Assembly (NCBI GenBank): GCA_039812585.1
Contig: JBDIAW010000007.1
Location: forward strand, 1,162-65,161
Direction: 5' to 3'
From: Actinomycetota bacterium
GTDB taxonomy: Bacteria; Actinomycetota; Actinomycetes; JBDIAW01
DNA length: 64,000 nucleotides
Below the pieces are notes generated by a model. That model was not told the DNA's origin. It searched no databases and saw only the letters and a program-made list of their open reading frames with translations. The translations under genes and the position numbers were made by a program. Of the stretch, positions 1-64,000 are shown one piece after another (position 1 is the first letter of the stretch; the number at the start of each line of letters is the position of its first letter).

Positions 1-693
1 GTCGGCCAGCAGTTGCTCCACATTCACCCCGGCTAACGCGCTGGGGACCAGCCCAAACGCGGTCAGTGCGCTGTAACGCCCCCCTACCATCGGGTCGGCC
101 AGCACTACGGTGTAGCCGGCCTGCCGAGCGCTGGCCTCCAGCGGGGAGCCCGGGTCGGTCACCACGATGATGCGCTGGGCCATGTTGTCCAGCCCCGCAG
201 CGGCGAACGCGGCCTCGTAGACACGGCGGTGGGAGTCAGTTTCGATGGTGCTGCCGGACTTGCTGGAGACCACCAGCACCGTGCGCTCCAGGCGTTGGCC
301 CAGGGCAGCGCGCACCTGCTGCGGATCGGTGGTGTCCAGGGTGGTTAACTCCACACCGGCACTGCCCGCGATCACTTCCGGTGCCAGGGAGGATCCACCC
401 ATCCCTGCCAGAACCACATGATCCAGGCCGAGGTTACGGCTGCGTTGCACCAGCTGGCCGATCTGAGGCAGCAACGCCCTGGAGGTTTGTGGAGCGTTGA
501 TCCACCCCAGGCGGATCTTCGACTCCGCCTCTGCCTCAGGCCCCCACAGGGTGTAGTCCTGCTTCATCAACTTGCTGGCCACTTGATCGTCTCGCAGCTG
601 CTCCAGCGCGGCGTGGGCCAGGGTGGCCAACGTCCCGGTGGCGTGCACGGTGACTCCACCAGCAACAACGTGGAGAACGGGTGTGGTGGTCAT
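1..693 (-). CDS. pgi: glucose-6-phosphate isomerase (N-terminal part; gene runs off window start)
   Basis: Minus-strand translation from ATG at 693 gives MTTTPVLHVV...SKSGSTIET...DPMVGGRYSALTAFGLVP (PGI signature GGRYS). It is absent from the ORF track because it is open at the window edge. Confidence 0.8.
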   Translation of the reverse strand, partial: MTTTPVLHVVAGGVTVHATGTLATLAHAALEQLRDDQVASKLMKQDYTLWGPEAEAESKIRLGWINAPQTSRALLPQIGQLVQRSRNLGLDHVVLAGMGGSSLAPEVIAGSAGVELTTLDTTDPQQVRAALGQRLERTVLVVSSKSGSTIETDSHRRVYEAAFAAAGLDNMAQRIIVVTDPGSPLEASARQAGYTVVLADPMVGGRYSALTAFGLVPSALAGVNVEQLLAD

Positions 694-860
694 CAAGGGC
701 TCCTGGAGTTGAGAGAAGGGTGAGGGACTGCTTTGAGGGTGAGGCGGAAAGTCCGGTAACCCTCTTTCTGTCTTCTGCGAGATTACTGCCCCGTTGCACG
801 CCGGCGGGCAGTCGGCTGGCACGCCCGGCATCGCCAACCAGTGCGGGGCTACCTTCGACG

Positions 861-933
861 GTTTTGGGTTGACGTTTGTGCGGTTTTAACGCGCTCTTGC
901 AGCGTTAAAACCGCACAAACGTCAACCCAAAAC
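861..933. terminator. perfect 32-bp inverted repeat with 9-nt loop (bidirectional hairpin between the tkt 3' end and the pgi start)
   Basis: gttttgggttgacgtttgtgcggttttaacgc / gctcttgca / gcgttaaaaccgcacaaacgtcaacccaaaac. The arms are exact reverse complements. No strong U-tract on either side. Confidence 0.5.
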
Positions 934-963
934 TTGGCAGCTAACCCTGTGGTGCGGTTGCCC

Positions 964-3207
964 TTACTGGGCAAGGCTTTCTTGGGCAGCAGCGACTACC
1001 GCCTCGACGGTGATCCCGAACTTCTCATACAACACGTTGGCAGCAGCGCTGGCCCCGAAGTGGTCGATGCTGACGCTGCGGCCGGTTTGCCCCACATAAC
1101 GAGGCCAACCCAGGCTGCTGCCAGCCTCCACGCTGACCCGAGCGCGCACCGCTGCCGGCAGCACCTGCTCGCGGTAGCTGTCGGGCTGATCGTCAAACCA
1201 CTCCAGGCAGGGCAGGGAAACCACCCTGGCGGCCACCCCACCAGCCGCGAGTCGGTCCTGTGCGGACAGGGCGAGGGACACCTCGCTGCCGGTGGCCAGC
1301 AGTAGCACCTCAGGAAGTTGCCCGCTGGCCAAGCCGGCAGCCTCCCGCAGGATGTACCCTCCCCGGGCTGTTAGGTCTGCACTGCCCCAGCGCTCGGGCT
1401 CCACACTGCGGTCGAAGACAGGCACATCCTGCCGGGTCAGGCACAGCGCGACGGGACGGGTGCCCACCTGCGGGTGCGGGTTAGTGCCCCCGGACGCAGC
1501 GGTGGTGGGTTCATCCGCCGGGTTGGGGCAGTCCTGACTGCCCTGTTCGTGCTGGGGGTTGGCCGCATGCCCCGGTGTGCCCACTGCGTTGGCACTGGCT
1601 AGCGCAGTGCGCCACGCCACTGCTGTCTCGTTGGCATCGGCAGGGCGCACCACATCCAGACCGGGGATGGCCCGCAACGCCCACAGGTGCTCGATGGGCT
1701 GGTGGGTCGGCCCGTCCTCTCCCAGGCCGATGGAGTCATGCGTCCACACGTAAATCACCGGCAGCTGCATGAGCGCAGCTAGGCGCACCGCAGGGCGCAT
1801 GTAGTCGCTGAACACCAGGAAGGTGGCCCCAAACGGCCGGGTGCCCCCGTGCACGGCGATACCGTTGAGGATCGCCCCCATCGCATGCTCCCGGATGCCA
1901 AAGTGCAGGGTGCGCCCGTAGGGGTCGGCTCCGGAAGCCGTGGAGCCAAGGGGCAGGAACGAGCCGGTACCGGGCAGCTCGGTGAGGTTGGACTCCGCCA
2001 GATCTGCCGAGCCTCCCCACAGCTCCGGGATCACGGGAGCTAAAGCAGCCAGGGTTTTGCCGGAGGCTTTGCGGGTGCTCATGGCACCAGCGGGGAAGGT
2101 GGGGATGGCCTGCTCCCAGCCCTGCGGCAGGGTGCGGGTGCGCAGCCGCTCAAACAGCGCCGCCTGCTCGGGGTGGGCGCTGGCCCACACCGCGAACTGC
2201 TCGTCCCAGCGGCGATGCGCCGCCGCTCCGCGTTGGGCCACCTGGCGGGCGTGGGCCAAGACCTGCCCGGGCACGTCGAAGCTGGCGTCGGGGTCCAGGC
2301 CCATGGCCTGCTTGGTGGCAGCTACCTCCTGCGCACCCAGAGCGGCCCCGTGGGCCTTGGCCGTGTTGCGGGCGTGGGGGGCGGGCCAGGCGATGACCGA
2401 GCGCATGGCGATCAGGCTGGGCCGGTCGGTGGTCTGCTGCGCGGTGAGCAGGGCGTCGTGCAGGGCATGGACATCCTCAGCATCGGCCACCCGTTGGGTG
2501 TGCCAGCCGTAGGAGGCGTAGCGGGCTAGCACATCCTCGCTGAAGGCCACAGACGTGTCGCCTTCGATGGAGATGTGGTTGTCGTCGTAGAGCACCACCA
2601 GGTTGCCCAACTGCTGATGCCCGGCCAGGCTGGCCGCCTCTGCCTGCACCCCCTCCTGCATGTCCCCGTCGGAGGCGAACACCCAAATGGTGTGGTCGAA
2701 GGGGCTCTGGCCAAGTGCTGCGTCAGGGTCGAACAGCCCCCGCTCGAAACGGGCAGCCATCGCCATGCCCACGGCGGTGGCAATGCCTTGCCCCAGCGGT
2801 CCGGTCGTGGTTTCCACCCCCTGCGTGTGGCGGTACTCCGGGTGGCCCGGGGTCAGGCTGGCCCACTGGCGCAACGCCTGCAAATCCTCCAACTGCAGCG
2901 GGTAGCCCGACAGGTACAGCTGGATGTACAGGGTCAGGCTGGAGTGCCCGCAGGAGAGCACGAACCGGTCCCGACCAGCCCAGCTGGCGTCGTGGGGGTC
3001 GTGCCGTAACAGCCGTTGGAACAGTAGGTAGGCCGCCGGAGCCAGGCTCATTGCCGTGCCCGGATGGCCATTGCCGGCCTGCTCCACGGCATCCATCGCC
3101 AACGCCCGAGCCACATTCACCGCCTGAGCATCGGTGTCGGACCAGTCCAAGGGGGCGGGTTGGCTGGCAAGGTCTGGTTGAGGGTGCGAGGTGGCGCAAG
3201 GATGCAT
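964..3207 (-). CDS. tkt: transketolase
   Basis: 747-aa ORF with the characteristic GHPG/SCGHSSL N-terminal region and C-terminal transketolase domains. It lies divergent to ctaB, as in many Actinobacteria. Confidence 0.95.
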   Translation of the reverse strand: MHPCATSHPQPDLASQPAPLDWSDTDAQAVNVARALAMDAVEQAGNGHPGTAMSLAPAAYLLFQRLLRHDPHDASWAGRDRFVLSCGHSSLTLYIQLYLSGYPLQLEDLQALRQWASLTPGHPEYRHTQGVETTTGPLGQGIATAVGMAMAARFERGLFDPDAALGQSPFDHTIWVFASDGDMQEGVQAEAASLAGHQQLGNLVVLYDDNHISIEGDTSVAFSEDVLARYASYGWHTQRVADAEDVHALHDALLTAQQTTDRPSLIAMRSVIAWPAPHARNTAKAHGAALGAQEVAATKQAMGLDPDASFDVPGQVLAHARQVAQRGAAAHRRWDEQFAVWASAHPEQAALFERLRTRTLPQGWEQAIPTFPAGAMSTRKASGKTLAALAPVIPELWGGSADLAESNLTELPGTGSFLPLGSTASGADPYGRTLHFGIREHAMGAILNGIAVHGGTRPFGATFLVFSDYMRPAVRLAALMQLPVIYVWTHDSIGLGEDGPTHQPIEHLWALRAIPGLDVVRPADANETAVAWRTALASANAVGTPGHAANPQHEQGSQDCPNPADEPTTAASGGTNPHPQVGTRPVALCLTRQDVPVFDRSVEPERWGSADLTARGGYILREAAGLASGQLPEVLLLATGSEVSLALSAQDRLAAGGVAARVVSLPCLEWFDDQPDSYREQVLPAAVRARVSVEAGSSLGWPRYVGQTGRSVSIDHFGASAAANVLYEKFGITVEAVVAAAQESLAQ

Positions 3208-3377
3208 CAGGAGGGTCTCCTGCCCGGGTCAGAGGTGGTGGGTTAGACGCCATCATTCTTGCCTATCTCTGGTGAAGATCCCAACCCGCGCCGCCAGATC
3301 TGGTCAATTGCCAGGGCTGGCCGGTGAGGTAAAGCTCACCGGGGCTGCAGTGTTGCTGTCTACACTGAGGGTGACCA

Positions 3378-4364
3378 TTGAGGAGCCCAGTGAGCATCAT
3401 TGCCCGTCAAAACACCACGCGGACCCTGCTGCCCAGCGCACCACCGGTGCATCGGGTGCGGCCGGGCCGCTTGGTCACCCTGAGGGCGTTTGTGGCGCTG
3501 ACCAAACCGCGCATCATCGAGTTGCTGCTGGTTACCACGGTTCCCACCATGATCTTGGCGCACCGCTTCAGTGGCCGACAAGGGCTGCCGTCGCTGGGAC
3601 TGGTGGTGATCACCTTGCTGGGTGGAACGTTGGCCGCAGGTGGTGCCAACACATTGAACTGCTACCTCGATCGGGATATTGATGCGCTGATGCGGCGCAC
3701 GGCACACCGCCCACTGGTCAGTGGTGCGGTCACTCCACGCGCGGCGTTGGGGTTTGGCATTGGTCTGTCGGTGAGCTCCACGGCCCTGATGGCGCTCATG
3801 GTCAATAACTTGTCCGCCGTACTCACGGCGATCGCCATTGGCTATTACGTGATCGGTTACACGTGGCTTCTCAAACGACGCACCCCGACCAACATTGTCT
3901 GGGGAGGAGCGGCTGGCTGTATGCCGGTACTCATCGGATGGTCGGCGGTGACGGGGAGCTTGAGTTGGGTTGCCGCCGCCCTATTCGCAGTGATCTTCTT
4001 TTGGACCCCACCGCACTATTGGCCCTTGGCGCTGCGGTTTCGCGAGGACTACGCCGCCGCTGCTGTGCCAATGCTGCCCGTGGTTGCGCAGCCAGCAGTG
4101 GTGGCTGCGCGCACAGTGGTTTACTCCTGGCTGATGGTTGCCTCCTCCCTGGCAGTGTGGCCGTTAGGCAGGATGGGGCTGCTCTACGGGCTGAGCGCCT
4201 TGGCCGTTGGGGGGTGGTTCCTGCTGGAGGCCCACCGCTTGCAACGGCGAGTGCACTGTGGGCAGGACCCCCAACCGATGCGTCTGTTTCATGGCTCCAT
4301 CAGCTATTTGTCTGTGTTGTTCCTGGCCCTCGCGCTGGACCCTTTGCTCCCTCTCGGGTGGTAA
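3378..4364 (+). CDS. ctaB: protoheme IX farnesyltransferase (heme O synthase)
   Basis: UbiA-family polytopic membrane protein with [14 protein letters not shown] and a CyoE/CtaB-like sequence. The start is a TTG at 3378; the exact start is uncertain. Confidence 0.9.
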
Positions 4365-4399
4365 CCCTGCTGACGGATCCGGCGGTAGGCTGCACGGGC

Positions 4400-5362
4400 A
4401 TGACCAGACGTTCGTGGGCGCAGAGGGTGCGCCAGCCTTCACATCAGGCGGTCCATCGCTGGGCGTGGGCCGCGTTAGTGGCCAATATCGGCATCGTCAT
4501 CACCGGTGCTGCCGTGCGGCTGACTGCCTCGGGGATGGGCTGCACCACCTGGCCCCGATGCACTCCTGACTCCTTGGTAGCAACCGGGGCGTTGGGGCAT
4601 CACGAGTACATCGAGTTTGGCAACCGGCTGCTCACATTTGCCGTCGCTGTGGCCTGCCTGGGTAGCGCTTGGACGGCGTGGCGCTATCGCCCGGCGCACC
4701 GGCTGTGGCGTGGGTTGTCCCTCGCAGTGCTGCTGGGGATTCCTGCCCAGGCCGTGGTAGGAGGTATCAGTGTGCGCACTCACCTCAACCCATGGATCGT
4801 GATGCTGCACATGCTGATCTCCCTGGGGATTATTGGTTTGGCCAGCTGGTTGATGCTGCGCACCCAGCCGGGTTTCACCCGCCTGCCGGTGGTCCACCCG
4901 GCGCTGGCCCGGTTAGGGCTGGGCCTTCTGGCGGTGTTGGCGGTGGTTGTCTACCTCGGGTCGATGGTGACTGGAGCGGGGCCGCATGCTGGTGATGCCC
5001 AGGCCACGCGCATTGCTCTGGACGTGGCCCTACTGAGTCAACTCCATGCCGACGCTGTTTTCCTGCTGGTGGGGTTCAGTGTGGGCTTGCGGGGGCTATT
5101 GGCAGTAGTGAAAGCGCCTGCGCGCACCCAGCGTGCTTTCACCTGGGTCTTAGTTGTGCTGGTCATCCAAGCGGTGATCGGCTACACCCAATACGCCCTG
5201 AAAGTTCCGGCTGTATTGGTCGGGATGCACGTGGGTGCTGCTGCGGTGTTGGTTGCGGTCACCTCGTGGGCGGTGGGCTCGTTGTGGCAGCACCAGAGCC
5301 CGACTCCGTCGAAGCGACCTGATGTCATTGACCTGAGCACTCCCAGAAAGGAAACGGTATGA
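4400..5362 (+). CDS. ctaA: heme A synthase (COX15/CtaA family)
   Basis: ATG at 4400 (MTRRSWAQ...) with Cys/His-containing TM helices (GCTTWPRC). The longer track ORF from 3863 overlaps ctaB in another frame and is treated as an artefactual extension. Confidence 0.85.
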   Translation: MTRRSWAQRVRQPSHQAVHRWAWAALVANIGIVITGAAVRLTASGMGCTTWPRCTPDSLVATGALGHHEYIEFGNRLLTFAVAVACLGSAWTAWRYRPAHRLWRGLSLAVLLGIPAQAVVGGISVRTHLNPWIVMLHMLISLGIIGLASWLMLRTQPGFTRLPVVHPALARLGLGLLAVLAVVVYLGSMVTGAGPHAGDAQATRIALDVALLSQLHADAVFLLVGFSVGLRGLLAVVKAPARTQRAFTWVLVVLVIQAVIGYTQYALKVPAVLVGMHVGAAAVLVAVTSWAVGSLWQHQSPTPSKRPDVIDLSTPRKETV

Positions 5363-5955
5363 ACCCGGAAACCCCACGTCTGCTGGTTGTCATTGGTAGC
5401 ACCCGCCCAGGCAGGGTGGGAGCTGCCGTGGCTGACTGGATCACCACGCAAGCCCACCAGGATGGGCGGTTCCAGGTTGAGGTGGCCGACTTGGCCCAGA
5501 TCAACCTTCCCCTGTTCGACGAGCCCCACCACCCGCGCCTGCAGCGCTACAGCCACGAGCACACCAAAAACTGGAGTGCCCTGGTTGATCGTGCTGACGC
5601 GGTGGCGATGGTGTTCCCCGAGTACAACCACAGCTTCAACGCGGCCACTAAAAACGCTATCGACTATCTGTTCCATGAGTGGGCTTACACCCCGGTGGGG
5701 TTAGTCAGTTACGGGGGAGTATCGGCGGGCTGCCGCGCCGCTCAGGCATTACGCCCAGTTTTGGCTGCGTTGAACACCATGGTGGCCACTCCCGCCGTGA
5801 CCATCCCGTTCGTGGCACAGCACGTGGACGATAACGGCACGTTTAGCTCCACCCCACTTCTGGACCAGTCGGTGACAGACCTGTTGACGGAGCTGGTTGC
5901 ACTGGAGCAAGCTCTTCGCGGGTTACGCGAGCACAATCGCTCACTCCGGAGCTGA
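5359..5955 (+). CDS. NADPH-dependent FMN reductase family oxidoreductase
   Basis: LLVVIGSTRPGRVG...VFPEYNHSFNAATKNAIDYL flavodoxin-like motifs. ATGA overlap with the ctaA stop. Confidence 0.8.
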   Translation: MNPETPRLLVVIGSTRPGRVGAAVADWITTQAHQDGRFQVEVADLAQINLPLFDEPHHPRLQRYSHEHTKNWSALVDRADAVAMVFPEYNHSFNAATKNAIDYLFHEWAYTPVGLVSYGGVSAGCRAAQALRPVLAALNTMVATPAVTIPFVAQHVDDNGTFSSTPLLDQSVTDLLTELVALEQALRGLREHNRSLRS

Positions 5956-6414
5956 ACGCACGGCCACAACCGCCAGGCTGGAGGGGCGGTCGATGTGGAA
6001 ACGTCGCCCAGAAATGGCCATTGGGGTAATACGAATGAACCGTTGTTTGGTCACCGAGGAATGGTGCCAACAATGCAGCGGCAAGGTTGCGGTCTCCAAG
6101 AGTTCGGGCACTGAGGCGATGGTCGAGGCTGTACCGGTGATGATCACACTCCAGGCAGTGTCATCACCTCCCTGATCACTGGAGGTCACCCCGTCAGCCT
6201 CGAAGGCCACAGACCCCGCCAGGCAGGCACGGTCTAACGTGGCGAGGTGGGCCGTGCGAAACACCACACACCCGTGATCGACCACAAAGTTAATGGGGAA
6301 AATCATGGGCTGCCCGTTGTGAAGAACCGCGACTCGCCCCACTTCAACCGAGCGCAACAGCGCCAAGCAGGTGCTCTCACTCAAGGCCTGGGGACCTTCC
6401 GGTTGCCCGGTCAT
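5941..6414 (-). CDS. pyridoxamine 5'-phosphate oxidase (PPOX)-family FMN-binding protein
   Basis: LALLRSVEVGRVAVLHNGQPMIFPINFVVDHGCVVFRTA split-barrel motif. Start chosen at the internal Met (MTGQPEG); the track ORF extends to 6660. Confidence 0.6.
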   Translation of the reverse strand: MTGQPEGPQALSESTCLALLRSVEVGRVAVLHNGQPMIFPINFVVDHGCVVFRTAHLATLDRACLAGSVAFEADGVTSSDQGGDDTAWSVIITGTASTIASVPELLETATLPLHCWHHSSVTKQRFIRITPMAISGRRFHIDRPSSLAVVAVRSAPE

Positions 6415-6584
6415 GTCCAATGCAGAGGGCAGGTGCAGGGCAGAACTGGGCATAACAGCAGTATGAACGATTATGGTCGCTTTGCCTATCAATGCCTCGA
6501 CTGTGGGGGTGTGTCCCTCCTCTACCACGTATCGCTGGTCGATAGTTGCTTCATTGCCAGGCGGGCAGTGCCGACACCCTGTAG

Positions 6585-7508
6585 GTGTTGCTTGCCTCGC
6601 GCTGTCAGACCAGCCCTTCCGCCCCTTTAGGGCAGGGTAGTGGAGGAAATCGGGGGACACTGATCATCCTCGCTCTCCTGGTGGTGATGACAGTGGCCGC
6701 TGCAGTGATGGGAGGCGGAGGATGGCTCAACCGTGCTAGCTCCTGGGTGCGAGGCGTGGGAAGTGCTCCCGGTGTGAGCTCCTCCTTAGAGCGGGCCAGT
6801 ACTTCCAGTACCAGTGCGGCGTTGGGGCGTGAGGTGAGCTCCGCGCTGCCCACGCGGTTACCTCCGGCGGATTACCGGGGCCTTCGCGGACAAGCCGATC
6901 AGTTCCGTTTCATCTCCAGTATCACCTCAGCCCAGGGTCAGCAACAGCCTGCCCGGTGGGATCCGTGCCAGCCGATCGCCTATCGCATCAATCCCGGTGG
7001 GATGCGTGCTGATGATGTGGTGCAGGTGCGCCAGGCGCTTCAGCGCATCAGCGTCGCCAGCGGTCTGCAGTTTCGTTACCTCGGGTTGACTAGCTATGTG
7101 TGGACCTCTCAGCCCAAGCAAGGGCAGGCTCCAGCTGATGCGGCGCTCACTTTTAGCTTTGCCCAGCCGGGCGATGGGCCTGGCCGCAGTGATCTGCTGG
7201 GATCGCAGCGGGTGGTGGGGGTGGGTGGCCCGATCTGGCAGACCTCCGCTCAGGGGCAGCGCATTGTGGCCGCCCATGTCGTCATGAACAGCCACGTGAT
7301 CTCCGCTTTGCCCTCAGCGCGCAGCTCAGGAGCACGCTTGAGCGCCTATATGCACGAGTTAGGCCACGCGGTGGGTTTGGACCATGTGAACAGCCCCACC
7401 CAGCTGATGTATCCCACCTTGCAAACCCAGTTACCCGCTGTTTTTGGAGCCGGAGATGTGGCTGGGCTGCGCCGGGTCGGAGCAGCAGGTGGGTGCTTGG
7501 CACCCTGA
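6585..7508 (+). CDS. secreted metzincin-type zinc metalloprotease
   Basis: HELGHAVGLDHV (HExxHxxGxxH) followed by a Met-turn (LMYP). N-terminal hydrophobic segment. The true start is probably internal (ATG at 6687 or an upstream GTG). Confidence 0.65.
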   Translation: MLLASRCQTSPSAPLGQGSGGNRGTLIILALLVVMTVAAAVMGGGGWLNRASSWVRGVGSAPGVSSSLERASTSSTSAALGREVSSALPTRLPPADYRGLRGQADQFRFISSITSAQGQQQPARWDPCQPIAYRINPGGMRADDVVQVRQALQRISVASGLQFRYLGLTSYVWTSQPKQGQAPADAALTFSFAQPGDGPGRSDLLGSQRVVGVGGPIWQTSAQGQRIVAAHVVMNSHVISALPSARSSGARLSAYMHELGHAVGLDHVNSPTQLMYPTLQTQLPAVFGAGDVAGLRRVGAAGGCLAP

Positions 7509-7548
7509 CCCCCTGTCGTTGCCCTGCTACTGACCTTGCATACTGAGG

Positions 7549-8832
7549 GTGTTTGCAGGGCTGGCAGGGGAGAGCAGAGGTGGGAGAGTGGCAGTTGAAC
7601 ATGCCCATGCAACGCAAGTCACCCCCCATCATGATCTTCCTGGACAGCCGCCAACTCTCGATGTTTTGCTAGTCGAGGATGACGATGGTGATGCTCTCAT
7701 CGTTGATGAGCTACTCCACCAAGCAGGGGCCTCCATTGAGGTGACGCGGGTGCGGACCTTAGGTCAAGCATTGCAGCACGTGGGGTCTAAGGCCTGCATT
7801 CTTTTGGACCTGGGGCTACCTGACACCACCGATTTATCGGGCATCTACACGCTGCGCCAGGCTGCTCCTGAAGCAGCGCTGCTCGTGCTGACCGGGCTTG
7901 ATGATCAACATAAAGGTGAGCAAGCGGTCACGGCTGGAGCCCAGGACTACCTAGTTAAGGGTCAGGTCGATAGTCATCTTCTGGATCGAGCAATCCGTTA
8001 CGCTGTGCAACGACAGCGGGCCGATGATCAGGATCGCCAACTGCTGGAAAGCTCGCTGCAAGCATCTGAAAACTCTCGCTTGGAGCGTGGCCTGCTCCCT
8101 AAGCCTCTGCTGAACGACCCTCGGGTGCAGGTGATCAGTCGTTACCGTCCCGGCAGTCGGCGCTCCCTGCTGGGAGGGGATTTTCTCGACGTTGTGCAGG
8201 ACCACAACGGCGCAGTGCACTTGCTCATTGGCGATGTGGCCGGCCATGGACCTGACGAGGCTGCCCTAGGAGTGTGCCTGCGCATCGCCTGGCGCACCCT
8301 GGTCCTGGCTGGTTATGACCCCGACCGTTTGCTTGCCGCTGTGGAGGAGGTGTTACTGCACGAACGTCATAACGAGGAGGACTTCGCCACTGTGTGCACG
8401 GTGACCATTGACTCTGCCCGTCGCCATGCCCAGTTGCGCCTGGCAGGCCATCCAGCTCCGTTGTTGTTGGGACCCCCAACACGCAGCCTGCCCGAGGGTG
8501 ATATCCGAGGGCCAGCTTTGGGGATTACCGACAATGCCCAGTGGCCTGCTTTAGAGGTGTCGTTGGGCGAGTCTGATCCTGGTGGTGGGGTACAGCAGCC
8601 TTGGAACTTGCTGTTGTTTACTGACGGTCTCGTTGAGGGCCGTGGACGGGTGGCGGGGACCCGATTAGGGGTCGAGGGTCTGATCGCCCTGCTCGACCAC
8701 ATGCCCCCACCCACCTCTCGGACTGGATTTGTGGATGATCTCATTGATCAGGTTCGCCACCTCAATGGCCAGGAAATGTCGGATGATCTCGCTGCCGTCG
8801 TGGTTTCCTTCACCCCGGAATCCTCGGGGTAA
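7549..8832 (+). CDS. response-regulator receiver domain fused to PP2C/SpoIIE-type Ser/Thr phosphatase
   Basis: DVLLVEDDDGDALIV receiver domain followed by a PP2C phosphatase domain (GDVAGHG...). Start is GTG at 7549 or TTG at 7666. Confidence 0.8.
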   Translation: MFAGLAGESRGGRVAVEHAHATQVTPHHDLPGQPPTLDVLLVEDDDGDALIVDELLHQAGASIEVTRVRTLGQALQHVGSKACILLDLGLPDTTDLSGIYTLRQAAPEAALLVLTGLDDQHKGEQAVTAGAQDYLVKGQVDSHLLDRAIRYAVQRQRADDQDRQLLESSLQASENSRLERGLLPKPLLNDPRVQVISRYRPGSRRSLLGGDFLDVVQDHNGAVHLLIGDVAGHGPDEAALGVCLRIAWRTLVLAGYDPDRLLAAVEEVLLHERHNEEDFATVCTVTIDSARRHAQLRLAGHPAPLLLGPPTRSLPEGDIRGPALGITDNAQWPALEVSLGESDPGGGVQQPWNLLLFTDGLVEGRGRVAGTRLGVEGLIALLDHMPPPTSRTGFVDDLIDQVRHLNGQEMSDDLAAVVVSFTPESSG

Positions 8833-8882
8833 TCAACGAGAGTTTTTCTGCCGTGTTCGATCAAGCATCGGGAGATATCACC

Positions 8883-10541
8883 ATGAGTCTGCATCATCGG
8901 TTAAGTCGTCTCATCCGCGTGGGAATTGTGGTTGGAGGGGTGGCAGCTTTGTCATGTGCAGCAGCCTTGGGGCTGATGATTCATGATCAAAAAATGGTCA
9001 CAGGATCGTATTTTCAGGCGGTGAGTTTGGCTTATCAGCAAGTCACTGTTCACTCAGAAATGCGCTCTGCGGTCAGAATGTATGAACAGAATGGGGAGGC
9101 GGAACGCGCAGAGCAATTCTTTAGCCTTGAAGCCAAAGACGATCATATCAATCAGGTGCTTAGAGAAGTCCTCAGCCAAGAGGAAAGCTTATTGCCTTTG
9201 GTAGACAGGGTGTATAAGGGCAGTACGCAATGGCGGATTACTAATGGAGAGCCTCGTATTGACGCTGTGAAGCGTCATGGACCTACGGGTGTGCCTTCCC
9301 CTCTATCCATACAGGGCGTGGAAGCGTTTGTTCCGGTCTCGGCGGCCAGTGATGACCTGATTCAATCGATCCTCTCTAGACGGCAACAGGCTATTCTCCA
9401 CCTCAAATATTCTACTGCCCTGGTAGGAATAGTATCTATCATTTCATTTGTGGGATTTATTTTTTCAATGTTCCTGCTGAACAGGTCGTTGCGTACATGG
9501 GTCACTGTACCGCTCGAAGGGCTCGTCCAAGAAGTAAGAATGGTGAGTGCGGGTAATTTGCAGCACACTATTAAAGGCTGTGGCCCCGAAGATATTATGA
9601 GCTTGGGTCGTAACATTGATGCAATGAGAAAAAGAGTTGTTGCTGAATATACGAATGCGGTGCACTCACAGCACGTCGCCGAAGAAGCCAGGGCGATTAT
9701 TGCTCGACAATCGGAAGATTTGGAGCGCTCTAACCGTGATTTGGAGCAGTTCGCCTATGTGGCCTCCCATGACCTTCAAGAACCATTGCGTAAAGTTTCT
9801 TCTTTTTGCCAAATGATTGAACGTCGTTATCACGACCAACTCGATGAACGCGGGCGTCAATACATCGATTATGCCGTCGATGGAGCTAAGCGTATGCAGA
9901 TTCTCATCAACGATTTATTAGCCTTTTCTCGAGTGGGTCGATCAGGGCGAAAGTGGGAGCAGGTTGATACCTCTGAATGTCTCAATGCTGCCCTTCACGT
10001 TTTAGAAGACTCGATAGAGCAATCAGAGGCACAGGTTGAGTTTCAAGGTTTGCCTGCTATTGTGGGGGACTCCACCCTACTGACCCAGCTTTTTCAAAAC
10101 CTCGTGAGTAATGCCATCAAATTCCGTGCTGATGCTCCACCCAAAGTTTTGCTATCAGCCCGATTAATCACTATTGATCCACATCGCCATGAGTGGGAGT
10201 TCTCGTGTCGAGACAATGGGATCGGAATTGAACCCCAGTATAAAGAAAAAATCTTTGCTATTTTTCAACGGCTTCACACCAAAAATGAGTACTCAGGCAC
10301 CGGTATCGGCTTGGCGCTGTGTAAAAAAATAGTGGAATACCACGGAGGTCAAATGTGGCTGCATGTGGAAGAAGCTGACGTGGAGCTGCAGCAAGGCACT
10401 GAGTTTCGCTGGACCATTCCCATCGAGCGATCAACCACGCTGGGGGACCAAACCAGTCCCAGCGGCCTTCCGGCCATATCCGCCGATGTTTACCCCACCC
10501 CTTTGAGCCAACCCAGTACCGCACCCACTACGGTGAGCTGA
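8883..10541 (+). CDS. membrane sensor histidine kinase (2 TM helices, extracytoplasmic sensor, HAMP, HisKA, HATPase_c)
   Basis: ASHDLQEPLRKV H-box, HAMP linker, and a G-box (GTGIGLALCKKIVEYHGG). ATG at 8883 preceded by GGGAG. Markedly lower GC (~47%) than its neighbours. Confidence 0.85.
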   Translation: MSLHHRLSRLIRVGIVVGGVAALSCAAALGLMIHDQKMVTGSYFQAVSLAYQQVTVHSEMRSAVRMYEQNGEAERAEQFFSLEAKDDHINQVLREVLSQEESLLPLVDRVYKGSTQWRITNGEPRIDAVKRHGPTGVPSPLSIQGVEAFVPVSAASDDLIQSILSRRQQAILHLKYSTALVGIVSIISFVGFIFSMFLLNRSLRTWVTVPLEGLVQEVRMVSAGNLQHTIKGCGPEDIMSLGRNIDAMRKRVVAEYTNAVHSQHVAEEARAIIARQSEDLERSNRDLEQFAYVASHDLQEPLRKVSSFCQMIERRYHDQLDERGRQYIDYAVDGAKRMQILINDLLAFSRVGRSGRKWEQVDTSECLNAALHVLEDSIEQSEAQVEFQGLPAIVGDSTLLTQLFQNLVSNAIKFRADAPPKVLLSARLITIDPHRHEWEFSCRDNGIGIEPQYKEKIFAIFQRLHTKNEYSGTGIGLALCKKIVEYHGGQMWLHVEEADVELQQGTEFRWTIPIERSTTLGDQTSPSGLPAISADVYPTPLSQPSTAPTTVS

Positions 10542-10611
10542 CAAATCAGGCTGACCTCGGGTCACCCGCAATCACTGATACCACCACGTGATCAGCAGAA
10601 CGGGAGTAGCA

Positions 10612-11046
10612 ATGCAGGGGGGACTTGTGCAACTGTTGTTGGTCGAAGATGACCCTGGTGACGTGATGCTCATCCAAGAAGCTTTTGCTGACCATAATCT
10701 GGAGCAGGCCATCGACCACGTCACCGATGGAGAGGCGGCCTTGCAATACCTGCGCCGCGAGGGTCGCTACGCCAATGCTCCCCGCCCCGATCTAGTGCTG
10801 CTCGATCTCAACCTTCCTCGGGTGGATGGCCGGGAGGTGTTGGCCCAGGTTAAATCTGATGAATCGCTGCGCAACATTCCTATCGTGGTGCTGACCACCT
10901 CTGAGGCAGAAGAGGACGTGCTGCGCAGTTACCACCTGCACGCCAACGCTTACGTGACCAAACCGGTGGACTTTGACAAGTTCCTCAACGTGGTGCGAAA
11001 GATTGATGACTTCTTTGTCGGAGTGGCCAAACTCCCCACCCGCTAG
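10612..11046 (+). CDS. single-domain CheY/Rcp1-like response regulator
   Basis: [10 protein letters not shown]...[17 protein letters not shown]...AYVTKP. ATG at 10612 with GGGAG 5 nt upstream. Confidence 0.85.
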
Positions 11047-11115
11047 TGTGGGGCGCGACAGCTCTGAACGGCGAACTGCCGGTGTTCGCTTCCTAGTGTA
11101 AAGGTGGTTTTGTTG

Positions 11116-12297
11116 ATGTCTGCACCCACTGCTTCCCCTGAGGTTGCCCAGCTGTTGCAAGACCCGGTCTTTGCTGCGCATGACCGCGGCAAGATGGAAA
11201 CCACCCTTAAAGCACCTATTCGTGACCGCGACGATCTCTCCCGTGTCTATACCCCAGGAGTAGCGCGAGTATGCGTGGATATTGCCGAAAACCCTGACCA
11301 CGTACGGGATTTCACCCTTAAGGCCAACACGATTGCCGTGGTGAGTGACGGCTCGGCGGTGCTCGGTCTGGGCAACCTAGGTGCGGCTGGCGCGCTTCCG
11401 GTCATGGAGGGCAAGGCCGCCCTGTTCAAACAGTTCGGGGGCATCGACGCGGTGCCGCTGTGCTTGGACACCCAGGACACCGAGGAGATCATCCGCACGG
11501 TACAACTGATTGCTCCGGTCTTTGCTGGTATTAACTTGGAGGACATCTCCTCCCCCCGCTGTTTCGAGGTGGAGCGACGTCTGCGCGAGTTGCTAGATAT
11601 CCCTGTTTTTCACGATGACCAGCACGGCACCGCAATTGTCACCCATGCAGCACTGCTCAACGCGTTGACGGTGGTGGGCAAACGCATCGAGGACGTGCGC
11701 ATTGTGATAGCCGGTGCCGGTGCTGCCGGTTCAGCCATCCTGAACCTGTTGCAGGCGCAAGGGGCATCGGATGTGGTGGTCTGCACGAGTAAGGGCGCGT
11801 TGGTGCAAGGCCGTACCGATGTGCCACCGCATTACCAGGAGATTGCGGCCCGCACCAACCCTCGGCGTATCAGCGGTACTTTGCGTGATGCGGTGCGTGG
11901 AGCTGACGTGTTCATCGGTGTCAGTGGCCCGAACCTGTTGGAGGGCTCCGACATTGCCACCATGAATGCTGATGCCATTGTGTTCGCTATGGCCAACCCC
12001 ACTCCGGAGGTCGACCCAGCAGCTGCCGCTCCTCATGCGGCGGTGATTGCCACCGGGCGCAGTGACTACCCCAATCAGATCAACAATGTGCTCGCTTTCC
12101 CCGGGGTGTTTCGGGGCCTCCTTGATGCCCGTAGCACGACCATCAACAATGAGGTCATCCTTCGGGCTGCCGTGGCCCTATCTCAGGTGATCCCCCAGCA
12201 GGAGTTGCGCGCCGACTACATCATCCCCAGTGTCTTCGACCCTCGCGTGTGCCCTGCCGTTGCTGGAGCAGTCCAAGCAGCCGTTGCCGGACAGTAA
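11116..12297 (+). CDS. NAD(P)-dependent malic enzyme
   Basis: YTPGVARVC...[15 protein letters not shown]...VPLCLD malic enzyme motifs. AAGGTGG RBS before ATG 11116. Confidence 0.85.
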
Positions 12298-12409
12298 GTA
12301 GGGGCTAGGACACCGCCAGCCCGACCGTGGGCACGATTGGTCGCGGCTGTCATACTGAAGCTTCCTGGGGTCACCGATGTGGGCAGTGGTTGTGGACAGG
12401 GGGCACGCT

Positions 12410-12994
12410 ATGGCGGAACCGTTTTTATGGCCACGCCCCGTCAGTGTGTCCCGCCTGACCGGGCAGTTATTGGTGGCCAGCCCTCATCTGCACGATCCCA
12501 ACTTTTCTCACACCGTGGTGTATCTGCTCGACCACTCCACCTCCGGAGCCTTAGGGGTGATCATTAACCGCCCGTCGGTGGTGGAGGTAGGTGCGGTGTT
12601 GTCCGGATGGGCTGACGCCGATCCGACCGGGGTGCTCTACCACGGTGGCCCGGTGAGCCAGAACTGCGCCCTGGGGGTGGCGGTGGCCTGTGCGGCACAG
12701 CCTCCCCGCGGCTGGCAGGGCATCGACGGAAGCTTTGGCCTGGTGGATTTGGATGCTCCGGTGGAGCAGTACTCCCGTCACGTGCGGGGCGTGCGAATTT
12801 TTGCCGGGTATGCGGGCTGGGACCCCGGGCAGTTGGAGGAGGAGTTGAGTGAGGACGCCTGGTTTGTCGTTGATGCCCTGCCTGGCGACCTGCTCACCGC
12901 TCATGCGCACACCCTGTGGCGTGCGGTGTTACGCCGACAAACCAACGACCTGGTCTACCTTTCCACCTACGTCGATGATCCCAGTCTGAATTGA
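12410..12994 (+). CDS. YqgE/AlgH family (UPF0301) protein
   Basis: LTGQLLVASPHLHDPNFSHTVVYLLDHSTSGALGVIINRP. Start chosen at the internal ATG 12410. Confidence 0.7.
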   Translation: MAEPFLWPRPVSVSRLTGQLLVASPHLHDPNFSHTVVYLLDHSTSGALGVIINRPSVVEVGAVLSGWADADPTGVLYHGGPVSQNCALGVAVACAAQPPRGWQGIDGSFGLVDLDAPVEQYSRHVRGVRIFAGYAGWDPGQLEEELSEDAWFVVDALPGDLLTAHAHTLWRAVLRRQTNDLVYLSTYVDDPSLN

Positions 12995-13117
12995 ACTGGC
13001 CTGCAGGCAAACTGTCGCACGGACTGCCAAGCCTCGTTTAGGCTGGTCAGTATGGACGCTGCAGCAATGAGCCTCACCTGTTCTTCGAGCCTGCCTTCGG
13101 GGCCGGGGATTGCCACG

Positions 13118-13369
13118 ATGGACCCGGATACGGACACCTTGACTCGGCCTGAGCAGGAAGAAAACTTCGAGCCCGGTGATCATGAGCGTTTTGCCCACTA
13201 TGTGCGTAAAGGCCAGGACATTCAATCAATGATGTATGGCACGCCGGTGGTGGCGCTGTGCGGGAAAAAATGGGTCCCCAGTCGTGATCCTAAAAGATTC
13301 CCCGTTTGCCCTATGTGCAAAGAGATCTACGCGTCGATGCCTGTGGGTAAGCCCGATCATCAGGACTGA
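13118..13369 (+). CDS. DUF3039 domain protein
   Basis: ERFAHYVRKGQD...ALCGKKWVPSRDPKRFPVCPMCKE matches the conserved actinobacterial DUF3039 pattern. Start at ATG 13118. Confidence 0.7.
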   Translation: MDPDTDTLTRPEQEENFEPGDHERFAHYVRKGQDIQSMMYGTPVVALCGKKWVPSRDPKRFPVCPMCKEIYASMPVGKPDHQD

Positions 13370-13432
13370 ACCTTCGGTGGTGTCACTGACCTCGGGTGTT
13401 TCCCTCCACTCGATGAAAGTGATGCCCCAACC

Positions 13433-15100
13433 ATGGCTGATGACCCGGGTAAAACCGGCGCGGTGGTGGTGAACCAGGATGCGTTCACTGCCTGCCTGCA
13501 GGGTGATTACACCGCGCTGAACCATCTGCTTACTACCCCGCAGCGCTACTTCCCGCCGATCAGTGCCTATCCCAGCCCCACCAGCCTGCAACGAATGGGC
13601 GGGTTGGAGCTGGAGATGCTGCTGATCAACCCGGTAACGGGGGAGTTGGCCGCAGCGGGGCAGCCATTGTGGGAGGACCTCACCCGCCACAACAGCCCGG
13701 AGGCCACCTTCACCAGGGAGGCCTCCACCTATGCCGTGGAGATTAACATTGCGCCTTTTCCCATAGCCGGCGCTGGGTTTGCCCTCCTGCGCCAACGCCT
13801 AGAGGCCGCGTTGGCCACCTTGCGTCGCGTGGCGGCTCGCTACGGGTTGGCCTGTCTGGGGGTCGGCATGGCTCCCTCAACCAGGCTGGAGCAGTTGGGC
13901 CCGCACGCCATCCCTGACGTGGCGCGTTATCACCTGCTCAACGAGGTCCTCATGCGCTACAACGTCAACCGCCCCGTGCGGCTGCAGGGCCCCACCGAGC
14001 AGGTGGATTTCTTAGCTGAGTCGGTGGCCCTGGTGGGGGCGGGGACCAGCGCTCAGTTTCACCTCATGGGGGATTACGACAGCTTCCCGGAGTTGTTCAA
14101 CGCGGCCCAGGCGATCACGGGCCTGATGGTGGGTTTGGCGGCGCACTCCCCGTTTTTTAACGGTCTGGCTTTAGCTCACGAGACGCGACTACTGACGTTT
14201 CAGGCCTTCACCGATACCCGCACCCCGCAGGAGTGTCAGCGAGGAGTCCCGGCACGGGTGGATGTGGGAGCAGGGTGGGTGCGCTCAGCCTTCGAGGCGC
14301 TGACCCGAGGGGTTGCCACCCATCATCCGTTGGTGCCCAATGTGGAGGGGTTGGCTGACTCGGTGCGCCAACTGGCCTTGGGGCAAACTCCCAGCCTGCT
14401 GGCGTTGCGCCGCAGCCAGGGCACCCAATGGGAGCACAATCGCGCCCTGTTCTGCACGACAGGAGCGGACCAGCCGGTGTCGGGAGGGTTTTTACGGGTG
14501 GAGACTCGCGCCATGGCCTCCGGTAGCACCCCTGATGTGTGGGCCAATTGCGTCTTCTCCGCCGGGCTGATGCACAGTTTGGCCAGTGACCCGGTGCCGG
14601 TGGCCGAACAATTCCATTTCGATCATGTGCGGCGCACTGTGAAGGAGGCGATTGCGCAGGGGATGGGCGCGAACGTGTGGTGGCCACAGTTGGGTCAGAT
14701 GCCTCTGCCTCAGGTTGTCACTCAGGTGTGCCTGCCGCTGGCGCGCCAAGGATTGGCCGACTTGCAGGTTTCGCCCAGCCTGGCGCACGCGGCGTTGGAC
14801 ATTATTGAGCAGCGTTGCCGTACGCAGGTCAACGGGGCCAGTTGGAGCTTGCGCGTGGTGGAACAGTTGCAGGCACGAGGGAGCTCCCGCACCGCTGCCT
14901 TGGCCGAGCTCACCCGATTGACCGCGCGGCATCAGGCCAGCTCCACTGCCTCGCCGGTGCACACCTGGCCGTTGCCCACCTCCGGGGTGGTCGCACGGCC
15001 CAAAGTAGGGGGGCGTGGCCCGGTGGTGGGATTGCCTGCGCCCACAGCTCCAAGCCGGGGTGCTGTGGGCTTCCCGGCTGTGGCACACTGGAGGGCATGA
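13433..15100 (+). CDS. glutamate--cysteine ligase family 2 / carboxylate-amine ligase (YbdK-like) with Pro/Ala-rich C-terminal tail
   Basis: GLELEMLLINPVTGE N-terminal GCS2 motif. The long low-complexity C-terminus makes the exact 3' end questionable. Confidence 0.55.
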   Translation: MADDPGKTGAVVVNQDAFTACLQGDYTALNHLLTTPQRYFPPISAYPSPTSLQRMGGLELEMLLINPVTGELAAAGQPLWEDLTRHNSPEATFTREASTYAVEINIAPFPIAGAGFALLRQRLEAALATLRRVAARYGLACLGVGMAPSTRLEQLGPHAIPDVARYHLLNEVLMRYNVNRPVRLQGPTEQVDFLAESVALVGAGTSAQFHLMGDYDSFPELFNAAQAITGLMVGLAAHSPFFNGLALAHETRLLTFQAFTDTRTPQECQRGVPARVDVGAGWVRSAFEALTRGVATHHPLVPNVEGLADSVRQLALGQTPSLLALRRSQGTQWEHNRALFCTTGADQPVSGGFLRVETRAMASGSTPDVWANCVFSAGLMHSLASDPVPVAEQFHFDHVRRTVKEAIAQGMGANVWWPQLGQMPLPQVVTQVCLPLARQGLADLQVSPSLAHAALDIIEQRCRTQVNGASWSLRVVEQLQARGSSRTAALAELTRLTARHQASSTASPVHTWPLPTSGVVARPKVGGRGPVVGLPAPTAPSRGAVGFPAVAHWRA

Positions 15101-15202
15101 GCCAGCTGCACGAGATTATTCCCTGCGCGCGTCGGTAGTTCCATCCACCGACGCGCAGACCTTCCGTGGCTCACGGGAGGTCTTTTTTATGGAAGGGTCG
15201 CT
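15090..15202 (+). promoter_or_regulatory. candidate leader/attenuator upstream of cimA/leuA: 13-codon uORF (MSQLHEIIPCARR) overlapping a 12-bp-stem hairpin, then a short hairpin plus T6 run just before the cimA RBS
   Basis: GGAGGG then ATG at 15097. The uORF stop lies inside the stem ctgcgcgcgtcggt...accgacgcgcag. ccgtggctcacgg+gaggtctttttt is unusual in this GC-rich DNA. Confidence 0.3.
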
Positions 15203-16780
15203 ATGTCCAGCACCACTGTTGACGTGTATGACACCACCCTGCGCGACGGTACGCAGGGGGAAGGGATCAGTTTGTCGGTGGGGGACAAGCTGACCATTGC
15301 CCGGCTGCTCGACGAGCTAGGGGTTGACTTCATCGAGGGAGGGTGGCCGGGGGCCAACCCCAAAGACAGTGAGTTTTTCGCCCGCGCCGCCGAGGAGTTG
15401 ACCCTGCACCATGCCCAACTGGCTGCCTTTGGAGCCACACGTCGCGCTGGTGTCGCAGTGGCCGATGATCCCCAGGTTGCGGCCTTGCTGGAGGCGAACA
15501 CTGCGGTGGTGTGCCTGGTAGCCAAAAGCCACGCCGAACAGGTAGAAGTGGCGCTTCGCACCTCCCTAGAGGAAAACCTCGCGATGATCACCGATACGGT
15601 GAGCTATCTCACCGGCCACGGTCGGAAAGTTTTTGTTGATGCAGAACACTTTTTCGACGGTTATGCGGCACATCCTGACTACGCGTTGCAGGTGGTGCGC
15701 GCGGCGGCGGATGCCGGTGCGCACGTGGTGGTGCTCTGCGACACCAACGGGGGAAGCCTGCCAGAGCAGGTGGGCGCTGCAGTGGCGGCGGTGCACCAGC
15801 TCAGTGGGGCGAATCTGGGCATTCACTGCCACAACGACAGCGGTGTGGCCGTGGCCAACACCCTCGCGGCGGTGCAGGCGGGGGCGATGCACGTACAGGC
15901 AGTGGCCAACGGGTATGGGGAGCGTTGTGGCAATGCGGATTTGTTCACGGTGGTGGCGGCCTTGCAGTTGAAGTTGGGTCGCACTGTGCTGCCTGCAGGC
16001 CGCCTGCAGGATCTGACCCGTATCAGCCATGCGATTGCCGAGGTGGCCAACCGTGCTTTGCCAGCACCGACCCCCTACGTTGGCGCCTCCGCCTTTGCCC
16101 ACAAAGGCGGCCTTCATGCCAGCGCGGTGAAAATCCGCCCCGACCTTTATCAGCACATTGATCCTCGTCAGGTGGGCAACGACACCCGGATGCTGGTCTC
16201 CGAGTTGGCGGGGCGTGCCTCTGTGGAGCTGAAAAGCCGCGAGTTGGGTGTGGACCTCTCTGATCGCCCCGAAGCCCTGACACAGGTGGTGGAGCTAGTC
16301 AAACAGCGTGAGGCAGTTGGCTACAGCTATGAGGCGGCCGATGCCTCATTTGAGTTGTTGTTGCGCGATGTGTTAGCCGGGGCCAAGCAGCGGCCTTTCC
16401 AGGTGGAGTCGTGGCGGGTGCTGGTGGAGCATCGCAGGGCCGGTGACCCAGTGCCCGCAGCAGAGGCCACAGTCAAGGTGCATGCCCAGGGTCAACGCCT
16501 GGTCGCTATCGGTGAGGGCAACGGCCCGGTCAACGCTTTAGATGCCGCCCTACGTCTCGCCTTGGAGCCGATCTATCCACAGTTAACTTCATTGAAGTTG
16601 ACCGACTACAAAGTGCGCATCATCGATACCGGCCAGGGCACCGCCGCAACCACCCGAGTCCTTATCGATACCACCGATGGCAAGACCTCCTGGTCCACCG
16701 TCGGTGTCGGGCAAGACATCGTCGAAGCCTCCTGGCAAGCCTTAGAGGATGCGGTCAGCTACGGGCTGCTGGGGAGTTGA
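15203..16780 (+). CDS. cimA: citramalate synthase / 2-isopropylmalate synthase family (LeuA-dimer domain)
   Basis: VYDTTLRDGTQGEGISLSVGDKL HMGL-like N-terminus with a C-terminal LeuA allosteric-type domain. 525 aa, typical of CimA. Confidence 0.8.
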   Translation: MSSTTVDVYDTTLRDGTQGEGISLSVGDKLTIARLLDELGVDFIEGGWPGANPKDSEFFARAAEELTLHHAQLAAFGATRRAGVAVADDPQVAALLEANTAVVCLVAKSHAEQVEVALRTSLEENLAMITDTVSYLTGHGRKVFVDAEHFFDGYAAHPDYALQVVRAAADAGAHVVVLCDTNGGSLPEQVGAAVAAVHQLSGANLGIHCHNDSGVAVANTLAAVQAGAMHVQAVANGYGERCGNADLFTVVAALQLKLGRTVLPAGRLQDLTRISHAIAEVANRALPAPTPYVGASAFAHKGGLHASAVKIRPDLYQHIDPRQVGNDTRMLVSELAGRASVELKSRELGVDLSDRPEALTQVVELVKQREAVGYSYEAADASFELLLRDVLAGAKQRPFQVESWRVLVEHRRAGDPVPAAEATVKVHAQGQRLVAIGEGNGPVNALDAALRLALEPIYPQLTSLKLTDYKVRIIDTGQGTAATTRVLIDTTDGKTSWSTVGVGQDIVEASWQALEDAVSYGLLGS

Positions 16781-16799
16781 TCGCTGGGTGAGATAGAAG

Positions 16800-19067
16800 C
16801 TAGCGATTAGAACTAATGGATTTCCCAGCTTGAAGCATGAAAGATTCTCGTGGCAAACGAGGCAACCGGATCATCTGAGAGGCACGATAAGGGACAGTTG
16901 CCCCACTGCGGGTAGAGTGCCCAGGTTTTTTCACGACACTGAATTGATGACCTTGCATCAAGTATTTCCTCTGCCCATGAACAGAACCCCATTCTGGTCT
17001 TGGAATAAGCGAAGCTTGCAGAATGACCACGCTATGACCTGGGATGATCACAGTCCCTCCTGGAACAATACCGGTCGGTGTGATCAGTGTTTTGTCGGCA
17101 GTCGTCGTGCATTCCAACGCATAGCTTTTCCACTGTCCTGCAGGCAGCTGAAAAGCAGTCTGCTTTGAGGAGCGATTAAAGATAACTAAGAGGCCATCCC
17201 CATCTCGTGTGGCACGTGGTGTAGTCGGCTGTTCCGTGCAAGCCATGAATGCGCCGAAGCATGAAATATGGGCATCCTGCGCTGTGTTAACGGTCGATCC
17301 GTCAGCTTTGAGCCATACGACATCTGGTGGCCCCCCCTCAAAATGAGGCAATCCTGTAAAATGACCGGGATCTCTTAATGCAGGGTGAGTTTTCCTGAGA
17401 TCAGCTAAGGCACCAAAGAAATGAAGTAGATCAGGATCTGGCACAGGCCATTGATGCCACACTCTGGCGTCATCAATGTCGTAAGGATTATGTAAACCGT
17501 CCTGTGTTTGGCCGCAAATATCGTTTGCTGTGACGAGCGGCATGCCTTTTGAAGTCATCAAAATCGTGAGTAAGCCCAGCGATATTTGTCGATTCACAGA
17601 GACGTCATTGGTGTTGGTGATATCTCTTACACGGTCTGCAAGTGTAGGTCCATCGTGACTACCAATGTATGAAATTACTCCACCTACCTTCCAGCCATGC
17701 GAATCGGAACTTCCAGCAAACCCTTTAATGAATAAATCTAAAGATTTACTGTTAGTAAGCCACCCAATAGAATCTCTCAACCCTGGATCCCACTCTGCAT
17801 ATTTACCTGGCAAACTACCAATTTGCGTTCCTAGGCAATCCCAAGGCTCCCCGCTTAGAAAGAGTCGAGATAACTCGGGATCATGTGCAATGTCATGGAG
17901 GAGTTGACTTGTGCCCTGTTCGTGAGTTTCACCCCCTCGTGTTAGCGCTGCCAGAAGATCGAAACGAAAGCCATCCACACCTAAATCGGCAAGATTGCGC
18001 AACGAGTCCATGATTATTTGGCGGGTCAATGGCGTATCATTTAAGGATGCACCACACCCGGTACAATCCCAATAATGAGGACCTATAGGTCGATACCATC
18101 CATGTGGATCTAAGCCTTTACCGGATGCTGTCAAGCCTTGGTGGTTACCCTCAAAGGTATGATTATAGACAACATCTACGATAATTTCTAGTCCTTGTCG
18201 GTGAAATGCCTCCACCATATCAGCGAATTCTTTTCTAATACCTCCTGGGTAGCCCTGTGTTCCATATCCAGGATCCAAAGCCATAAAGCTCATAGAATTG
18301 TATCCCCATACGTCATCAGGATGAGAGGCATGAACGGGCATGAGTTCTATAGTGGTTACTCCGGCAGCCTGAAAGAAGGGGATCAGGTGAACTAATCCAG
18401 AAAATGTTCTTCTTTGTCCTTCGGGTACATCTGGATGTATTCGTGTAATATGTCCGACATGAACTTCACAGATTATCCGCTGTGAAAGCGGTATTTTTGG
18501 TCTGTTTCCAGTATCCCACTGAAGGGAGTTGTCTGGTACTACCGAAAATGGAACATATCCAAAACTGTCGTAGTTATTAGGGCGAATATCAGCAGTACGA
18601 AAATTTCCACTTCTATCCATATCGTGTCCGTCATAAGTGGCTGCCCGTCCTATTTGCATCTTCTTTGGGTTTGGGTAGGCAATCTCCGACGCATGTGGAT
18701 CTATCAACGCTTTGTGAGGGTTGAACACCTCGCCCATGTAAGGTGCCCAAGGTCCATCAACACGGATGTTGTACTTCGTACCGGGCGGTGTGTCGGGTAT
18801 CTCTCCCGTCCATGGACCTTTGGTGGCAGCACTGCTTAAATCTCTTTGTCTAGATTGTGGTGTGAGAGACCAGAGTTCCTCTCTGCCATTAGGTTTAAGA
18901 ACTGCTATATAAACTTTCCAAGCTTTAGGCGCAAAGACGGTGAAGGTGGTTGCTCCGGTCTCGGGATCATAAGTCGGTCCCTGTCGTTCAGGACTTGGGG
19001 CGGGCCTTGCAGCCCGTACTCTAATGATTGCCTTTTCATAGCTCATGTCATGCATTTTAACATCCAA
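16800..19067 (-). CDS. treX: glycogen debranching enzyme GlgX/TreX (GH13 isoamylase-type)
   Basis: CBM48 N-terminus and GH13 catalytic regions (GFRFDLLA, VDVVYNH). ~48% GC; sits downstream of treY. Confidence 0.85.
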   Translation of the reverse strand: MDVKMHDMSYEKAIIRVRAARPAPSPERQGPTYDPETGATTFTVFAPKAWKVYIAVLKPNGREELWSLTPQSRQRDLSSAATKGPWTGEIPDTPPGTKYNIRVDGPWAPYMGEVFNPHKALIDPHASEIAYPNPKKMQIGRAATYDGHDMDRSGNFRTADIRPNNYDSFGYVPFSVVPDNSLQWDTGNRPKIPLSQRIICEVHVGHITRIHPDVPEGQRRTFSGLVHLIPFFQAAGVTTIELMPVHASHPDDVWGYNSMSFMALDPGYGTQGYPGGIRKEFADMVEAFHRQGLEIIVDVVYNHTFEGNHQGLTASGKGLDPHGWYRPIGPHYWDCTGCGASLNDTPLTRQIIMDSLRNLADLGVDGFRFDLLAALTRGGETHEQGTSQLLHDIAHDPELSRLFLSGEPWDCLGTQIGSLPGKYAEWDPGLRDSIGWLTNSKSLDLFIKGFAGSSDSHGWKVGGVISYIGSHDGPTLADRVRDITNTNDVSVNRQISLGLLTILMTSKGMPLVTANDICGQTQDGLHNPYDIDDARVWHQWPVPDPDLLHFFGALADLRKTHPALRDPGHFTGLPHFEGGPPDVVWLKADGSTVNTAQDAHISCFGAFMACTEQPTTPRATRDGDGLLVIFNRSSKQTAFQLPAGQWKSYALECTTTADKTLITPTGIVPGGTVIIPGHSVVILQASLIPRPEWGSVHGQRKYLMQGHQFSVVKKPGHSTRSGATVPYRASQMIRLPRLPRESFMLQAGKSISSNR

Positions 19068-19551
19068 CCTAACGTTGAGGGTAGGACTTTCAGCAGAAGT
19101 TGGCCGCGCAACACTCAGTAATCATGAGATAGTGGATAGTTAAAAGATTTTGTTGCTCGATAACTTGACAAGAGAATAATTATATTCGAGGTTGAGATTT
19201 GCCGCAATTCATTACATCAATTCAAAATTAATAAACTAGTAGTAAAATAAATTATTACTGGTAGAAAATTATGTGCACTTCTTGCCAAGCATATCATCTG
19301 TATTGTTTCGTAGAAGCTGGAGTTAAAGTTAGCACAAAAAGAGCTTGCAGGCTAATTGAGAACCTACCGAGCTAGTACAACTGCCCGAGGACCCTACCTG
19401 CATGGCATTTTGGTAGTCATTGTCTGAAAAATCGTTCGGTGATGCGAACTACATTGTATGACCAGTTGCTTAAAGAGGAATTGCTCCAATCGGGATTCTC
19501 TAAGGGTAGTATCACTAGGAGCTACTTTAGACGATAGAAAAAAGTTATGAT
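19068..19551. other. 484-bp strongly AT-rich (~30% GC) spacer between treY and treX
   Basis: No ORF of 60 aa or more. Runs such as aattaataaactagtagtaaaataaattattactgg. Possible internal promoter, sRNA or remnant of foreign DNA. Confidence 0.5.
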
Positions 19552-22146
19552 CTATCTCGCTACTTTAGGGTTTAATCGAGGATGAATGCGTGCACAGACT
19601 ACACTCACGTACAATTGGGGTGGAATCACTTGATCCTGCTGCTGAGGTGCACGCACCATTATCGCCACAGGCAGGTCAGCAAGCATGGTAGCTAATTGCG
19701 CGTTACCGCCCTGGTAGACATCTCCGGTTAAGGTATTAATCCATTGACCTGGGGGAAGAGCAATAGTAGCACTATTGAAACCACCAGATTGATTCAAGCC
19801 ATGAGCAAGACGAGTAACCACGGCGATAACTGCCTGATTTCTTCCCTCACGTTTGAAGGCATAAGCATGATCGCTAGTGGTAGGGACCTGCTGGTAGGTG
19901 GAATCTGGGCTAAACGCATCGGGGCATTCTCGACGTAATCGTAAAGCGCTAGAAACTACTAGCATTTTTTGATCGTCAAGATCGTGAGGAGATCTACCTG
20001 CAGTAAGTGTCTGCATTCTGTGATTCAACGCGGCGTAGTTGACCAGTTCGCGATTGTCTGGATCAACACCCATCTGACGGACTACCTCACACCCTTGGTA
20101 TGTGTCCGGCACACCCGGGAATAGGAGTTGCACTGTAACTGCGCCAAGAATGTTTGCGCGAATCGCGTGAGACATCGCGTGATGGTATTGCCGGATAATT
20201 GTACGAACTTCGGTGCTTGCGCAAGCGCCTTCAACTAATTTTCGCACGGCTTCTTCATATTTATCATGTTCGTCATTTCGATCGCTCCAGCGAGTATAAG
20301 ACCCAGCTTCGCGAATAGATTTTTCCATGATAACTATTAAACGTTCGGTGATTTTTTTCAAGCCAGCTGCGTCAAGAACCGTTTGTAGGGGCCACACTGA
20401 CACTAACGTTTGCCAAAACAAATATTTGGTGGTTGCGTCCACCATAGTTTGACGCAATGTCGCTTCTTCCAGCTTACGAATAGTAGCATCCCATCCCTGA
20501 GGATCCTCGGTTGCGACCTGATTAATAGCGCGCAAGTCTCCTGACCGTTTAGTATCATGTGTATTTAATGTGGTCATGGTGGCTGGATATTTCTCTAGTA
20601 CGGTCTGGGCAAAAGCGGTTAATTCATCGGGATTGATCGCAAGTTGATCAGGATCTCCGCCCACCTCTTTCAAGGCAACAAGAAATGTATGGAGATAAAA
20701 TGCTTGATCTTCTTTTGCTTTTGCCATGAGTGGCCCAGCGGCTTGATTAAACCTAGTAGTAAATTCATTCATTATTGGGTCGGAGCTCACCGAAACGAGA
20801 ATGTCGTTCAGTATATGCAAAGCTGTTAAAGCAGACTCATCGTCACTGAGAACACCCTGTGCGTATGAGTAAGCTTTTTCTATGGTCAGTAATGAATCCT
20901 TAGAGGGAATTTGCCCAGGAACGGAGTATGATCTGTAGCATTGCATTCCTATGAGGAGCTGCACCAGCGCTGTCCTAACGCTATCTTCAGGCGCTTCATT
21001 AAGTTGTGGAATATTGTGTGCCAACCTCATGAGACGATGCACTTCAGGGTAAAGAATACTCGTCAGAACATGTATTTTTGCCGCAGTAACTACTTCTGAA
21101 AATTCCTCCGCTTGCTGGGTATATTTGATATACAATTCCCGTAATTTTTCTACACTTTGTGGATCTATAAATAATTTGTCGATTTTTTCGAGGGCTTTGT
21201 AGCCTGTATCCCCAGCAGTTTTCCAATCATCTGGTAATTGTTCATTTCCCTCGAGTATCTTTTCTACTATGACCCATGGTTTTTTCTCTTCCCCCCACAA
21301 TTGGGTCCAATTTTCAGTTAAATCATCCAGTAATTTTTTGGGGTTGGCTACGCCATCAATATGGTCACAACGTAACCCTACAAACACTTTACCTTCGGGA
21401 TCTATGGTATGAAGAATCTCTAACAACGGTGTGACAGTAGCGCGAAATACTTGTGGGTGTTCTACTTGAACACCTATGAGTTCATTGACGTTGAAAAAGC
21501 GTCGGTATCCAGGCCCCTCGCGCCAATCACCGAATCGATAATATTGTGCATCAAGCAAATCTCTGAGCGGTAGATTTTCGGTGCCTGCTTTGATGGGAAA
21601 GGTACGCTCGTCGTCACCATGATACAGTTTTAGTACGGATGAGCCATTACTCAGTCGCTCTACCCGAACAAGCCCCCATTGAATGCAGTCTTCAATAGAG
21701 CTGCCGAGGAACGGGAGGATGATTTTATTTCCCCCTAGCTCCCAGTCGACATCATAAAACTTCGCGCACTCACTTTCGGGACCGTATGTAAGTAATTGCC
21801 ATAGGGTCGGGTTTAATTGAACATCGCGAGGGAACCCTTGATGGTTAGGAACAATATCAATAATAATATGCATCCCGCGCGCCTGAACTTGTGCTGCAAG
21901 GCTGGCTAGCCCCTCCTCGCCACCAAGGTCAGAACTGATGATAGTGGGATTGACTACATTATAACCGTGGGTTGAACCGGGTTCCGCCTGTAAAACGGAA
22001 GATAAATAAAGAGTATCGATACCAAGTTCTTGAAGGTAATCCAGTTGATGTATTAAATCAGCAAAGGTAAACTCTGAACGTAACTGTACACGGTAAGTTG
22101 ACGATGGAACTTGAGTACCAATCTGCATGATGAGAACGCCTTTCAT
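19552..22146 (-). CDS. treY: malto-oligosyltrehalose synthase
   Basis: STYRVQLRSEFTFADLIHQLDYLQELGIDTLYLSS...DIVPNHQG. ~45% GC with AT-rich codon usage. The start may be the Met at 22128. Confidence 0.85.
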   Translation of the reverse strand: MKGVLIMQIGTQVPSSTYRVQLRSEFTFADLIHQLDYLQELGIDTLYLSSVLQAEPGSTHGYNVVNPTIISSDLGGEEGLASLAAQVQARGMHIIIDIVPNHQGFPRDVQLNPTLWQLLTYGPESECAKFYDVDWELGGNKIILPFLGSSIEDCIQWGLVRVERLSNGSSVLKLYHGDDERTFPIKAGTENLPLRDLLDAQYYRFGDWREGPGYRRFFNVNELIGVQVEHPQVFRATVTPLLEILHTIDPEGKVFVGLRCDHIDGVANPKKLLDDLTENWTQLWGEEKKPWVIVEKILEGNEQLPDDWKTAGDTGYKALEKIDKLFIDPQSVEKLRELYIKYTQQAEEFSEVVTAAKIHVLTSILYPEVHRLMRLAHNIPQLNEAPEDSVRTALVQLLIGMQCYRSYSVPGQIPSKDSLLTIEKAYSYAQGVLSDDESALTALHILNDILVSVSSDPIMNEFTTRFNQAAGPLMAKAKEDQAFYLHTFLVALKEVGGDPDQLAINPDELTAFAQTVLEKYPATMTTLNTHDTKRSGDLRAINQVATEDPQGWDATIRKLEEATLRQTMVDATTKYLFWQTLVSVWPLQTVLDAAGLKKITERLIVIMEKSIREAGSYTRWSDRNDEHDKYEEAVRKLVEGACASTEVRTIIRQYHHAMSHAIRANILGAVTVQLLFPGVPDTYQGCEVVRQMGVDPDNRELVNYAALNHRMQTLTAGRSPHDLDDQKMLVVSSALRLRRECPDAFSPDSTYQQVPTTSDHAYAFKREGRNQAVIAVVTRLAHGLNQSGGFNSATIALPPGQWINTLTGDVYQGGNAQLATMLADLPVAIMVRAPQQQDQVIPPQLYVSVVCARIHPRLNPKVAR

Positions 22147-22225
22147 GACGTTTCCTACTTAAACTGCCCCAAGTATGCCCTACATCGGTAGGGAATACTG
22201 CTTAAACGCGCGAAGATGTAGGAAG

Positions 22226-22687
22226 TCAAGAGTTCAGTTCGTAAGGACTGAACTCTTCTACCGTGCGTCGCCTGATCATCGTGCTGCTGACCCCTGGGGT
22301 ATAGCCGAAATACTCCACGGCTGCGCCGAGGGCTTTTAGGCGCTCTGCATCGGCTATCCATCCTGGCTCGTGGGCGCGGTCGTCTCCGGCGAACAGGCAG
22401 TCAAAACCCCAGCGCTGCCAAGCGGCTACTTTGTCGATGGTGGTGTGATCAACCAGCACCACCTCATCGACGTAGCGGAGGGCAGCCAGGATTTCGGCGC
22501 GATCTGCGGCTGTGATCACTGGAGGGCGCTGCTTGAAGAAAATCACTAATTCATCGGTGAGAACTCCCACACGTAGATGCTGACAGCGGGCGCGCGCTTG
22601 ACGCAGCAGGGCTAAGTGGCCCACGTGGAACAGGTCGAAAACTCCCGCAATGTAACCACGCGCATACCTTGGGTCAAGTTGGGACAC
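22226..22687 (-). CDS. glycerol-3-phosphate cytidylyltransferase-like (TagD/TarD family)
   Basis: GVFDLFHVGHLALLRQARA (HxGH nucleotidyltransferase motif). Start taken as GTG 22687; the track ORF runs to 22810 and overlaps the upstream gene. Confidence 0.7.
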   Translation of the reverse strand: MSQLDPRYARGYIAGVFDLFHVGHLALLRQARARCQHLRVGVLTDELVIFFKQRPPVITAADRAEILAALRYVDEVVLVDHTTIDKVAAWQRWGFDCLFAGDDRAHEPGWIADAERLKALGAAVEYFGYTPGVSSTMIRRRTVEEFSPYELNS

Positions 22688-25628
22688 GGTGACACTCTCC
22701 CACAGAAAAGGTTTCCGGGCCGGCAAGCAGGTCCAGAGCGGCGGGCAGAACGCGGGTCCGGCGGATACCCCAGGCGTTGACTTGGCGGCGAATGGCGTCA
22801 ACGAACACATTGCAGATCACCACACACGTACGTTGCGGATCCACACCTGCCAACACGGCGGGAGATTGCACCGTCAAACCATGGCTGAGGGTGCCCCAGC
22901 GGTTCATGTCGTTATCCACCAAAATCTGCACGGGTAAGGGGGAGTGGGTGCTGTTCTCTTGATCCCACAGCTGCCCCGCCCCGAAGGCCACCACCGTCCA
23001 CTCCTGCAAACCTGTCCACGGATGGTGATACCAGCGCAACACCTCGGCATACCCACAGTCAGGATCCAACCACGCCGGGTGGCCCCGATGGTGGCGCAGG
23101 CCACCTCCAGGGCCGCCGTCGGGATCGGCAAAGGTGGCTCCGTACAGCTGGGGCAGCAGCAGGTGTGGCTGCGCCGGAGTAGGCACCTGCAACTGTTCGA
23201 AATCGTGCGTTGTGTGCCACGAACTGAAGTGATGCGCGGGTAACCCTTGGTACTCATAGCTACCGGTGTATTGGGTGAGCACCGCCGCAAGGCCAGTACG
23301 TGCAGCGTCGTAGGTGCGCACCTGCTGTTGCCACTGGGCCAACGGTTGACCAGCAGGCAGTGAGGCGGCCTGCTGGCACACCTGCTCCCACCGCTGTGCG
23401 GAACAATCGAGAAAACCGTGCCGGCGTGGTCCATACCGTTGGGCGAACACTAAACGTTGCAGGTGGCGCAACTGGTCAACATGCTCCTGGTGTGCAGCCT
23501 GGTCGGCGGGCACACCATCCACAGCAGTGATATCAATCCACATCCCCGCGTGGTGGGGTTGCCCAGCGTGCAGATGCTCCAACGCGGTGGTCGTGCTGTC
23601 TCGCAAGCGCAAAGCCCCGCCGAGAAAAAAATGCGGATCGGAGTCCGGGGTCTGCAGCCACAGCCCGGCTGGCCAGACGTTGGCGGGCAGGGCAACCAGA
23701 ACGTCAAAATCAGCTCGAGGCATCACCACGTCCAGGTCATCATCCCAGGGGATGAAGCCATCGTGGCGAAGTGCCCCCAGCAGGCTGCCATACATCACCG
23801 CCCAGCGCAGACCATGGGCGTGACAGACCTGGCCCAAGTGTTGCACCAACTGCAGTTGCACCTGCCACTGCCGCTTACGAATCCAGCTGATACTCGGGTC
23901 TCGGGCCGTACTGGCCCGCAGCAGCGGTAACTGCGGGTCAGTGGGGGTCGCCGCGTCCTGGTAGCGCCGGGCCGTCAGCGCAACCGGGGAGCTGTGCTGC
24001 CACGACCGCATCACCTGGTGGGTGTGATGGGCGCGGTTGGCAGCAACGAACGCGTACTCCTGCTCCAACCATTGCTGCCACTGCTCAGTCAGGCCGTAGC
24101 GGTGCTTCAATCCCTCCAAGCTGACCACCGTGTCGAGGGCGGGATTGAAGAAGTAGCTGTAGTGCAACGCCCGCACCATGATGGAGCCCATCGTCAGGTT
24201 AGGCTGGCAAAACTCCTGGTCAAACCACAGAAACTGCCCGTCGCGGTAAAAGCAGTTGAAGGGGACCAGGTCCAGAAAAGCCTGCTGCAGCACGGTGGTG
24301 CTGTTCCACGCTGCCAGCTGCGGTTGCCCCTGGACTCCCGCCGGATGGGGATCAACGGAGCAGCCCAGGGGCGGGCTGCTGCGCATGATCTGCTCGGCCA
24401 AACCGTCGAAAATGCAGATGAGCTGCCGGCCAACGTCAGCAAACGCGGGGATCGCGGCCAGGTGGCCGGCCAGAGTGGGACCCTCCACGTGAGGTAAGCG
24501 AACGGCAGGCCCGGGCTCCAGCTGGTGATCCAAAACGGTCAAGCCACGCTGGCGCAACGTGGCTGTATGGCTGACCAGCGCCTCGATCGCCGGATGGCCC
24601 GCTGACCACAAAGCACGCTTACGCACCGTGTGGTCGTGGTGCATGGTGGTGATCAGCGCATGCCCCACCTCCCGGTCGCTGGAGATCACCGCGCAGGTAG
24701 GGCTTTCGGCAGGGATCTGCTGACCGGCCAGCACCACAAACCCCTGGGAGAAGAACTGCTGCACCCCATTCTCGCGTAAAGCTGCCCACAGGTGAGCGGG
24801 CTCCGCGACCTGGCCCTGCCGCGTGGGGGAGTAGGTGGACAACCGGGAGAACACCTCCGGCTGCGGCTGGTAACTATCGGTGAGGATCAGCTGAGGCACA
24901 TGGTGATCGGGCAGAGGTTGGTGGACACGGACCTGGGCCAATCCGGCCTGGTGGCACAGTTGCTGAACCTGGGCCAAGCTGCGCTGGGGATGAGCTCCCG
25001 CGTAGTGCTGCATCCCCTCGAAGGCAGCATCGCCACTGCCAGGTTCGGGCAGGCCACACCAACCCGACAACGCAAACCGATTCGGCAACGCCCACAGCAA
25101 CACCCCGTGCGGGGGCAAACTCTCGGCGATGCGCGCCAGCAATTGCACGGTAGCGTGATCGCGGCGTTCGCCAGTGTCAACAAACCACGGCCAGCCATCA
25201 AGCACCACCAGATCCCACTGGCCCTGGTGGTGAGCAGGCAACAACGCAGGCAGATCGGTGGGGCTGACCAGAGTCAGGCTGCTGCCGGCGGGCACAGCCT
25301 GGGCCGGCAGGCGCGCGGTCAAAAAATCCTCACGCGGGCTGCCCAGCGCTACCACACTGACCTGCGTGCGGGCCTGCTGCCCCGATCGGCGCAGCAACGC
25401 CTCAGTCAGCTCCCCGTAGTTAGGGTTGATCTCCAACACTGATGCTGATGGAGGCAGCGGATACCACGCCACCACGGCATCACGCAGGGGGCTCAGCGCC
25501 CGAAAGACCTCCCAGCGGCCATCAGCGGTGATCACCTCGGTGAATCGGTGGGGGTCCAGGCTTGGAGCGTGCTGCTGCAAGGCACGCAGAATGACCTGCT
25601 CTGGCTGCGGCCTGCCCGCACTGCTCAT
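22674..25628 (-). CDS. large multidomain protein with central LicD-family phosphotransferase domain and C-terminal Rossmann-like domain
   Basis: MYGSLLGALRHDGFIPWDDDLDVVMPRADFD is the LicD motif. ATG at 25628 (MSSAGRPQ) overlaps the upstream stop as ATGA. C-terminus has GAGQLWD...ILVDNDMNRWG. Confidence 0.75.
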   Translation of the reverse strand: MSSAGRPQPEQVILRALQQHAPSLDPHRFTEVITADGRWEVFRALSPLRDAVVAWYPLPPSASVLEINPNYGELTEALLRRSGQQARTQVSVVALGSPREDFLTARLPAQAVPAGSSLTLVSPTDLPALLPAHHQGQWDLVVLDGWPWFVDTGERRDHATVQLLARIAESLPPHGVLLWALPNRFALSGWCGLPEPGSGDAAFEGMQHYAGAHPQRSLAQVQQLCHQAGLAQVRVHQPLPDHHVPQLILTDSYQPQPEVFSRLSTYSPTRQGQVAEPAHLWAALRENGVQQFFSQGFVVLAGQQIPAESPTCAVISSDREVGHALITTMHHDHTVRKRALWSAGHPAIEALVSHTATLRQRGLTVLDHQLEPGPAVRLPHVEGPTLAGHLAAIPAFADVGRQLICIFDGLAEQIMRSSPPLGCSVDPHPAGVQGQPQLAAWNSTTVLQQAFLDLVPFNCFYRDGQFLWFDQEFCQPNLTMGSIMVRALHYSYFFNPALDTVVSLEGLKHRYGLTEQWQQWLEQEYAFVAANRAHHTHQVMRSWQHSSPVALTARRYQDAATPTDPQLPLLRASTARDPSISWIRKRQWQVQLQLVQHLGQVCHAHGLRWAVMYGSLLGALRHDGFIPWDDDLDVVMPRADFDVLVALPANVWPAGLWLQTPDSDPHFFLGGALRLRDSTTTALEHLHAGQPHHAGMWIDITAVDGVPADQAAHQEHVDQLRHLQRLVFAQRYGPRRHGFLDCSAQRWEQVCQQAASLPAGQPLAQWQQQVRTYDAARTGLAAVLTQYTGSYEYQGLPAHHFSSWHTTHDFEQLQVPTPAQPHLLLPQLYGATFADPDGGPGGGLRHHRGHPAWLDPDCGYAEVLRWYHHPWTGLQEWTVVAFGAGQLWDQENSTHSPLPVQILVDNDMNRWGTLSHGLTVQSPAVLAGVDPQRTCVVICNVFVDAIRRQVNAWGIRRTRVLPAALDLLAGPETFSVGECHRVPT

Positions 25629-26851
25629 GTGGGCACCCGCAGGGCAATCATGCCCCGGCCCAGGTCGTCGCGCAGATGCAGCCCGTCGAGGAAGGATAAC
25701 TCCAGGCGGGAGTAGGTGCTGCTGATGTGGCGCCACAGGCGGTCGGCAAACTCCGGGTAGACAGCTTTGGCCCCACCGGCCAGCGCGGCGGGGGAGATGA
25801 GGCTGCTCAGCTCGGCCACCATCGAGGCCCACGTATCGCGCACGGCAGCGTGCAGCTGCTCCAGGCAAGCCAGGTGGGCACTGCAGCGATGCTCGGCAAA
25901 GCTGAGGAACGCTCCCGCGCAGTTCATGGTGGACACCGACGCTTCGGTGGAGGTCACCATCGTCTCTAACAGGTGGTAGCGGCCCAGCAACCAGCTGGGA
26001 TGCTCCCCTGGGTGCACGCCGCGAGTCAGCAGCGCACTCACCTGCCCGTGCCAGTCGGGCATCCCCCGGTAAAAGCCCAGGTAGAAGCCCTGCCAGTCGG
26101 CTGTGACCAATTGCTCCAAGCCGGCCTGGCACGTGCCCATCGAGACCAGATCGAAAAAGGCGAACGTGCCGCCCTCGCGCACCCCCAAGCGGTGCAGGTA
26201 GGCACTGTAATGCTGACGCAAGCCTGCGGCGTCCTGCAAAATCTGATCGCGATGCGCAAAGGCGCGCTGCAGGGCCAGCTGAGCTCCAGCCGCATCCAAC
26301 GCCGTGCGCGGGGCATCTGGGCTGCTGGTGGACACCCCCGCAAGGCCAGCGGGCAGGCGCTCGGCCAGCAGGTCATCCACCGTGCCGGCAAAGGGGGAGT
26401 GGCACAGGGCAGCTAGATCCTGGTCGCTGCGCAGGCTGGCCTTGCTGATGAGGCTTCGGGAGATGCGTAAATAGCGCGAGGCTGGCAGATTGTGCCCGCC
26501 GGGCAAGTGGCGCAACGACTCATAGAGCTGGCGCAGCAGCAGGCCATCGCGAGCGGCGAAAAGAACCAGGTGAGGTTGGCGCAGCATCATCTGCTGGGCC
26601 AACCACACGGTGAAAACGCCCAGCAGCGGCCCGAGAATGAGCTGGCCCACCTGCGTCATCGAACTCAACCGGGGGCGGGGGTCCTCCGGCGGCCCACCCA
26701 ATCGCTGGGCGTGCTCGATCACTGCCCGGGCCACGTGGTGCTCCAGGGGGGATCGGGCCAGGTGCTCCAAGTCCGCCCAGGGGTGTGCACTGTCCTGCTG
26801 TGGTGAGATCTCCGGCAGCCTGGGGGTGTCAGTGGGGGTGGGCCAGGGCAT
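25625..26851 (-). CDS. hypothetical protein carrying an uncharacterised domain paralogous to the C-terminal half of 30247..32478
   Basis: LVLFAARDGLLLRQLYE and GTFAFFDLVSMGTCQAGLEQL align with LYVAARDGFILQRLITD and DTIAFCDFVSAGTSQLALEDVL in the other protein. Confidence 0.5.
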   Translation of the reverse strand: MPWPTPTDTPRLPEISPQQDSAHPWADLEHLARSPLEHHVARAVIEHAQRLGGPPEDPRPRLSSMTQVGQLILGPLLGVFTVWLAQQMMLRQPHLVLFAARDGLLLRQLYESLRHLPGGHNLPASRYLRISRSLISKASLRSDQDLAALCHSPFAGTVDDLLAERLPAGLAGVSTSSPDAPRTALDAAGAQLALQRAFAHRDQILQDAAGLRQHYSAYLHRLGVREGGTFAFFDLVSMGTCQAGLEQLVTADWQGFYLGFYRGMPDWHGQVSALLTRGVHPGEHPSWLLGRYHLLETMVTSTEASVSTMNCAGAFLSFAEHRCSAHLACLEQLHAAVRDTWASMVAELSSLISPAALAGGAKAVYPEFADRLWRHISSTYSRLELSFLDGLHLRDDLGRGMIALRVPT

Positions 26852-27992
26852 AGAGAACCGTCTCCGCAGGGTAGATGCTGTAGTGGCGCAGGTAGAGCGT
26901 GTAATCGGGGACCAGCGAGGTGATGAGTTCCGGGATGATCACCACGTCCTCCGGGCGGTGGTAAACCGAGATCGCCAAGCTGGGACGGTGAGTGGTGATG
27001 GTCGAACGCGCCCCCCACAGCGCTTCGTACTCTGCGCCCTCAATGTCCATCTTGATGAAGCTGACCGCCCGGCCCTGCAGCCAGGAGTCCAGGTCGGTCA
27101 CCTCAATACTGTCTGCGGCTTGGGCGGCGATGGTCGAGCTGCCGTTGCTGGTAGCAAGAAAGCCCAACCGGGTTTGGTGGCTCCACAACCCCAGGGGTAC
27201 CAGCGTGCACGCCGGGCGCCGCCCCGCCTGGACCAGCTGGTGGGCGCGGGCGAGGTTGGCCGGATCGGGCTCGAAGGCGTAAAACTGCCCTCGGTGCTCA
27301 GGGCCGTAGTGGCGTTGCATGACCTCAGCAAAGGCTTGGGTGGTCTCCAGCTCCAACGCCCCGGCATCCACCACCACCTCATCGGCGCGCAGGTGCACCA
27401 AGCCTGGTTCCAGGTATTGCACCGACAGATCCGCGCTGCCGCCCAGAATGTGCTCCGGGCTGACCCCGTGGGCTAGCAGCAGTGTGCGCATCTGGTCGGC
27501 ATACATCTCCGAGCCCAACAGGAAGCGCACCGGGCGGCCTTGATGGTAGGCGGCAACGACCTCCAGAGGATGCTCCACGGGCAGATCCTTGGTGGCGCTC
27601 AGTGCGCTGTTGCGGTCGCAGAAACTATGCACCTGCACACCCAACTGTGACTGCACAATCCAGCGCAGCGCATCCCCCTCCCCCCCAGCCCCATAGATCA
27701 CCAGCTGGCAGGAAGGCGCCAGAGCGGCGAGTTGATCGAGCAAACGCTGCCAGCTAAAGGGCTCCTTCAACTGGACCAGACCTTGATCGACCAGATCCAT
27801 CATGCACATCGGGTCGTGGGTGTGGTTCATCTGGAGTCGGGCAGCCAGGATGGTGCGAGAGTGCTCATCGGCCAACCGGTCAGCTACCGCCTCGGCCTGT
27901 GCCGTAGTGGGCACCGGGCGCTGCACTGGCAGGCCCAACGGTGCCGGGTCGCAGGCCAGGCTGGGTGGGGCTGGGTGCAGATTCAGGCTCAT
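26829..27992 (-). CDS. FkbM-family methyltransferase with N-terminal Rossmann-like domain
   Basis: FIKMDIEGAEYEAL FkbM motif. ATG at 27992 forms an ATGA overlap with the TagF-like stop. N-terminal QLVIYGAGGEGD. Confidence 0.7.
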   Translation of the reverse strand: MSLNLHPAPPSLACDPAPLGLPVQRPVPTTAQAEAVADRLADEHSRTILAARLQMNHTHDPMCMMDLVDQGLVQLKEPFSWQRLLDQLAALAPSCQLVIYGAGGEGDALRWIVQSQLGVQVHSFCDRNSALSATKDLPVEHPLEVVAAYHQGRPVRFLLGSEMYADQMRTLLLAHGVSPEHILGGSADLSVQYLEPGLVHLRADEVVVDAGALELETTQAFAEVMQRHYGPEHRGQFYAFEPDPANLARAHQLVQAGRRPACTLVPLGLWSHQTRLGFLATSNGSSTIAAQAADSIEVTDLDSWLQGRAVSFIKMDIEGAEYEALWGARSTITTHRPSLAISVYHRPEDVVIIPELITSLVPDYTLYLRHYSIYPAETVLYALAHPH

Positions 27993-30250
27993 GACTGGCT
28001 CCGGGTGGGCGTGCAAGCCAGGCTGTTCTGCTCCCGCACGGTGCGCACCAGACCGTCGTGGATGCGTTGCCCCACCCGCCCATCCAGCGGCCCCATCACC
28101 GCCGCAAAGGCCTGCCGTTGCCCTGCTTCATCGTGCTGTCCGTTGGTGAGGTGGTCCAACAGGTCATCGAGGCTGACCTCACCTCCATCTTGTTGGCAGG
28201 CCCAGGGCAGGTTGGCACTGTAACTGCCAAAGCAGCCGTGCTCCTGCGTGCGTTGCCAGGCATCGGGGTCGGCACAGCGAGTGGAGACCAGCCTCCAACT
28301 GCCGTCAGGACTGCCTATCGACAGCGACAGGTCATAGGCCCATTGCGTGACCACCGTGCCATCAGCCAAGCAGGTGGCGAACAGGGCGTTACTGACCCAG
28401 TCATGCTCGGGGGTACTGCGCTGCGCAGCGTCCTGGTAGGGCAGTGGGCCCACATCGGCCAGCTCAATCCGTGGTGTAGAGGCGTGAGGGTCGATCCGCA
28501 CCGCAGCGTTGGCGTCACGAGGCAAGGCCAACACCTGCCCCTGCCAGGCCACCACGTTGACAAAAGGGATCACCCCGGGAGTGAAGCCGGCGGGGTAGTC
28601 ACTGAAGCGGCGCGTCTGGCCAGTGTCCAGATCGTAGGCCAGGATGGTGCTGCCCTGCGCGGGTGCCAACCACACCGTGCGGTCCAGAACGAGCAGATCC
28701 CAAAACGCCTCGCCGGGCTGGCCCACCTCGTGGCGGGTCACCGTGTGGGTGGCCAGATCGAAGATGAATAGCGCGTTGGTGCGGGTGCTGGCCATATACA
28801 GCAGATCCCCCTCCAGCTGCACCCCGTTCATGGCGTGGAAGATCAGCTCGTTGCCGTGCGGGGCGGGGTTATCCTCCAGCCAGTCATCCCACACCTGCTG
28901 AGCTCCGGTGCTCAGGTCGACCAGGACCAAGCCTGGGTGCAGGCCTGGTACCAGCACCAGGGTGTCCCTCCAGCGCACCGAGCGCACGAAGGACTGCGGC
29001 GTTGCCCCGGGAACCTCGTTGCGCTGCATCCACCCACTGGAGGGCTGGTAGCGGCACATCACCCGGGAGAAGTAAGGAGTCACCAGCAGCTCGTCGTGTT
29101 CGCGGCTCCAGGACACAGCATTGTGGGCGCGCAACAACTGCCTGGGTTGACCCAGGCTGGCTACGGGGGTGAACTCACCTGTAGCCAGATCCAGCCGACA
29201 CAGGGTGTCCAGCCGGGCATGGGCAAACCACGCGGTGGTTGGCTCATCAGGATCCTGAACCAGGTCCGTCATCCACGCCTGGTCATAGCAGGTGGAGCTT
29301 GGCGGTTGCTGGTGGGCCTGAGGGTCAGGAGCAGCCAGCAACAGCACCGGCTTACCTGCCGCCCCAAAGTAATGCGCCGCCGAGGAGGTCGGCTCTCCCA
29401 GGTAGGCCGAGCACCAATGCAGGGCGGCGCTGAGATCAGTGGTGGTATCGATGAGCACCGCCTGGCTGCTGGTCGCCGTTTTGCGCAAAGCGTTATAGGC
29501 CACTCGCACCAAGGGGGCCTGGGAGGTCAGCGTGGCCTCCAGCAGAGGGTGAGGCCTCCAGATCAGCACGATGTCGCGGCGTTGCTCCACCGCCGCGATG
29601 ACCTGTTTCAGGCGCGTGAAGTAGGCCGAACCCGCCGCCAATACTGTGGCGATTCCGGTGTTGAGAAACACGGCGGTACGTCCCCGTAGGTGACTCACCC
29701 AGTCCGGTGTCTGCAAAGGCACAGTGCTGTTGGTGCTGGTTGCACGCACGACCAGGTCGGTTTTGGCGCTGCCCCAGGGCAGGAGTTTGTCACGGTAGCG
29801 CGGGCTGAAATGGTGAGCCATCTGCGGCGTTTGCGTGATGATCCAATCCACGTTGTCATAACTGGGCAGACTGCCGTGGGATTCGGTCAACGCCCCCCCG
29901 GAAAGGTAATAAGGCAGGTAGACAATGCTGGCCCCGGTATTTTTCAACGTGGAGGCAAAAAACCGTTGGGGGATCCGGGTCACCACGTTGAAAATGTCAA
30001 AGACGTTGTGCAGATAGATGATGTCGGGACCAAAACTGTGCACATCGAAGGTTTCGTGGGACTCCACCATCACCTCAGCCGGAAACTGGTCGGATTCATC
30101 GTGGACGGCGACCGGAACACCTTCAACGATTTCGCTGTAAGGGATGGGAATGACCTTCACCTCGCACTCTGGGTCGTTGATCGCCGCCTGCCAAACCGTG
30201 TGCATGCAGTCCCACAAGCTTGCTTTATAGGGCATGAAACAGATCCTCAT
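27989..30250 (-). CDS. TagF/TagB-family CDP-alditol phosphotransferase (polymerase-like) fused to C-terminal beta-propeller-like repeat domain
   Basis: N-terminal ~400 aa has RDIVLIWRPHPLL (the KPHP-type motif of the Glyphos_transf family). The C-terminal ~350 aa has repeated beta-strand blocks. ATG at 30250 overlaps the upstream stop as ATGA. Confidence 0.65.
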   Translation of the reverse strand: MRICFMPYKASLWDCMHTVWQAAINDPECEVKVIPIPYSEIVEGVPVAVHDESDQFPAEVMVESHETFDVHSFGPDIIYLHNVFDIFNVVTRIPQRFFASTLKNTGASIVYLPYYLSGGALTESHGSLPSYDNVDWIITQTPQMAHHFSPRYRDKLLPWGSAKTDLVVRATSTNSTVPLQTPDWVSHLRGRTAVFLNTGIATVLAAGSAYFTRLKQVIAAVEQRRDIVLIWRPHPLLEATLTSQAPLVRVAYNALRKTATSSQAVLIDTTTDLSAALHWCSAYLGEPTSSAAHYFGAAGKPVLLLAAPDPQAHQQPPSSTCYDQAWMTDLVQDPDEPTTAWFAHARLDTLCRLDLATGEFTPVASLGQPRQLLRAHNAVSWSREHDELLVTPYFSRVMCRYQPSSGWMQRNEVPGATPQSFVRSVRWRDTLVLVPGLHPGLVLVDLSTGAQQVWDDWLEDNPAPHGNELIFHAMNGVQLEGDLLYMASTRTNALFIFDLATHTVTRHEVGQPGEAFWDLLVLDRTVWLAPAQGSTILAYDLDTGQTRRFSDYPAGFTPGVIPFVNVVAWQGQVLALPRDANAAVRIDPHASTPRIELADVGPLPYQDAAQRSTPEHDWVSNALFATCLADGTVVTQWAYDLSLSIGSPDGSWRLVSTRCADPDAWQRTQEHGCFGSYSANLPWACQQDGGEVSLDDLLDHLTNGQHDEAGQRQAFAAVMGPLDGRVGQRIHDGLVRTVREQNSLACTPTRSQS

Positions 30251-32478
30251 GGCATGGCTTCCTCTGCTGGGGCGGCTGGACATTCCAAACCGGTGCATTC
30301 CAGCCAGGAGAAATCTCGACCACAAAACTCGTCATAGAGTTTTTTGTCCGCCAGGATGTGTGGGTTAGTGACCACGGTGTAGTCGCGGTGAAGAAATTTC
30401 AGCAGCCGATCGGCCACGCTCGGATCAGGATTGTGCCACGGGGTGTAGCCCAGTAATTCGTGAAAAGTGCGTGCATAATCGGTGATCGCATCGTGGATGT
30501 CCCGCAGACTGGCAATTTGATCAGGTGTTCTCGTTTCAGGGCCAAACACTGGCTCGCCACCTGAAGAAAATCCCACCAACGTCGGTTGATCAGACGACAG
30601 CACATTTTCGACGAACATGTAGTTGTCCAACAGGTGTGACGTGGACACATAGTGGTTACCGCTAGTGAAAAGTGACTGGACAGCTAAGCCTTTTTTGGGA
30701 GGAAAGTCGGAGGCTAAGCGGACGAAAAAGAACCCCTGGATCGATCGACCCAACACATCCTCCAACGCCAATTGAGAGGTACCTGCCGAGACGAAGTCAC
30801 AGAAGGCAATCGTGTCTTCCTTGGTCAGTCCAAGATCTTCCAGATAGGTACGGTAATTCTTTTCTGCTTCTTGCGCGCGGGCTTGGATGGCCGGCCAGTG
30901 GCGCTGCACATAATCGACCCATTCTTCCCCTGCCTCTCGGGGGGAGATCTCCTGCGGATCCAGGTGGAAACGTTGGGCAAGCAGGTGCTCCGCACTGCCT
31001 TGGAAGGGAAACGAGACGGCATACTCCAAGCGCTGTGGGTTGACCAACGAAGCAAAAACCCCGCAGGCTCGTGAAGTGAGTAGATAGACCGGTTGGGGAT
31101 AGTGATGCTCACCTCGATGACGATGCTGATAGCCCTGGATAAAATCAGTAATGAGCCGTTGAAGAATAAAGCCGTCACGTGCTGCTACATACAATCGCTC
31201 ACATTGACCTTGTGTGCGCTCGAGCAGCCAGTGAACAAAGGTGGTGACAATCGGTGCAGTAAAGATGGTCCCGATATCGCTGTCATGCTCGAGACGAAGA
31301 CGTCCTTGGGTGTCATGGAAGATAAACGGATCATTGAAGACGTGCGAGGCGAACATTCCCACCTGAAGCTGGGTGTGGGGGGTCGTAGCGAGCTCCAGGA
31401 GTTCATCGAGGGCCGAGCAGTCCAACAGGGCATAAGGGGAGGCAATGAGCACACTGGACATTCCCCGCTGGGTGGCAGCTGCATCGTCGGCGTCGGGGTT
31501 GTCTCCAATGTGCACACAGGTCGAAGGGTTTTTACCTTCCAGATACACGTCAAATAAGCCATTGCATTTCGAGACGCCGTAGTCGCCAGACACCAGCAGG
31601 GTGTGTGGCCCACGCACCCCACAACGCTGCAACCATCCGGTGATCGTGGCGCTGGAGTGGTACATATCAGAAATCAAGGTGACGGGCTTACCTAGGCTCA
31701 GGGCATAGTCATAGAGGTCCACCACGGCTCGACGGGGGATCAGGGCTTGAGTTTCACAGGATAATTCCAGCGCTTGCAACTCCTGACATAACCATTGGGG
31801 CCAGCCGGTGTTGCGATGTAAACGTTGGTAAATATCTTCAAGGGTAGGGCTGCCGATCTCGCGGTTCAGTTCACCTTCTGCACCACTGCGTTGCTGCGCG
31901 AAACGGTCACAGTCATACCCACGAGCTGAGGCCTGTACGGCAACCAGATCAAAAATGTGTGCAGGTTGCAAAACCCGCCGGGTCATCAAGGTGTCGAAAA
32001 TGTCAAAACTAATAGAATCCGCCTGTGCGATCTGAGCTTTCACCTCATCGGAACTCACAGATGGGTAGGGATCGAGGTAGGTGTTTTTTTCTGCCAGCCG
32101 AGTCAGATCGCGTCCTTGCAAATCATAAACGGCAATGCCAGCCTGGCGACAGGATTGTTCTATGCGACGGAAAATAATACGCACATTGCTATTACGGGCC
32201 ACAATAACGATAGTTTGTACTCCAGAAGCCACTGCTTCATCCATACTCAACACCGGATACCCGTAAACCCGCTCACCTTCTCGTGCGGCATCCAACAATC
32301 CCACAATGTGATAATGCGGGTAATGGTGCACAATGATTTCAGTGCTTGCACTTAACCCATAAATGGCCACTGGAAGGTGAGGGTCGGTCACGATGGACCC
32401 AAATTGTTGCAGAACATAGCGTTGTTCAGCAGTTAACTGCCCTGGGGTATGACTGAGGTTATTCAGGGTGGTTGTCAT
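30247..32478 (-). CDS. multidomain protein: N-terminal Rossmann-like domain, HAD-like phosphatase domain (DxDxT), C-terminal uncharacterised paralogous domain
   Basis: PVAIYGLSASTEIIV...; ISFDIFDTLMTRR is HAD motif I; the C-terminal half is paralogous to 25625..26851. ~45-50% GC. ATG 32478 has a GAGGTG RBS. Confidence 0.65.
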   Translation of the reverse strand: MTTTLNNLSHTPGQLTAEQRYVLQQFGSIVTDPHLPVAIYGLSASTEIIVHHYPHYHIVGLLDAAREGERVYGYPVLSMDEAVASGVQTIVIVARNSNVRIIFRRIEQSCRQAGIAVYDLQGRDLTRLAEKNTYLDPYPSVSSDEVKAQIAQADSISFDIFDTLMTRRVLQPAHIFDLVAVQASARGYDCDRFAQQRSGAEGELNREIGSPTLEDIYQRLHRNTGWPQWLCQELQALELSCETQALIPRRAVVDLYDYALSLGKPVTLISDMYHSSATITGWLQRCGVRGPHTLLVSGDYGVSKCNGLFDVYLEGKNPSTCVHIGDNPDADDAAATQRGMSSVLIASPYALLDCSALDELLELATTPHTQLQVGMFASHVFNDPFIFHDTQGRLRLEHDSDIGTIFTAPIVTTFVHWLLERTQGQCERLYVAARDGFILQRLITDFIQGYQHRHRGEHHYPQPVYLLTSRACGVFASLVNPQRLEYAVSFPFQGSAEHLLAQRFHLDPQEISPREAGEEWVDYVQRHWPAIQARAQEAEKNYRTYLEDLGLTKEDTIAFCDFVSAGTSQLALEDVLGRSIQGFFFVRLASDFPPKKGLAVQSLFTSGNHYVSTSHLLDNYMFVENVLSSDQPTLVGFSSGGEPVFGPETRTPDQIASLRDIHDAITDYARTFHELLGYTPWHNPDPSVADRLLKFLHRDYTVVTNPHILADKKLYDEFCGRDFSWLECTGLECPAAPAEEAMP

Positions 32479-32491
32479 GGTTCGCTGCACC

Positions 32492-33256
32492 TCACCCGAA
32501 AATCTGTTCAGTTTCGCGGGCGTCTAAGATCGCCCTCACCATGTAAAAGTCGGTGGCGGTCGTCACTTTGATATTGTCCGGCGAACACAGAACGGCGTGC
32601 ATGGTATGGCCATAGGCTTGCATCAGGCTTGCCGAATCCACAAAATCACACCTGCGATCCCTGCGGGCATATTCATGGGCGCGGAAAATATCCCGAAAAC
32701 GAAAACTTTGTGGGGCTTTCGCGATATGTGTTTGAGAGCGTTCTAAGACGTCATCAATGCGACCATTGTCGTGAACTCTGGCTACTGTTTCCCACTCTGG
32801 GGCAACCGTAATTGCGTTCCCTTTGTTTTTCACTGATTCGATGTTGGCAGAAATTGCCTCTGCGGTCACTAAAGGGCGTACCCCATCATGAATCAATACG
32901 ATGCCGTCATCGGGCACACCTGCTAATTCAAGCGCCTTCAGCCCTTGGTAGATGGACTCCTGACTGGTCGCCCCACCTGGAACAATATCGATTACTTTGT
33001 CACATTTGTGGTGAGCGGCATCTTTTTTAGCACGATCAATCCATCCCGCCACGCACACCACGACTATCCCATTGATCTCTGGATGAGTGTCAAAATGTTC
33101 AATGGTGTGCTGCAAAATGGTTTTCCCGTGAATGCGCAAAAACTGCTTCGGTGTGGCGCGCGAGTTCATGCGCACCCCCACACCTCCGGCAAATATCACC
33201 ACGTAATTAATGGCGTGTCCCCTCTGCAGGGGGTGATCTGCATGCTGGCAAATCAC
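32492..33256 (-). CDS. tarI: IspD/TarI-family cytidylyltransferase (candidate ribitol-5-phosphate cytidylyltransferase)
   Basis: VVIFAGGVGVRM...PKQFL...GK.IL. ~50% GC. Sits beside an SDR reductase, like the two halves of Bcs1. Confidence 0.75.
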   Translation of the reverse strand: MICQHADHPLQRGHAINYVVIFAGGVGVRMNSRATPKQFLRIHGKTILQHTIEHFDTHPEINGIVVVCVAGWIDRAKKDAAHHKCDKVIDIVPGGATSQESIYQGLKALELAGVPDDGIVLIHDGVRPLVTAEAISANIESVKNKGNAITVAPEWETVARVHDNGRIDDVLERSQTHIAKAPQSFRFRDIFRAHEYARRDRRCDFVDSASLMQAYGHTMHAVLCSPDNIKVTTATDFYMVRAILDARETEQIFG

Positions 33257-33288
33257 CCAGAATCACCCGTAGGGTAACGGAAAGGTGA

Positions 33289-34431
33289 TCAACTGATAAC
33301 GGCGGGGGCCTGGTCCAAACGGACTATCGGCGCAGCCGGGCAGATTTGCCCACTGGCGTGCCAGTACTGCACCATCTGGCTCAGGCTATCGGCTAACTGG
33401 GTGCGAGGGTGCCACCCCAGGTGCCTCAGGCGATCCGCGCTCAGACGGTTGGCCGTGGGGGCGGCGAAGCCCGTTATGCGCCGGTCACGCACATCAATCC
33501 TCACTTGGCAACGGCCACCCCCGAAGCGGTCGCAGATCAGCTGCGCCAACTGGGCCACTTGCATACTGCTGGCGGGGTTAACCACGGTATAGGCGGTAGG
33601 ACTGTGACCCACCAGCCCTACCTGGAGCAGGCCGGCCAGGGCATCCAAGCTGTCGCAGTAGTTCCCCATTGCGGTTCCGGTGCTGCGCAGTATCACATCC
33701 TGACCCAGGAGCACTTGTCGGGTGAAGGCGGCAGGAGCGCGCGGATCAAGCGCGGAGGTCCCCATCCCTACCACTTGCCCCAGGCGAGCCACCACGCAGT
33801 TCAGCCCATGCTGAGTCGCATACAACGTGCACAGGTGCTCGGCGGCGCGTTTGCCCAGCGGGTAGCAACTGCGTGGGTCTACCGGGTCAATCTCCCCCAG
33901 ATACGCTTCCTCGTCGGCCACACGTGGGTGTGCCGAGCGCAGGCCGTAGACCTCCACCGAGGAGAGGTAGACCACTCGCGTGGCGTGTTGCTGCTGCGCC
34001 CAGCCCAACACCTGGGAGGTGCCGGTGAGGATCCCCTCGAAGACCTGCAGCGGTTGGCTGGCCATCGTCGAGGAGGAGGTGGTTGCGGCGCAGTGGAACA
34101 CCCACACCCCGTCGGCGCCTGGCACCGCCTGGCTCAGCTCAGGGGGAGCTTGCTGCTGCAGGTCCCAGCGCACCCACTGCAGGGGCGTGTCTCCCAGAGG
34201 GGGGAGATGCTCGGGTAGGCCTGGGCGGTGACGGTAGGTGCCCACCAGGCGCAGGTCCAGATCATGGGCTCGCTGAGCTGCATCAAGGGCTGCCACCAGC
34301 ATCCCACCCACCGTGCCGCTGGCTCCGGTGATCACCACGCAGGCGCCGCGAAGCCGCTGCCATGGCAAAGGCAGTGCAGCCACCTGGTCTAAGCCTGTGC
34401 TCCACCCTGATTCGCCCCAGCCTGCACGCAC
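33289..34431 (-). CDS. NAD-dependent epimerase/dehydratase-family SDR (candidate ribulose-5-P reductase partner of TarI)
   Basis: VVITGASGTVGGMLV glycine-rich NAD-binding motif and extended SDR fold. Start is uncertain and probably internal. Confidence 0.7.
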   Translation of the reverse strand: MRAGWGESGWSTGLDQVAALPLPWQRLRGACVVITGASGTVGGMLVAALDAAQRAHDLDLRLVGTYRHRPGLPEHLPPLGDTPLQWVRWDLQQQAPPELSQAVPGADGVWVFHCAATTSSSTMASQPLQVFEGILTGTSQVLGWAQQQHATRVVYLSSVEVYGLRSAHPRVADEEAYLGEIDPVDPRSCYPLGKRAAEHLCTLYATQHGLNCVVARLGQVVGMGTSALDPRAPAAFTRQVLLGQDVILRSTGTAMGNYCDSLDALAGLLQVGLVGHSPTAYTVVNPASSMQVAQLAQLICDRFGGGRCQVRIDVRDRRITGFAAPTANRLSADRLRHLGWHPRTQLADSLSQMVQYWHASGQICPAAPIVRLDQAPAVIS

Positions 34432-34464
34432 GCGCCGAAGACTAGCAACCGCCCGACCGCTGCT

Positions 34465-37110
34465 TTAGCGGCGCACCTGCAGCTGCACATACTCCCCGTC
34501 CTTGGGAGCCACCAGACGCAGGTAGAGCAAGCCTGCCGAGGAGTCCCACCAGGCGCAGGATTTGCCCGAGCGAGCTAGTTCGGCGGTGCTGCTGACAGCT
34601 CCGCCGTAGCACCACTGGTCTTTGGCGGCAATGTCGCATCCGTAGAGGCTGACCTGCGGCTTGGTGGGCATGGGGACCTCCACCTCCACCCAGCCCCCGG
34701 TGGGGGCCCGCATAACGTAGGCCGACTGAGCCGGGGGTGCCGCTGTGGCGAAGGCCACCGTGTAACGCTGCCCGGAAACGGCTGTGGTGTAGGCGGTGGT
34801 GGAGTCCGGCTCAGGGCCGTCGAGGGTGATGCTGGCACCCTCACGGCTGATGGTCAATGGCCGCAGCGCCGCCTGCTCGTTGGGTACCTCCACCGAGAGG
34901 CCGATGTAGGAGGCAGCAGGGCAAATCGCCGCGTTCCACTCCGGGCGCACCGTGCATCGCGAGCCTGCGTTGAACCCATCTCGTGCCATGACCACACTGC
35001 CTGCGCTGCCGGTGACTGAACCGTCAGTGTCGTGGAACAACGCCGAGCGTTGGGAGTCATACAGGGTCGGTTTGCCCTCATCGTCGGTGGGGGAGGCGGG
35101 TGCGGCGTAAAAAGGTAGGGCATCGACAAACCGCGCACTGGTGGCGAAGTTGTCGGCACTGGTGGGATAGCCGTTATCCAGCTTGAGCCCCAGCCCGCTG
35201 GCTTGACGCACTGCATTGGGCGTGAACTGGGCAAATGTGGTGGCGATGGTGCCCACATCACCGTCGTAGAACTCAAACCCCCGGATGGGGAACTCAGGCT
35301 GCCACGGGCGGGGCAGCGCTCTGCCAGCCGCCCCGCGCTTCTCCCATCCCTGCGCGGTGCCCGTGTTGGCGGTTTCGCCCACAACCAAGCTCTCGCGCAG
35401 ACTGGTGTGGTCGTTGGCGAACGTAGCCCCAATGGCGTTATCCGCCAGCACCGCAGCGTGCACCTGTTGGTGGGAACCGCGCAACCACACTCCGTGGTCA
35501 CGGTTTTTGTAGGCGGTGATGCCTTCGAACACCGCTACCACGGGGGCTGACTTCTCTGAGGTAGGGGTTTTGCGGGGGGAGAAGTTAGCCTCCACGCCGT
35601 CACGTTCCTGCTCCGGAGCAGGGTTGACGTTGACTCCGTCGCGGTCGTTGGAGTGGGCGGTGTTGTTGCGAAAGGTCCCCAGCGCGGTGGTCGCCGGGCG
35701 CAGGCTGGTGTAGGAGGACAGCTTGGCTGACAGCCCAGTGACATGTTTGGGCGGAGCGAGCCAAAAGCCCATTCCATCGGAGCCAGCGGCCACATTGCCG
35801 GTGATGGCATTGTTGGGATTGGTGATCCAAAAAGAGGCGGGGGATTGCTCATCGCTGAGCAAAATCCCTTGCCCAGCAGGAGGTTTACGGGTCCGAAAGC
35901 TCAGGTTGTCGCTGAGGCGTACCCCGGTTTCAGAGCCATCTTCAAAGAAAATCCCATGCCCGATGTGGTCATAGCAGGTGTTGCCGCTGACGGTGAGATT
36001 CTGAATACCGTGGATGGTGATGCAGCGGTTAAATGTATGGTGAATGCTGGAGTTTTTCACGTACATCTGGCTGCCATCGCCCACCAAGTGGAAGTGAATC
36101 GGGTAGCGGCGCAACGCGCTTTTCTGCCCCATGCGCGTCAGCTCGACACCAGCGATACGAGCCTGACTGCCGGCCATCACCATGATCTGCCCGCCGAATC
36201 CTCCTGAGCTGGTGGCCTGCTCGCCTTCCACGGTGACGTTGTGACTAAGCAACGCGACCTCGGCACGCTGGTCGACGCTTTGCCCCGCGACGGTCTGCAC
36301 CCGGCCCCAATGCGCAAACTCCGTGGGAGAGTTCAGCCCGATCGTGGAGCCTTGAACCGAGGTGATGGTGAACACCTCGCTGAAGGTGGGGTTGAAGTCG
36401 GTGGAGGCCACCGCGATGCGATCTCCCACCGCCCACGGCATGGGTTTGGCCAGCGTCAGACTCCGCGAGCCGGCTTTGAGGGTGGCGCCCAGTTTGGTCC
36501 ACGTGGGCAGGGTGCGTCCATGCAAATCCAGTCGACCCCCCATCACCCCAATCACCTTGGTGCCCATCTCCATGAGGTCTTCGTTGGACTTTTTGCCGGT
36601 TAAAACGATGCGGGCCCGTTTGGTGAAGGGTTGCTGCTGCGAGCCCACCTGCAACGCACCGTGCACCATAATGGCCCGCGCTTGGAGGGTGAGGTCAGCA
36701 TCGCCAAAGGTCAGCGAGCCGTTAATAGTCAGGACTCCGATGGGAGCAGGGCTGGCGATCACAACCACGTCACGTCCTGCGGGGATCGTCACATCCTGCC
36801 CGGCTAAGGGCACCTGCCCACCCCACGTTGCGGGGTCATCCCAGCGGGTGGCTTGCGCAGGGATCTGTTGTGGCCCCTGCGGGTCAGGGATTCCTACAGT
36901 GGGCCCCTCCTGCAATCCTTGACGCTCCAGCCCAGTCTGTTCTCCCGCCGTCCACGGATGCCAGGCCAGCACCCCGACCAGTCCAACCACCATGAGCACG
37001 ATGAGGGCCCCAATCAGCCCAGGCGAGCGCATCCAGGGTAGGGCTGGTGCGGCGCGTCGCCGGCCACGCACTGTTTGGGGGTAGGGCATCTGGAATTGGC
37101 TCATCCTCAC
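34465..37110 (-). CDS. membrane-anchored G8-domain / right-handed parallel beta-helix protein (putative secreted glycan depolymerase or modifying enzyme)
   Basis: N-terminal signal anchor (LIGALIVLMVVGLVGVLAW). G8-like segment DVTIPAGRDVVVIASPAPIGVLTINGSLTFGD. Many NxxHD/beta-helix repeats. Confidence 0.65.
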   Translation of the reverse strand: MRMSQFQMPYPQTVRGRRRAAPALPWMRSPGLIGALIVLMVVGLVGVLAWHPWTAGEQTGLERQGLQEGPTVGIPDPQGPQQIPAQATRWDDPATWGGQVPLAGQDVTIPAGRDVVVIASPAPIGVLTINGSLTFGDADLTLQARAIMVHGALQVGSQQQPFTKRARIVLTGKKSNEDLMEMGTKVIGVMGGRLDLHGRTLPTWTKLGATLKAGSRSLTLAKPMPWAVGDRIAVASTDFNPTFSEVFTITSVQGSTIGLNSPTEFAHWGRVQTVAGQSVDQRAEVALLSHNVTVEGEQATSSGGFGGQIMVMAGSQARIAGVELTRMGQKSALRRYPIHFHLVGDGSQMYVKNSSIHHTFNRCITIHGIQNLTVSGNTCYDHIGHGIFFEDGSETGVRLSDNLSFRTRKPPAGQGILLSDEQSPASFWITNPNNAITGNVAAGSDGMGFWLAPPKHVTGLSAKLSSYTSLRPATTALGTFRNNTAHSNDRDGVNVNPAPEQERDGVEANFSPRKTPTSEKSAPVVAVFEGITAYKNRDHGVWLRGSHQQVHAAVLADNAIGATFANDHTSLRESLVVGETANTGTAQGWEKRGAAGRALPRPWQPEFPIRGFEFYDGDVGTIATTFAQFTPNAVRQASGLGLKLDNGYPTSADNFATSARFVDALPFYAAPASPTDDEGKPTLYDSQRSALFHDTDGSVTGSAGSVVMARDGFNAGSRCTVRPEWNAAICPAASYIGLSVEVPNEQAALRPLTISREGASITLDGPEPDSTTAYTTAVSGQRYTVAFATAAPPAQSAYVMRAPTGGWVEVEVPMPTKPQVSLYGCDIAAKDQWCYGGAVSSTAELARSGKSCAWWDSSAGLLYLRLVAPKDGEYVQLQVRR

Positions 37111-38617
37111 CTCGGCTCACCCCACCTCGCTGTGTGGGTCAATCCAGCACAGCGCACCTCTGCACTCAGTCAGGCCTGCTTTGCCACACCTTTCCCCCCT
37201 CAGGCACAGATCATGAACTGGCTGGCGTTGCCTCTGCCAGCCTGAGAACAGCAGCTTTCTGCCTCGTAGACCATGGTGGTGCGCGATCTAAGCAGCCGTG
37301 ATCACCAGGAGGGCATCCTCGCTGAGGGGGTTGGTGAAGCTGCGGGTGCCAGAGTAGGTCACTGGCTCTGCCGTGCCTACGTTTTTCCCGGTGGAAGGGT
37401 TGATCCACTGAGCTTTACCGGGCCCGGAGAGCTTACCGAGGTTAATAGTGAGATTGCGCTGAACCGGGGTGTACGCCATGATCAACGATCCGTCTGACGA
37501 ACGGGCTGCGGTGGCGTAGGTATCGTTGCTGCCTCGCTCACCGGTCAGGATCGAGCCGTCGGTGTCAGGCGCCAGCGACGCGATGGGGTAGCGCTGCATC
37601 ACGATGCCCACCATGGCTGTGTCACGTGCACCTTGGCGATCGAGTTCTTTAACTGCCATCTGGCCTGCGGAACCAGGCTGTGTGTCCCAGTTCAAGACCG
37701 ATCCACCGTAGGCCACTCCCATGGCTTCAGCGAGGGCAGCCCACCAGCCGGTGCGTCTGTTGCGGCGGACTCCGAAGTCCCACCCGGAGCCGCAGCAGGG
37801 TTCCTGGTCGTAGTGCGGCTCCATGTGAAACACGGGTTTGGCGGGGGACCAGGCTCGTTGGTTGGACACGTAGCCGTAAGGCCAGGGAGAGCTTTCAGCG
37901 CTGAATTGGAAGGAATAGAAACTGTGCCATGAACGTGACTGCATCTGGGGTGCGCTGCTTTAGTTGTGGTAAGTGATGATTGCGGCGGGGTGAGCGCTGC
38001 GAATCGCCGGCCCCAAGATGTCAGCTTGGGCGATGAACTTCGCATTGTCGTCATCTCCTCCCAGGAACCAGATGACGTTGCTCGAGTTTTTGTACCGCTG
38101 CCCCAGGAAGCGGCCGTAGGCGGCCAACTCATCGTCACAAGGCGAGCGAGTCGATCCCCCATCGCCCCACCCCCCATTATTAGCTGCCCACAACGGGTTC
38201 AGCATCAATGTGATGCCTTGTGATTGGGCATATCGCACGAGCTCATCGGCTCCTTGCCACCAGGAAGGATCAGGAGAAGTTAACGTACCGTTCAGGAAAG
38301 GTTGACCGCGCACAGTGTCTTGCGTGTAGCTGTGAAATGAGAACGACGCCATGATGGTGTTATAGCCCTGGCGTTGACGAATCTGCATGTACTGCTTGAC
38401 AGCGGGGATGGTGTAACCGCTGAATATGTTCCACCCAGTGTCGGCCACCATAAAGAACGGTTTTCCGGAGTTGTCAGCCAGATAACGTTGATCGCTGCTC
38501 ACGCTCAGAGGCCAAGTGGGAGTTCCAGTCGATGAGGGGACTCGGGATGTGGAGGGCGATGCGACCTGGCTGATCGAACCAGTGCTGTGAGGGGGGGCTC
38601 CACGAGGTCGTGGCGGT

Positions 38618-38629
38618 GGGGGGGGGGGG
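38618..38629. repeat. G12 homopolymer inside Pro-rich linker coding region
   Basis: tgg gggggggggg t; encodes CCC (Pro) codons on the minus strand. Candidate slipped-strand or sequencing-error site. Confidence 0.9.
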
Positions 38630-38637
38630 TGTGGGCA

Positions 38638-38649
38638 GGGGGGGGGGGG
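38638..38649. repeat. second G12 homopolymer, 8 bp from the first
   Basis: ggg ggggggggg c at 38638-38649. Confidence 0.9.
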
Positions 38650-38955
38650 CAGAGGGCGCAGTGGGGGAGGGTGTCTGGTCCGTCACGATGTCGGTGCGGG
38701 TCGAGGTCACCGTGGAGCGATCATCCTGGCTTGCTGTCAGCAGACCAGCGATCAGTGTGGCTATACCCAGGATGACGCAGGTAACTACTGCTCGCGTACG
38801 CCAGGGTCTTGTTGCCGGTTTGGGTAATGGACTCATTCTCGGCGACTCCTTATGCCCTCCAGTCCCACAACGCGTCAGCGCTCTCTTGTCAAGAGTAGAG
38901 ATGTACTCATGGTGAGGTGTGAAAACTGGCTAAAGCCCAAGTGGGCTACCCCCGG

Positions 38956-39336
38956 TCAGGTGACAGTCAAAGGGGTGCGCAGGCCGTCTCCAGCCATACC
39001 GGGCTTGCATTGGGCGGTGTAGGTACCCGGTTGGGTGAGCTCCACGGTCATGGTGCGCGACAGGCCGGGGGAGATGTCCTCCACCTCGCTGATGACCCGA
39101 TCACCCTCGCCCAGCAGGTACAACTCGGTGAGCTTGCTGCCGGAGTTGGTCACCGTGAACTCCACTTTCCCCTTCGCCACGCTGGTGCGCGAGAGTTGAC
39201 AAGCGTTGTCGGTGGAGGTGACGGTGACGGTGACCTTCTCGGTGGAGGCTGAGGTTGAGGTGCTGCTGCAGGCGCTCAAAGTCAACACTGCACTAGCGGC
39301 GGCGAGGGTGGGCAGGACGCGATGAAACTGGTGCAT
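38956..39336 (-). CDS. cupredoxin-like lipoprotein (EfeO N-terminal-domain-like iron uptake component)
   Basis: Lipobox LTLSAC. Small beta-sandwich with KVEFTVTNSGSKLTELYLL. Lies immediately downstream of the FTR1 permease. Confidence 0.65.
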   Translation of the reverse strand: MHQFHRVLPTLAAASAVLTLSACSSTSTSASTEKVTVTVTSTDNACQLSRTSVAKGKVEFTVTNSGSKLTELYLLGEGDRVISEVEDISPGLSRTMTVELTQPGTYTAQCKPGMAGDGLRTPLTVT

Positions 39337-39369
39337 AGCGGGTTTCCTTTCGATCTAGGTCAGGGTCAG

Positions 39370-40257
39370 TTAGCGGGCGCTGGAGATCAGCTGCGGCATT
39401 GCGGTGGGGTCGGTGACCCCCACCGGCGGGCTGGCGGGGGTACGGACTGGTCGTAGGAACGCAGGCAACACCACGGTGAGGTAGGCCAGCCAGGCGATGG
39501 CCTGAAGCCAGGTAGCGGTCGGGGTGAGGTTGAACATCCCCTTGGCGAGCACCGCATACCAGGTCGATGGGTCGATCATGTGGCTGATGTCGAAGGCCAG
39601 GCTGTTTTGCCCCGGCAGCACTCCGGCCTCCTGCAGGTCGTGGATGCCGTAGGCCAGAATCCCGGCTGCGACCAGGATCAACGCCACCCCGGTGACGCGG
39701 AAAAACAGGTGCAGGTTGATGCGGATTGCCCCCTGGTAGATCAGCACGCCGAGCACCACTGCACTACCCAGCCCCACCGCCCAGCCCAGCAGTGGCCACA
39801 TCGAGCCGACCTGTGCAGCTTGCACGGTGGCGTAGAAGAAAATCGCCGTCTCCAGGCCCTCGCGGCCTACTGCCAGGAAGGCCACGAGGGCCACTGCCAA
39901 GGCGGTTTTTCGCGTCGAGCCTGCCCCCAGTGCGCGGCTCAACCGGCCTTTGAGCTGCCCGGTCAGGGTAGCGGCGGCGGTGCGCATCCACAGCACCATG
40001 CCGGTAACAAACGCCACCGCAACCAGGGAGGCCACGCCTCCTATCAGCTCTTGGGCGCGAAAGCTCAGTGTGGAGGTGCCGTAGGTGAGCAGCGCACCCA
40101 GCGCCACCGACAGAGTTACTGCGGCGAGCACCCCGGCAGCCACCCACCGTAACGCTTCCCGCCGGCCTGTTTTGACCAGGAAGGCCACCAGAATGACCAC
40201 GACCAGGGCAGCTTCCAAACCTTCACGCAAGCCGATGAGGGCGTTACTGAGCAACAC
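39370..40257 (-). CDS. efeU: FTR1/EfeU-family high-affinity iron permease
   Basis: Two REXXE motifs (REGLEAALVV and REGLETAIFF) in a polytopic membrane protein. Confidence 0.85.
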   Translation of the reverse strand: MLLSNALIGLREGLEAALVVVILVAFLVKTGRREALRWVAAGVLAAVTLSVALGALLTYGTSTLSFRAQELIGGVASLVAVAFVTGMVLWMRTAAATLTGQLKGRLSRALGAGSTRKTALAVALVAFLAVGREGLETAIFFYATVQAAQVGSMWPLLGWAVGLGSAVVLGVLIYQGAIRINLHLFFRVTGVALILVAAGILAYGIHDLQEAGVLPGQNSLAFDISHMIDPSTWYAVLAKGMFNLTPTATWLQAIAWLAYLTVVLPAFLRPVRTPASPPVGVTDPTAMPQLISSAR

Positions 40258-40282
40258 GGTGGATCTCCTTGGCGGGGCCGCG

Positions 40283-40301
40283 AGTAGCTAACTTAGGTTA
40301 G
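40283..40301. promoter_or_regulatory. IdeR/DtxR iron box upstream of efeU
   Basis: TTAGGTTAGCCTAACCTTA compared with consensus TTAGGTTAGGCTAACCTAA (17/19 matches; a palindrome). It lies 26 bp upstream of the efeU start codon. Confidence 0.75.
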
Positions 40302-40319
40302 CCTAACCTTATCCGTAAG

Positions 40320-41423
40320 TCACTCCAGGGAGTCGGCTGCTGGCACCCGCACTCGTAGCGCCCCGGGCTGCACTCGGGCTGACAGGGTGGAAGCCACCCC
40401 CACCGGGTCACCGTCGATCTGAGCCAGTTTGGGGTGAGCCAGAGTGGCCGATAACACCTGCCCCTGGTAGTGGTCAACATTGCGGTGACCACGACGACGG
40501 TGGGTGATCAACTGCACCATCACCCCCATCCAACCCACCACCGAGCGAGGGGAGAGGATCAGCGCGTCCAGCGCGCCATCATCGACTGCAGCGTTAGGCA
40601 TGAGGGAGATCCCCGCCTGGATTTTGCCGCAGTTGCCGATGAGCACGCTACGGACCCGCCCGTTGTGCACCAGCCGTTGCTCGATGCGCAACTCCAGGCG
40701 CACCCGATGCCCCCGCAAACGGCGCGCACCAGAGACCACATACGCCACCGGGCCCATACGCGCCTTGAGCTTGGCTGGGGCATGAGCCATGATCTCCGCG
40801 TCATACCCCAAACCGGTCATGACCAGAAACGCCTGCTCAGGCTGGTCGTTCAGGCTGACCCAACCCACATCGATGGTGCGATCCACCCCAGTGAGGGCCA
40901 CCTCCACAGCCGCCGCCAGATCGTCTAAGGGGTGGCCAAGATTACGAGCCAGCAGATTGCCCGTACCAGCAGGCAGCAGCCCCAACGGCACATCCCGACC
41001 GGCCAACTCCTGCGCCACGCAGCGCACCGTGCCATCGCCTCCACAGGCCATCACCAGGTCGGGTTGCTGGTGCAGCGCTTGCTGGGTCTGGCCACAGCCC
41101 GGATCTTCCGCCGTGGTCTCCACAAACTGCGGGGGTTGCCAACCCCACCGCTGGCACGCATCAGCAATCGTTGCTTGAACCTGCCCCACCGACCCATGAT
41201 CAAATTTGCTGGGATTGATGATGACAATGGCCCGTCCGGGCTGAGGGGCATTCACCCTGGTTAGCTTAGGGGCAGGCATTCGGCGCAGCCGCAGCCGATG
41301 CCGGGCTGCCTGCACGAACTGCTCCACATGAGCGCCCCAGCCTGATGCAGTTGGGCGTGCGGCAGGAAGTACAGGAGCAGAAGGGGTCGGCGGCTTTGAC
41401 AGGCCTTGGTGCTGGTGCATCAC
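40320..41423 (-). CDS. diacylglycerol kinase-family lipid kinase (YegS/BmrU type)
   Basis: AIVIINPSKF...ACGGDGTVRCVAQELAG...LLPAGTGNLLARNLG. Likely real start is the Met at 41279. Confidence 0.8.
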   Translation of the reverse strand: MMHQHQGLSKPPTPSAPVLPAARPTASGWGAHVEQFVQAARHRLRLRRMPAPKLTRVNAPQPGRAIVIINPSKFDHGSVGQVQATIADACQRWGWQPPQFVETTAEDPGCGQTQQALHQQPDLVMACGGDGTVRCVAQELAGRDVPLGLLPAGTGNLLARNLGHPLDDLAAAVEVALTGVDRTIDVGWVSLNDQPEQAFLVMTGLGYDAEIMAHAPAKLKARMGPVAYVVSGARRLRGHRVRLELRIEQRLVHNGRVRSVLIGNCGKIQAGISLMPNAAVDDGALDALILSPRSVVGWMGVMVQLITHRRRGHRNVDHYQGQVLSATLAHPKLAQIDGDPVGVASTLSARVQPGALRVRVPAADSLE

Positions 41424-41426
41424 CGT

Positions 41427-41732
41427 CTACTGTGGGAGGCCAGGAGGAGCAACAACTGGGTTACCCAGGGAGAACCCCTCCTCCAGCAGCCGGGGGGAGT
41501 AGGTGCGAAACGCGATGTGCGTTTCGGTGCGGGTTACTCCAGGCACCTTATTGAGACGGTCGGCCACCACCTCAGCGATCTGATCGTGGCTGGCGACCCG
41601 CACCAAGGCAATCAGGTCCAGATTCCCCGTCACCGAATACACCTCACTGACACCCTCCAGGTCAGCAATAGCTTGAGCCACATCGGGAATGCAATCCACT
41701 TGTGCGTTGATAAACACCATCGCGGTCACCAT
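41427..41732 (-). CDS. stand-alone Lrp/AsnC C-terminal (RAM) ligand-binding domain protein
   Basis: MVFINAQVDCIPDVAQAIADLEGVSEVYSVTGNLDLIALVRVAS; no HTH region. Start at the internal Met. Confidence 0.5.
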   Translation of the reverse strand: MVTAMVFINAQVDCIPDVAQAIADLEGVSEVYSVTGNLDLIALVRVASHDQIAEVVADRLNKVPGVTRTETHIAFRTYSPRLLEEGFSLGNPVVAPPGLPQ

Positions 41733-42049
41733 GCCAGCCCATGCTAGTGCCACCGAGGTCCTACCCCATGATGTCTGCGGCAGTGATGAGCGAGGCTCGC
41801 CAAGACTCACTGGTTCGTTCCACGAATCGGGCTGCTGGCCAGGAGTTGTTCGGGCGGCATCATGAGGACGCGCTCGGTGGTGGCTTCGGTGGACTCGGGA
41901 AGAGTCGTGAGCCGATACCCCGACTTGCGTGCCGGGGTCACGTTGTCATCTGTGTCACGGGGTCCTCATAGCAGTCGGTCTGGCACAGCTGGTGTCCGTT
42001 GCAGTGTGACGAACCAGTGTTACTTGACATAACGTGCATTATCGGCGTT

Positions 42050-42077
42050 GAAACCAACGGGAGTACAACTAGATGCA
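42050..42077 (-). terminator. weak hairpin (7-bp stem gggagta/tactccc, 14-nt loop) 100 bp downstream of ATPase stop, followed by GTTGGTTT
   Basis: gggagtacaactagatgcaactactccc. Confidence 0.25.
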
Positions 42078-42176
42078 ACTACTCCCGTCACTCGACGTGG
42101 GCGGCCGCAGCTGGTCAAAGTCATCGACGGACTATGGGGGGTCTCGCTCGAGGCTTGCCGTGCAGCGCATCTCGGC

Positions 42177-44366
42177 TCAGAGGTTCTTCACCTGACGGTA
42201 GAGATCGCGCAGTGCGGCGTCGGACATGTCGATGATGGGCTCGTACATGAACGAATTCACATGGATGTTCTCCGGCGTCATCAGCACCACAGTGTCGAGC
42301 GTGTTCACAGCCTCGGGCGTTCCTGCTCCCCGGCTCTTGAAAGCCCGGAACAGCGCTTGCGTCTGGTTCGCCACAATGGCGCCTGTGAAGACCGGGTCCG
42401 CCAACTTGTCGATCATGTACTTCTCCGCGAGTACCCTCGTGGCGATCGACAGCACGATTTTGTTCTCGAAGTTCACTCCCTCGGGCGCCGTGAGGGCGAG
42501 GTCGGCCTGCTCGATCAGAAGGTCCACCACGCGATCACCCTGCGGCGCCCACGCCTTGTGCTGCTGCTCGGGGAAGGTGTCCTTGAAGATTCGGTCGAGG
42601 TTGGCATGGGTAATAGAGTCCGAGTTTGACTTCCAGTGCAACAGCGACGTGAGCGTGATGTAGTCGGGGTCGTCCTCGCCTTTCGTGTACTCAAGGATGT
42701 TCCGCACGAACGGAATCGAGGCGATGCGCTGCATGCCGTCGGAGAAGAAGTTCACTTTGAACCCGCGTATGAACGGGTTGTTGACATGCTGAGCCTGGTT
42801 AAGGACAACCTTGGAGTCGCCCTTCTGAGCCATAAAGCACCGGTTATAGCCCACGACGCCGCGGCTGAGAAGCGTTCGGAAGAAGTCGAAGTTGTGCGTG
42901 AGCAGCACGAGCTTGAAGTCAGTGTGCTCAGCCATCTCTTTGAGGTACTGAATAATGGCGTACTTGTTCTTGTAGTCGAACGAGTCGGCAAGATCGTCGA
43001 TGACGAAGAGGGTCTCGCGGCCCACAGCCTTGCGCGTTTCCATCTCAAAGAGAACGTTGAGGATGTAAAGGGCCTTCTTCTCGCCCTGGCTCAAGACAGA
43101 CAGCAGGTCATCCCTCTCCACCCCCCTCGACTCGCCACCCTCCTCGAACTTGAAGATCAGCTTGAGCATGGCCTCCTGGCCGAGCGCAACCTTGTGCTTG
43201 TTCTCGGCACTCAGGCGAAACGGGACGAAGAAGCGGTCGTTGAAGATCCGAATGACCTTTTCCCAGTGCGTGCTCTCTTCAGCAGCCTGTTTCTCGATCT
43301 CCTTCCTGCGTTGCTCCGTACCCTTGAGGCAGGTGACGACGCGCTGGTACAGCTCCTCGCGCGTCTTCAGGTACGCCTTCCAGACCTTCTGCTGGAACGA
43401 GCCCACGTTCATGAGCTCAGGTAACAGCTCCTCTCGGTTAGCGATGAAGTTGAAGAAGTTGCGTGCGTCGACGTTTTTCTGCAGAGCCCTCTCGACCGCG
43501 TCCAGCTTCTTGCGGAGGGCATCGTCGTTCGTGATCCGTTTCTTTTCCTCGGCGATCAGCGCCTTTAGGTCGGCGTCGTTCGTGACTGTCCGCACTGTTT
43601 CTCCGTCCTGGTCGTGCAAGAGCAGTGAGTGCTTTGCGGAGAAGAAGCCGTTGTCGCCCAAACTCTTCGTGACGTTCGTCGCGTTGTAGAAGGTGAACGA
43701 ACTCCGGTTGAAGAACGGTGACTCGTCCAGGAGCTCGTTGAGGCGCTTGACATACTCAGCCAGCTCTGCCTGGACGCCTGGGGTGCGTAGGACGGCGTCG
43801 ACCTTGTCGTTGAAGAGGACGTCGTACGGCAGGTCCGCGAACCTGGTGTCATCGAGCTGGCCGACCTCGTACTCAACACGTGCTAACGCTTCGAAGAACT
43901 TGTCGGCCTCTGGGGTGAAGACCCTTGACACGGTGGCGATGACGTCCTGCTTCGTGCCGGACTGCTCGCGCAGCGCAGAGACCAGCTCGTCCCGCGCCTG
44001 GACGAGGTCGACCTGGAGGCCTTCGTACTCCCGTCGCAATGCTGCGTTGACCAGCAGAGTCGATGTGGACTCGGTAGGCCCCAATGCCTCGTCGTAGGAG
44101 AGCACGACCACGACGTCGTCCGGGTCTAGTTCGTCGCCTTTCTCGTCGGTGATGCGCCGCTCAGTATCCCTCGTCGGGAACATGCGGTCGGACGACTCCT
44201 GGCCGCTGGCGAGATCCTTGAACGTGTGGGCGAGCGACGTCTTCATCGTGCCGTTGGGAGCGTAGACCGCGACGGCGCGCCCGCTCGCGAAGTCGAACGT
44301 CGCATCCAGTTCTCGGATGCCATGGCAGTTCTTCAGCTCGACTTTGAGTTTCTCCATGGCCACCAA
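42177..44366 (-). CDS. Rad50/RloC-like ABC (SMC-type) ATPase with ~400-aa coiled-coil insertion and uncharacterised ~280-aa C-terminal domain; candidate defense/abortive-infection protein
   Basis: Walker A AVYAPNGTMKTSLAHTF at the N-terminus. Long charged helical region. ABC signature LSQGEKKALYILNVLF, Walker B LFVIDDLADSF, H-loop LLTHNF. ~58% GC against the ~67% background. Confidence 0.8.
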   Translation of the reverse strand: MVAMEKLKVELKNCHGIRELDATFDFASGRAVAVYAPNGTMKTSLAHTFKDLASGQESSDRMFPTRDTERRITDEKGDELDPDDVVVVLSYDEALGPTESTSTLLVNAALRREYEGLQVDLVQARDELVSALREQSGTKQDVIATVSRVFTPEADKFFEALARVEYEVGQLDDTRFADLPYDVLFNDKVDAVLRTPGVQAELAEYVKRLNELLDESPFFNRSSFTFYNATNVTKSLGDNGFFSAKHSLLLHDQDGETVRTVTNDADLKALIAEEKKRITNDDALRKKLDAVERALQKNVDARNFFNFIANREELLPELMNVGSFQQKVWKAYLKTREELYQRVVTCLKGTEQRRKEIEKQAAEESTHWEKVIRIFNDRFFVPFRLSAENKHKVALGQEAMLKLIFKFEEGGESRGVERDDLLSVLSQGEKKALYILNVLFEMETRKAVGRETLFVIDDLADSFDYKNKYAIIQYLKEMAEHTDFKLVLLTHNFDFFRTLLSRGVVGYNRCFMAQKGDSKVVLNQAQHVNNPFIRGFKVNFFSDGMQRIASIPFVRNILEYTKGEDDPDYITLTSLLHWKSNSDSITHANLDRIFKDTFPEQQHKAWAPQGDRVVDLLIEQADLALTAPEGVNFENKIVLSIATRVLAEKYMIDKLADPVFTGAIVANQTQALFRAFKSRGAGTPEAVNTLDTVVLMTPENIHVNSFMYEPIIDMSDAALRDLYRQVKNL

Positions 44367-44421
44367 CCTAGGGCGTGACGGTTCAGACGCAAGCGGCGTC
44401 CGGGCTCAGCAACTGCCGCGC

Positions 44422-44745
44422 CTAGAAACAGGTGCGAGAGCTGGTCGCCCCCCTTGCATTGCGGTGTTTCCGCAGGACACAGGCGAATGGCCCCTGGGCC
44501 CGGGGTCCGACGTGCACCGGAGCAGCCAGATATCGCCTGCTCAACAGGGGCTGGAGCGCTTCCACAAGGCGGTCGCCGTTGCTGAACAGGTCAGCCTGAT
44601 CGCTGAAACCCATCGCCACAGCAAGTTCTTGGGTCACTCTTGCGGGGCCGGACCACTCCACGAGGCCCGAACACAGGATGGCTCTCTCACGGTCCGTCAG
44701 GTCCAACTGAAATGCGCTCGCCCACGGACACAGCGTTGCACGCAA
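44422..44745 (-). CDS. hypothetical small protein immediately upstream of the ABC ATPase
   Basis: 107-aa ORF with no recognisable motif, on the same strand and 55 bp upstream of the ATPase start. Confidence 0.3.
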   Translation of the reverse strand: MRATLCPWASAFQLDLTDRERAILCSGLVEWSGPARVTQELAVAMGFSDQADLFSNGDRLVEALQPLLSRRYLAAPVHVGPRAQGPFACVLRKHRNARGATSSRTCF

Positions 44746-44919
44746 TTCGACAGATAAGCGATGTCACGCGCCCAAGCGATGAGTTGCTCCCAGCTTCGCC
44801 CGCTCTCCCGGAACCGTAGGTCGCCGGAAGATCACCAACTCGTCGCAGTCCAACTTGTCGCTTCGTCAGTTCTTGGTGGAGGAGATCAGTGCGGTGCTCA
44901 CGCCATGGATTGGTTCAGG

Positions 44920-45686
44920 TTAAGCGCTAGCCAAAGCCTGCTGGAGCGCGGTGGTCAGTGCCAGTAAGAGGAAGGTGACGAAGGCGGCTGCGTTGGCCTC
45001 ATGGTCGCTGGTGCGTAGGGCCGCGTAGTAGTCCTGTTGCCGGTCGCGGATTACGGTCTCCACGGGAAGGTAGGCCAGCAGGGGTTGCCAGCGGGTCAGG
45101 ATCAGCGACTGCCACAGGCGGCCCAGGCGGCCATTACCGTCGGTGAAGGGGTGAATGAACTCAAGTTCGTAGTGCACCAGACAGCTGCTGACCAGGGGAT
45201 GTTCATCGGTGGAGCTCAGCCATCCCAGCAGATCCCCCACCAGGATGGGTACGCGCGCCGCAGGGGGAGCCATGTGGATCAGTTGATCGTCACGGAAGAC
45301 CCCTACTCCACCGCAGCGAAAATGGCCCGCAGGCTCGGCCAACCCGGCCATGAGTAGGCCATGAGCGGTCAGCAGGTCTTCCACACGGACGGGATCCCAC
45401 GTGGCATTGCCTCATAGGCAGCCAGCGCATTGGTCACCTCCAGGATCTCGCGGGGATGACCCAACACTGGCTTGCCCTCGATGACTGCACTGACCTGCTC
45501 CACGGTCAGGCAGTTGGCTTCGATGGCTAGGGAGGCATGGATGCTGCGGATACGGTTGCCCCGCTGCAACTGCGGTGAGTTGACCCGTTCGCCTAACGCG
45601 CGTAAACCACCTACCAGTTCGGCAATCTCGGCCACCTGAGCGGTGATGGTGCTGCTGTGGGTGAAGGGGGGCGCATAGTCCGCCAC
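44920..45686 (-). pseudogene. Fic/DOC-family protein disrupted by a frameshift
   Basis: The N-terminal half (45369..45686, ...TVEQVSAVIEGKPVL) and C-terminal half (44920..45384, HPFTDGNGRLGRLW Fic motif) are in different frames and overlap by 16 nt. Confidence 0.6.
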
Positions 45687-45704
45687 GGGCTACTCCTTGG
45701 TGGG

Positions 45705-46631
45705 TCAAAGCTGGGCCTGCCTTGAGGGTAGCCCCCCGGCACGTAGGTGCAGATGGAGGTAGGCGGCGGCCTCGCAGACCGGGTCGGGTAGGGGGTGGAC
45801 CCCGGTGAGAGCGGTGCGGTGGGAGCCTCCGGCCCAGACCATAACGGGAGGGTGTAGGGCGCTCAGGTGGTCGACCACCAGTTGAGCCTGCTTGACAGTG
45901 CGGGCGGTGGGCACGCCGATGACGGCAGCCGTCACGGGTGCATGGGGCTGGTGGGCGCGACCCGCAGCCTGGACCCACTCGGTGACCGGGACATCTGCCC
46001 CCAGGTACACCACGTTGACACCGAGGCGGCGCAGGCAGGTGGCAAAAGCGAACAGCACCAACTCGTGACGCTCCCCCGGTGGGGCGCCCACCAACACCAT
46101 CGGTGCTCCAGGGCTCACCTGGGCGCCCGCCTGATCGAACAACCCACCCAGGGCGCGCATCAAACCAGCGCTGGCGAAATGCTCGGCGGCCACTGAGAGG
46201 TGGCCGGTTACCCACGCTGCGCCCAAGCGTTGTAACTGCGGTTGCAGCCAGTTCTGCGCGACGTGTTCAAACGCAGCGCTGGCCAAGGCCTGCTCTACGG
46301 TCAGGGCCAACACGCCCGGGTCCAGAGACATCGCCGTTGCTACCAGGTCCGGGTTTGGCAGGGGGTGCTGCCCAGCGGCCTGCAGTTCCCCCGTGGAGTC
46401 GGTTGAGCTGTTCAGCACGGCTTGCGCGGCCTGGGCGGTGGGAACTCCAGCGGCCACCAATGCGGCCATGTGGCGCAGGGCTGCCACCTGGGTGGGGTCG
46501 TAAAGACGATAGTTACCGCCAGAACGCGCAGGTTCCACGATGTGGTAGCGACGCTCCCATGCACGCAATGTGGCTTGGGCCACCCCGGTCAGGGCACTGA
46601 CCTGCTTGACGGTGTAGCTAGGGCTGATCAT
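45705..46631 (-). CDS. MerR-family regulator with C-terminal cobalamin-binding domain (CarH/LitR-like light-responsive regulator)
   Basis: YTVKQVSALTGVAQATLRAWERRY HTH. Rossmann-like B12-binding region PGERHELVLFAFATCLRRLGVNVVYLGADVP. Divergent from the carotenoid operon. Confidence 0.75.
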   Translation of the reverse strand: MISPSYTVKQVSALTGVAQATLRAWERRYHIVEPARSGGNYRLYDPTQVAALRHMAALVAAGVPTAQAAQAVLNSSTDSTGELQAAGQHPLPNPDLVATAMSLDPGVLALTVEQALASAAFEHVAQNWLQPQLQRLGAAWVTGHLSVAAEHFASAGLMRALGGLFDQAGAQVSPGAPMVLVGAPPGERHELVLFAFATCLRRLGVNVVYLGADVPVTEWVQAAGRAHQPHAPVTAAVIGVPTARTVKQAQLVVDHLSALHPPVMVWAGGSHRTALTGVHPLPDPVCEAAAYLHLHLRAGGLPSRQAQL

Positions 46632-46674
46632 GGGGCTCGCTTTCACCAACGACTCCAGGCAGGGTAGCAAAGCC

Positions 46675-46749
46675 TGGACAAAGGTTGAACAGATCAGCTA
46701 GGGTCGACCACAACCTTGGACAAAGATTGGACAAACGATCCGTGGACAC
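46675..46749. promoter_or_regulatory. TGGACAA direct repeats with ~10-11 bp periodicity in divergent carH/crt promoter region (candidate CarH operator)
   Basis: cTGGACAAAGgTTGAACAgatc...cTTGGACAAAGaTTGGACAAAcgatccgTGGACAct. Confidence 0.35.
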
Positions 46750-46810
46750 TTCAGTGCACTCTCCCCTGACGGTCAGCCCCAGGAGGGATGCTGAGGAGAG
46801 TGATCAGGTA

Positions 46811-48421
46811 GTGCTGCTCAACGAGGTGGGGCAGCCGATCGGGCAGGCACCGCGCAGCAGCATCCATTCCCCCCACACACCGCTACATCTGGCCTTCTCC
46901 ACCTACCTATTCAATGCTCGCGGCGAGGTGCTGCTCACCCGACGAGCCCTGAGTAAGAAAACCTGGCCTGGAGTATGGACTAACTCCTGCTGCGGGCATC
47001 CCCAGCCCGGCGAGGAACTGGAGGCCGCCATTCGTCGGCGCATCCGGCAGGAGTTGGGGCTGCGCATAGGCCGCTTGATCCCTCTGCTGCCCGATTTTCG
47101 CTACCGCGCCACTGACTCCAATGGGATCGTGGAAAACGAGATCTGCCCTGTTTATGCGGCGGTGCTCAAAGACCACCAGCCACCGTTGATGCCTGACCCC
47201 GATGAGGTGGCTGAATGCGCCTGGGTGCCCTGGCCCCACGTTCTTGCCGCCGTGGCCGCCACTCCGCAGGTGTACAGCCCTTGGGCGGCCCAGCAAATCG
47301 CCCTGCTGGGCCAACACCCCTTGCCTGATCTGAACCCCCCGCTACAGCCGCCTGTCTTAAGCCTGCAGGAGTTCACCGCTGAGGTGGATGCCCTCCTTGC
47401 CCAGCAAACTAGCGCCTTGATCCAGGAGTGGGCCAGTTATACCAAGCAGTTGCGGCTGGACATTCTGCCCGAGGATCTGCCGGCCTGGTTGGAACACCTG
47501 CTGGTGGGGCAGGGTAAACGCCTGCGGGTCATGATGACCTTCTGGGGTTTTGCTGCGGCGGGAGGTCGGGCGGACTCCCCCGGTTATCACCACGCAGTGC
47601 GCGCTGCTGCCGCATTGGAGACCTTGCACTTGTTCGCGCTGATTCACGACGACGTGATGGACGAATCCAGCATGCGTCGAGGTTTTCCGGCTGCCCATGT
47701 TCAGGCCGCTCAGTGGCACCGGCAGGCCAACGCTCGCGGGGACGCGCCGGTGTTTGGCCGCAACCTTGCCATTTTGCTGGGGGATCTGGCCCACACCACC
47801 GCCGACCGCTTGGCCCAAGACCTGCCCGAGGCGATGCGCCAGCAGTGGTATGCCCTCTCGGTTGAACTCATTGCTGGTCAGCGGGCGGACCTGACCGCTG
47901 CGGCGGCGGGTCGACGCGAGCAGGCGCACGCCCAGCAGGTGGCTGACATCAAATCGGGCCACTACACCATCACCCGCCCGTTGCATTTGGGGGCCTGTGC
48001 GGCGCAGGCTAACTCAGCAGTGATGGCTGCTTTGACGCAGTACGCCACCCATGTGGGCCGGGCGTTTGCCTGGCGAGATGACTACCTCGGCGTGTGGGGA
48101 GATCCAGTGGTGACTGGCAAACCAGCCGGGGAGGATCTGCTGGAGGCTAAAGCGACGGTTCTGCTCAGCGTGGCCCAGCAGCAGATGCGCGGCTGGCCAG
48201 CGCACCTGCTGGCCCGGGTGGGGACTGCAGGGTTTGGTCCTTTGGACGCAGCAGCTTTGGCCCAGAACATGCACGAGGCGGGTGTGGACTCCCAGTTGGA
48301 GGCAATGATCGCTGCCGAGGTGGAGGCAGCTGTTGATGCGCTAAACCCGCGTGTTCTGCCAGCAAGCGCGGTGGCTGGCCTGGGCCAAGCGGCCCAGGCC
48401 ATCGCCTGGAGAGACGCGTGA
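46811..48421 (+). CDS. fused isopentenyl-diphosphate isomerase (type 1) / geranylgeranyl diphosphate synthase
   Basis: N-terminus VVLLNEVGQPIG...LHLAFSTYLFNARGEVLLTRRALSKKTWPGVWTNSCCGHP closely resembles E. coli Idi. C-terminus is a polyprenyl synthase with IHDDVMDE. One continuous frame. GTG 46811 has a GAGGAGAG RBS. Confidence 0.8.
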   Translation: MLLNEVGQPIGQAPRSSIHSPHTPLHLAFSTYLFNARGEVLLTRRALSKKTWPGVWTNSCCGHPQPGEELEAAIRRRIRQELGLRIGRLIPLLPDFRYRATDSNGIVENEICPVYAAVLKDHQPPLMPDPDEVAECAWVPWPHVLAAVAATPQVYSPWAAQQIALLGQHPLPDLNPPLQPPVLSLQEFTAEVDALLAQQTSALIQEWASYTKQLRLDILPEDLPAWLEHLLVGQGKRLRVMMTFWGFAAAGGRADSPGYHHAVRAAAALETLHLFALIHDDVMDESSMRRGFPAAHVQAAQWHRQANARGDAPVFGRNLAILLGDLAHTTADRLAQDLPEAMRQQWYALSVELIAGQRADLTAAAAGRREQAHAQQVADIKSGHYTITRPLHLGACAAQANSAVMAALTQYATHVGRAFAWRDDYLGVWGDPVVTGKPAGEDLLEAKATVLLSVAQQQMRGWPAHLLARVGTAGFGPLDAAALAQNMHEAGVDSQLEAMIAAEVEAAVDALNPRVLPASAVAGLGQAAQAIAWRDA

Positions 48422-49929
48422 GACGCTCCGGCTCTGCGCACCCTGGAGGAGGCAAAGGCAGGGTGGTCGTGGTCGGAGCGGGCTTGGCGGGGCTATCCGC
48501 TGCGCTGCACCTGGCCGGAGCGGGGCATGAGGTGATGGTGGTGGAGCGCGAGGCTATCCCTGGGGGGCGTAGCGGGTGGCGCGAGCAGGATGGTTTCGGG
48601 TTCGACACCGGCCCGGTGGTGTTCACCATGGTGGACCTGCTGGAACAAGCGTTTGCTGCGGTGGGGCGGCGCAGCAGCGAGTTTGTGGCCTTGCGCCTGC
48701 TGGATCCGGCCTACCACGCCTTCTTCGCCGATGACTCCCGTCTGCTCATTCGTCCCGGGTATGAAAAGATGCGAGCCGAGATTGCCGCGCAGTGCGGAGC
48801 AAAGGATGCGCGCGCTTTCGACCAGTTTCACGCCTGGCTCAAACAGCTCTACGAACTGGAAATGCCGCACTTTATCGACGTGAGTTTCAACTCCCCGCTG
48901 GGATTGCTGCGCTCCCCCGCCGCCGCTGCTCGGTTGCTGCGCCTGGGAGGGTTCGCCCGGCTCGGATCGACCGTGCAGCAGCGTTTTGCCGACGAGCGGT
49001 TACACCGGGTCTTCAGCTTCCAGGCCATGTATGCGGGGTTGGCTCCAGCCCAAGCACTGGCCCTTTACGCGGTGATCACCTACATGGACTCCATTGAGGG
49101 GGTGTGGTTTCCCGAGGGCGGGATGAATGCCGTGCCTCAAGCCATGGCTGCTGCGGCTGGGCAGGCCGGCGTGCAGTTCGCCTGGTCCACCCGCGTGGAG
49201 CACATCAACCCCCGCCGTGCAGGCCAGCCGGCTCGGGTCATCCTCGCTGGAGGGGAGCACCTGCGCGCCGATGCGGTGGTCATCACAGCCGATCTTCCCA
49301 CCGCTTATGAGCAGCTTCTGCCCCACACCCGCCCACCCCGGGTCGCGCGTGCAGGCTCCTACTCCCCCAGCGCATTGGTGTGGCATCTAGGAGTAGCCGG
49401 TCCTCTGCCCGACCAGGTGGGTCACCACAACATCCACTTCGGGGCGGCCTGGGAGCAGGCATTCGATGATCTGCTGCACCGGGGGGTGCCGATGGCCGAT
49501 CCGTCGCGGTTTGTCGCCATCCCCTCCCTGAACCACCCCCAGGCGGCCCCGCCGGGGCATCACAGCCTGTACGTGCTCGAACCGGTGCCTAATCTGCAGG
49601 TGGGTCGGGAGGTGGCGTGGCAGCAGGAAGGTCCTCGGCTGCGTGAACGCATCCTGGCCTGGATGGAGCAGTTTGGCTACCCCACGCAAATCCTCACCGA
49701 GCATCTGGTCACGCCGGTGGACTGGCAGCAGCAAGGCATGGCCGCAGGGACTCCGTTTTCCCTGGCGCACACCTTTGGCCAGACAGGGCCATTCCGCCCC
49801 AAGAATATCGACCGACGCCTGCCGGGGGTGGTGTTTGCTGGGTCGGGAACCACCCCAGGAGTGGGAATCCCCATGGTGTTGATTTCGGGCAAACTGGCCG
49901 CCCAACGGGTGCAGGAGATGCTGGCATGA
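48418..49929 (+). CDS. crtI: phytoene desaturase
   Basis: VVVVGAGLAGLSAALHLAGAGHEVMVVE FAD-binding fold. Typical CrtI length. Overlaps the idi-crtE stop. Confidence 0.85.
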   Translation: MRRSGSAHPGGGKGRVVVVGAGLAGLSAALHLAGAGHEVMVVEREAIPGGRSGWREQDGFGFDTGPVVFTMVDLLEQAFAAVGRRSSEFVALRLLDPAYHAFFADDSRLLIRPGYEKMRAEIAAQCGAKDARAFDQFHAWLKQLYELEMPHFIDVSFNSPLGLLRSPAAAARLLRLGGFARLGSTVQQRFADERLHRVFSFQAMYAGLAPAQALALYAVITYMDSIEGVWFPEGGMNAVPQAMAAAAGQAGVQFAWSTRVEHINPRRAGQPARVILAGGEHLRADAVVITADLPTAYEQLLPHTRPPRVARAGSYSPSALVWHLGVAGPLPDQVGHHNIHFGAAWEQAFDDLLHRGVPMADPSRFVAIPSLNHPQAAPPGHHSLYVLEPVPNLQVGREVAWQQEGPRLRERILAWMEQFGYPTQILTEHLVTPVDWQQQGMAAGTPFSLAHTFGQTGPFRPKNIDRRLPGVVFAGSGTTPGVGIPMVLISGKLAAQRVQEMLA

Positions 49930-50792
49930 GCCGCACACCTACCGCCCTTTTGGCTCAGGGGTACCGGCAGTGCGCGCAGCTGACCCGCAGGCACGGCACC
50001 ACCTACTACTGGGGGGCGCGCCTGTTGAGCCCATCCCAACGTCGGGATGTGTACGCGGTGTATGCGCTGTGTCGATTGGCCGATGACCTGGTGGATGAGC
50101 CGCCCACCGGGCCTGATGCAGCTGACTCAGCGCAGCGATTAGCAGACTTTCGCCGCACTTTTTTTCACGCGCTGCACCAGGGCCAGGCTGACCAGCCGGT
50201 GATGGCGGCCATCATCGCCAGTATCACGGCTCGAGGCATCGATCCCGAGTGTTTTGAACGGTTTTTTGACGCGATGGCCGCCGATCTCACCCACACCACC
50301 TGGGGCAGCTGGCAGCAGTTGCGCGATGACTACATGGAGGGCTCCGCTGCAGTGATCGGGGAGATGATGCTGCCGGTGCTGCAGCCCCTCAGCTCCCAAG
50401 CCAAGCAGCCTGCGCGAGCATTGGGCCACGCCTTTCAGCTGACCAACTTTCTGCGCGACGTGGCCGAGGATTTGGATCGCGGTCGGGTCTACCTCCCGCA
50501 GGAGGACTTAGCCCGACATGGAGCCGACCCGTGGCTTCGTCAGGTGACCCCGGCCTGGCGTGCCCTGATGGCCGAGCAGATCCAGCGCAACCGGCAGCTG
50601 TACACGCAGGCCCAGCTGGGTTTGCCGTTGCTGCCTGCGTCATCGCGTCGGTGTGTGAGCACGGCTTTAACCCTCTATCGCCGTATCCTCGATCGGATCG
50701 AAGCTGCCGACTACAACGTGTTCGCTGGGCGCATTCGGGTGCCCAGCCGGGAAAAGGCGTGGGTCAGCCTGCGCGCGTTAGCGACGCGCTAA
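49926..50792 (+). CDS. crtB: phytoene synthase
   Basis: YCRLADDLVDE and squalene/phytoene synthase motifs. ATGA overlap with crtI. Confidence 0.85.
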   Translation: MSRTPTALLAQGYRQCAQLTRRHGTTYYWGARLLSPSQRRDVYAVYALCRLADDLVDEPPTGPDAADSAQRLADFRRTFFHALHQGQADQPVMAAIIASITARGIDPECFERFFDAMAADLTHTTWGSWQQLRDDYMEGSAAVIGEMMLPVLQPLSSQAKQPARALGHAFQLTNFLRDVAEDLDRGRVYLPQEDLARHGADPWLRQVTPAWRALMAEQIQRNRQLYTQAQLGLPLLPASSRRCVSTALTLYRRILDRIEAADYNVFAGRIRVPSREKAWVSLRALATR

Positions 50793-52271
50793 CAGGCCAC
50801 GCATCGGCACGCTCCACAGGTCGTGGCCGGCGGTGCTCCAGCGCTGCAGCAGGGTGTTGGCGGCCAAGAATCCGGTCGTGGCCGCACGCTCCATCAGAGC
50901 AACGGGGTAGTCGCAGCGCACCCAGTCCCCCGCCACCACCAAGTGGGGCGCGGGAGTGCTTACTCCCGGTCGAGCCGCCCAGGGCTTGGGGTCGATGAGG
51001 GTGCAGTCATCCCGGAGGAGAACCTCCTGATGCACCACCTGGGCCGAACAGGTCTCGGGATAGACCCGATGCAGCTGCTCCAGCAGCTGCCCCACCACGG
51101 CAGTGCTGTCCTGCGTGCAGGCGTAGGCGTGCAGCTCCACCACACTGCCCCGGTGCTTCGCGCTCCAGGTGGCTGCGCCGCGCTCGAAGCGCTCCAGCAC
51201 CGAGACATTATCCAGCGGCCCATACCCGGCGGTCCCCAGGAACGCAGCACGACCAGGCTCCACGTGACGGTCTAACCACAAGCGCACCACAACAAACGGT
51301 GGGGCGTTGCGAGTGGCGGCCACCGCGCGCTGCCAGGGAGCCAAACCCGCATCCGGCAAGGCAGCGCAGAGGGCGCGGGCTTGACGCGGATCGGTAGCCA
51401 ACACCACCGCATCTGCACTGAGCTGGCCGCTGGGCGTATGCACCGAGGCACCAGTAGTGGAGAGTTCAAGGTGATGCACCGGGCAGTCCACCTGGATCTG
51501 CACCCCCCTGCTGGCCAGGTAACTGCCCAGCGGAGCCCACAGCGTGGTGTCGTAGTCATCTTCGGGCACCTCGAACAGCAAACCCTCCGCCGAGCCTAAG
51601 AAGTAGGTGTGAAACATCGCCACCAACTCCCCGGCGGCAAACTCGGTGGGGTCGGCGAAAAACGAGCGGGCAAAGACCTCCAAGGCTAGGTCCCTGGCTG
51701 CAGCGGGGAAGTGGAGGCGCTGCAGAAATTGCTCCGCTGATTGCCCGTCATAGTTGCTGTAGGTGTCGGGGAAACGCACTCGCAGCAGTTCCAACGCCGC
51801 AGGCAGATTCACCCGCGCCAGCCCGGCCAGGCTAAACGCGGGAGAGCGGGCGACAAAGTGCAGCATCGACCAGGGTGGGGTGCGTGCCAAACTGGTGAAG
51901 GTATCGCGCATCCCGTCGGGGCGTTGCAGTGGGTAGTCATCGATCGGGCGCAGAAACCCCAGCGTGGGGTCAATGCGGGCAAGTAGGGCGCGCAGGTTGT
52001 AGTACTGGCGGAAGAAAGCGTGAAAACCCCGACTCATGGTGCGCGTTGTCCCCGGCAGAGGCCACGCGGCCACCCGGCCTCCTAAGCGGGGGGTGGCCTC
52101 CAGCAGGCTCACCCGCACGCCTGCCTCGGCCAGGCCCGTGGCGGCAGCCAGCCCGGCGATCCCACCTCCAACAACGATCACCGACTGCTGGTTCTCAATC
52201 TGGGCGCGGCCCGGTGGCGCCCGATGCAACACGGCCCGGCGGTCCCGTCCGGGCAGGCCAGTGGTAGTCAT
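50778..52271 (-). CDS. carotenoid-associated FAD-dependent oxidoreductase (CrtU/CrtD-like desaturase family)
   Basis: VIVVGGGIAGLAAATGLAEAGVRVSLLE dinucleotide-binding motif. ~500 aa. Located in the crt cluster. Confidence 0.55.
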   Translation of the reverse strand: MTTTGLPGRDRRAVLHRAPPGRAQIENQQSVIVVGGGIAGLAAATGLAEAGVRVSLLEATPRLGGRVAAWPLPGTTRTMSRGFHAFFRQYYNLRALLARIDPTLGFLRPIDDYPLQRPDGMRDTFTSLARTPPWSMLHFVARSPAFSLAGLARVNLPAALELLRVRFPDTYSNYDGQSAEQFLQRLHFPAAARDLALEVFARSFFADPTEFAAGELVAMFHTYFLGSAEGLLFEVPEDDYDTTLWAPLGSYLASRGVQIQVDCPVHHLELSTTGASVHTPSGQLSADAVVLATDPRQARALCAALPDAGLAPWQRAVAATRNAPPFVVVRLWLDRHVEPGRAAFLGTAGYGPLDNVSVLERFERGAATWSAKHRGSVVELHAYACTQDSTAVVGQLLEQLHRVYPETCSAQVVHQEVLLRDDCTLIDPKPWAARPGVSTPAPHLVVAGDWVRCDYPVALMERAATTGFLAANTLLQRWSTAGHDLWSVPMRGLLARR

Positions 52272-52594
52272 CAGGTGTCCTCCCGGGGGTCAGGGTCAGG
52301 CTGACGACGTATCCACAGCAGCACCGTCAGGGTCACCAAAGCCCACCCAAACCCGAAGTCCTCCACGGGAATGTCCCAGGGCCACCGTAACCCCATATGG
52401 TGGCCTGGGGTGTAGAGCACGATGGGGGCGCTGAGCTTAGTCAGCCATCCATCCACCACACATTGGAACCCCGCAATGATCGCCATACTGATCCAGTACT
52501 GCGCTTGGCGAAACAAGCCCGTGCGCCACCACCGCAGTTCCAGGCCCACCACCGACAGCACGGCGAGCACAGTCAGCAGGGTGTATTCAGGCAT
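52271..52594 (-). CDS. crtYd: lycopene cyclase domain protein (heterodimeric cyclase subunit)
   Basis: Small 3-TM protein MPEYTLLTVLAVLSVVGLE... downstream of its partner. Start at the internal Met. Confidence 0.65.
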   Translation of the reverse strand: MPEYTLLTVLAVLSVVGLELRWWRTGLFRQAQYWISMAIIAGFQCVVDGWLTKLSAPIVLYTPGHHMGLRWPWDIPVEDFGFGWALVTLTVLLWIRRQPDPDPREDT

Positions 52595-52937
52595 CGTGCT
52601 GCTCCCGTTGCGCTTGGCGCCTAGCGACCAGGTGGAGGACCTGACCCACTGCCTCATAGGTGAGCAGGGCACACAGAGGGATCACCACGAAGAAAACTAA
52701 CTCCTCCAGGGGTAAAGGCCCCAGGAGGATCCCGGTGGTGAACCGAGGGCTGTAGGACCAGTGGTCACGCCAGATCCCCACCACGTCCCACAGGGCAAAC
52801 ACCGCCACGACCACGAGCAGGACTCGCGCCACCGTGCGGGGGCGGCGATACACCCGCGCGCGTAGGACGAACTCCAAGGGCAGCGTCACCAGTACGCAGG
52901 CGCCCATCAGCGCCAGGTAGTGATAGCGCTCATCCAT
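52587..52937 (-). CDS. crtYc: lycopene cyclase domain protein (heterodimeric cyclase subunit)
   Basis: MDERYHYLALMGACVLVTLPLEF typical CrtYc-type N-terminus. Confidence 0.65.
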   Translation of the reverse strand: MDERYHYLALMGACVLVTLPLEFVLRARVYRRPRTVARVLLVVVAVFALWDVVGIWRDHWSYSPRFTTGILLGPLPLEELVFFVVIPLCALLTYEAVGQVLHLVARRQAQREQHDA

Positions 52938-52948
52938 GACTCGCCCCT

Positions 52949-54148
52949 CTAGTGTCCAAACCGTAAACGCATCCCGCGTACGCAATACCCCGCGATCAGG
53001 TCATCCCAATGCACCTGGGGTTGGGTCACCAGACGGGGCTCTAACGCTAGCAAGGCGGTCAGCAGAGTGTGGGTTTCCTGCATGGCTAGTGACTGCCCGG
53101 GGCATTTGTGCGCCCCGTCTCCGAAAGACAGGCCAGTGGGATCGACTCCTGGCGGCACCTGACGCCCCGGGCGCAGCCGTTGGGCGTCGGCTCCCATCAC
53201 CGCAGGATCGGTATTGGTGTGGCGCACGCACACATCGACCAAATCTCCTGGGTGGACTTCGGCGGTGGAGTTCAGGGGGAAGCTGCCCACCACCCGCCGG
53301 TAAAGGTGACCCACCACCGGCTCCAAGCGAATGATTTCGGCCAGGATAGCCAGCTGGCCGCTGCGATCTGCCTGCTGATACTGCTGGCACAACTGCGGAT
53401 CGCTCAACAGATGCCAGGCAGCCATGCTGATGAACTCCCGGGTGGTCACCATGCCGGCGCTGGCGTAGGTGACGCACTCCACCGCACAATCGGCGTTGGT
53501 GTAGCCCTGGCTGATCAGGTGGCTGATGACATCGCAGCGTGGCTGACGACGCCGGCTGCGAACCGCTGGGCGCACATCGCACAGGTAAAAAAGGGCCAGT
53601 GGCACCAGCGCGTTCACTGCGGCCTGGGCCTGACGCGCCAAGCTGCGCCCACCCTGACGGCGGCTGGGATCAAAAGGAGGTTGGTTGAACAAACGCACCA
53701 GTCTCCGCGCCATAGGGCGCACCGGAGCATGTGTTAAGCCCACGACCACAGCGCTGACCTCCACGGCATACCACAACGCCACCTCCTCGAGCAGACACTC
53801 CCCCTGCTGCTGGGCCTGGGTCAGTAGGCGCTGCGCGCTCGCGGTCATGAAGGGACCGTACTGGCTGCCCACCACCGCCGGAGCAAAGTAGCGCGCCACC
53901 GCACTGCGCTGCTGGTCATGCAGCTGCCCGTCGGAGAACAGGATGGGGTGGTGGCGGAAAAACCGGCGGGGAATGGCCTCGGCGGCAAAGCCGGCCTGGG
54001 TGGTGCGCTGGCGCTGCCGCAACACTTGACGGGCTGCCTGCCAGGTGTGAACCCGCACGACCCCAGGCTGGTCAGACCGTTCGCTGCGCTGGAGGTCAGC
54101 CTCGTCGGCGGGAGGGATCGCTTTGCGCGCGGGGTGGTGTTGCCTCAC
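52949..54148 (-). CDS. cytochrome P450
   Basis: FGDGAHKCPGQSLA heme-thiolate loop; EXXR region. GTG start overlapping the marR stop. Confidence 0.85.
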   Translation of the reverse strand: MRQHHPARKAIPPADEADLQRSERSDQPGVVRVHTWQAARQVLRQRQRTTQAGFAAEAIPRRFFRHHPILFSDGQLHDQQRSAVARYFAPAVVGSQYGPFMTASAQRLLTQAQQQGECLLEEVALWYAVEVSAVVVGLTHAPVRPMARRLVRLFNQPPFDPSRRQGGRSLARQAQAAVNALVPLALFYLCDVRPAVRSRRRQPRCDVISHLISQGYTNADCAVECVTYASAGMVTTREFISMAAWHLLSDPQLCQQYQQADRSGQLAILAEIIRLEPVVGHLYRRVVGSFPLNSTAEVHPGDLVDVCVRHTNTDPAVMGADAQRLRPGRQVPPGVDPTGLSFGDGAHKCPGQSLAMQETHTLLTALLALEPRLVTQPQVHWDDLIAGYCVRGMRLRFGH

Positions 54149-54618
54149 ACCAAGGCTCGCATGGCTGCGGCAGATGCCTGTAGGTAGGCGGCAATCGTCT
54201 CGCGTTGGCTGGGGGTGATGGAGGCGTCCAACTCTTGCAACGCGCTGTACATGGGCAGCAATTGGCGCAGCACCGCTTCCCGTCCCTGGTCGGTGATCAC
54301 GACATGCATGCGGCGTTTGTCCTGCTCATGGGGTTGCCTGCTGACCATCTCTCGGGCTTGGAGGCGGTCGATGATGCCGGAGGAGGCGGCGGTGGTCACG
54401 CCCAGGCTAGCGGCCAACTCCCCCGGGCTACACGTGGCGCGCATGAGCATCCGCAGTGCGGCCATCTCCGTGGCCGAGAGGCCAGCTCGACGGGCGATAG
54501 CAGCGGGGACCTGTTCGGCCACGGAGATCAGCTCACGCAGGGCGTTCAGGGAGGGGGTGTGCTCCCAACGCTGGAGGAAGTCAGTAGCCGGAGTGGCTGG
54601 TTTGACATGATCAGACAT
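54145..54618 (-). CDS. MarR-family transcriptional regulator (CrtR-like by context)
   Basis: Winged-HTH LSATEMAALRMLMRATCSPGELAASLGVTTAASSGIIDRLQAREMVSR. Confidence 0.8.
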   Translation of the reverse strand: MSDHVKPATPATDFLQRWEHTPSLNALRELISVAEQVPAAIARRAGLSATEMAALRMLMRATCSPGELAASLGVTTAASSGIIDRLQAREMVSRQPHEQDKRRMHVVITDQGREAVLRQLLPMYSALQELDASITPSQRETIAAYLQASAAAMRALV

Positions 54619-54733
54619 GGCATTTCCTTAGGACGGAAGTCGTGCTTGGTCAAGGAGTGCACAATATAGCTAACGAGATTACTAACATGCTAAGCTACTA
54701 TGCCCACGTCATTGTCTACTCCTGGAGGAACCC
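54619..54733. promoter_or_regulatory. divergent marR/mmpL promoter region with locally AT-rich imperfect palindrome
   Basis: aatatagctaacgagattactaacatgctaagctactatg contains TAGCTAA/TTAGCTA-type half sites. GGAGGA RBS before mmpL GTG 54734. Confidence 0.3.
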
Positions 54734-56830
54734 GTGAGTGATCCCACCCCATCCGTGCGGCCAGAGCGCCTGCGCTTGACCCCTCGCCGTGCCGCGTTCA
54801 TTGCCCTGGTGATGCTAGTGGTGGGCTTGGCGGTGGCCGGCTGGGGTAGCTCCGCTCCCACCCGGGACCCGGCCGCGAACCTGCCCTCCGGGTCGGACTC
54901 GGCCCAGGTCGCCACGCTGGCCTCCCAAGCGCCGGCGGGGGGATCGGGCTCCACCACCGCAATCGTGGTCTACTCCACAGCCGTTGCCTGGCAACCGCAC
55001 ACACTGATGCAGGTGCAGCAAAGCCTGCGTCAAGCCGCCGGCCAGCAAGGACTGACTGTGCTGCCCATCGGCGCAGGCCCCACCCCTGAGCTGCAGGCCA
55101 GCAGTGACAACAGCGCCGCGCTGGCCACCGTGGTCCTGCCCCCCACCGACACCGCAGCTCTGGCTACCACGGTCACGACTCTGCGCGAAGATCTGCGCCA
55201 GCACGCCCCGGCTGGAGTCACCGTGCAGGTCACCGGACCTGCCGCAGTGAAGGCGGACCTGGCTAGCGTCTTTGATGGTGCCAATCTCAAACTGTTGGTG
55301 GCGACCGCCCTAGTCGTCACCCTTCTGCTGTTGATCACTTATCGCAGTCCGTGGCTGTGGCTGATTCCCCTCAGCGTGGTCGCCTTGGCCGACCGGGCTG
55401 CAGCGGTCTTGGCTACTCGGGTGCTGGACGGGATCGGGCTGGTCTGGGACGAGTCGACCACCGGCATTTTGTCGGTGCTGGTGTTTGGAGCGGGCACCAA
55501 CTATGCCCTGCTGCTCATCTCCCGCTACCGCGAGCTGCTGCGCCAGCGCGAGAATCGCTACCAAGCCATGGGTGTAGCGCTGCGCCAAACCAGTCATGCC
55601 GTGCTGTTCAGTGCTAGCACCGTCATCGTGGCAGTGCTCATGTTGGCCCTTTCGCAAGTGCCCACCTTGCGGGCTTTAGGAGTGGGCTGCGCGGTGGGGA
55701 TCCTTGTCGCGGTCCTGTTTGCCCTGGTGATGCTGCCGGCGGTGTTGGTGCTGTTCGGTCGGTGGGTGTTTTGGCCGATGGTTCCCCGCATCAGTGCGCA
55801 GCGTAGCAACGCGCCCACGGGAGTGTGGGCGCGGGTCGCTCGCCTGGTCACCCGGCGTCCTGCCCTGGTGGTGGCGGTGAGCCTGGGCGTGTTGCTGGCG
55901 ATGAGCGCGGGAGTATTCTCCGTGCGCAGTGGGCTGGACCCGGCTGATCGGTTCCTGCGCCAACCGGAGTCCATCGCTGCCGCTGAGAGGATTGCCCTCT
56001 CCTTCCCCGGCGGTAACGCCAACCCCCTCACCGTGGCCACCACCGGCCCAGCCTCCCAGGTCGCCCAGCGAGCCGCGAGCGTACCGGGAGTGGCCAGCGC
56101 CACCGACTCCTCATCGATGGCCCCCTTGCCCGACGGGTGGAGCTCCGTACAGGTGATCACTGCGGCTGCCTCCGACAGCGACGCGGCCCTGCAGACCACG
56201 CGAGCGGTGCGCGACGCTTTGCACGCTCAGGCCAGCCAGGCCGGTTTCACCACCTACGTGGGGGGCAGCATGGCGCAAACCCTGGACACCGATCAGGCTT
56301 CCTCTCGGGATCGCAGGCTGCTACTGCCGCTGATTACCCTGGCGGTGTTAGTGCTCATGGTGGTGCTGCTTCGTAGTGTGGTGGCTCCGCTGTTTCTGGT
56401 TGGTGGCGTGCTGCTGACCAACGCAGCCGCCCTGGGCACCTCGTGGTGGGTTTTCACCCACGTCTTGGGCTTTCCTGCCCTGGATGCGCAAACCGCGCTG
56501 CTGGCCTTCCTGTTCATGGTGGCCCTGGGGGTGGACTACACCATCTTCTTGGTCGTGCGCGCCCTGCAAGAGATGCGTAACCACGACTGTCGCCCTGCCA
56601 TGATCCGGGCCTTGGCCGCCACTGGAGCAGTGATCACCAGCGCCGGAGTCCTGCTGGCTGCCGTGTTCGCGGTGTTGGGAGTGCTCCCCCTGGTCGCCTT
56701 GGCCCAAATCGGCGTGGTGATCTGCTTGGGTGTGCTGCTGGACACGTTGATCGTGCGCACCCTGTTGGTGCCCAGCCTGGCTCAGTTGTTGGGTCGCCAC
56801 TTCTGGTGGCCCCGCCCGGTGCGGGGGTAG
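54734..56830 (+). CDS. MMPL-family (RND superfamily) membrane transporter
   Basis: 698 aa with 12 TM helices and two large extracytoplasmic loops. Typical MMPL sequence features. Confidence 0.85.
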   Translation: MSDPTPSVRPERLRLTPRRAAFIALVMLVVGLAVAGWGSSAPTRDPAANLPSGSDSAQVATLASQAPAGGSGSTTAIVVYSTAVAWQPHTLMQVQQSLRQAAGQQGLTVLPIGAGPTPELQASSDNSAALATVVLPPTDTAALATTVTTLREDLRQHAPAGVTVQVTGPAAVKADLASVFDGANLKLLVATALVVTLLLLITYRSPWLWLIPLSVVALADRAAAVLATRVLDGIGLVWDESTTGILSVLVFGAGTNYALLLISRYRELLRQRENRYQAMGVALRQTSHAVLFSASTVIVAVLMLALSQVPTLRALGVGCAVGILVAVLFALVMLPAVLVLFGRWVFWPMVPRISAQRSNAPTGVWARVARLVTRRPALVVAVSLGVLLAMSAGVFSVRSGLDPADRFLRQPESIAAAERIALSFPGGNANPLTVATTGPASQVAQRAASVPGVASATDSSSMAPLPDGWSSVQVITAAASDSDAALQTTRAVRDALHAQASQAGFTTYVGGSMAQTLDTDQASSRDRRLLLPLITLAVLVLMVVLLRSVVAPLFLVGGVLLTNAAALGTSWWVFTHVLGFPALDAQTALLAFLFMVALGVDYTIFLVVRALQEMRNHDCRPAMIRALAATGAVITSAGVLLAAVFAVLGVLPLVALAQIGVVICLGVLLDTLIVRTLLVPSLAQLLGRHFWWPRPVRG

Positions 56831-56847
56831 GCATAGGGTGGCGCCAG

Positions 56848-57534
56848 CTAGACCTCCTCGACGCGTAGCCCCAGATGGTGGGCCAGCAGCCCCGCAAGCT
56901 GCTGGAGTTGCAGGCTGCTGATAGTGGCTCCCCGCAGGTCAGGCAAGCCTTCGATGGTGCTCAGGTGCGCCCCGCGCAGGTCCACGTCGCTGAGGGTGGC
57001 CGCCCGCACGTCGAGGGTGTCCACTTGACAGTCGATCAGGCACAGCCGCCTAACCTGAGCTTGGTTGAGGTCAAGGGTGTCCAGGCGGCAGTGCTCCAAC
57101 AGCAGGTCGGCCACTTGGCTGCCTCGCAGGTTGAGGTAGGTCAGCTTGACGCCGCTGAGGCGCACGCTGCCCCAATCCGACTCGTAGGCGTCCACCGCCC
57201 CCAGCCGCCCGGCGTCCAGGTGCACGTCGCGCCACCGGGTGCTCCAGGCCTGCACCAGGGCCACATCAGGGCGGTGCAGCACCACGTCGCGCAGGCTGGA
57301 CCCCTCCAGCCTCAGGGTGGGAGTGTGCAGGTCGACCAGACGACAACCGTCGAGGGTGGCGTCGGTCAGACGGACCTCAGCGCCCTGCACCCCTAGCAGC
57401 TCCACCGCCTCCAACAATGCCCTCGATCGCAGGTCGTCCAGCTGCCCCGCAACCAGCGGGGGAAGCTCGACCGTCGGGCAATGGGGTGGGGCAGGGTCGG
57501 CAGGGGCTTGATGGCTCATGAGTGCTCCAAGCAT
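56848..57534 (-). CDS. pentapeptide-repeat protein
   Basis: Tandem A(D/N)LxG-type pentapeptides (DLRGAHLSTIEGLPDLRGATIS...). Confidence 0.65.
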   Translation of the reverse strand: MLGALMSHQAPADPAPPHCPTVELPPLVAGQLDDLRSRALLEAVELLGVQGAEVRLTDATLDGCRLVDLHTPTLRLEGSSLRDVVLHRPDVALVQAWSTRWRDVHLDAGRLGAVDAYESDWGSVRLSGVKLTYLNLRGSQVADLLLEHCRLDTLDLNQAQVRRLCLIDCQVDTLDVRAATLSDVDLRGAHLSTIEGLPDLRGATISSLQLQQLAGLLAHHLGLRVEEV

Positions 57535-57620
57535 TGGTCAAGGCAACGACGTAGACCAACGGGGAAATCTACACTGTCACTGTGGTTCCATTGCCGCGCA
57601 TTAAACAGGAAGCGTTTCAT

Positions 57621-58775
57621 ATGCCCACTTTGACACCGAGCAGAATACCGTCACGCCAGCACCGCTCACCCTCCCCTGTGTTCATCATTTGTTTGATGTG
57701 TGTGGTGATTGCCGCTATCGGAGTGACCGCCTTCACGCTTTCCCGGTGTGATAGCGCCTTTGCTGCTGTTCCCTCTAGTCGCTCTGCAGCTGCAACGGAC
57801 CAGATGAATATGAGTTTTTCGGGTAGCCGTTATACCTCTACCTATCATGTATTTGCCTCGGGCGTGGACACCAGCAAATCCGTTGGAATGCTGATTTATG
57901 CCGATGGTAGTGGTGAATACGGGTTAAAGAACCCCACAAGCTCGTATGCTCTAGCCGGTTCTCATGGACTCATCGCGGTTGCTCAGCGCCACAACATGAT
58001 TGTCGTGACCCCCTTTTCACCTAATAAAGATTGTGATGATGGTGACGGATCTTGTTGGTATTACGGTGACTCAGAGGGCTATGCCCAATGGGCGAAAGAG
58101 TTGGTGCTCTCTCTTCAGCACACCTACGCTGTCGATAAGAGCCGTATGGCGATGGGCGGGTACTCCTCTGGTGCCCAACTAGCGACGGAATGGTGGGTTC
58201 CCTCGGGGGCTGCGCAAGCCACGATGACCGATGGCGTGATCGTGGCGATTTCCTATGGTGGTCGTCCGCAGATGAGTGATTCAACCTCGGATGCGTTCAA
58301 GAAAACGGTCCACATGAGTTGGAACGTCGGCTCTGATGACCCCTCCTATACCGGCGATGGTCAGTATGGAGTTCGGGCAGGGTATGACTACTACACCAGC
58401 AAAGGTTTTGATACCTCCCTCACTGTTGTTGACGGGGTTGACCACGATCGTGACGGGCAATTTGGTGCCATCATGGACCGGGAGATTACAGCTCACGTTC
58501 CGCCTGTGGGACATAGCGGCACTTCCTCTGCATCCCCGGCGCCCAGTTCCTCATCACCCACACTGACCCAACCGACCAGCAGTGCTAAGGCCGGCAGTAC
58601 CCCAGCTAGCGGTCCTCCAGCCAAGCTCACCGGCAACGCCAGCACCGACAGCAGCCCAGCCCCGGCGCAGCCACCGCCCTCCCCCAATGTGACTGTCACC
58701 GGGCTAAACCCCTCTCCCAGTGTGGAGGTCACCTCCGCTCAGCATCCTGCTTGGCAATTCTGGCGCTGCCGGTAA
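57621..58775 (+). CDS. secreted alpha/beta-hydrolase esterase (depolymerase/feruloyl-esterase-like) with Ser/Pro-rich C-terminal tail
   Basis: Signal/TM segment. GGYSSGAQLA nucleophile elbow (GxSxG). ~52% GC. ATG at 57621. Confidence 0.65.
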   Translation: MPTLTPSRIPSRQHRSPSPVFIICLMCVVIAAIGVTAFTLSRCDSAFAAVPSSRSAAATDQMNMSFSGSRYTSTYHVFASGVDTSKSVGMLIYADGSGEYGLKNPTSSYALAGSHGLIAVAQRHNMIVVTPFSPNKDCDDGDGSCWYYGDSEGYAQWAKELVLSLQHTYAVDKSRMAMGGYSSGAQLATEWWVPSGAAQATMTDGVIVAISYGGRPQMSDSTSDAFKKTVHMSWNVGSDDPSYTGDGQYGVRAGYDYYTSKGFDTSLTVVDGVDHDRDGQFGAIMDREITAHVPPVGHSGTSSASPAPSSSSPTLTQPTSSAKAGSTPASGPPAKLTGNASTDSSPAPAQPPPSPNVTVTGLNPSPSVEVTSAQHPAWQFWRCR

Positions 58776-58883
58776 AGGCCTGGCGTCAAACGGAGCTGGT
58801 CTTGGCTGGTTCATGCTCTGATCGGCTGGAGCGTGCGGGGATCCCCGCGCTCACCCCGAGCAGCGCGACTAGCCTTACCTGGC

Positions 58884-60614
58884 ATGTCCTCCCCTGCTGA
58901 TGTCCTTGACCCTCTGATTCGTCGCGCGATTGCTGCGGCCTTTGGGCCGCAGTTCTTCGACGAGGACCCGGTGCTGCGGCCCAGCCAGTTCGCTGACGTG
59001 CAGGTCAACGCCGCGTTGGCATTGTCCAAGCGGGTGGGGCAACCTCCCCGCCAGGTGGCTACCCAGATCGTGGAGCACCTCGATCTGGACGCGATCGCCA
59101 GCCAGGTGAACGTCAGCGGCCCCGGCTTCATCAACATCACCCTGCGCGAGAGCTGGATCGCCGAGCAGGTGGAGGCGATGGCTGGCGACTCCCGTTTGGG
59201 AGTGCCCCTGCAGCCCGGTCAACGCATCCCCATCGACTACTCCGCGCCGAATGTGGCCAAGGAGATGCATGTGGGGCACCTGCGCACCACGGTGGTGGGG
59301 GACGCGCTGGCTCGCACCTTGGAGTTTTTAGGCCACCACGTCATTCGGCAGAACCATATTGGGGATTGGGGAACTCCGTTTGGGATGCTTATTGAATACC
59401 TGTTGCGCGTAGGGGAAAACAGCGAGCAGGCGCAGCTGTTGGAAACCGACCCGAATGCGTTTTATCAGGCCGCGCGGGCGGCGTTTGAAGCCGATGATGA
59501 TTTCGCGACCCAAGCACGCGCCCGGGTGGTGGCTCTGCAAGCCGGGGATGAGGAAACTCTGCGGCTGTGGCAAGGGTTGGTGGACCGCTCCAAACAGTAT
59601 TTTAACCGGATTTACTCCCGTCTGGGGGTCACGTTGACCGATGGGGACTTGGCGGGTGAATCCCGTTATAACGATGCCCTGCCCGGTATTTGTCAAGAGT
59701 TGGAATCCGCCGGTATTGCCACGATCAGTGAAGGAGCGCTCTGTGTGTTCCTGGATGGTTTTACCGGTCGGGAGGGTAAACCCGTTCCGTTGATTATCCG
59801 CAAATCCGATGGTGGTTATGGGTATGGCACCACAGATTTAGCCACCGTGAAATACCGCGTGAACACCCTGCATGCCGACCGCCTGCTTTATGTCATCGGC
59901 GCCCCACAGGCGTTGCACCTGGCGATGGTGTGGCAAACCGCCCGCAACGCTGGGTGGTTGCCTGAGTCGATCCCCGCCATCCACGCGCAGATCGGCAACG
60001 TGTTGGGTTCCGATCGGAAGATTCTGCGCACCCGCAGTGGATCTCCTCTGCGTCTCATGGCGTTGTTGGAAGACGCGGTGGCCAGCGCCCGAGCCATGAT
60101 CGACGAAGCTCGGCCTGACTTGGACGAAGCCACGCGCGCCCAGATCGCCCCGGCGGTGGGGATTGGGGCAGTGAAGTATGCGGATCTGTCGGTGGCACAC
60201 GATAGTGAGTACGTCTTCGACTTGGGGCGCATGCTCGCTCTGGTGGGCAATACCGGTCCTTACCTGCAGTACGCAGCGGCGCGGGTGCGCTCCATTTTCC
60301 GTAGCGCCGGGTTGGACCCCGACCAGACGGTCGGAGCGGTGGAAATCGGCACGCCCACCGAACGCGAATTAGCGCTGCAACTGCTGGAGTTTGGCGCCGT
60401 GGTCACCCAGGTTGGTGACCTGTTGGAGCCCCACCGCCTCTGCACGTATTTGTTCAGCCTGGCGCAGGCTTTCTCTGCCTTCTACGAGCAGTGCCCGGTA
60501 CTCAAGGCCGACCCGCAGGTGCGTCAGTCCCGCCTGCATCTGAGCGCCCTGACCCTACGGGTCCTGGTCACCGGCCTGGACCTGCTGGGGTTGGAGTCCC
60601 CCGAACAGATGTAG
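58884..60614 (+). CDS. argS: arginine--tRNA ligase
   Basis: Class I aaRS with HVGH motif (MHVGHLRTTVVGD) and the typical ArgRS C-terminal anticodon-binding domain ending in M. ATG at 58884. Confidence 0.9.
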   Translation: MSSPADVLDPLIRRAIAAAFGPQFFDEDPVLRPSQFADVQVNAALALSKRVGQPPRQVATQIVEHLDLDAIASQVNVSGPGFINITLRESWIAEQVEAMAGDSRLGVPLQPGQRIPIDYSAPNVAKEMHVGHLRTTVVGDALARTLEFLGHHVIRQNHIGDWGTPFGMLIEYLLRVGENSEQAQLLETDPNAFYQAARAAFEADDDFATQARARVVALQAGDEETLRLWQGLVDRSKQYFNRIYSRLGVTLTDGDLAGESRYNDALPGICQELESAGIATISEGALCVFLDGFTGREGKPVPLIIRKSDGGYGYGTTDLATVKYRVNTLHADRLLYVIGAPQALHLAMVWQTARNAGWLPESIPAIHAQIGNVLGSDRKILRTRSGSPLRLMALLEDAVASARAMIDEARPDLDEATRAQIAPAVGIGAVKYADLSVAHDSEYVFDLGRMLALVGNTGPYLQYAAARVRSIFRSAGLDPDQTVGAVEIGTPTERELALQLLEFGAVVTQVGDLLEPHRLCTYLFSLAQAFSAFYEQCPVLKADPQVRQSRLHLSALTLRVLVTGLDLLGLESPEQM

Positions 60615-60706
60615 GCAGCGGAATAACCTCGTTCACCGACCCGTTGAGGCCAACGCGCACCACCCTTGATGTCCGTGGTGATCACCGGGCCCCTTGAGGA
60701 GAATCC

Positions 60707-60919
60707 ATGGAGAGTCGAAGCTTCGCCGTGACCGGGATGAGCTGCGGGCATTGTGAGGCCGCCATCCGCCAGGAGGTTCAGGCCGTGCCAGGGGTCAGTC
60801 AGGTGCAGGTGAGCTCTCAAACCGGGGTGCTGCAGGTGCAGGCCTGCGCCGAGGTGGCGGAGGCGGCGATCCTGGCGGCGGTCCAGGAGGCCGGCTACAC
60901 GGCGGTGCCCACCTCGTGA
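60707..60919 (+). CDS. copZ: heavy-metal-associated domain copper chaperone
   Basis: GMSCGHCEAAI (MxCxxC). Confidence 0.85.
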   Translation: MESRSFAVTGMSCGHCEAAIRQEVQAVPGVSQVQVSSQTGVLQVQACAEVAEAAILAAVQEAGYTAVPTS

Positions 60920-63147
60920 GCCAGCCCTCCGGTCAGACTCGCCCCCTACAGTTGGCGATCTCCGGCATGACCTGCGCCTCCTGCGCGGCGCGCATCGAGC
61001 GCAAGCTTAACCGTCTGGAGGGAGTGCACGCCAGCGTCAACTACGCCACGCATCAAGCCCACGTGCAGGCCGAGGACCAGGTTTCCACGCAAACACTGCT
61101 CGACGCCGTGGCAGCAGCGGGTTACCGTGCGCATCTGCCTGAAGCTGCCTCGGACTCCTCGCAAACCCCCCAGCAGCAACCCGACCCCGAGTTGGCGGCA
61201 CTGCGGCAACGCCTGCTGGTCTGCGCCGCCTTGGCCCTGCCGGTGATCGTGCTGGCGATGGTGCCGGCGTGGCAGTTCACGCACTGGCAGTGGGCCAGCC
61301 TTACCTTGGCCGCCCCCGTGGTGGTCTGGGGGGCGTGGCCGTTTCACCGCGCTGCGTGGATCAACGCCCGGCACGGCAGCTCCACTATGGACACCCTGAT
61401 CAGCGTGGGCACCTTGGCCGCTTTTGGGTGGTCGCTTTACGCGCTGTTCGCTGGCCACGCGGGGATGCCTGGCATGCACCATGAGTTCCGTTTCAGCGCC
61501 GAAGCGGGTCAGGCGGCCAACACTATCTACCTGGAGGTGGCCGCCGGGGTCACCCTGTTCGTCTTGGCTGGGCGTTACGCCGAGAAACGCTGCCAGAGTC
61601 ACGCCGCCTCTGCACTGCACGCCTTGCTGCGCCTGGGAGCCAAACAGGCAGCAGTGTTGCGTGATGGTGTCGAAACCCTCCTACCCATTGAGCAACTGAG
61701 CGTCGGGGAGCAGTTCGTCGTGCGCCCCGGTCAGAGCATTGCCACCGACGGGTTGGTGGTGGAGGGCACCAGCGCGGTGGACAACTCGATGCTCACCGGG
61801 GAGTCGGTGCCCCAGGAGGTGGGGCCAGGCGATGAGGTAACCGGGGCCACGCTGAACACCTCCGGGCGCCTGGTGGTGCAGGCCACCCGCGTGGGCGCCG
61901 ACACCCAGTTAGCGCGGATAGCAGCACAGGTCACCCAGGCCCAGGCAGGCAAAGCGCCCGTGCAACGGCTAGCTGACCGCATCAGTGCAGTGTTCGTGCC
62001 CTCGGTGTTGGTCGTTGCCGGGTTGACGCTGGTGGCCTGGCTGGTCACCGATCACTCCCCCAGCCAGGCTTTCGCGGCTGCCGTGGCCGTGCTGATCATC
62101 GCCTGTCCGTGTGCGTTGGGGCTGGCCACCCCGACCGCGCTGCTGGTGGGCACCGGCAGGGGGGCGCAGCTGGGCATCCTCATCAAAGGTCCGCAGATCT
62201 TGGAATCCACCCGCCGTGTGGACACCATAGTGCTGGACAAAACCGGAACCTTGACCACCGGCCACATGGCACTGCTGCAGGTCATCCCCGCCCCTGGCCA
62301 GGACCCGGAGCTTCTGCTGCGCTGGGCGGGGGCGGTAGAGGACGCCAGCGAGCACCCCATTGCCCAGGCCATCGCCCAGGCTGCGCGAGAGCAACACGCA
62401 CCGCTGCCACCGGTTATCAACTTCCAAGCTCAGCCTGGGTTCGGCGCTCAAGGCAGCGTGGAGGGCCACCATCTCCGCATCGGTCGCCTAGAGCCGGCCA
62501 CTCTGCCCGCGCAGCTTCGGCAGGCGGCCGATCAGGGGCAGAGCCAAGGCCAAACGGTGGTGATGGTGAGTTGGGACGGCCAAGTACGGGGGCTGCTGGC
62601 GGTGGCCGACCAACTCAAACCGACCAGCGCACAGGCGGTGGAGCAGTTGCGCACACTGGGCCTGATCCCTCGACTACTGACCGGGGATCATCCGAGGACG
62701 GCAGCGCACATTGCCAGTCAGGTGGGCATCAACCCCGACCATGTGCTGGCTGAAGTTATGCCGCAGGATAAGGCCCGCCACGTGGAGCAGTGGCAACGCC
62801 AGGGCGCGGTGGTGGCGATGGTGGGTGATGGGGTTAACGACGCAGCCGCGCTGGCGCAGGCAGATTTGGGTTTAGCGATGGGTACCGGCACCGACGCGGC
62901 GATCGAGGCCGCCGACATCACCTTGATGGGGGCGGATCTGCGCAAAGCGGCACAGGCGATCCGCCTGTCACGGCAAACTCTTCGCATCATCAAGTCCAAC
63001 CTGGCCTGGGCGTTCGCCTACAATGTTGCCGCGATCCCTCTGGCCGCAGCGGGCTTGCTCAACCCCATGGTGGCAGGTGCCGCTATGGCAGCCAGTAGCC
63101 TCAGTGTGGTCGCCAACAGCCTGCGGCTGCGCCGCTTCGAGCGGTAG
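60916..63147 (+). CDS. copA: copper-translocating P1B-type ATPase
   Basis: N-terminal GMTCASCAARIE; CPC motif IIACPCALGLATP; DKTGTLT; GDGVNDAAAL. Overlaps the copZ stop. Confidence 0.9.
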   Translation: MSQPSGQTRPLQLAISGMTCASCAARIERKLNRLEGVHASVNYATHQAHVQAEDQVSTQTLLDAVAAAGYRAHLPEAASDSSQTPQQQPDPELAALRQRLLVCAALALPVIVLAMVPAWQFTHWQWASLTLAAPVVVWGAWPFHRAAWINARHGSSTMDTLISVGTLAAFGWSLYALFAGHAGMPGMHHEFRFSAEAGQAANTIYLEVAAGVTLFVLAGRYAEKRCQSHAASALHALLRLGAKQAAVLRDGVETLLPIEQLSVGEQFVVRPGQSIATDGLVVEGTSAVDNSMLTGESVPQEVGPGDEVTGATLNTSGRLVVQATRVGADTQLARIAAQVTQAQAGKAPVQRLADRISAVFVPSVLVVAGLTLVAWLVTDHSPSQAFAAAVAVLIIACPCALGLATPTALLVGTGRGAQLGILIKGPQILESTRRVDTIVLDKTGTLTTGHMALLQVIPAPGQDPELLLRWAGAVEDASEHPIAQAIAQAAREQHAPLPPVINFQAQPGFGAQGSVEGHHLRIGRLEPATLPAQLRQAADQGQSQGQTVVMVSWDGQVRGLLAVADQLKPTSAQAVEQLRTLGLIPRLLTGDHPRTAAHIASQVGINPDHVLAEVMPQDKARHVEQWQRQGAVVAMVGDGVNDAAALAQADLGLAMGTGTDAAIEAADITLMGADLRKAAQAIRLSRQTLRIIKSNLAWAFAYNVAAIPLAAAGLLNPMVAGAAMAASSLSVVANSLRLRRFER

Positions 63148-63197
63148 TGATGAGCCTGATTCGCAGTTCAGGTCTACTCGGTGAGGAGCTCTATTCC

Positions 63198-64000
63198 ATG
63201 TCAGATCATCCAGAGCCGGATCGTCGTCGGCCGCGCAAACGGCTGCTGGCAGTTGTACTCGCCTTAGGGTTGGTGTTAATCACCACTCTGGTGGTGGCGT
63301 TGGTGTGGAGAGGGAACACCACGCGTCATGCCACTGCGGTGGCGAGCACCACCAGCACCGCCTCAGCAGATGTGCAGGTTGCGCTGCCTTCTCACACCCC
63401 GTCGGTGCCAGCCCTGGCCTCCTCCTCCACCATCGGCACCACCACTCCTGCCGGGTCGCCTTCCGGCGCCACCCAGCCCGGTACATCCCCAGCGACGCCT
63501 CAGTGCACCAACAGCGACGGAACGCCTTGCCCCGCCTCGTATTTCACCGGCCCGTTGGGGAAGAACAATGTGGTGCCACGAGGCACCGGCGCCCTGTTGA
63601 TGGATCGCTATGGTGGCCAGGGGACTAGCTGGGCACAAGCCCAACAGGGGTTGCTGGCACGAGAGAAGGCGATGGGGCGCATGTTTGACTCATTCCAGTT
63701 TCAAACAAACGCTGAGGATCCCACCGCCACACGAGGTCAAGAGCAGTGGTTGATTGACCACGGCTACGAGTTTCTGACGATCGCTTGGACTCCCACCTAC
63801 GATATTCCCGCGATTAACCGGGGAGATTACGACGCCTTGTACGTGAAAGCAGCGCAGTATTGGAAGCAGTTCGCCCCCACCCGGATCATGTTGCGCACCT
63901 TGGGCGAATTTAATCTCAAACAAGATCTGGTGGCCAACTCCTGCGGACAGCCTTTTCAACAGGCTTGGCAGCGGATGGTGAACATTTTCGCCCGACATGG
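63198..64000 (+). CDS. membrane-anchored/secreted protein with Thr/Ser/Pro-rich linker and glycosyl-hydrolase-like domain (3' end beyond window)
   Basis: ATG 63198: MSDHPEPDRRRPRKRLLAVVLALGLVLITTLVVALVW..., then a T/S/P-rich linker, then DHGYEFLTIAWTP...RIMLRTLGEFN. Open to the window end, which is why it is missing from the ORF track. Confidence 0.5.
   Translation, partial: MSDHPEPDRRRPRKRLLAVVLALGLVLITTLVVALVWRGNTTRHATAVASTTSTASADVQVALPSHTPSVPALASSSTIGTTTPAGSPSGATQPGTSPATPQCTNSDGTPCPASYFTGPLGKNNVVPRGTGALLMDRYGGQGTSWAQAQQGLLAREKAMGRMFDSFQFQTNAEDPTATRGQEQWLIDHGYEFLTIAWTPTYDIPAINRGDYDALYVKAAQYWKQFAPTRIMLRTLGEFNLKQDLVANSCGQPFQQAWQRMVNIFARH

Follow-up and report, generated by a model that had tools for sequence, protein, structure and literature searches.

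The window analyzed here, a 64-kb stretch of actinobacterial DNA (64,000 nt), contains a putative B12-binding regulator gene divergent from carotenoid biosynthesis genes (Table 1), which raises the question of whether carotenogenesis is controlled by light through a repressor of the CarH/LitR family and, if so, through which operator. The locus is best described as a class-I CarH/LitR photoregulatory switch, in which both divergent promoters would be repressed in the dark and the repression relieved by light (probability of about 0.8). We infer B12 binding, the oligomeric state, the light response, the promoter positions and the repressor polarity, with light and B12 dependence predicted from homology.

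Table 1. Genes and predicted regulatory elements of the locus, with positions in the window.
Feature	Coordinates	Strand	Description
carH/litR-type regulator gene	45705..46631	−	308 aa, start ATG 46631; MerR wHTH, four-helix bundle, Rossmann B12-binding domain
Predicted operator site 1	46660..46703	+	Four 11-bp units: dr0 CAGGGTAGCAA, DR1 AGCCTGGACAA, DR2 AGGTTGAACAG, unit 4 ATCAGCTAGGG
Predicted carH −10 (TACCCT on minus strand)	46661..46666	−	Putative; inside degenerate repeat dr0
Predicted crt −35 (TGGACA)	46675..46680	+	Putative; within DR1, 18 bp upstream of TAGGGT
Predicted crt −10 (TAGGGT)	46699..46704	+	Putative; conserved TAnnnT box
Predicted operator site 2	46713..46745	+	DR3 ACCTTGGACAA, DR4 AGATTGGACAA, degenerate third unit ACGATCCGTGG
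idi-crtE fusion	46742..48421	+	Type-1 IPP isomerase and polyprenyl (presumed GGPP) diphosphate synthase, 559 aa
Fifth copy TGGACAC	46743..46749	+	15 bp past DR4, off the 11-bp phase, overlaps GTG start
crtI phytoene desaturase	48418..49929	+	TIGR02734 crtI_fam, 485 bits (cut-off 238)
crtB phytoene synthase	49926..50792	+	Pfam SQS_PSY, 224 bits; phytoene synthase role assigned from context
MarR gene	54145..54618	−	MarR_2, 1e-12; heads late carotenoid operon
MMPL transporter gene	54734..56830	+	Divergent from MarR gene

The sequence-only reading had assigned the fusion of a MerR helix–turn–helix to a B12-binding domain to the CarH/LitR type, and this assignment was borne out by the domains, by the sequence and fold matches to Thermus thermophilus CarH (TtCarH) and by the CarH signature residues. 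The start codon agrees with homologues, which open with MYTVKQV, and with an identical 308-aa protein on record. The protein matched the Pfam models MerR_1 (2e-16) and B12-binding_2 (25 bits, cut-off 23), and its score for B12-binding was slightly below the cut-off (28.6 and 32.1 bits, respectively). The top PDB sequence matches were T. thermophilus CarH/LitR (5C8D and 3WHP, 1e-26, residues 4–242); in this alignment the Wx9EH and ExH motifs lined up, Wx9EH corresponding to W131/E141/H142 of TtCarH. When the AlphaFold (AF2) model (pLDDT 90.8) was compared with the PDB using Foldseek, the best 50 matches were all TtCarH entries, and TtCarH chains comprising the B12-binding domain only were superimposed with an rmsd of ~2.5 Å and a target-normalised TM-score of ~0.8. 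The RxWERRY recognition helix on a MerR-type winged helix, used as a CarH criterion (PMC9304148), is present as R23-A-W-E-R-R-Y29, with W25, E26, R28 and Y29 invariant and R27 almost so across 20 homologues. The Wx9EH motif covers the adenosyl group and distinguishes CarH from B12-independent CarA (PMC9304148); it is intact (W140-x9-E150-H151) and was found in 120/120 clade proteins; W140, E150, H151 and the lower-axial His (H189) were invariant across 20 homologues. The signature of light-responsive cobalamin domains (GxxW, EH, GxxH and GxxxP; PMC11796333) is complete, namely, G137AAW, E150H151, G186ERH189 and G211ADVP. Judging from its sequence and modelled fold, the regulator is an ordinary example of the known B12-dependent light-sensing repressor family CarH/LitR, and the current understanding of this family is unchanged by the locus. 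Assignment to the CarA type, that is, the B12-independent myxobacterial paralogue without the Trp and the flanking residues of Wx9EH, was rejected, as both the Trp and the full motif are present. The top NCBIfam family was NF052513 ('HTH-type transcriptional repressor CarH', equivalog; 124 bits, E = 5e-36); this score is far under the equivalog cut-off of 400 bits, and the regulator is related to this narrow equivalog group yet lies outside it.

The cobalamin pocket was compared with the classic B12 motif D/ExHx2G/P-x41-SxT/V-x22-27-GG, in which the His is the lower axial ligand. E187-x-H189 and G268-G269 are kept, but Val replaces G/P at His+3, and Ala is found in place of the Ser. At His+3, G or P was found in only 22/98 proteins of the regulator clade and A, M or V in 76/98, whereas G or P was found in 50 of the 57 loci of the wider CarH family. 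The residue after the Trp is V141 and not the upper-ligand His; a His was found there in only 3/120 clade proteins and 11/57 wider-family loci. In TtCarH, this residue (His132) serves as upper ligand in the bis-His light state and is reported to be necessary for tetramer dissociation (PMC10442372). A His directly after the Trp is a TtCarH feature that is not universal across the CarH family. The sub-threshold B12-binding score, the low NCBIfam CarH score, the Val at His+3, the replacement of Ser by Ala and the missing upper-ligand His are points against a CarH switch.

The same features would suit a CarH-like regulator that binds the promoter repeats described below but is not an AdoCbl photoreceptor, being, like CarA or class II/III LitR, independent of B12 or dependent on another signal or partner. 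Val takes the place of the nucleotide-tail Gly of ExHxxG (Ala or Met does so in most clade proteins), Ala stands in for the motif Ser, Pfam B12-binding falls short of its cut-off, no upper-ligand His follows the Trp (PMC10442372), and the family includes members that do not depend on B12 (PMC9304148, PMC9758184). Nevertheless, such a regulator is unlikely, because Wx9EH including its Trp is intact both here and throughout the clade (PMC9304148), the lower-axial His is invariant, all four light-sensing signature elements are present (PMC11796333), and the His after the Trp is often absent from the family as a whole. If it were true, carotenogenesis would not be directly gated by B12 and light. 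In effect, the clade is a natural experiment on two residues to which importance is attached in Thermus CarH, namely, the B12-motif Gly and the upper-ligand His132.

The proposed divergence of the regulator from translationally coupled idi-crtE, crtI and crtB genes was confirmed: the genes lie as listed in Table 1, and adjacent genes overlap by 4 bp (GTGA, 48418–48421, for idi-crtE/crtI and ATGA, 49926–49929, for crtI/crtB). The idi-crtE product combines NUDIX and polyprenyl_synt domains (Pfam) and exceeds the cut-off of the IDI equivalog NF002995 (250 and 127 bits, respectively); this fusion was found in at least 120 clusters, the named ones being from Propionibacteriaceae. The most likely start of idi-crtE is GTG 46742, which gives a 559-aa protein identical to a called protein on record and co-linear with 14 relatives. 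With this start, the intergenic region is 110 bp (46632–46741) instead of the ~180 bp estimated earlier. On its other side, the regulator is followed downstream by a split Fic-domain gene; neither this gene nor the divergent neighbour idi-crtE encodes a sigma factor.

In the shared promoter region, four to five TGGACA(A) repeats spaced ~10–11 bp apart had been described. The repeats are present, with TGGACA starting at plus-strand positions 46675, 46717, 46728 and 46743 and TGAACA at 46686, but they do not form a single even array: the start-to-start distances are 11, 42 (measured between the leading repeats of sites 1 and 2), 11 and 15 bp. Two tandem 11-bp pairs (46671–46692 and 46713–46734) lie in sites 42 bp apart and are accompanied by an out-of-phase fifth copy, the position of which is not kept among relatives. 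An independent direct-repeat search also returned a 22-nt repeat (46670–46691 and 46712–46733, 82% identical). The experimentally defined and footprinted CarH repeat is nnnnTnnACAn with an 11-bp period (PMC9304148), and DR1–DR4 all fit this consensus at this period. Site 2 abuts the idi-crtE start: DR4 is separated from the GTG by 7 nt in the window, and the spacing to the ATG is 3–6 nt in relatives. The predicted operator is bipartite, with two consensus repeats and degenerate flanking repeats in each site. The earlier proposal of a CarH direct-repeat operator stands in that the repeats fit the consensus, are conserved and are linked to carH (see below), whereas the arrangement is more readily explained by one oligomer bound at each site than by a tetramer across four to five repeats. 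Counting against the CarH switch, consensus repeats number only two in each site, compared with three in TtCarH and four in Bacillus megaterium CarH (BmCarH; PMC9304148).

The total number of TGGACA hexamers in the window (only 39 on both strands) was close to the shuffled expectation, as would be the case if the cluster were a chance feature of the intergenic region. However, four TGGACA on one strand within 80 bp were found in 0/500 random windows from a first-order Markov model, in which the count peaked at three (2/500). Strict tandem pairs of the form T[AG][AG]ACA-N5-T[AG][AG]ACA numbered just two in the whole window, both in the carH/idi-crtE region, and at least two such pairs were found in 0/500 random windows. 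When the 64-kb window (128 kb of strand sequence) was scanned with a matrix built from the repeats of relatives only, the tandem of site 2 had the top score (34.8 bits) and DR1/DR2 of site 1 the second (24.6 bits), and the next score outside the carH/idi-crtE region was 16.1 bits. Moreover, the layout of site 1, −10 box, site 2 and start codon was common to 12/12 syntenic loci with the repeats in register, although their proteins are merely 49–57% identical to those of the window. Given the random windows, the 12-locus conservation and the matrix ranking, chance is effectively refuted and has a negligible probability.

The consensus of 48 repeat units was A(C/G)nTTGGACAA, with T5 in 47/48, A8 in 46/48, C9 in 48/48 and A10 in 42/48 units. 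Among nine further metagenomic loci, seven had both sites, and two (L096 and L097) had one two-repeat site. Across 79 CarH-family loci, the repeat density was 2.49 per kb upstream of carH versus 0.052 per kb elsewhere. At idi promoters, repeats were found in 9/15 cases with carH upstream versus 2/55 without it (Fisher p = 3.5e-6), and carH genes with a non-idi upstream neighbour (L003, L004 and L005) also bear them. It is carH, and not idi/crt, that the repeats accompany. This distribution bears on the possibility that the TGGACA repeats are −35-like promoter hexamers or are bound by some other factor (an alternative sigma factor or the MarR regulator at a distance of 8 kb), with CarH acting elsewhere. 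TGGACA differs from the −35 consensus TTGACA at a single position, one copy is probably the crt −35 element, and the carotenoid supercluster does contain a MarR regulator. This explanation is nonetheless very improbable, since the repeats follow carH even beside non-idi neighbours and are nearly absent from carH-less idi promoters, their 11-bp tandem phase and sequence match the footprinted CarH repeat (PMC9304148), and no sigma factor is encoded by either neighbour of the regulator; in addition, TTAA, reported to be essential for binding of Corynebacterium glutamicum CrtR, is unrelated to TnnACA (PMC6739363).

A scan for E. coli-type consensus promoters found none. By eye, a TAnnnT box (CATGAT in L006) was located 6–11 nt upstream of site 2 in 12/12 loci. 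A second TAnnnT, the predicted carH −10 (e.g., TAGCGT, TAGCAT or TACCCT), occupies the same position in the 11-nt unit ahead of DR1 in 10/12 syntenic loci and is missing from that position in L088 and L089. The conserved boxes suggest that the operator overlaps promoter elements (Table 1). In most relatives, a separate TTGCnC or TTGACG hexamer lies 17–18 bp upstream of the −10 box, directly past DR2; the window is ~21 bp shorter than relatives between DR2 and the −10 region. The bipartite operator of the window is compact, with one repeat (DR1) predicted to double as a −35 box.

Under the CarH/LitR photoregulatory switch, the AdoCbl-bound regulator would in the dark sit as an oligomer, probably a tetramer, on both operators of the 110-bp intergenic region. 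Site 1 would span the −10/−35 region of carH, transcribed leftward, and the rightward crt −35 element in DR1; site 2, which closely follows the predicted crt −10, would cover the predicted transcription start, the leader of ~30 nt and the GTG codon. With the operators occupied, RNA polymerase would be blocked at the two promoters. Photolysis of the Co–C bond by UV, blue or green light would deprive the oligomer of its affinity for DNA, and carH and the coupled idi-crtE-crtI-crtB genes would be transcribed, so that prenyl precursors may be directed to lycopene only in the light.

The predicted system shares with TtCarH (LitR, TT_P0056; PDB 5C8D/5C8E/5C8F) the three-module architecture and fold, the RxWERRY recognition helix, Wx9EH and the lower-axial His. 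It also shares the divergence from a carotenoid gene and the tandem 11-bp nnnnTnnACAn repeats over the −35 element (predicted here), and TtCarH represses its own gene, as may be the case for the regulator (PMC9304148, PMC5401885). In contrast, identity to TtCarH is ~29%, TtCarH has one operator of three contiguous repeats instead of two operators with two consensus repeats each, and both His132 and the Gly of ExHxxG are Val in the regulator. The Thermus crt operon also requires the activator LdrP (PMC5401885), whereas no CRP-family gene adjoins the regulator here. BmCarH/LitR resembles the predicted system in the direct repression of crt promoters that the housekeeping sigma factor recognises, with no dedicated sigma (PMC5401885), and in tandem 11-bp repeats, including degenerate ones, over −35 or −10 (PMC9304148); it differs in having four tandem units per operator (four repeats, or three and a degenerate one), and it forms an apo tetramer and a light-state dimer. 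The closest precedent for the layout is CarH of the myxobacterial Sorangiineae/Nannocystineae (Haliangium ochraceum and Sorangium cellulosum), with two operators at divergent promoter pairs (PMC9304148). There, however, the phylum and gene order differ, and the operators lie over −35/−10, whereas site 2 is predicted to cover the leader and start codon, downstream of −10. The LitR–LitS systems of Streptomyces coelicolor and S. griseus likewise involve an actinobacterial class-I B12-dependent LitR and light-induced carotenogenesis (PMC5401885, PMC11519972), but there the crt operons are transcribed by way of an ECF sigma factor, LitS, that LitR governs. In the window, no litS-type sigma gene flanks the regulator, and the predicted operator is placed directly on the crt promoter.

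Literature searches returned no CarH/LitR study for Tessaracoccus and other Propionibacteriaceae, and light- and B12-dependent pigmentation is a clear prediction for these bacteria. The locus offers a predicted operator at exact base coordinates that is open to direct testing and, in applied terms, a compact candidate B12/green-light switch (a repressor and a 22-bp site) in a high-GC Gram-positive background.

The MarR repressor of carotenoid genes in C. glutamicum, CrtR, belongs to a regulator family other than that of the CarH-like regulator. MarR regulators of this type are divergent from mmpl, crtE or idi in carotenoid clusters, and the MarR–MMPL divergence seen here is a pairing described for crtR homologues (PMC5401885). 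Judging from its placement and MarR_2 domain, the MarR gene of the window matches this positional pattern; in the relatives-only matrix scan of the 64-kb window, it had no association with TGGACA repeats. It is conceivable, although rather unlikely, that the carotenoid supercluster is regulated in two tiers. The CarH variant (Val/Ala/Met in ExHxx-, Ser-to-Ala pocket and no upper-ligand His) would gate, through the bipartite operator, only the early operon (IDI–GGPP synthase fusion, CrtI and CrtB), and the rise in prenyl diphosphates that follows would then release the CrtR-like MarR, turning on the MMPL gene and the late operon (P450, split lycopene cyclase and CrtU/HpnE-like desaturase). Light-driven release in this CarH clade would then need to operate without the bis-His switch of TtCarH, and the two-tier wiring would form a light-to-metabolite feed-forward cascade uniting both known modes of actinobacterial carotenoid photoregulation.

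The locus is probably a CarH/LitR class-I system, and the CarH/LitR-type regulator proposed by the sequence-only reading was borne out by its MerR and B12 domains, its sequence and fold matches to Thermus thermophilus CarH (TtCarH) and its signature motifs. Pfam matches of the 308-aa product were 2e-16 for MerR_1, 25 bits for B12-binding_2 (cut-off 23) and 28.6 bits, thus sub-threshold, for B12-binding (cut-off 32.1). The equivalent of ATG 46631 was the start in 20 homologues (MYTVKQV...), and the 308-aa product was identical to a protein on record; a longer TTG-initiated ORF was ruled out on both grounds. The top PDB sequence matches were T. thermophilus LitR/CarH 3WHP and 5C8D (1e-26, residues 4–242), with the Wx9EH motif and the ExH histidine aligned. 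An AlphaFold model built from 20 sequences had a pLDDT of 90.8, with values below 50 only in the inter-domain linker (80–89) and the last four residues (305–308); all top 50 entries of a Foldseek PDB search with this model were TtCarH, on which the cobalamin-binding domain superposed at ~2.5 Å (target-normalised TM-score ~0.8). The best NCBIfam family was the CarH equivalog, yet at 124 bits against a cut-off of 400. The regulator's relatives belonged to Propionibacteriaceae, e.g., Tessaracoccus, Granulicoccus and Raineyella, the nearest being 57% identical.

Features of the carH–crt locus and its surroundings (positions in the window)
Feature	Position	Strand	Description
carH (regulator)	45705..46631	-	308 aa; MerR HTH, B12-binding_2 and B12-binding domains (Pfam)
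idi-crtE fusion	46742..48421	+	NUDIX/IDI and polyprenyl-synthase; opposite strand to regulator
crtI		+	TIGR02734, 485 bits
crtB		+	SQS_PSY, 224 bits
dr0	site 1 (46660-46703)		11-nt unit, CAGGGTAGCAA
DR1	site 1 (46660-46703)		11-nt unit, AGCCTGGACAA
DR2	site 1 (46660-46703)		11-nt unit, AGGTTGAACAG
Unit 4	site 1 (46660-46703)		11-nt unit, ATCAGCTAGGG
DR3	site 2 (46713-46745)		11-nt unit, ACCTTGGACAA
DR4	site 2 (46713-46745)		11-nt unit, AGATTGGACAA
Degenerate unit	site 2 (46713-46745)		11-nt unit, ACGATCCGTGG
Fic-domain ORF	44920..45384	-	154 aa; carries the Fic domain
Fic N-terminal ORF	45369..45686	-	105 aa; overlaps the 154-aa ORF in another frame
Amine-oxidase-type desaturase	50778..52271	-	497 aa; best NCBIfam match HpnE, below cut-off
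Lycopene-cyclase half-genes (two)	52587..52985 and 52271..52672	-	second carotenoid operon
P450	52949..54148	-	second carotenoid operon
MarR regulator	54145..54618	-	heads second carotenoid operon
MMPL transporter	54734-56830	+	divergent from MarR

The published CarH-family criteria RxWERRY and Wx9EH (PMC9304148) were found in the regulator (RAWERRY and W140...E150H151), and the light-sensor signature GxxW, EH, GxxH, GxxxP (PMC11796333) was complete (GAAW, EH, GERH, GADVP). Residues W140, E150, H151 and H189 were invariant across 20 homologues, while Wx9EH was present in all 120 proteins of the clade. In the classic B12 motif (ExHxxG/P), the position His+3 was occupied by Val (V192) instead of G/P, and Ser was replaced by Ala. 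Comparison of the regulator's Propionibacteriaceae-type clade (P0001–P0120) with wider-family loci (L001–L080) revealed a B12-pocket change specific to the clade: A, M or V at His+3 in 76 of 98 clade proteins versus G or P in 50 of 57 wider-family loci. The residue following the Trp of Wx9EH was Val (V141), versus His132 in TtCarH, which becomes the upper ligand in the light state and without which TtCarH stays largely tetrameric after illumination (PMC10442372). Since His was present here in only 3/120 clade proteins and 11/57 wider-family loci, it is not family-defining. The only serious rival reading, a B12-independent or non-photoresponsive variant, would account for the altered ExHxxG and Ser positions and the sub-threshold Pfam B12-binding score, but it is unlikely given the full conservation of Wx9EH, the conserved lower His and the GxxxP element.

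The divergent carotenoid genes were translationally coupled, as had been read from the sequence, with GTGA and ATGA overlaps linking idi-crtE, crtI and crtB. Translation of idi-crtE most likely begins at GTG 46742: the resulting 559-aa product was identical to a called protein and co-linear with 14 relatives of 543–556 aa, and in relatives the idi-crtE ATG lay 3–6 nt past site 2, the operator nearer to this gene. With this start, the intergenic region comprises 110 bp, not the ~180 bp assumed initially. Both domains of the fusion, type 1 IDI and polyprenyl diphosphate synthase (~550 aa), were present in all 120 homologous clusters listed (P0122–P0240). Nearly all of the named ones belonged to Propionibacteriaceae (Tessaracoccus, Propioniciclava, Aestuariimicrobium). 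Because sources usually label the protein just 'isopentenyl-diphosphate Delta-isomerase', its synthase half is left without annotation.

TGGACA occurred on the forward strand between the regulator and idi-crtE at 46675, 46717, 46728 and 46743, with TGAACA at 46686. The periodic repeats read from the sequence of the shared promoter were thus present as 11-bp tandem repeats exceeding chance, although they formed two sites, not one array, and the fifth copy (TGGACAC at 46743) was out of phase, 15 bp past DR4 and overlapping GTG 46742. The number of TGGACA motifs on both strands of the whole window (39) equalled the shuffled expectation; of 500 random windows drawn from a first-order Markov model, none reached four copies on a single strand in 80 bp (the maximum, 3, was seen in 2/500). 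Strict tandem pairs T[AG][AG]ACA-N5-T[AG][AG]ACA occurred just twice in 64 kb, both times in this intergenic region, and 0/500 random windows contained two. An independent repeat search recovered a 22-nt direct repeat (46670–46691 and 46712–46733; 82% identical, 42 bp apart). With a weight matrix built from relatives' repeats only, no other tandem score on either strand of the window matched those of site 2 (34.8 bits) and site 1 (24.6 bits), the next-best being 16.1 bits. A further TGGACA cluster at 30624–30682 was rejected as an operator, lying within a long ORF on mixed strands with no 11-bp phase.

Synteny with idi-crtE, as a rule with crtI and crtB next, extended to every locus retrieved by exact-protein look-up as well as to L001 and L002; in the Pedococcus locus L006, the gene divergent from the regulator instead resembled an FAD-dependent oxidoreductase. 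In 12/12 intergenic regions, read in the orientation of the window, the order was two tandem repeats, a -35-like hexamer (TTGCnC or TTGACG in most relatives), 17–18 bp, a TAnnnT -10, 6–11 nt, two repeats and the idi-crtE start. The consensus of 48 units was A(C/G)nTTGGACAA (T5 47/48, A8 46/48, C9 48/48, A10 42/48). Clustering by chance is contradicted by the random windows, this 12-locus conservation and the relatives-only matrix, and its probability is negligible. A carH -10-like TAnnnT on the minus strand within dr0 was detected in 10/12 loci and absent from L088 and L089. The distance between sites 1 and 2, 61–66 bp in ten relatives, fell to 55 bp in Pedococcus and to 42 bp in the window, from which the ~21 bp bearing the separate -35 in relatives were missing; DR1 TGGACA lay 18 bp upstream of TAGGGT (46699–46704) and presumably acts as the crt -35. 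Promoters were predicted from the conserved TAnnnT boxes because an E. coli-type promoter/terminator scan of 46500–46900, which returned nothing, is uninformative for a high-GC actinobacterium. Site 2 as a -35 with a -10 inside the coding region was rejected on inspection, there being no conserved TAnnnT 17 bp downstream in relatives. Helical phasing or looping, suggested by the near-constant 61–66 bp, is unneeded and unsupported given the 55 and 42 bp distances, since promoter geometry (-35, 17–18 bp, -10) suffices to explain the site spacing.

Tandem TnnACA-N5-TnnACA pairs were found within -250..+30 of the regulator start in 40/79 CarH-family loci from many phyla, at a density of 2.49 per kb versus 0.052 per kb in the remainder of these loci. 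In L003, L004 and L005, the repeats were kept though the upstream neighbour of the carH homologue is not idi. In a set of 70 metagenomic loci with idi or idi-crtE, the idi promoter carried repeats in 9/15 with a carH-like gene upstream versus 2/55 without (Fisher p = 3.5e-6); the six loci with carH and no repeat had a same-strand gene running into idi, not a divergent carH neighbour. The repeats therefore belong with the regulator, and their tracking of carH across the 79 and 70 loci makes it very improbable that they are sites for some factor other than CarH. One of the two 'repeat, no carH' cases, L090 (WBZS01000212.1), was a second idi-crtE locus in the same assembly as L082. A TAGGGT box there is followed, ~40 bp ahead of the idi-crtE start, by a tandem pair resembling site 2, TGCACAaacaaTAGACA; carH was absent within 1.4 kb, and the locus may belong to a CarH regulon controlled in trans. 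Upstream of position 6001 in L005 (Ornithinimicrobium sp. Y1847), one short intergenic region with TGGACAG-ACC-TGGACAC-AGGT-TAGACG, repeats spaced 10–11 bp, separated two MerR/CarH-like genes in divergent orientation (RAWERRY, RAWENRY), which may be a paralogous pair sharing one operator. The carH-proximal site of L023 (Aestuariimicrobium kwangyangense), upstream of 6001, was TAGACAAAACCTCAGCTTGTCTA, with the same half-site inverted rather than direct, a hint that operator geometry differs in Aestuariimicrobium.

In its AdoCbl-bound form, CarH binds as an oligomer to tandem 11-bp nnnnTnnACAn repeats that overlap the -35 or -10, three in TtCarH and four in Bacillus megaterium CarH, and light cleaves the Co–C bond, releasing the DNA (PMC9304148, PMC5401885, PMC10442372). 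For the window locus, we infer binding of B12, the oligomeric state, the response to light and where the promoters lie. Site 1 would span the predicted carH promoter (-10 TACCCT, the reverse complement of 46661–46666, and the -35 region under DR2) as well as the predicted crt -35 in DR1, and site 2 the predicted crt transcription start (~46711), the ~30-nt leader and the GTG start codon. For carH, transcription is predicted to start near 46654. Occupancy of both sites in the dark would switch both promoters off; in the light, carH and the idi-crtE-crtI-crtB operon, with its translational coupling, would be freed from repression. Because the regulator has neither a sigma factor gene nor one for a CRP-type activator beside it, the predicted control is most like the direct mode of B. 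megaterium, in contrast to the LitR–LitS relay of Streptomyces and the LdrP relay of Thermus. The Streptomyces LitR paper does not give the operator sequence, and for Propionibacteriaceae or Tessaracoccus no study of CarH/LitR turned up in literature searches. Neither the division of the operator in two, with site 2 lying on the leader, nor the clade-wide B12-pocket substitutions go beyond the plasticity for which the family is already known. In an Rfam scan of the entire window, no family reached its gathering score, which leaves neither a cobalamin riboswitch nor any other known RNA.

A second carotenoid operon (50778–54618, minus strand) was convergent with crtB, and its 497-aa desaturase is possibly CrtU-like. 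The MarR/MMPL pairing has been described for CrtR homologues of C. glutamicum and relatives (PMC5401885). No CarH repeat pair was found near MarR/MMPL, and the matrix hits at 57699(-) (16.1 bits) and 54667(-) (12.4 bits) were not accepted as CarH sites, being far weaker than sites 1 and 2; the matrix scan thus gave no CarH operator at the late carotenoid operon. The MarR–MMPL intergenic region contained a 16-nt imperfect inverted repeat (54650–54665 and 54711–54726). A two-tier cascade, with a CarH tier and a CrtR-like MarR heading the late operon (PMC5401885, PMC6739363), appears rather doubtful. Downstream of carH (44920–45686, minus strand), a Fic-family gene was seemingly split by a frameshift, and the split was called likewise in an independent Logan contig (L081). 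A 729-aa ORF at 42177–44366 (minus strand), with weak AAA_13 and SMC_N ATPase matches below Pfam cut-offs, is unrelated to the carotenoid genes.
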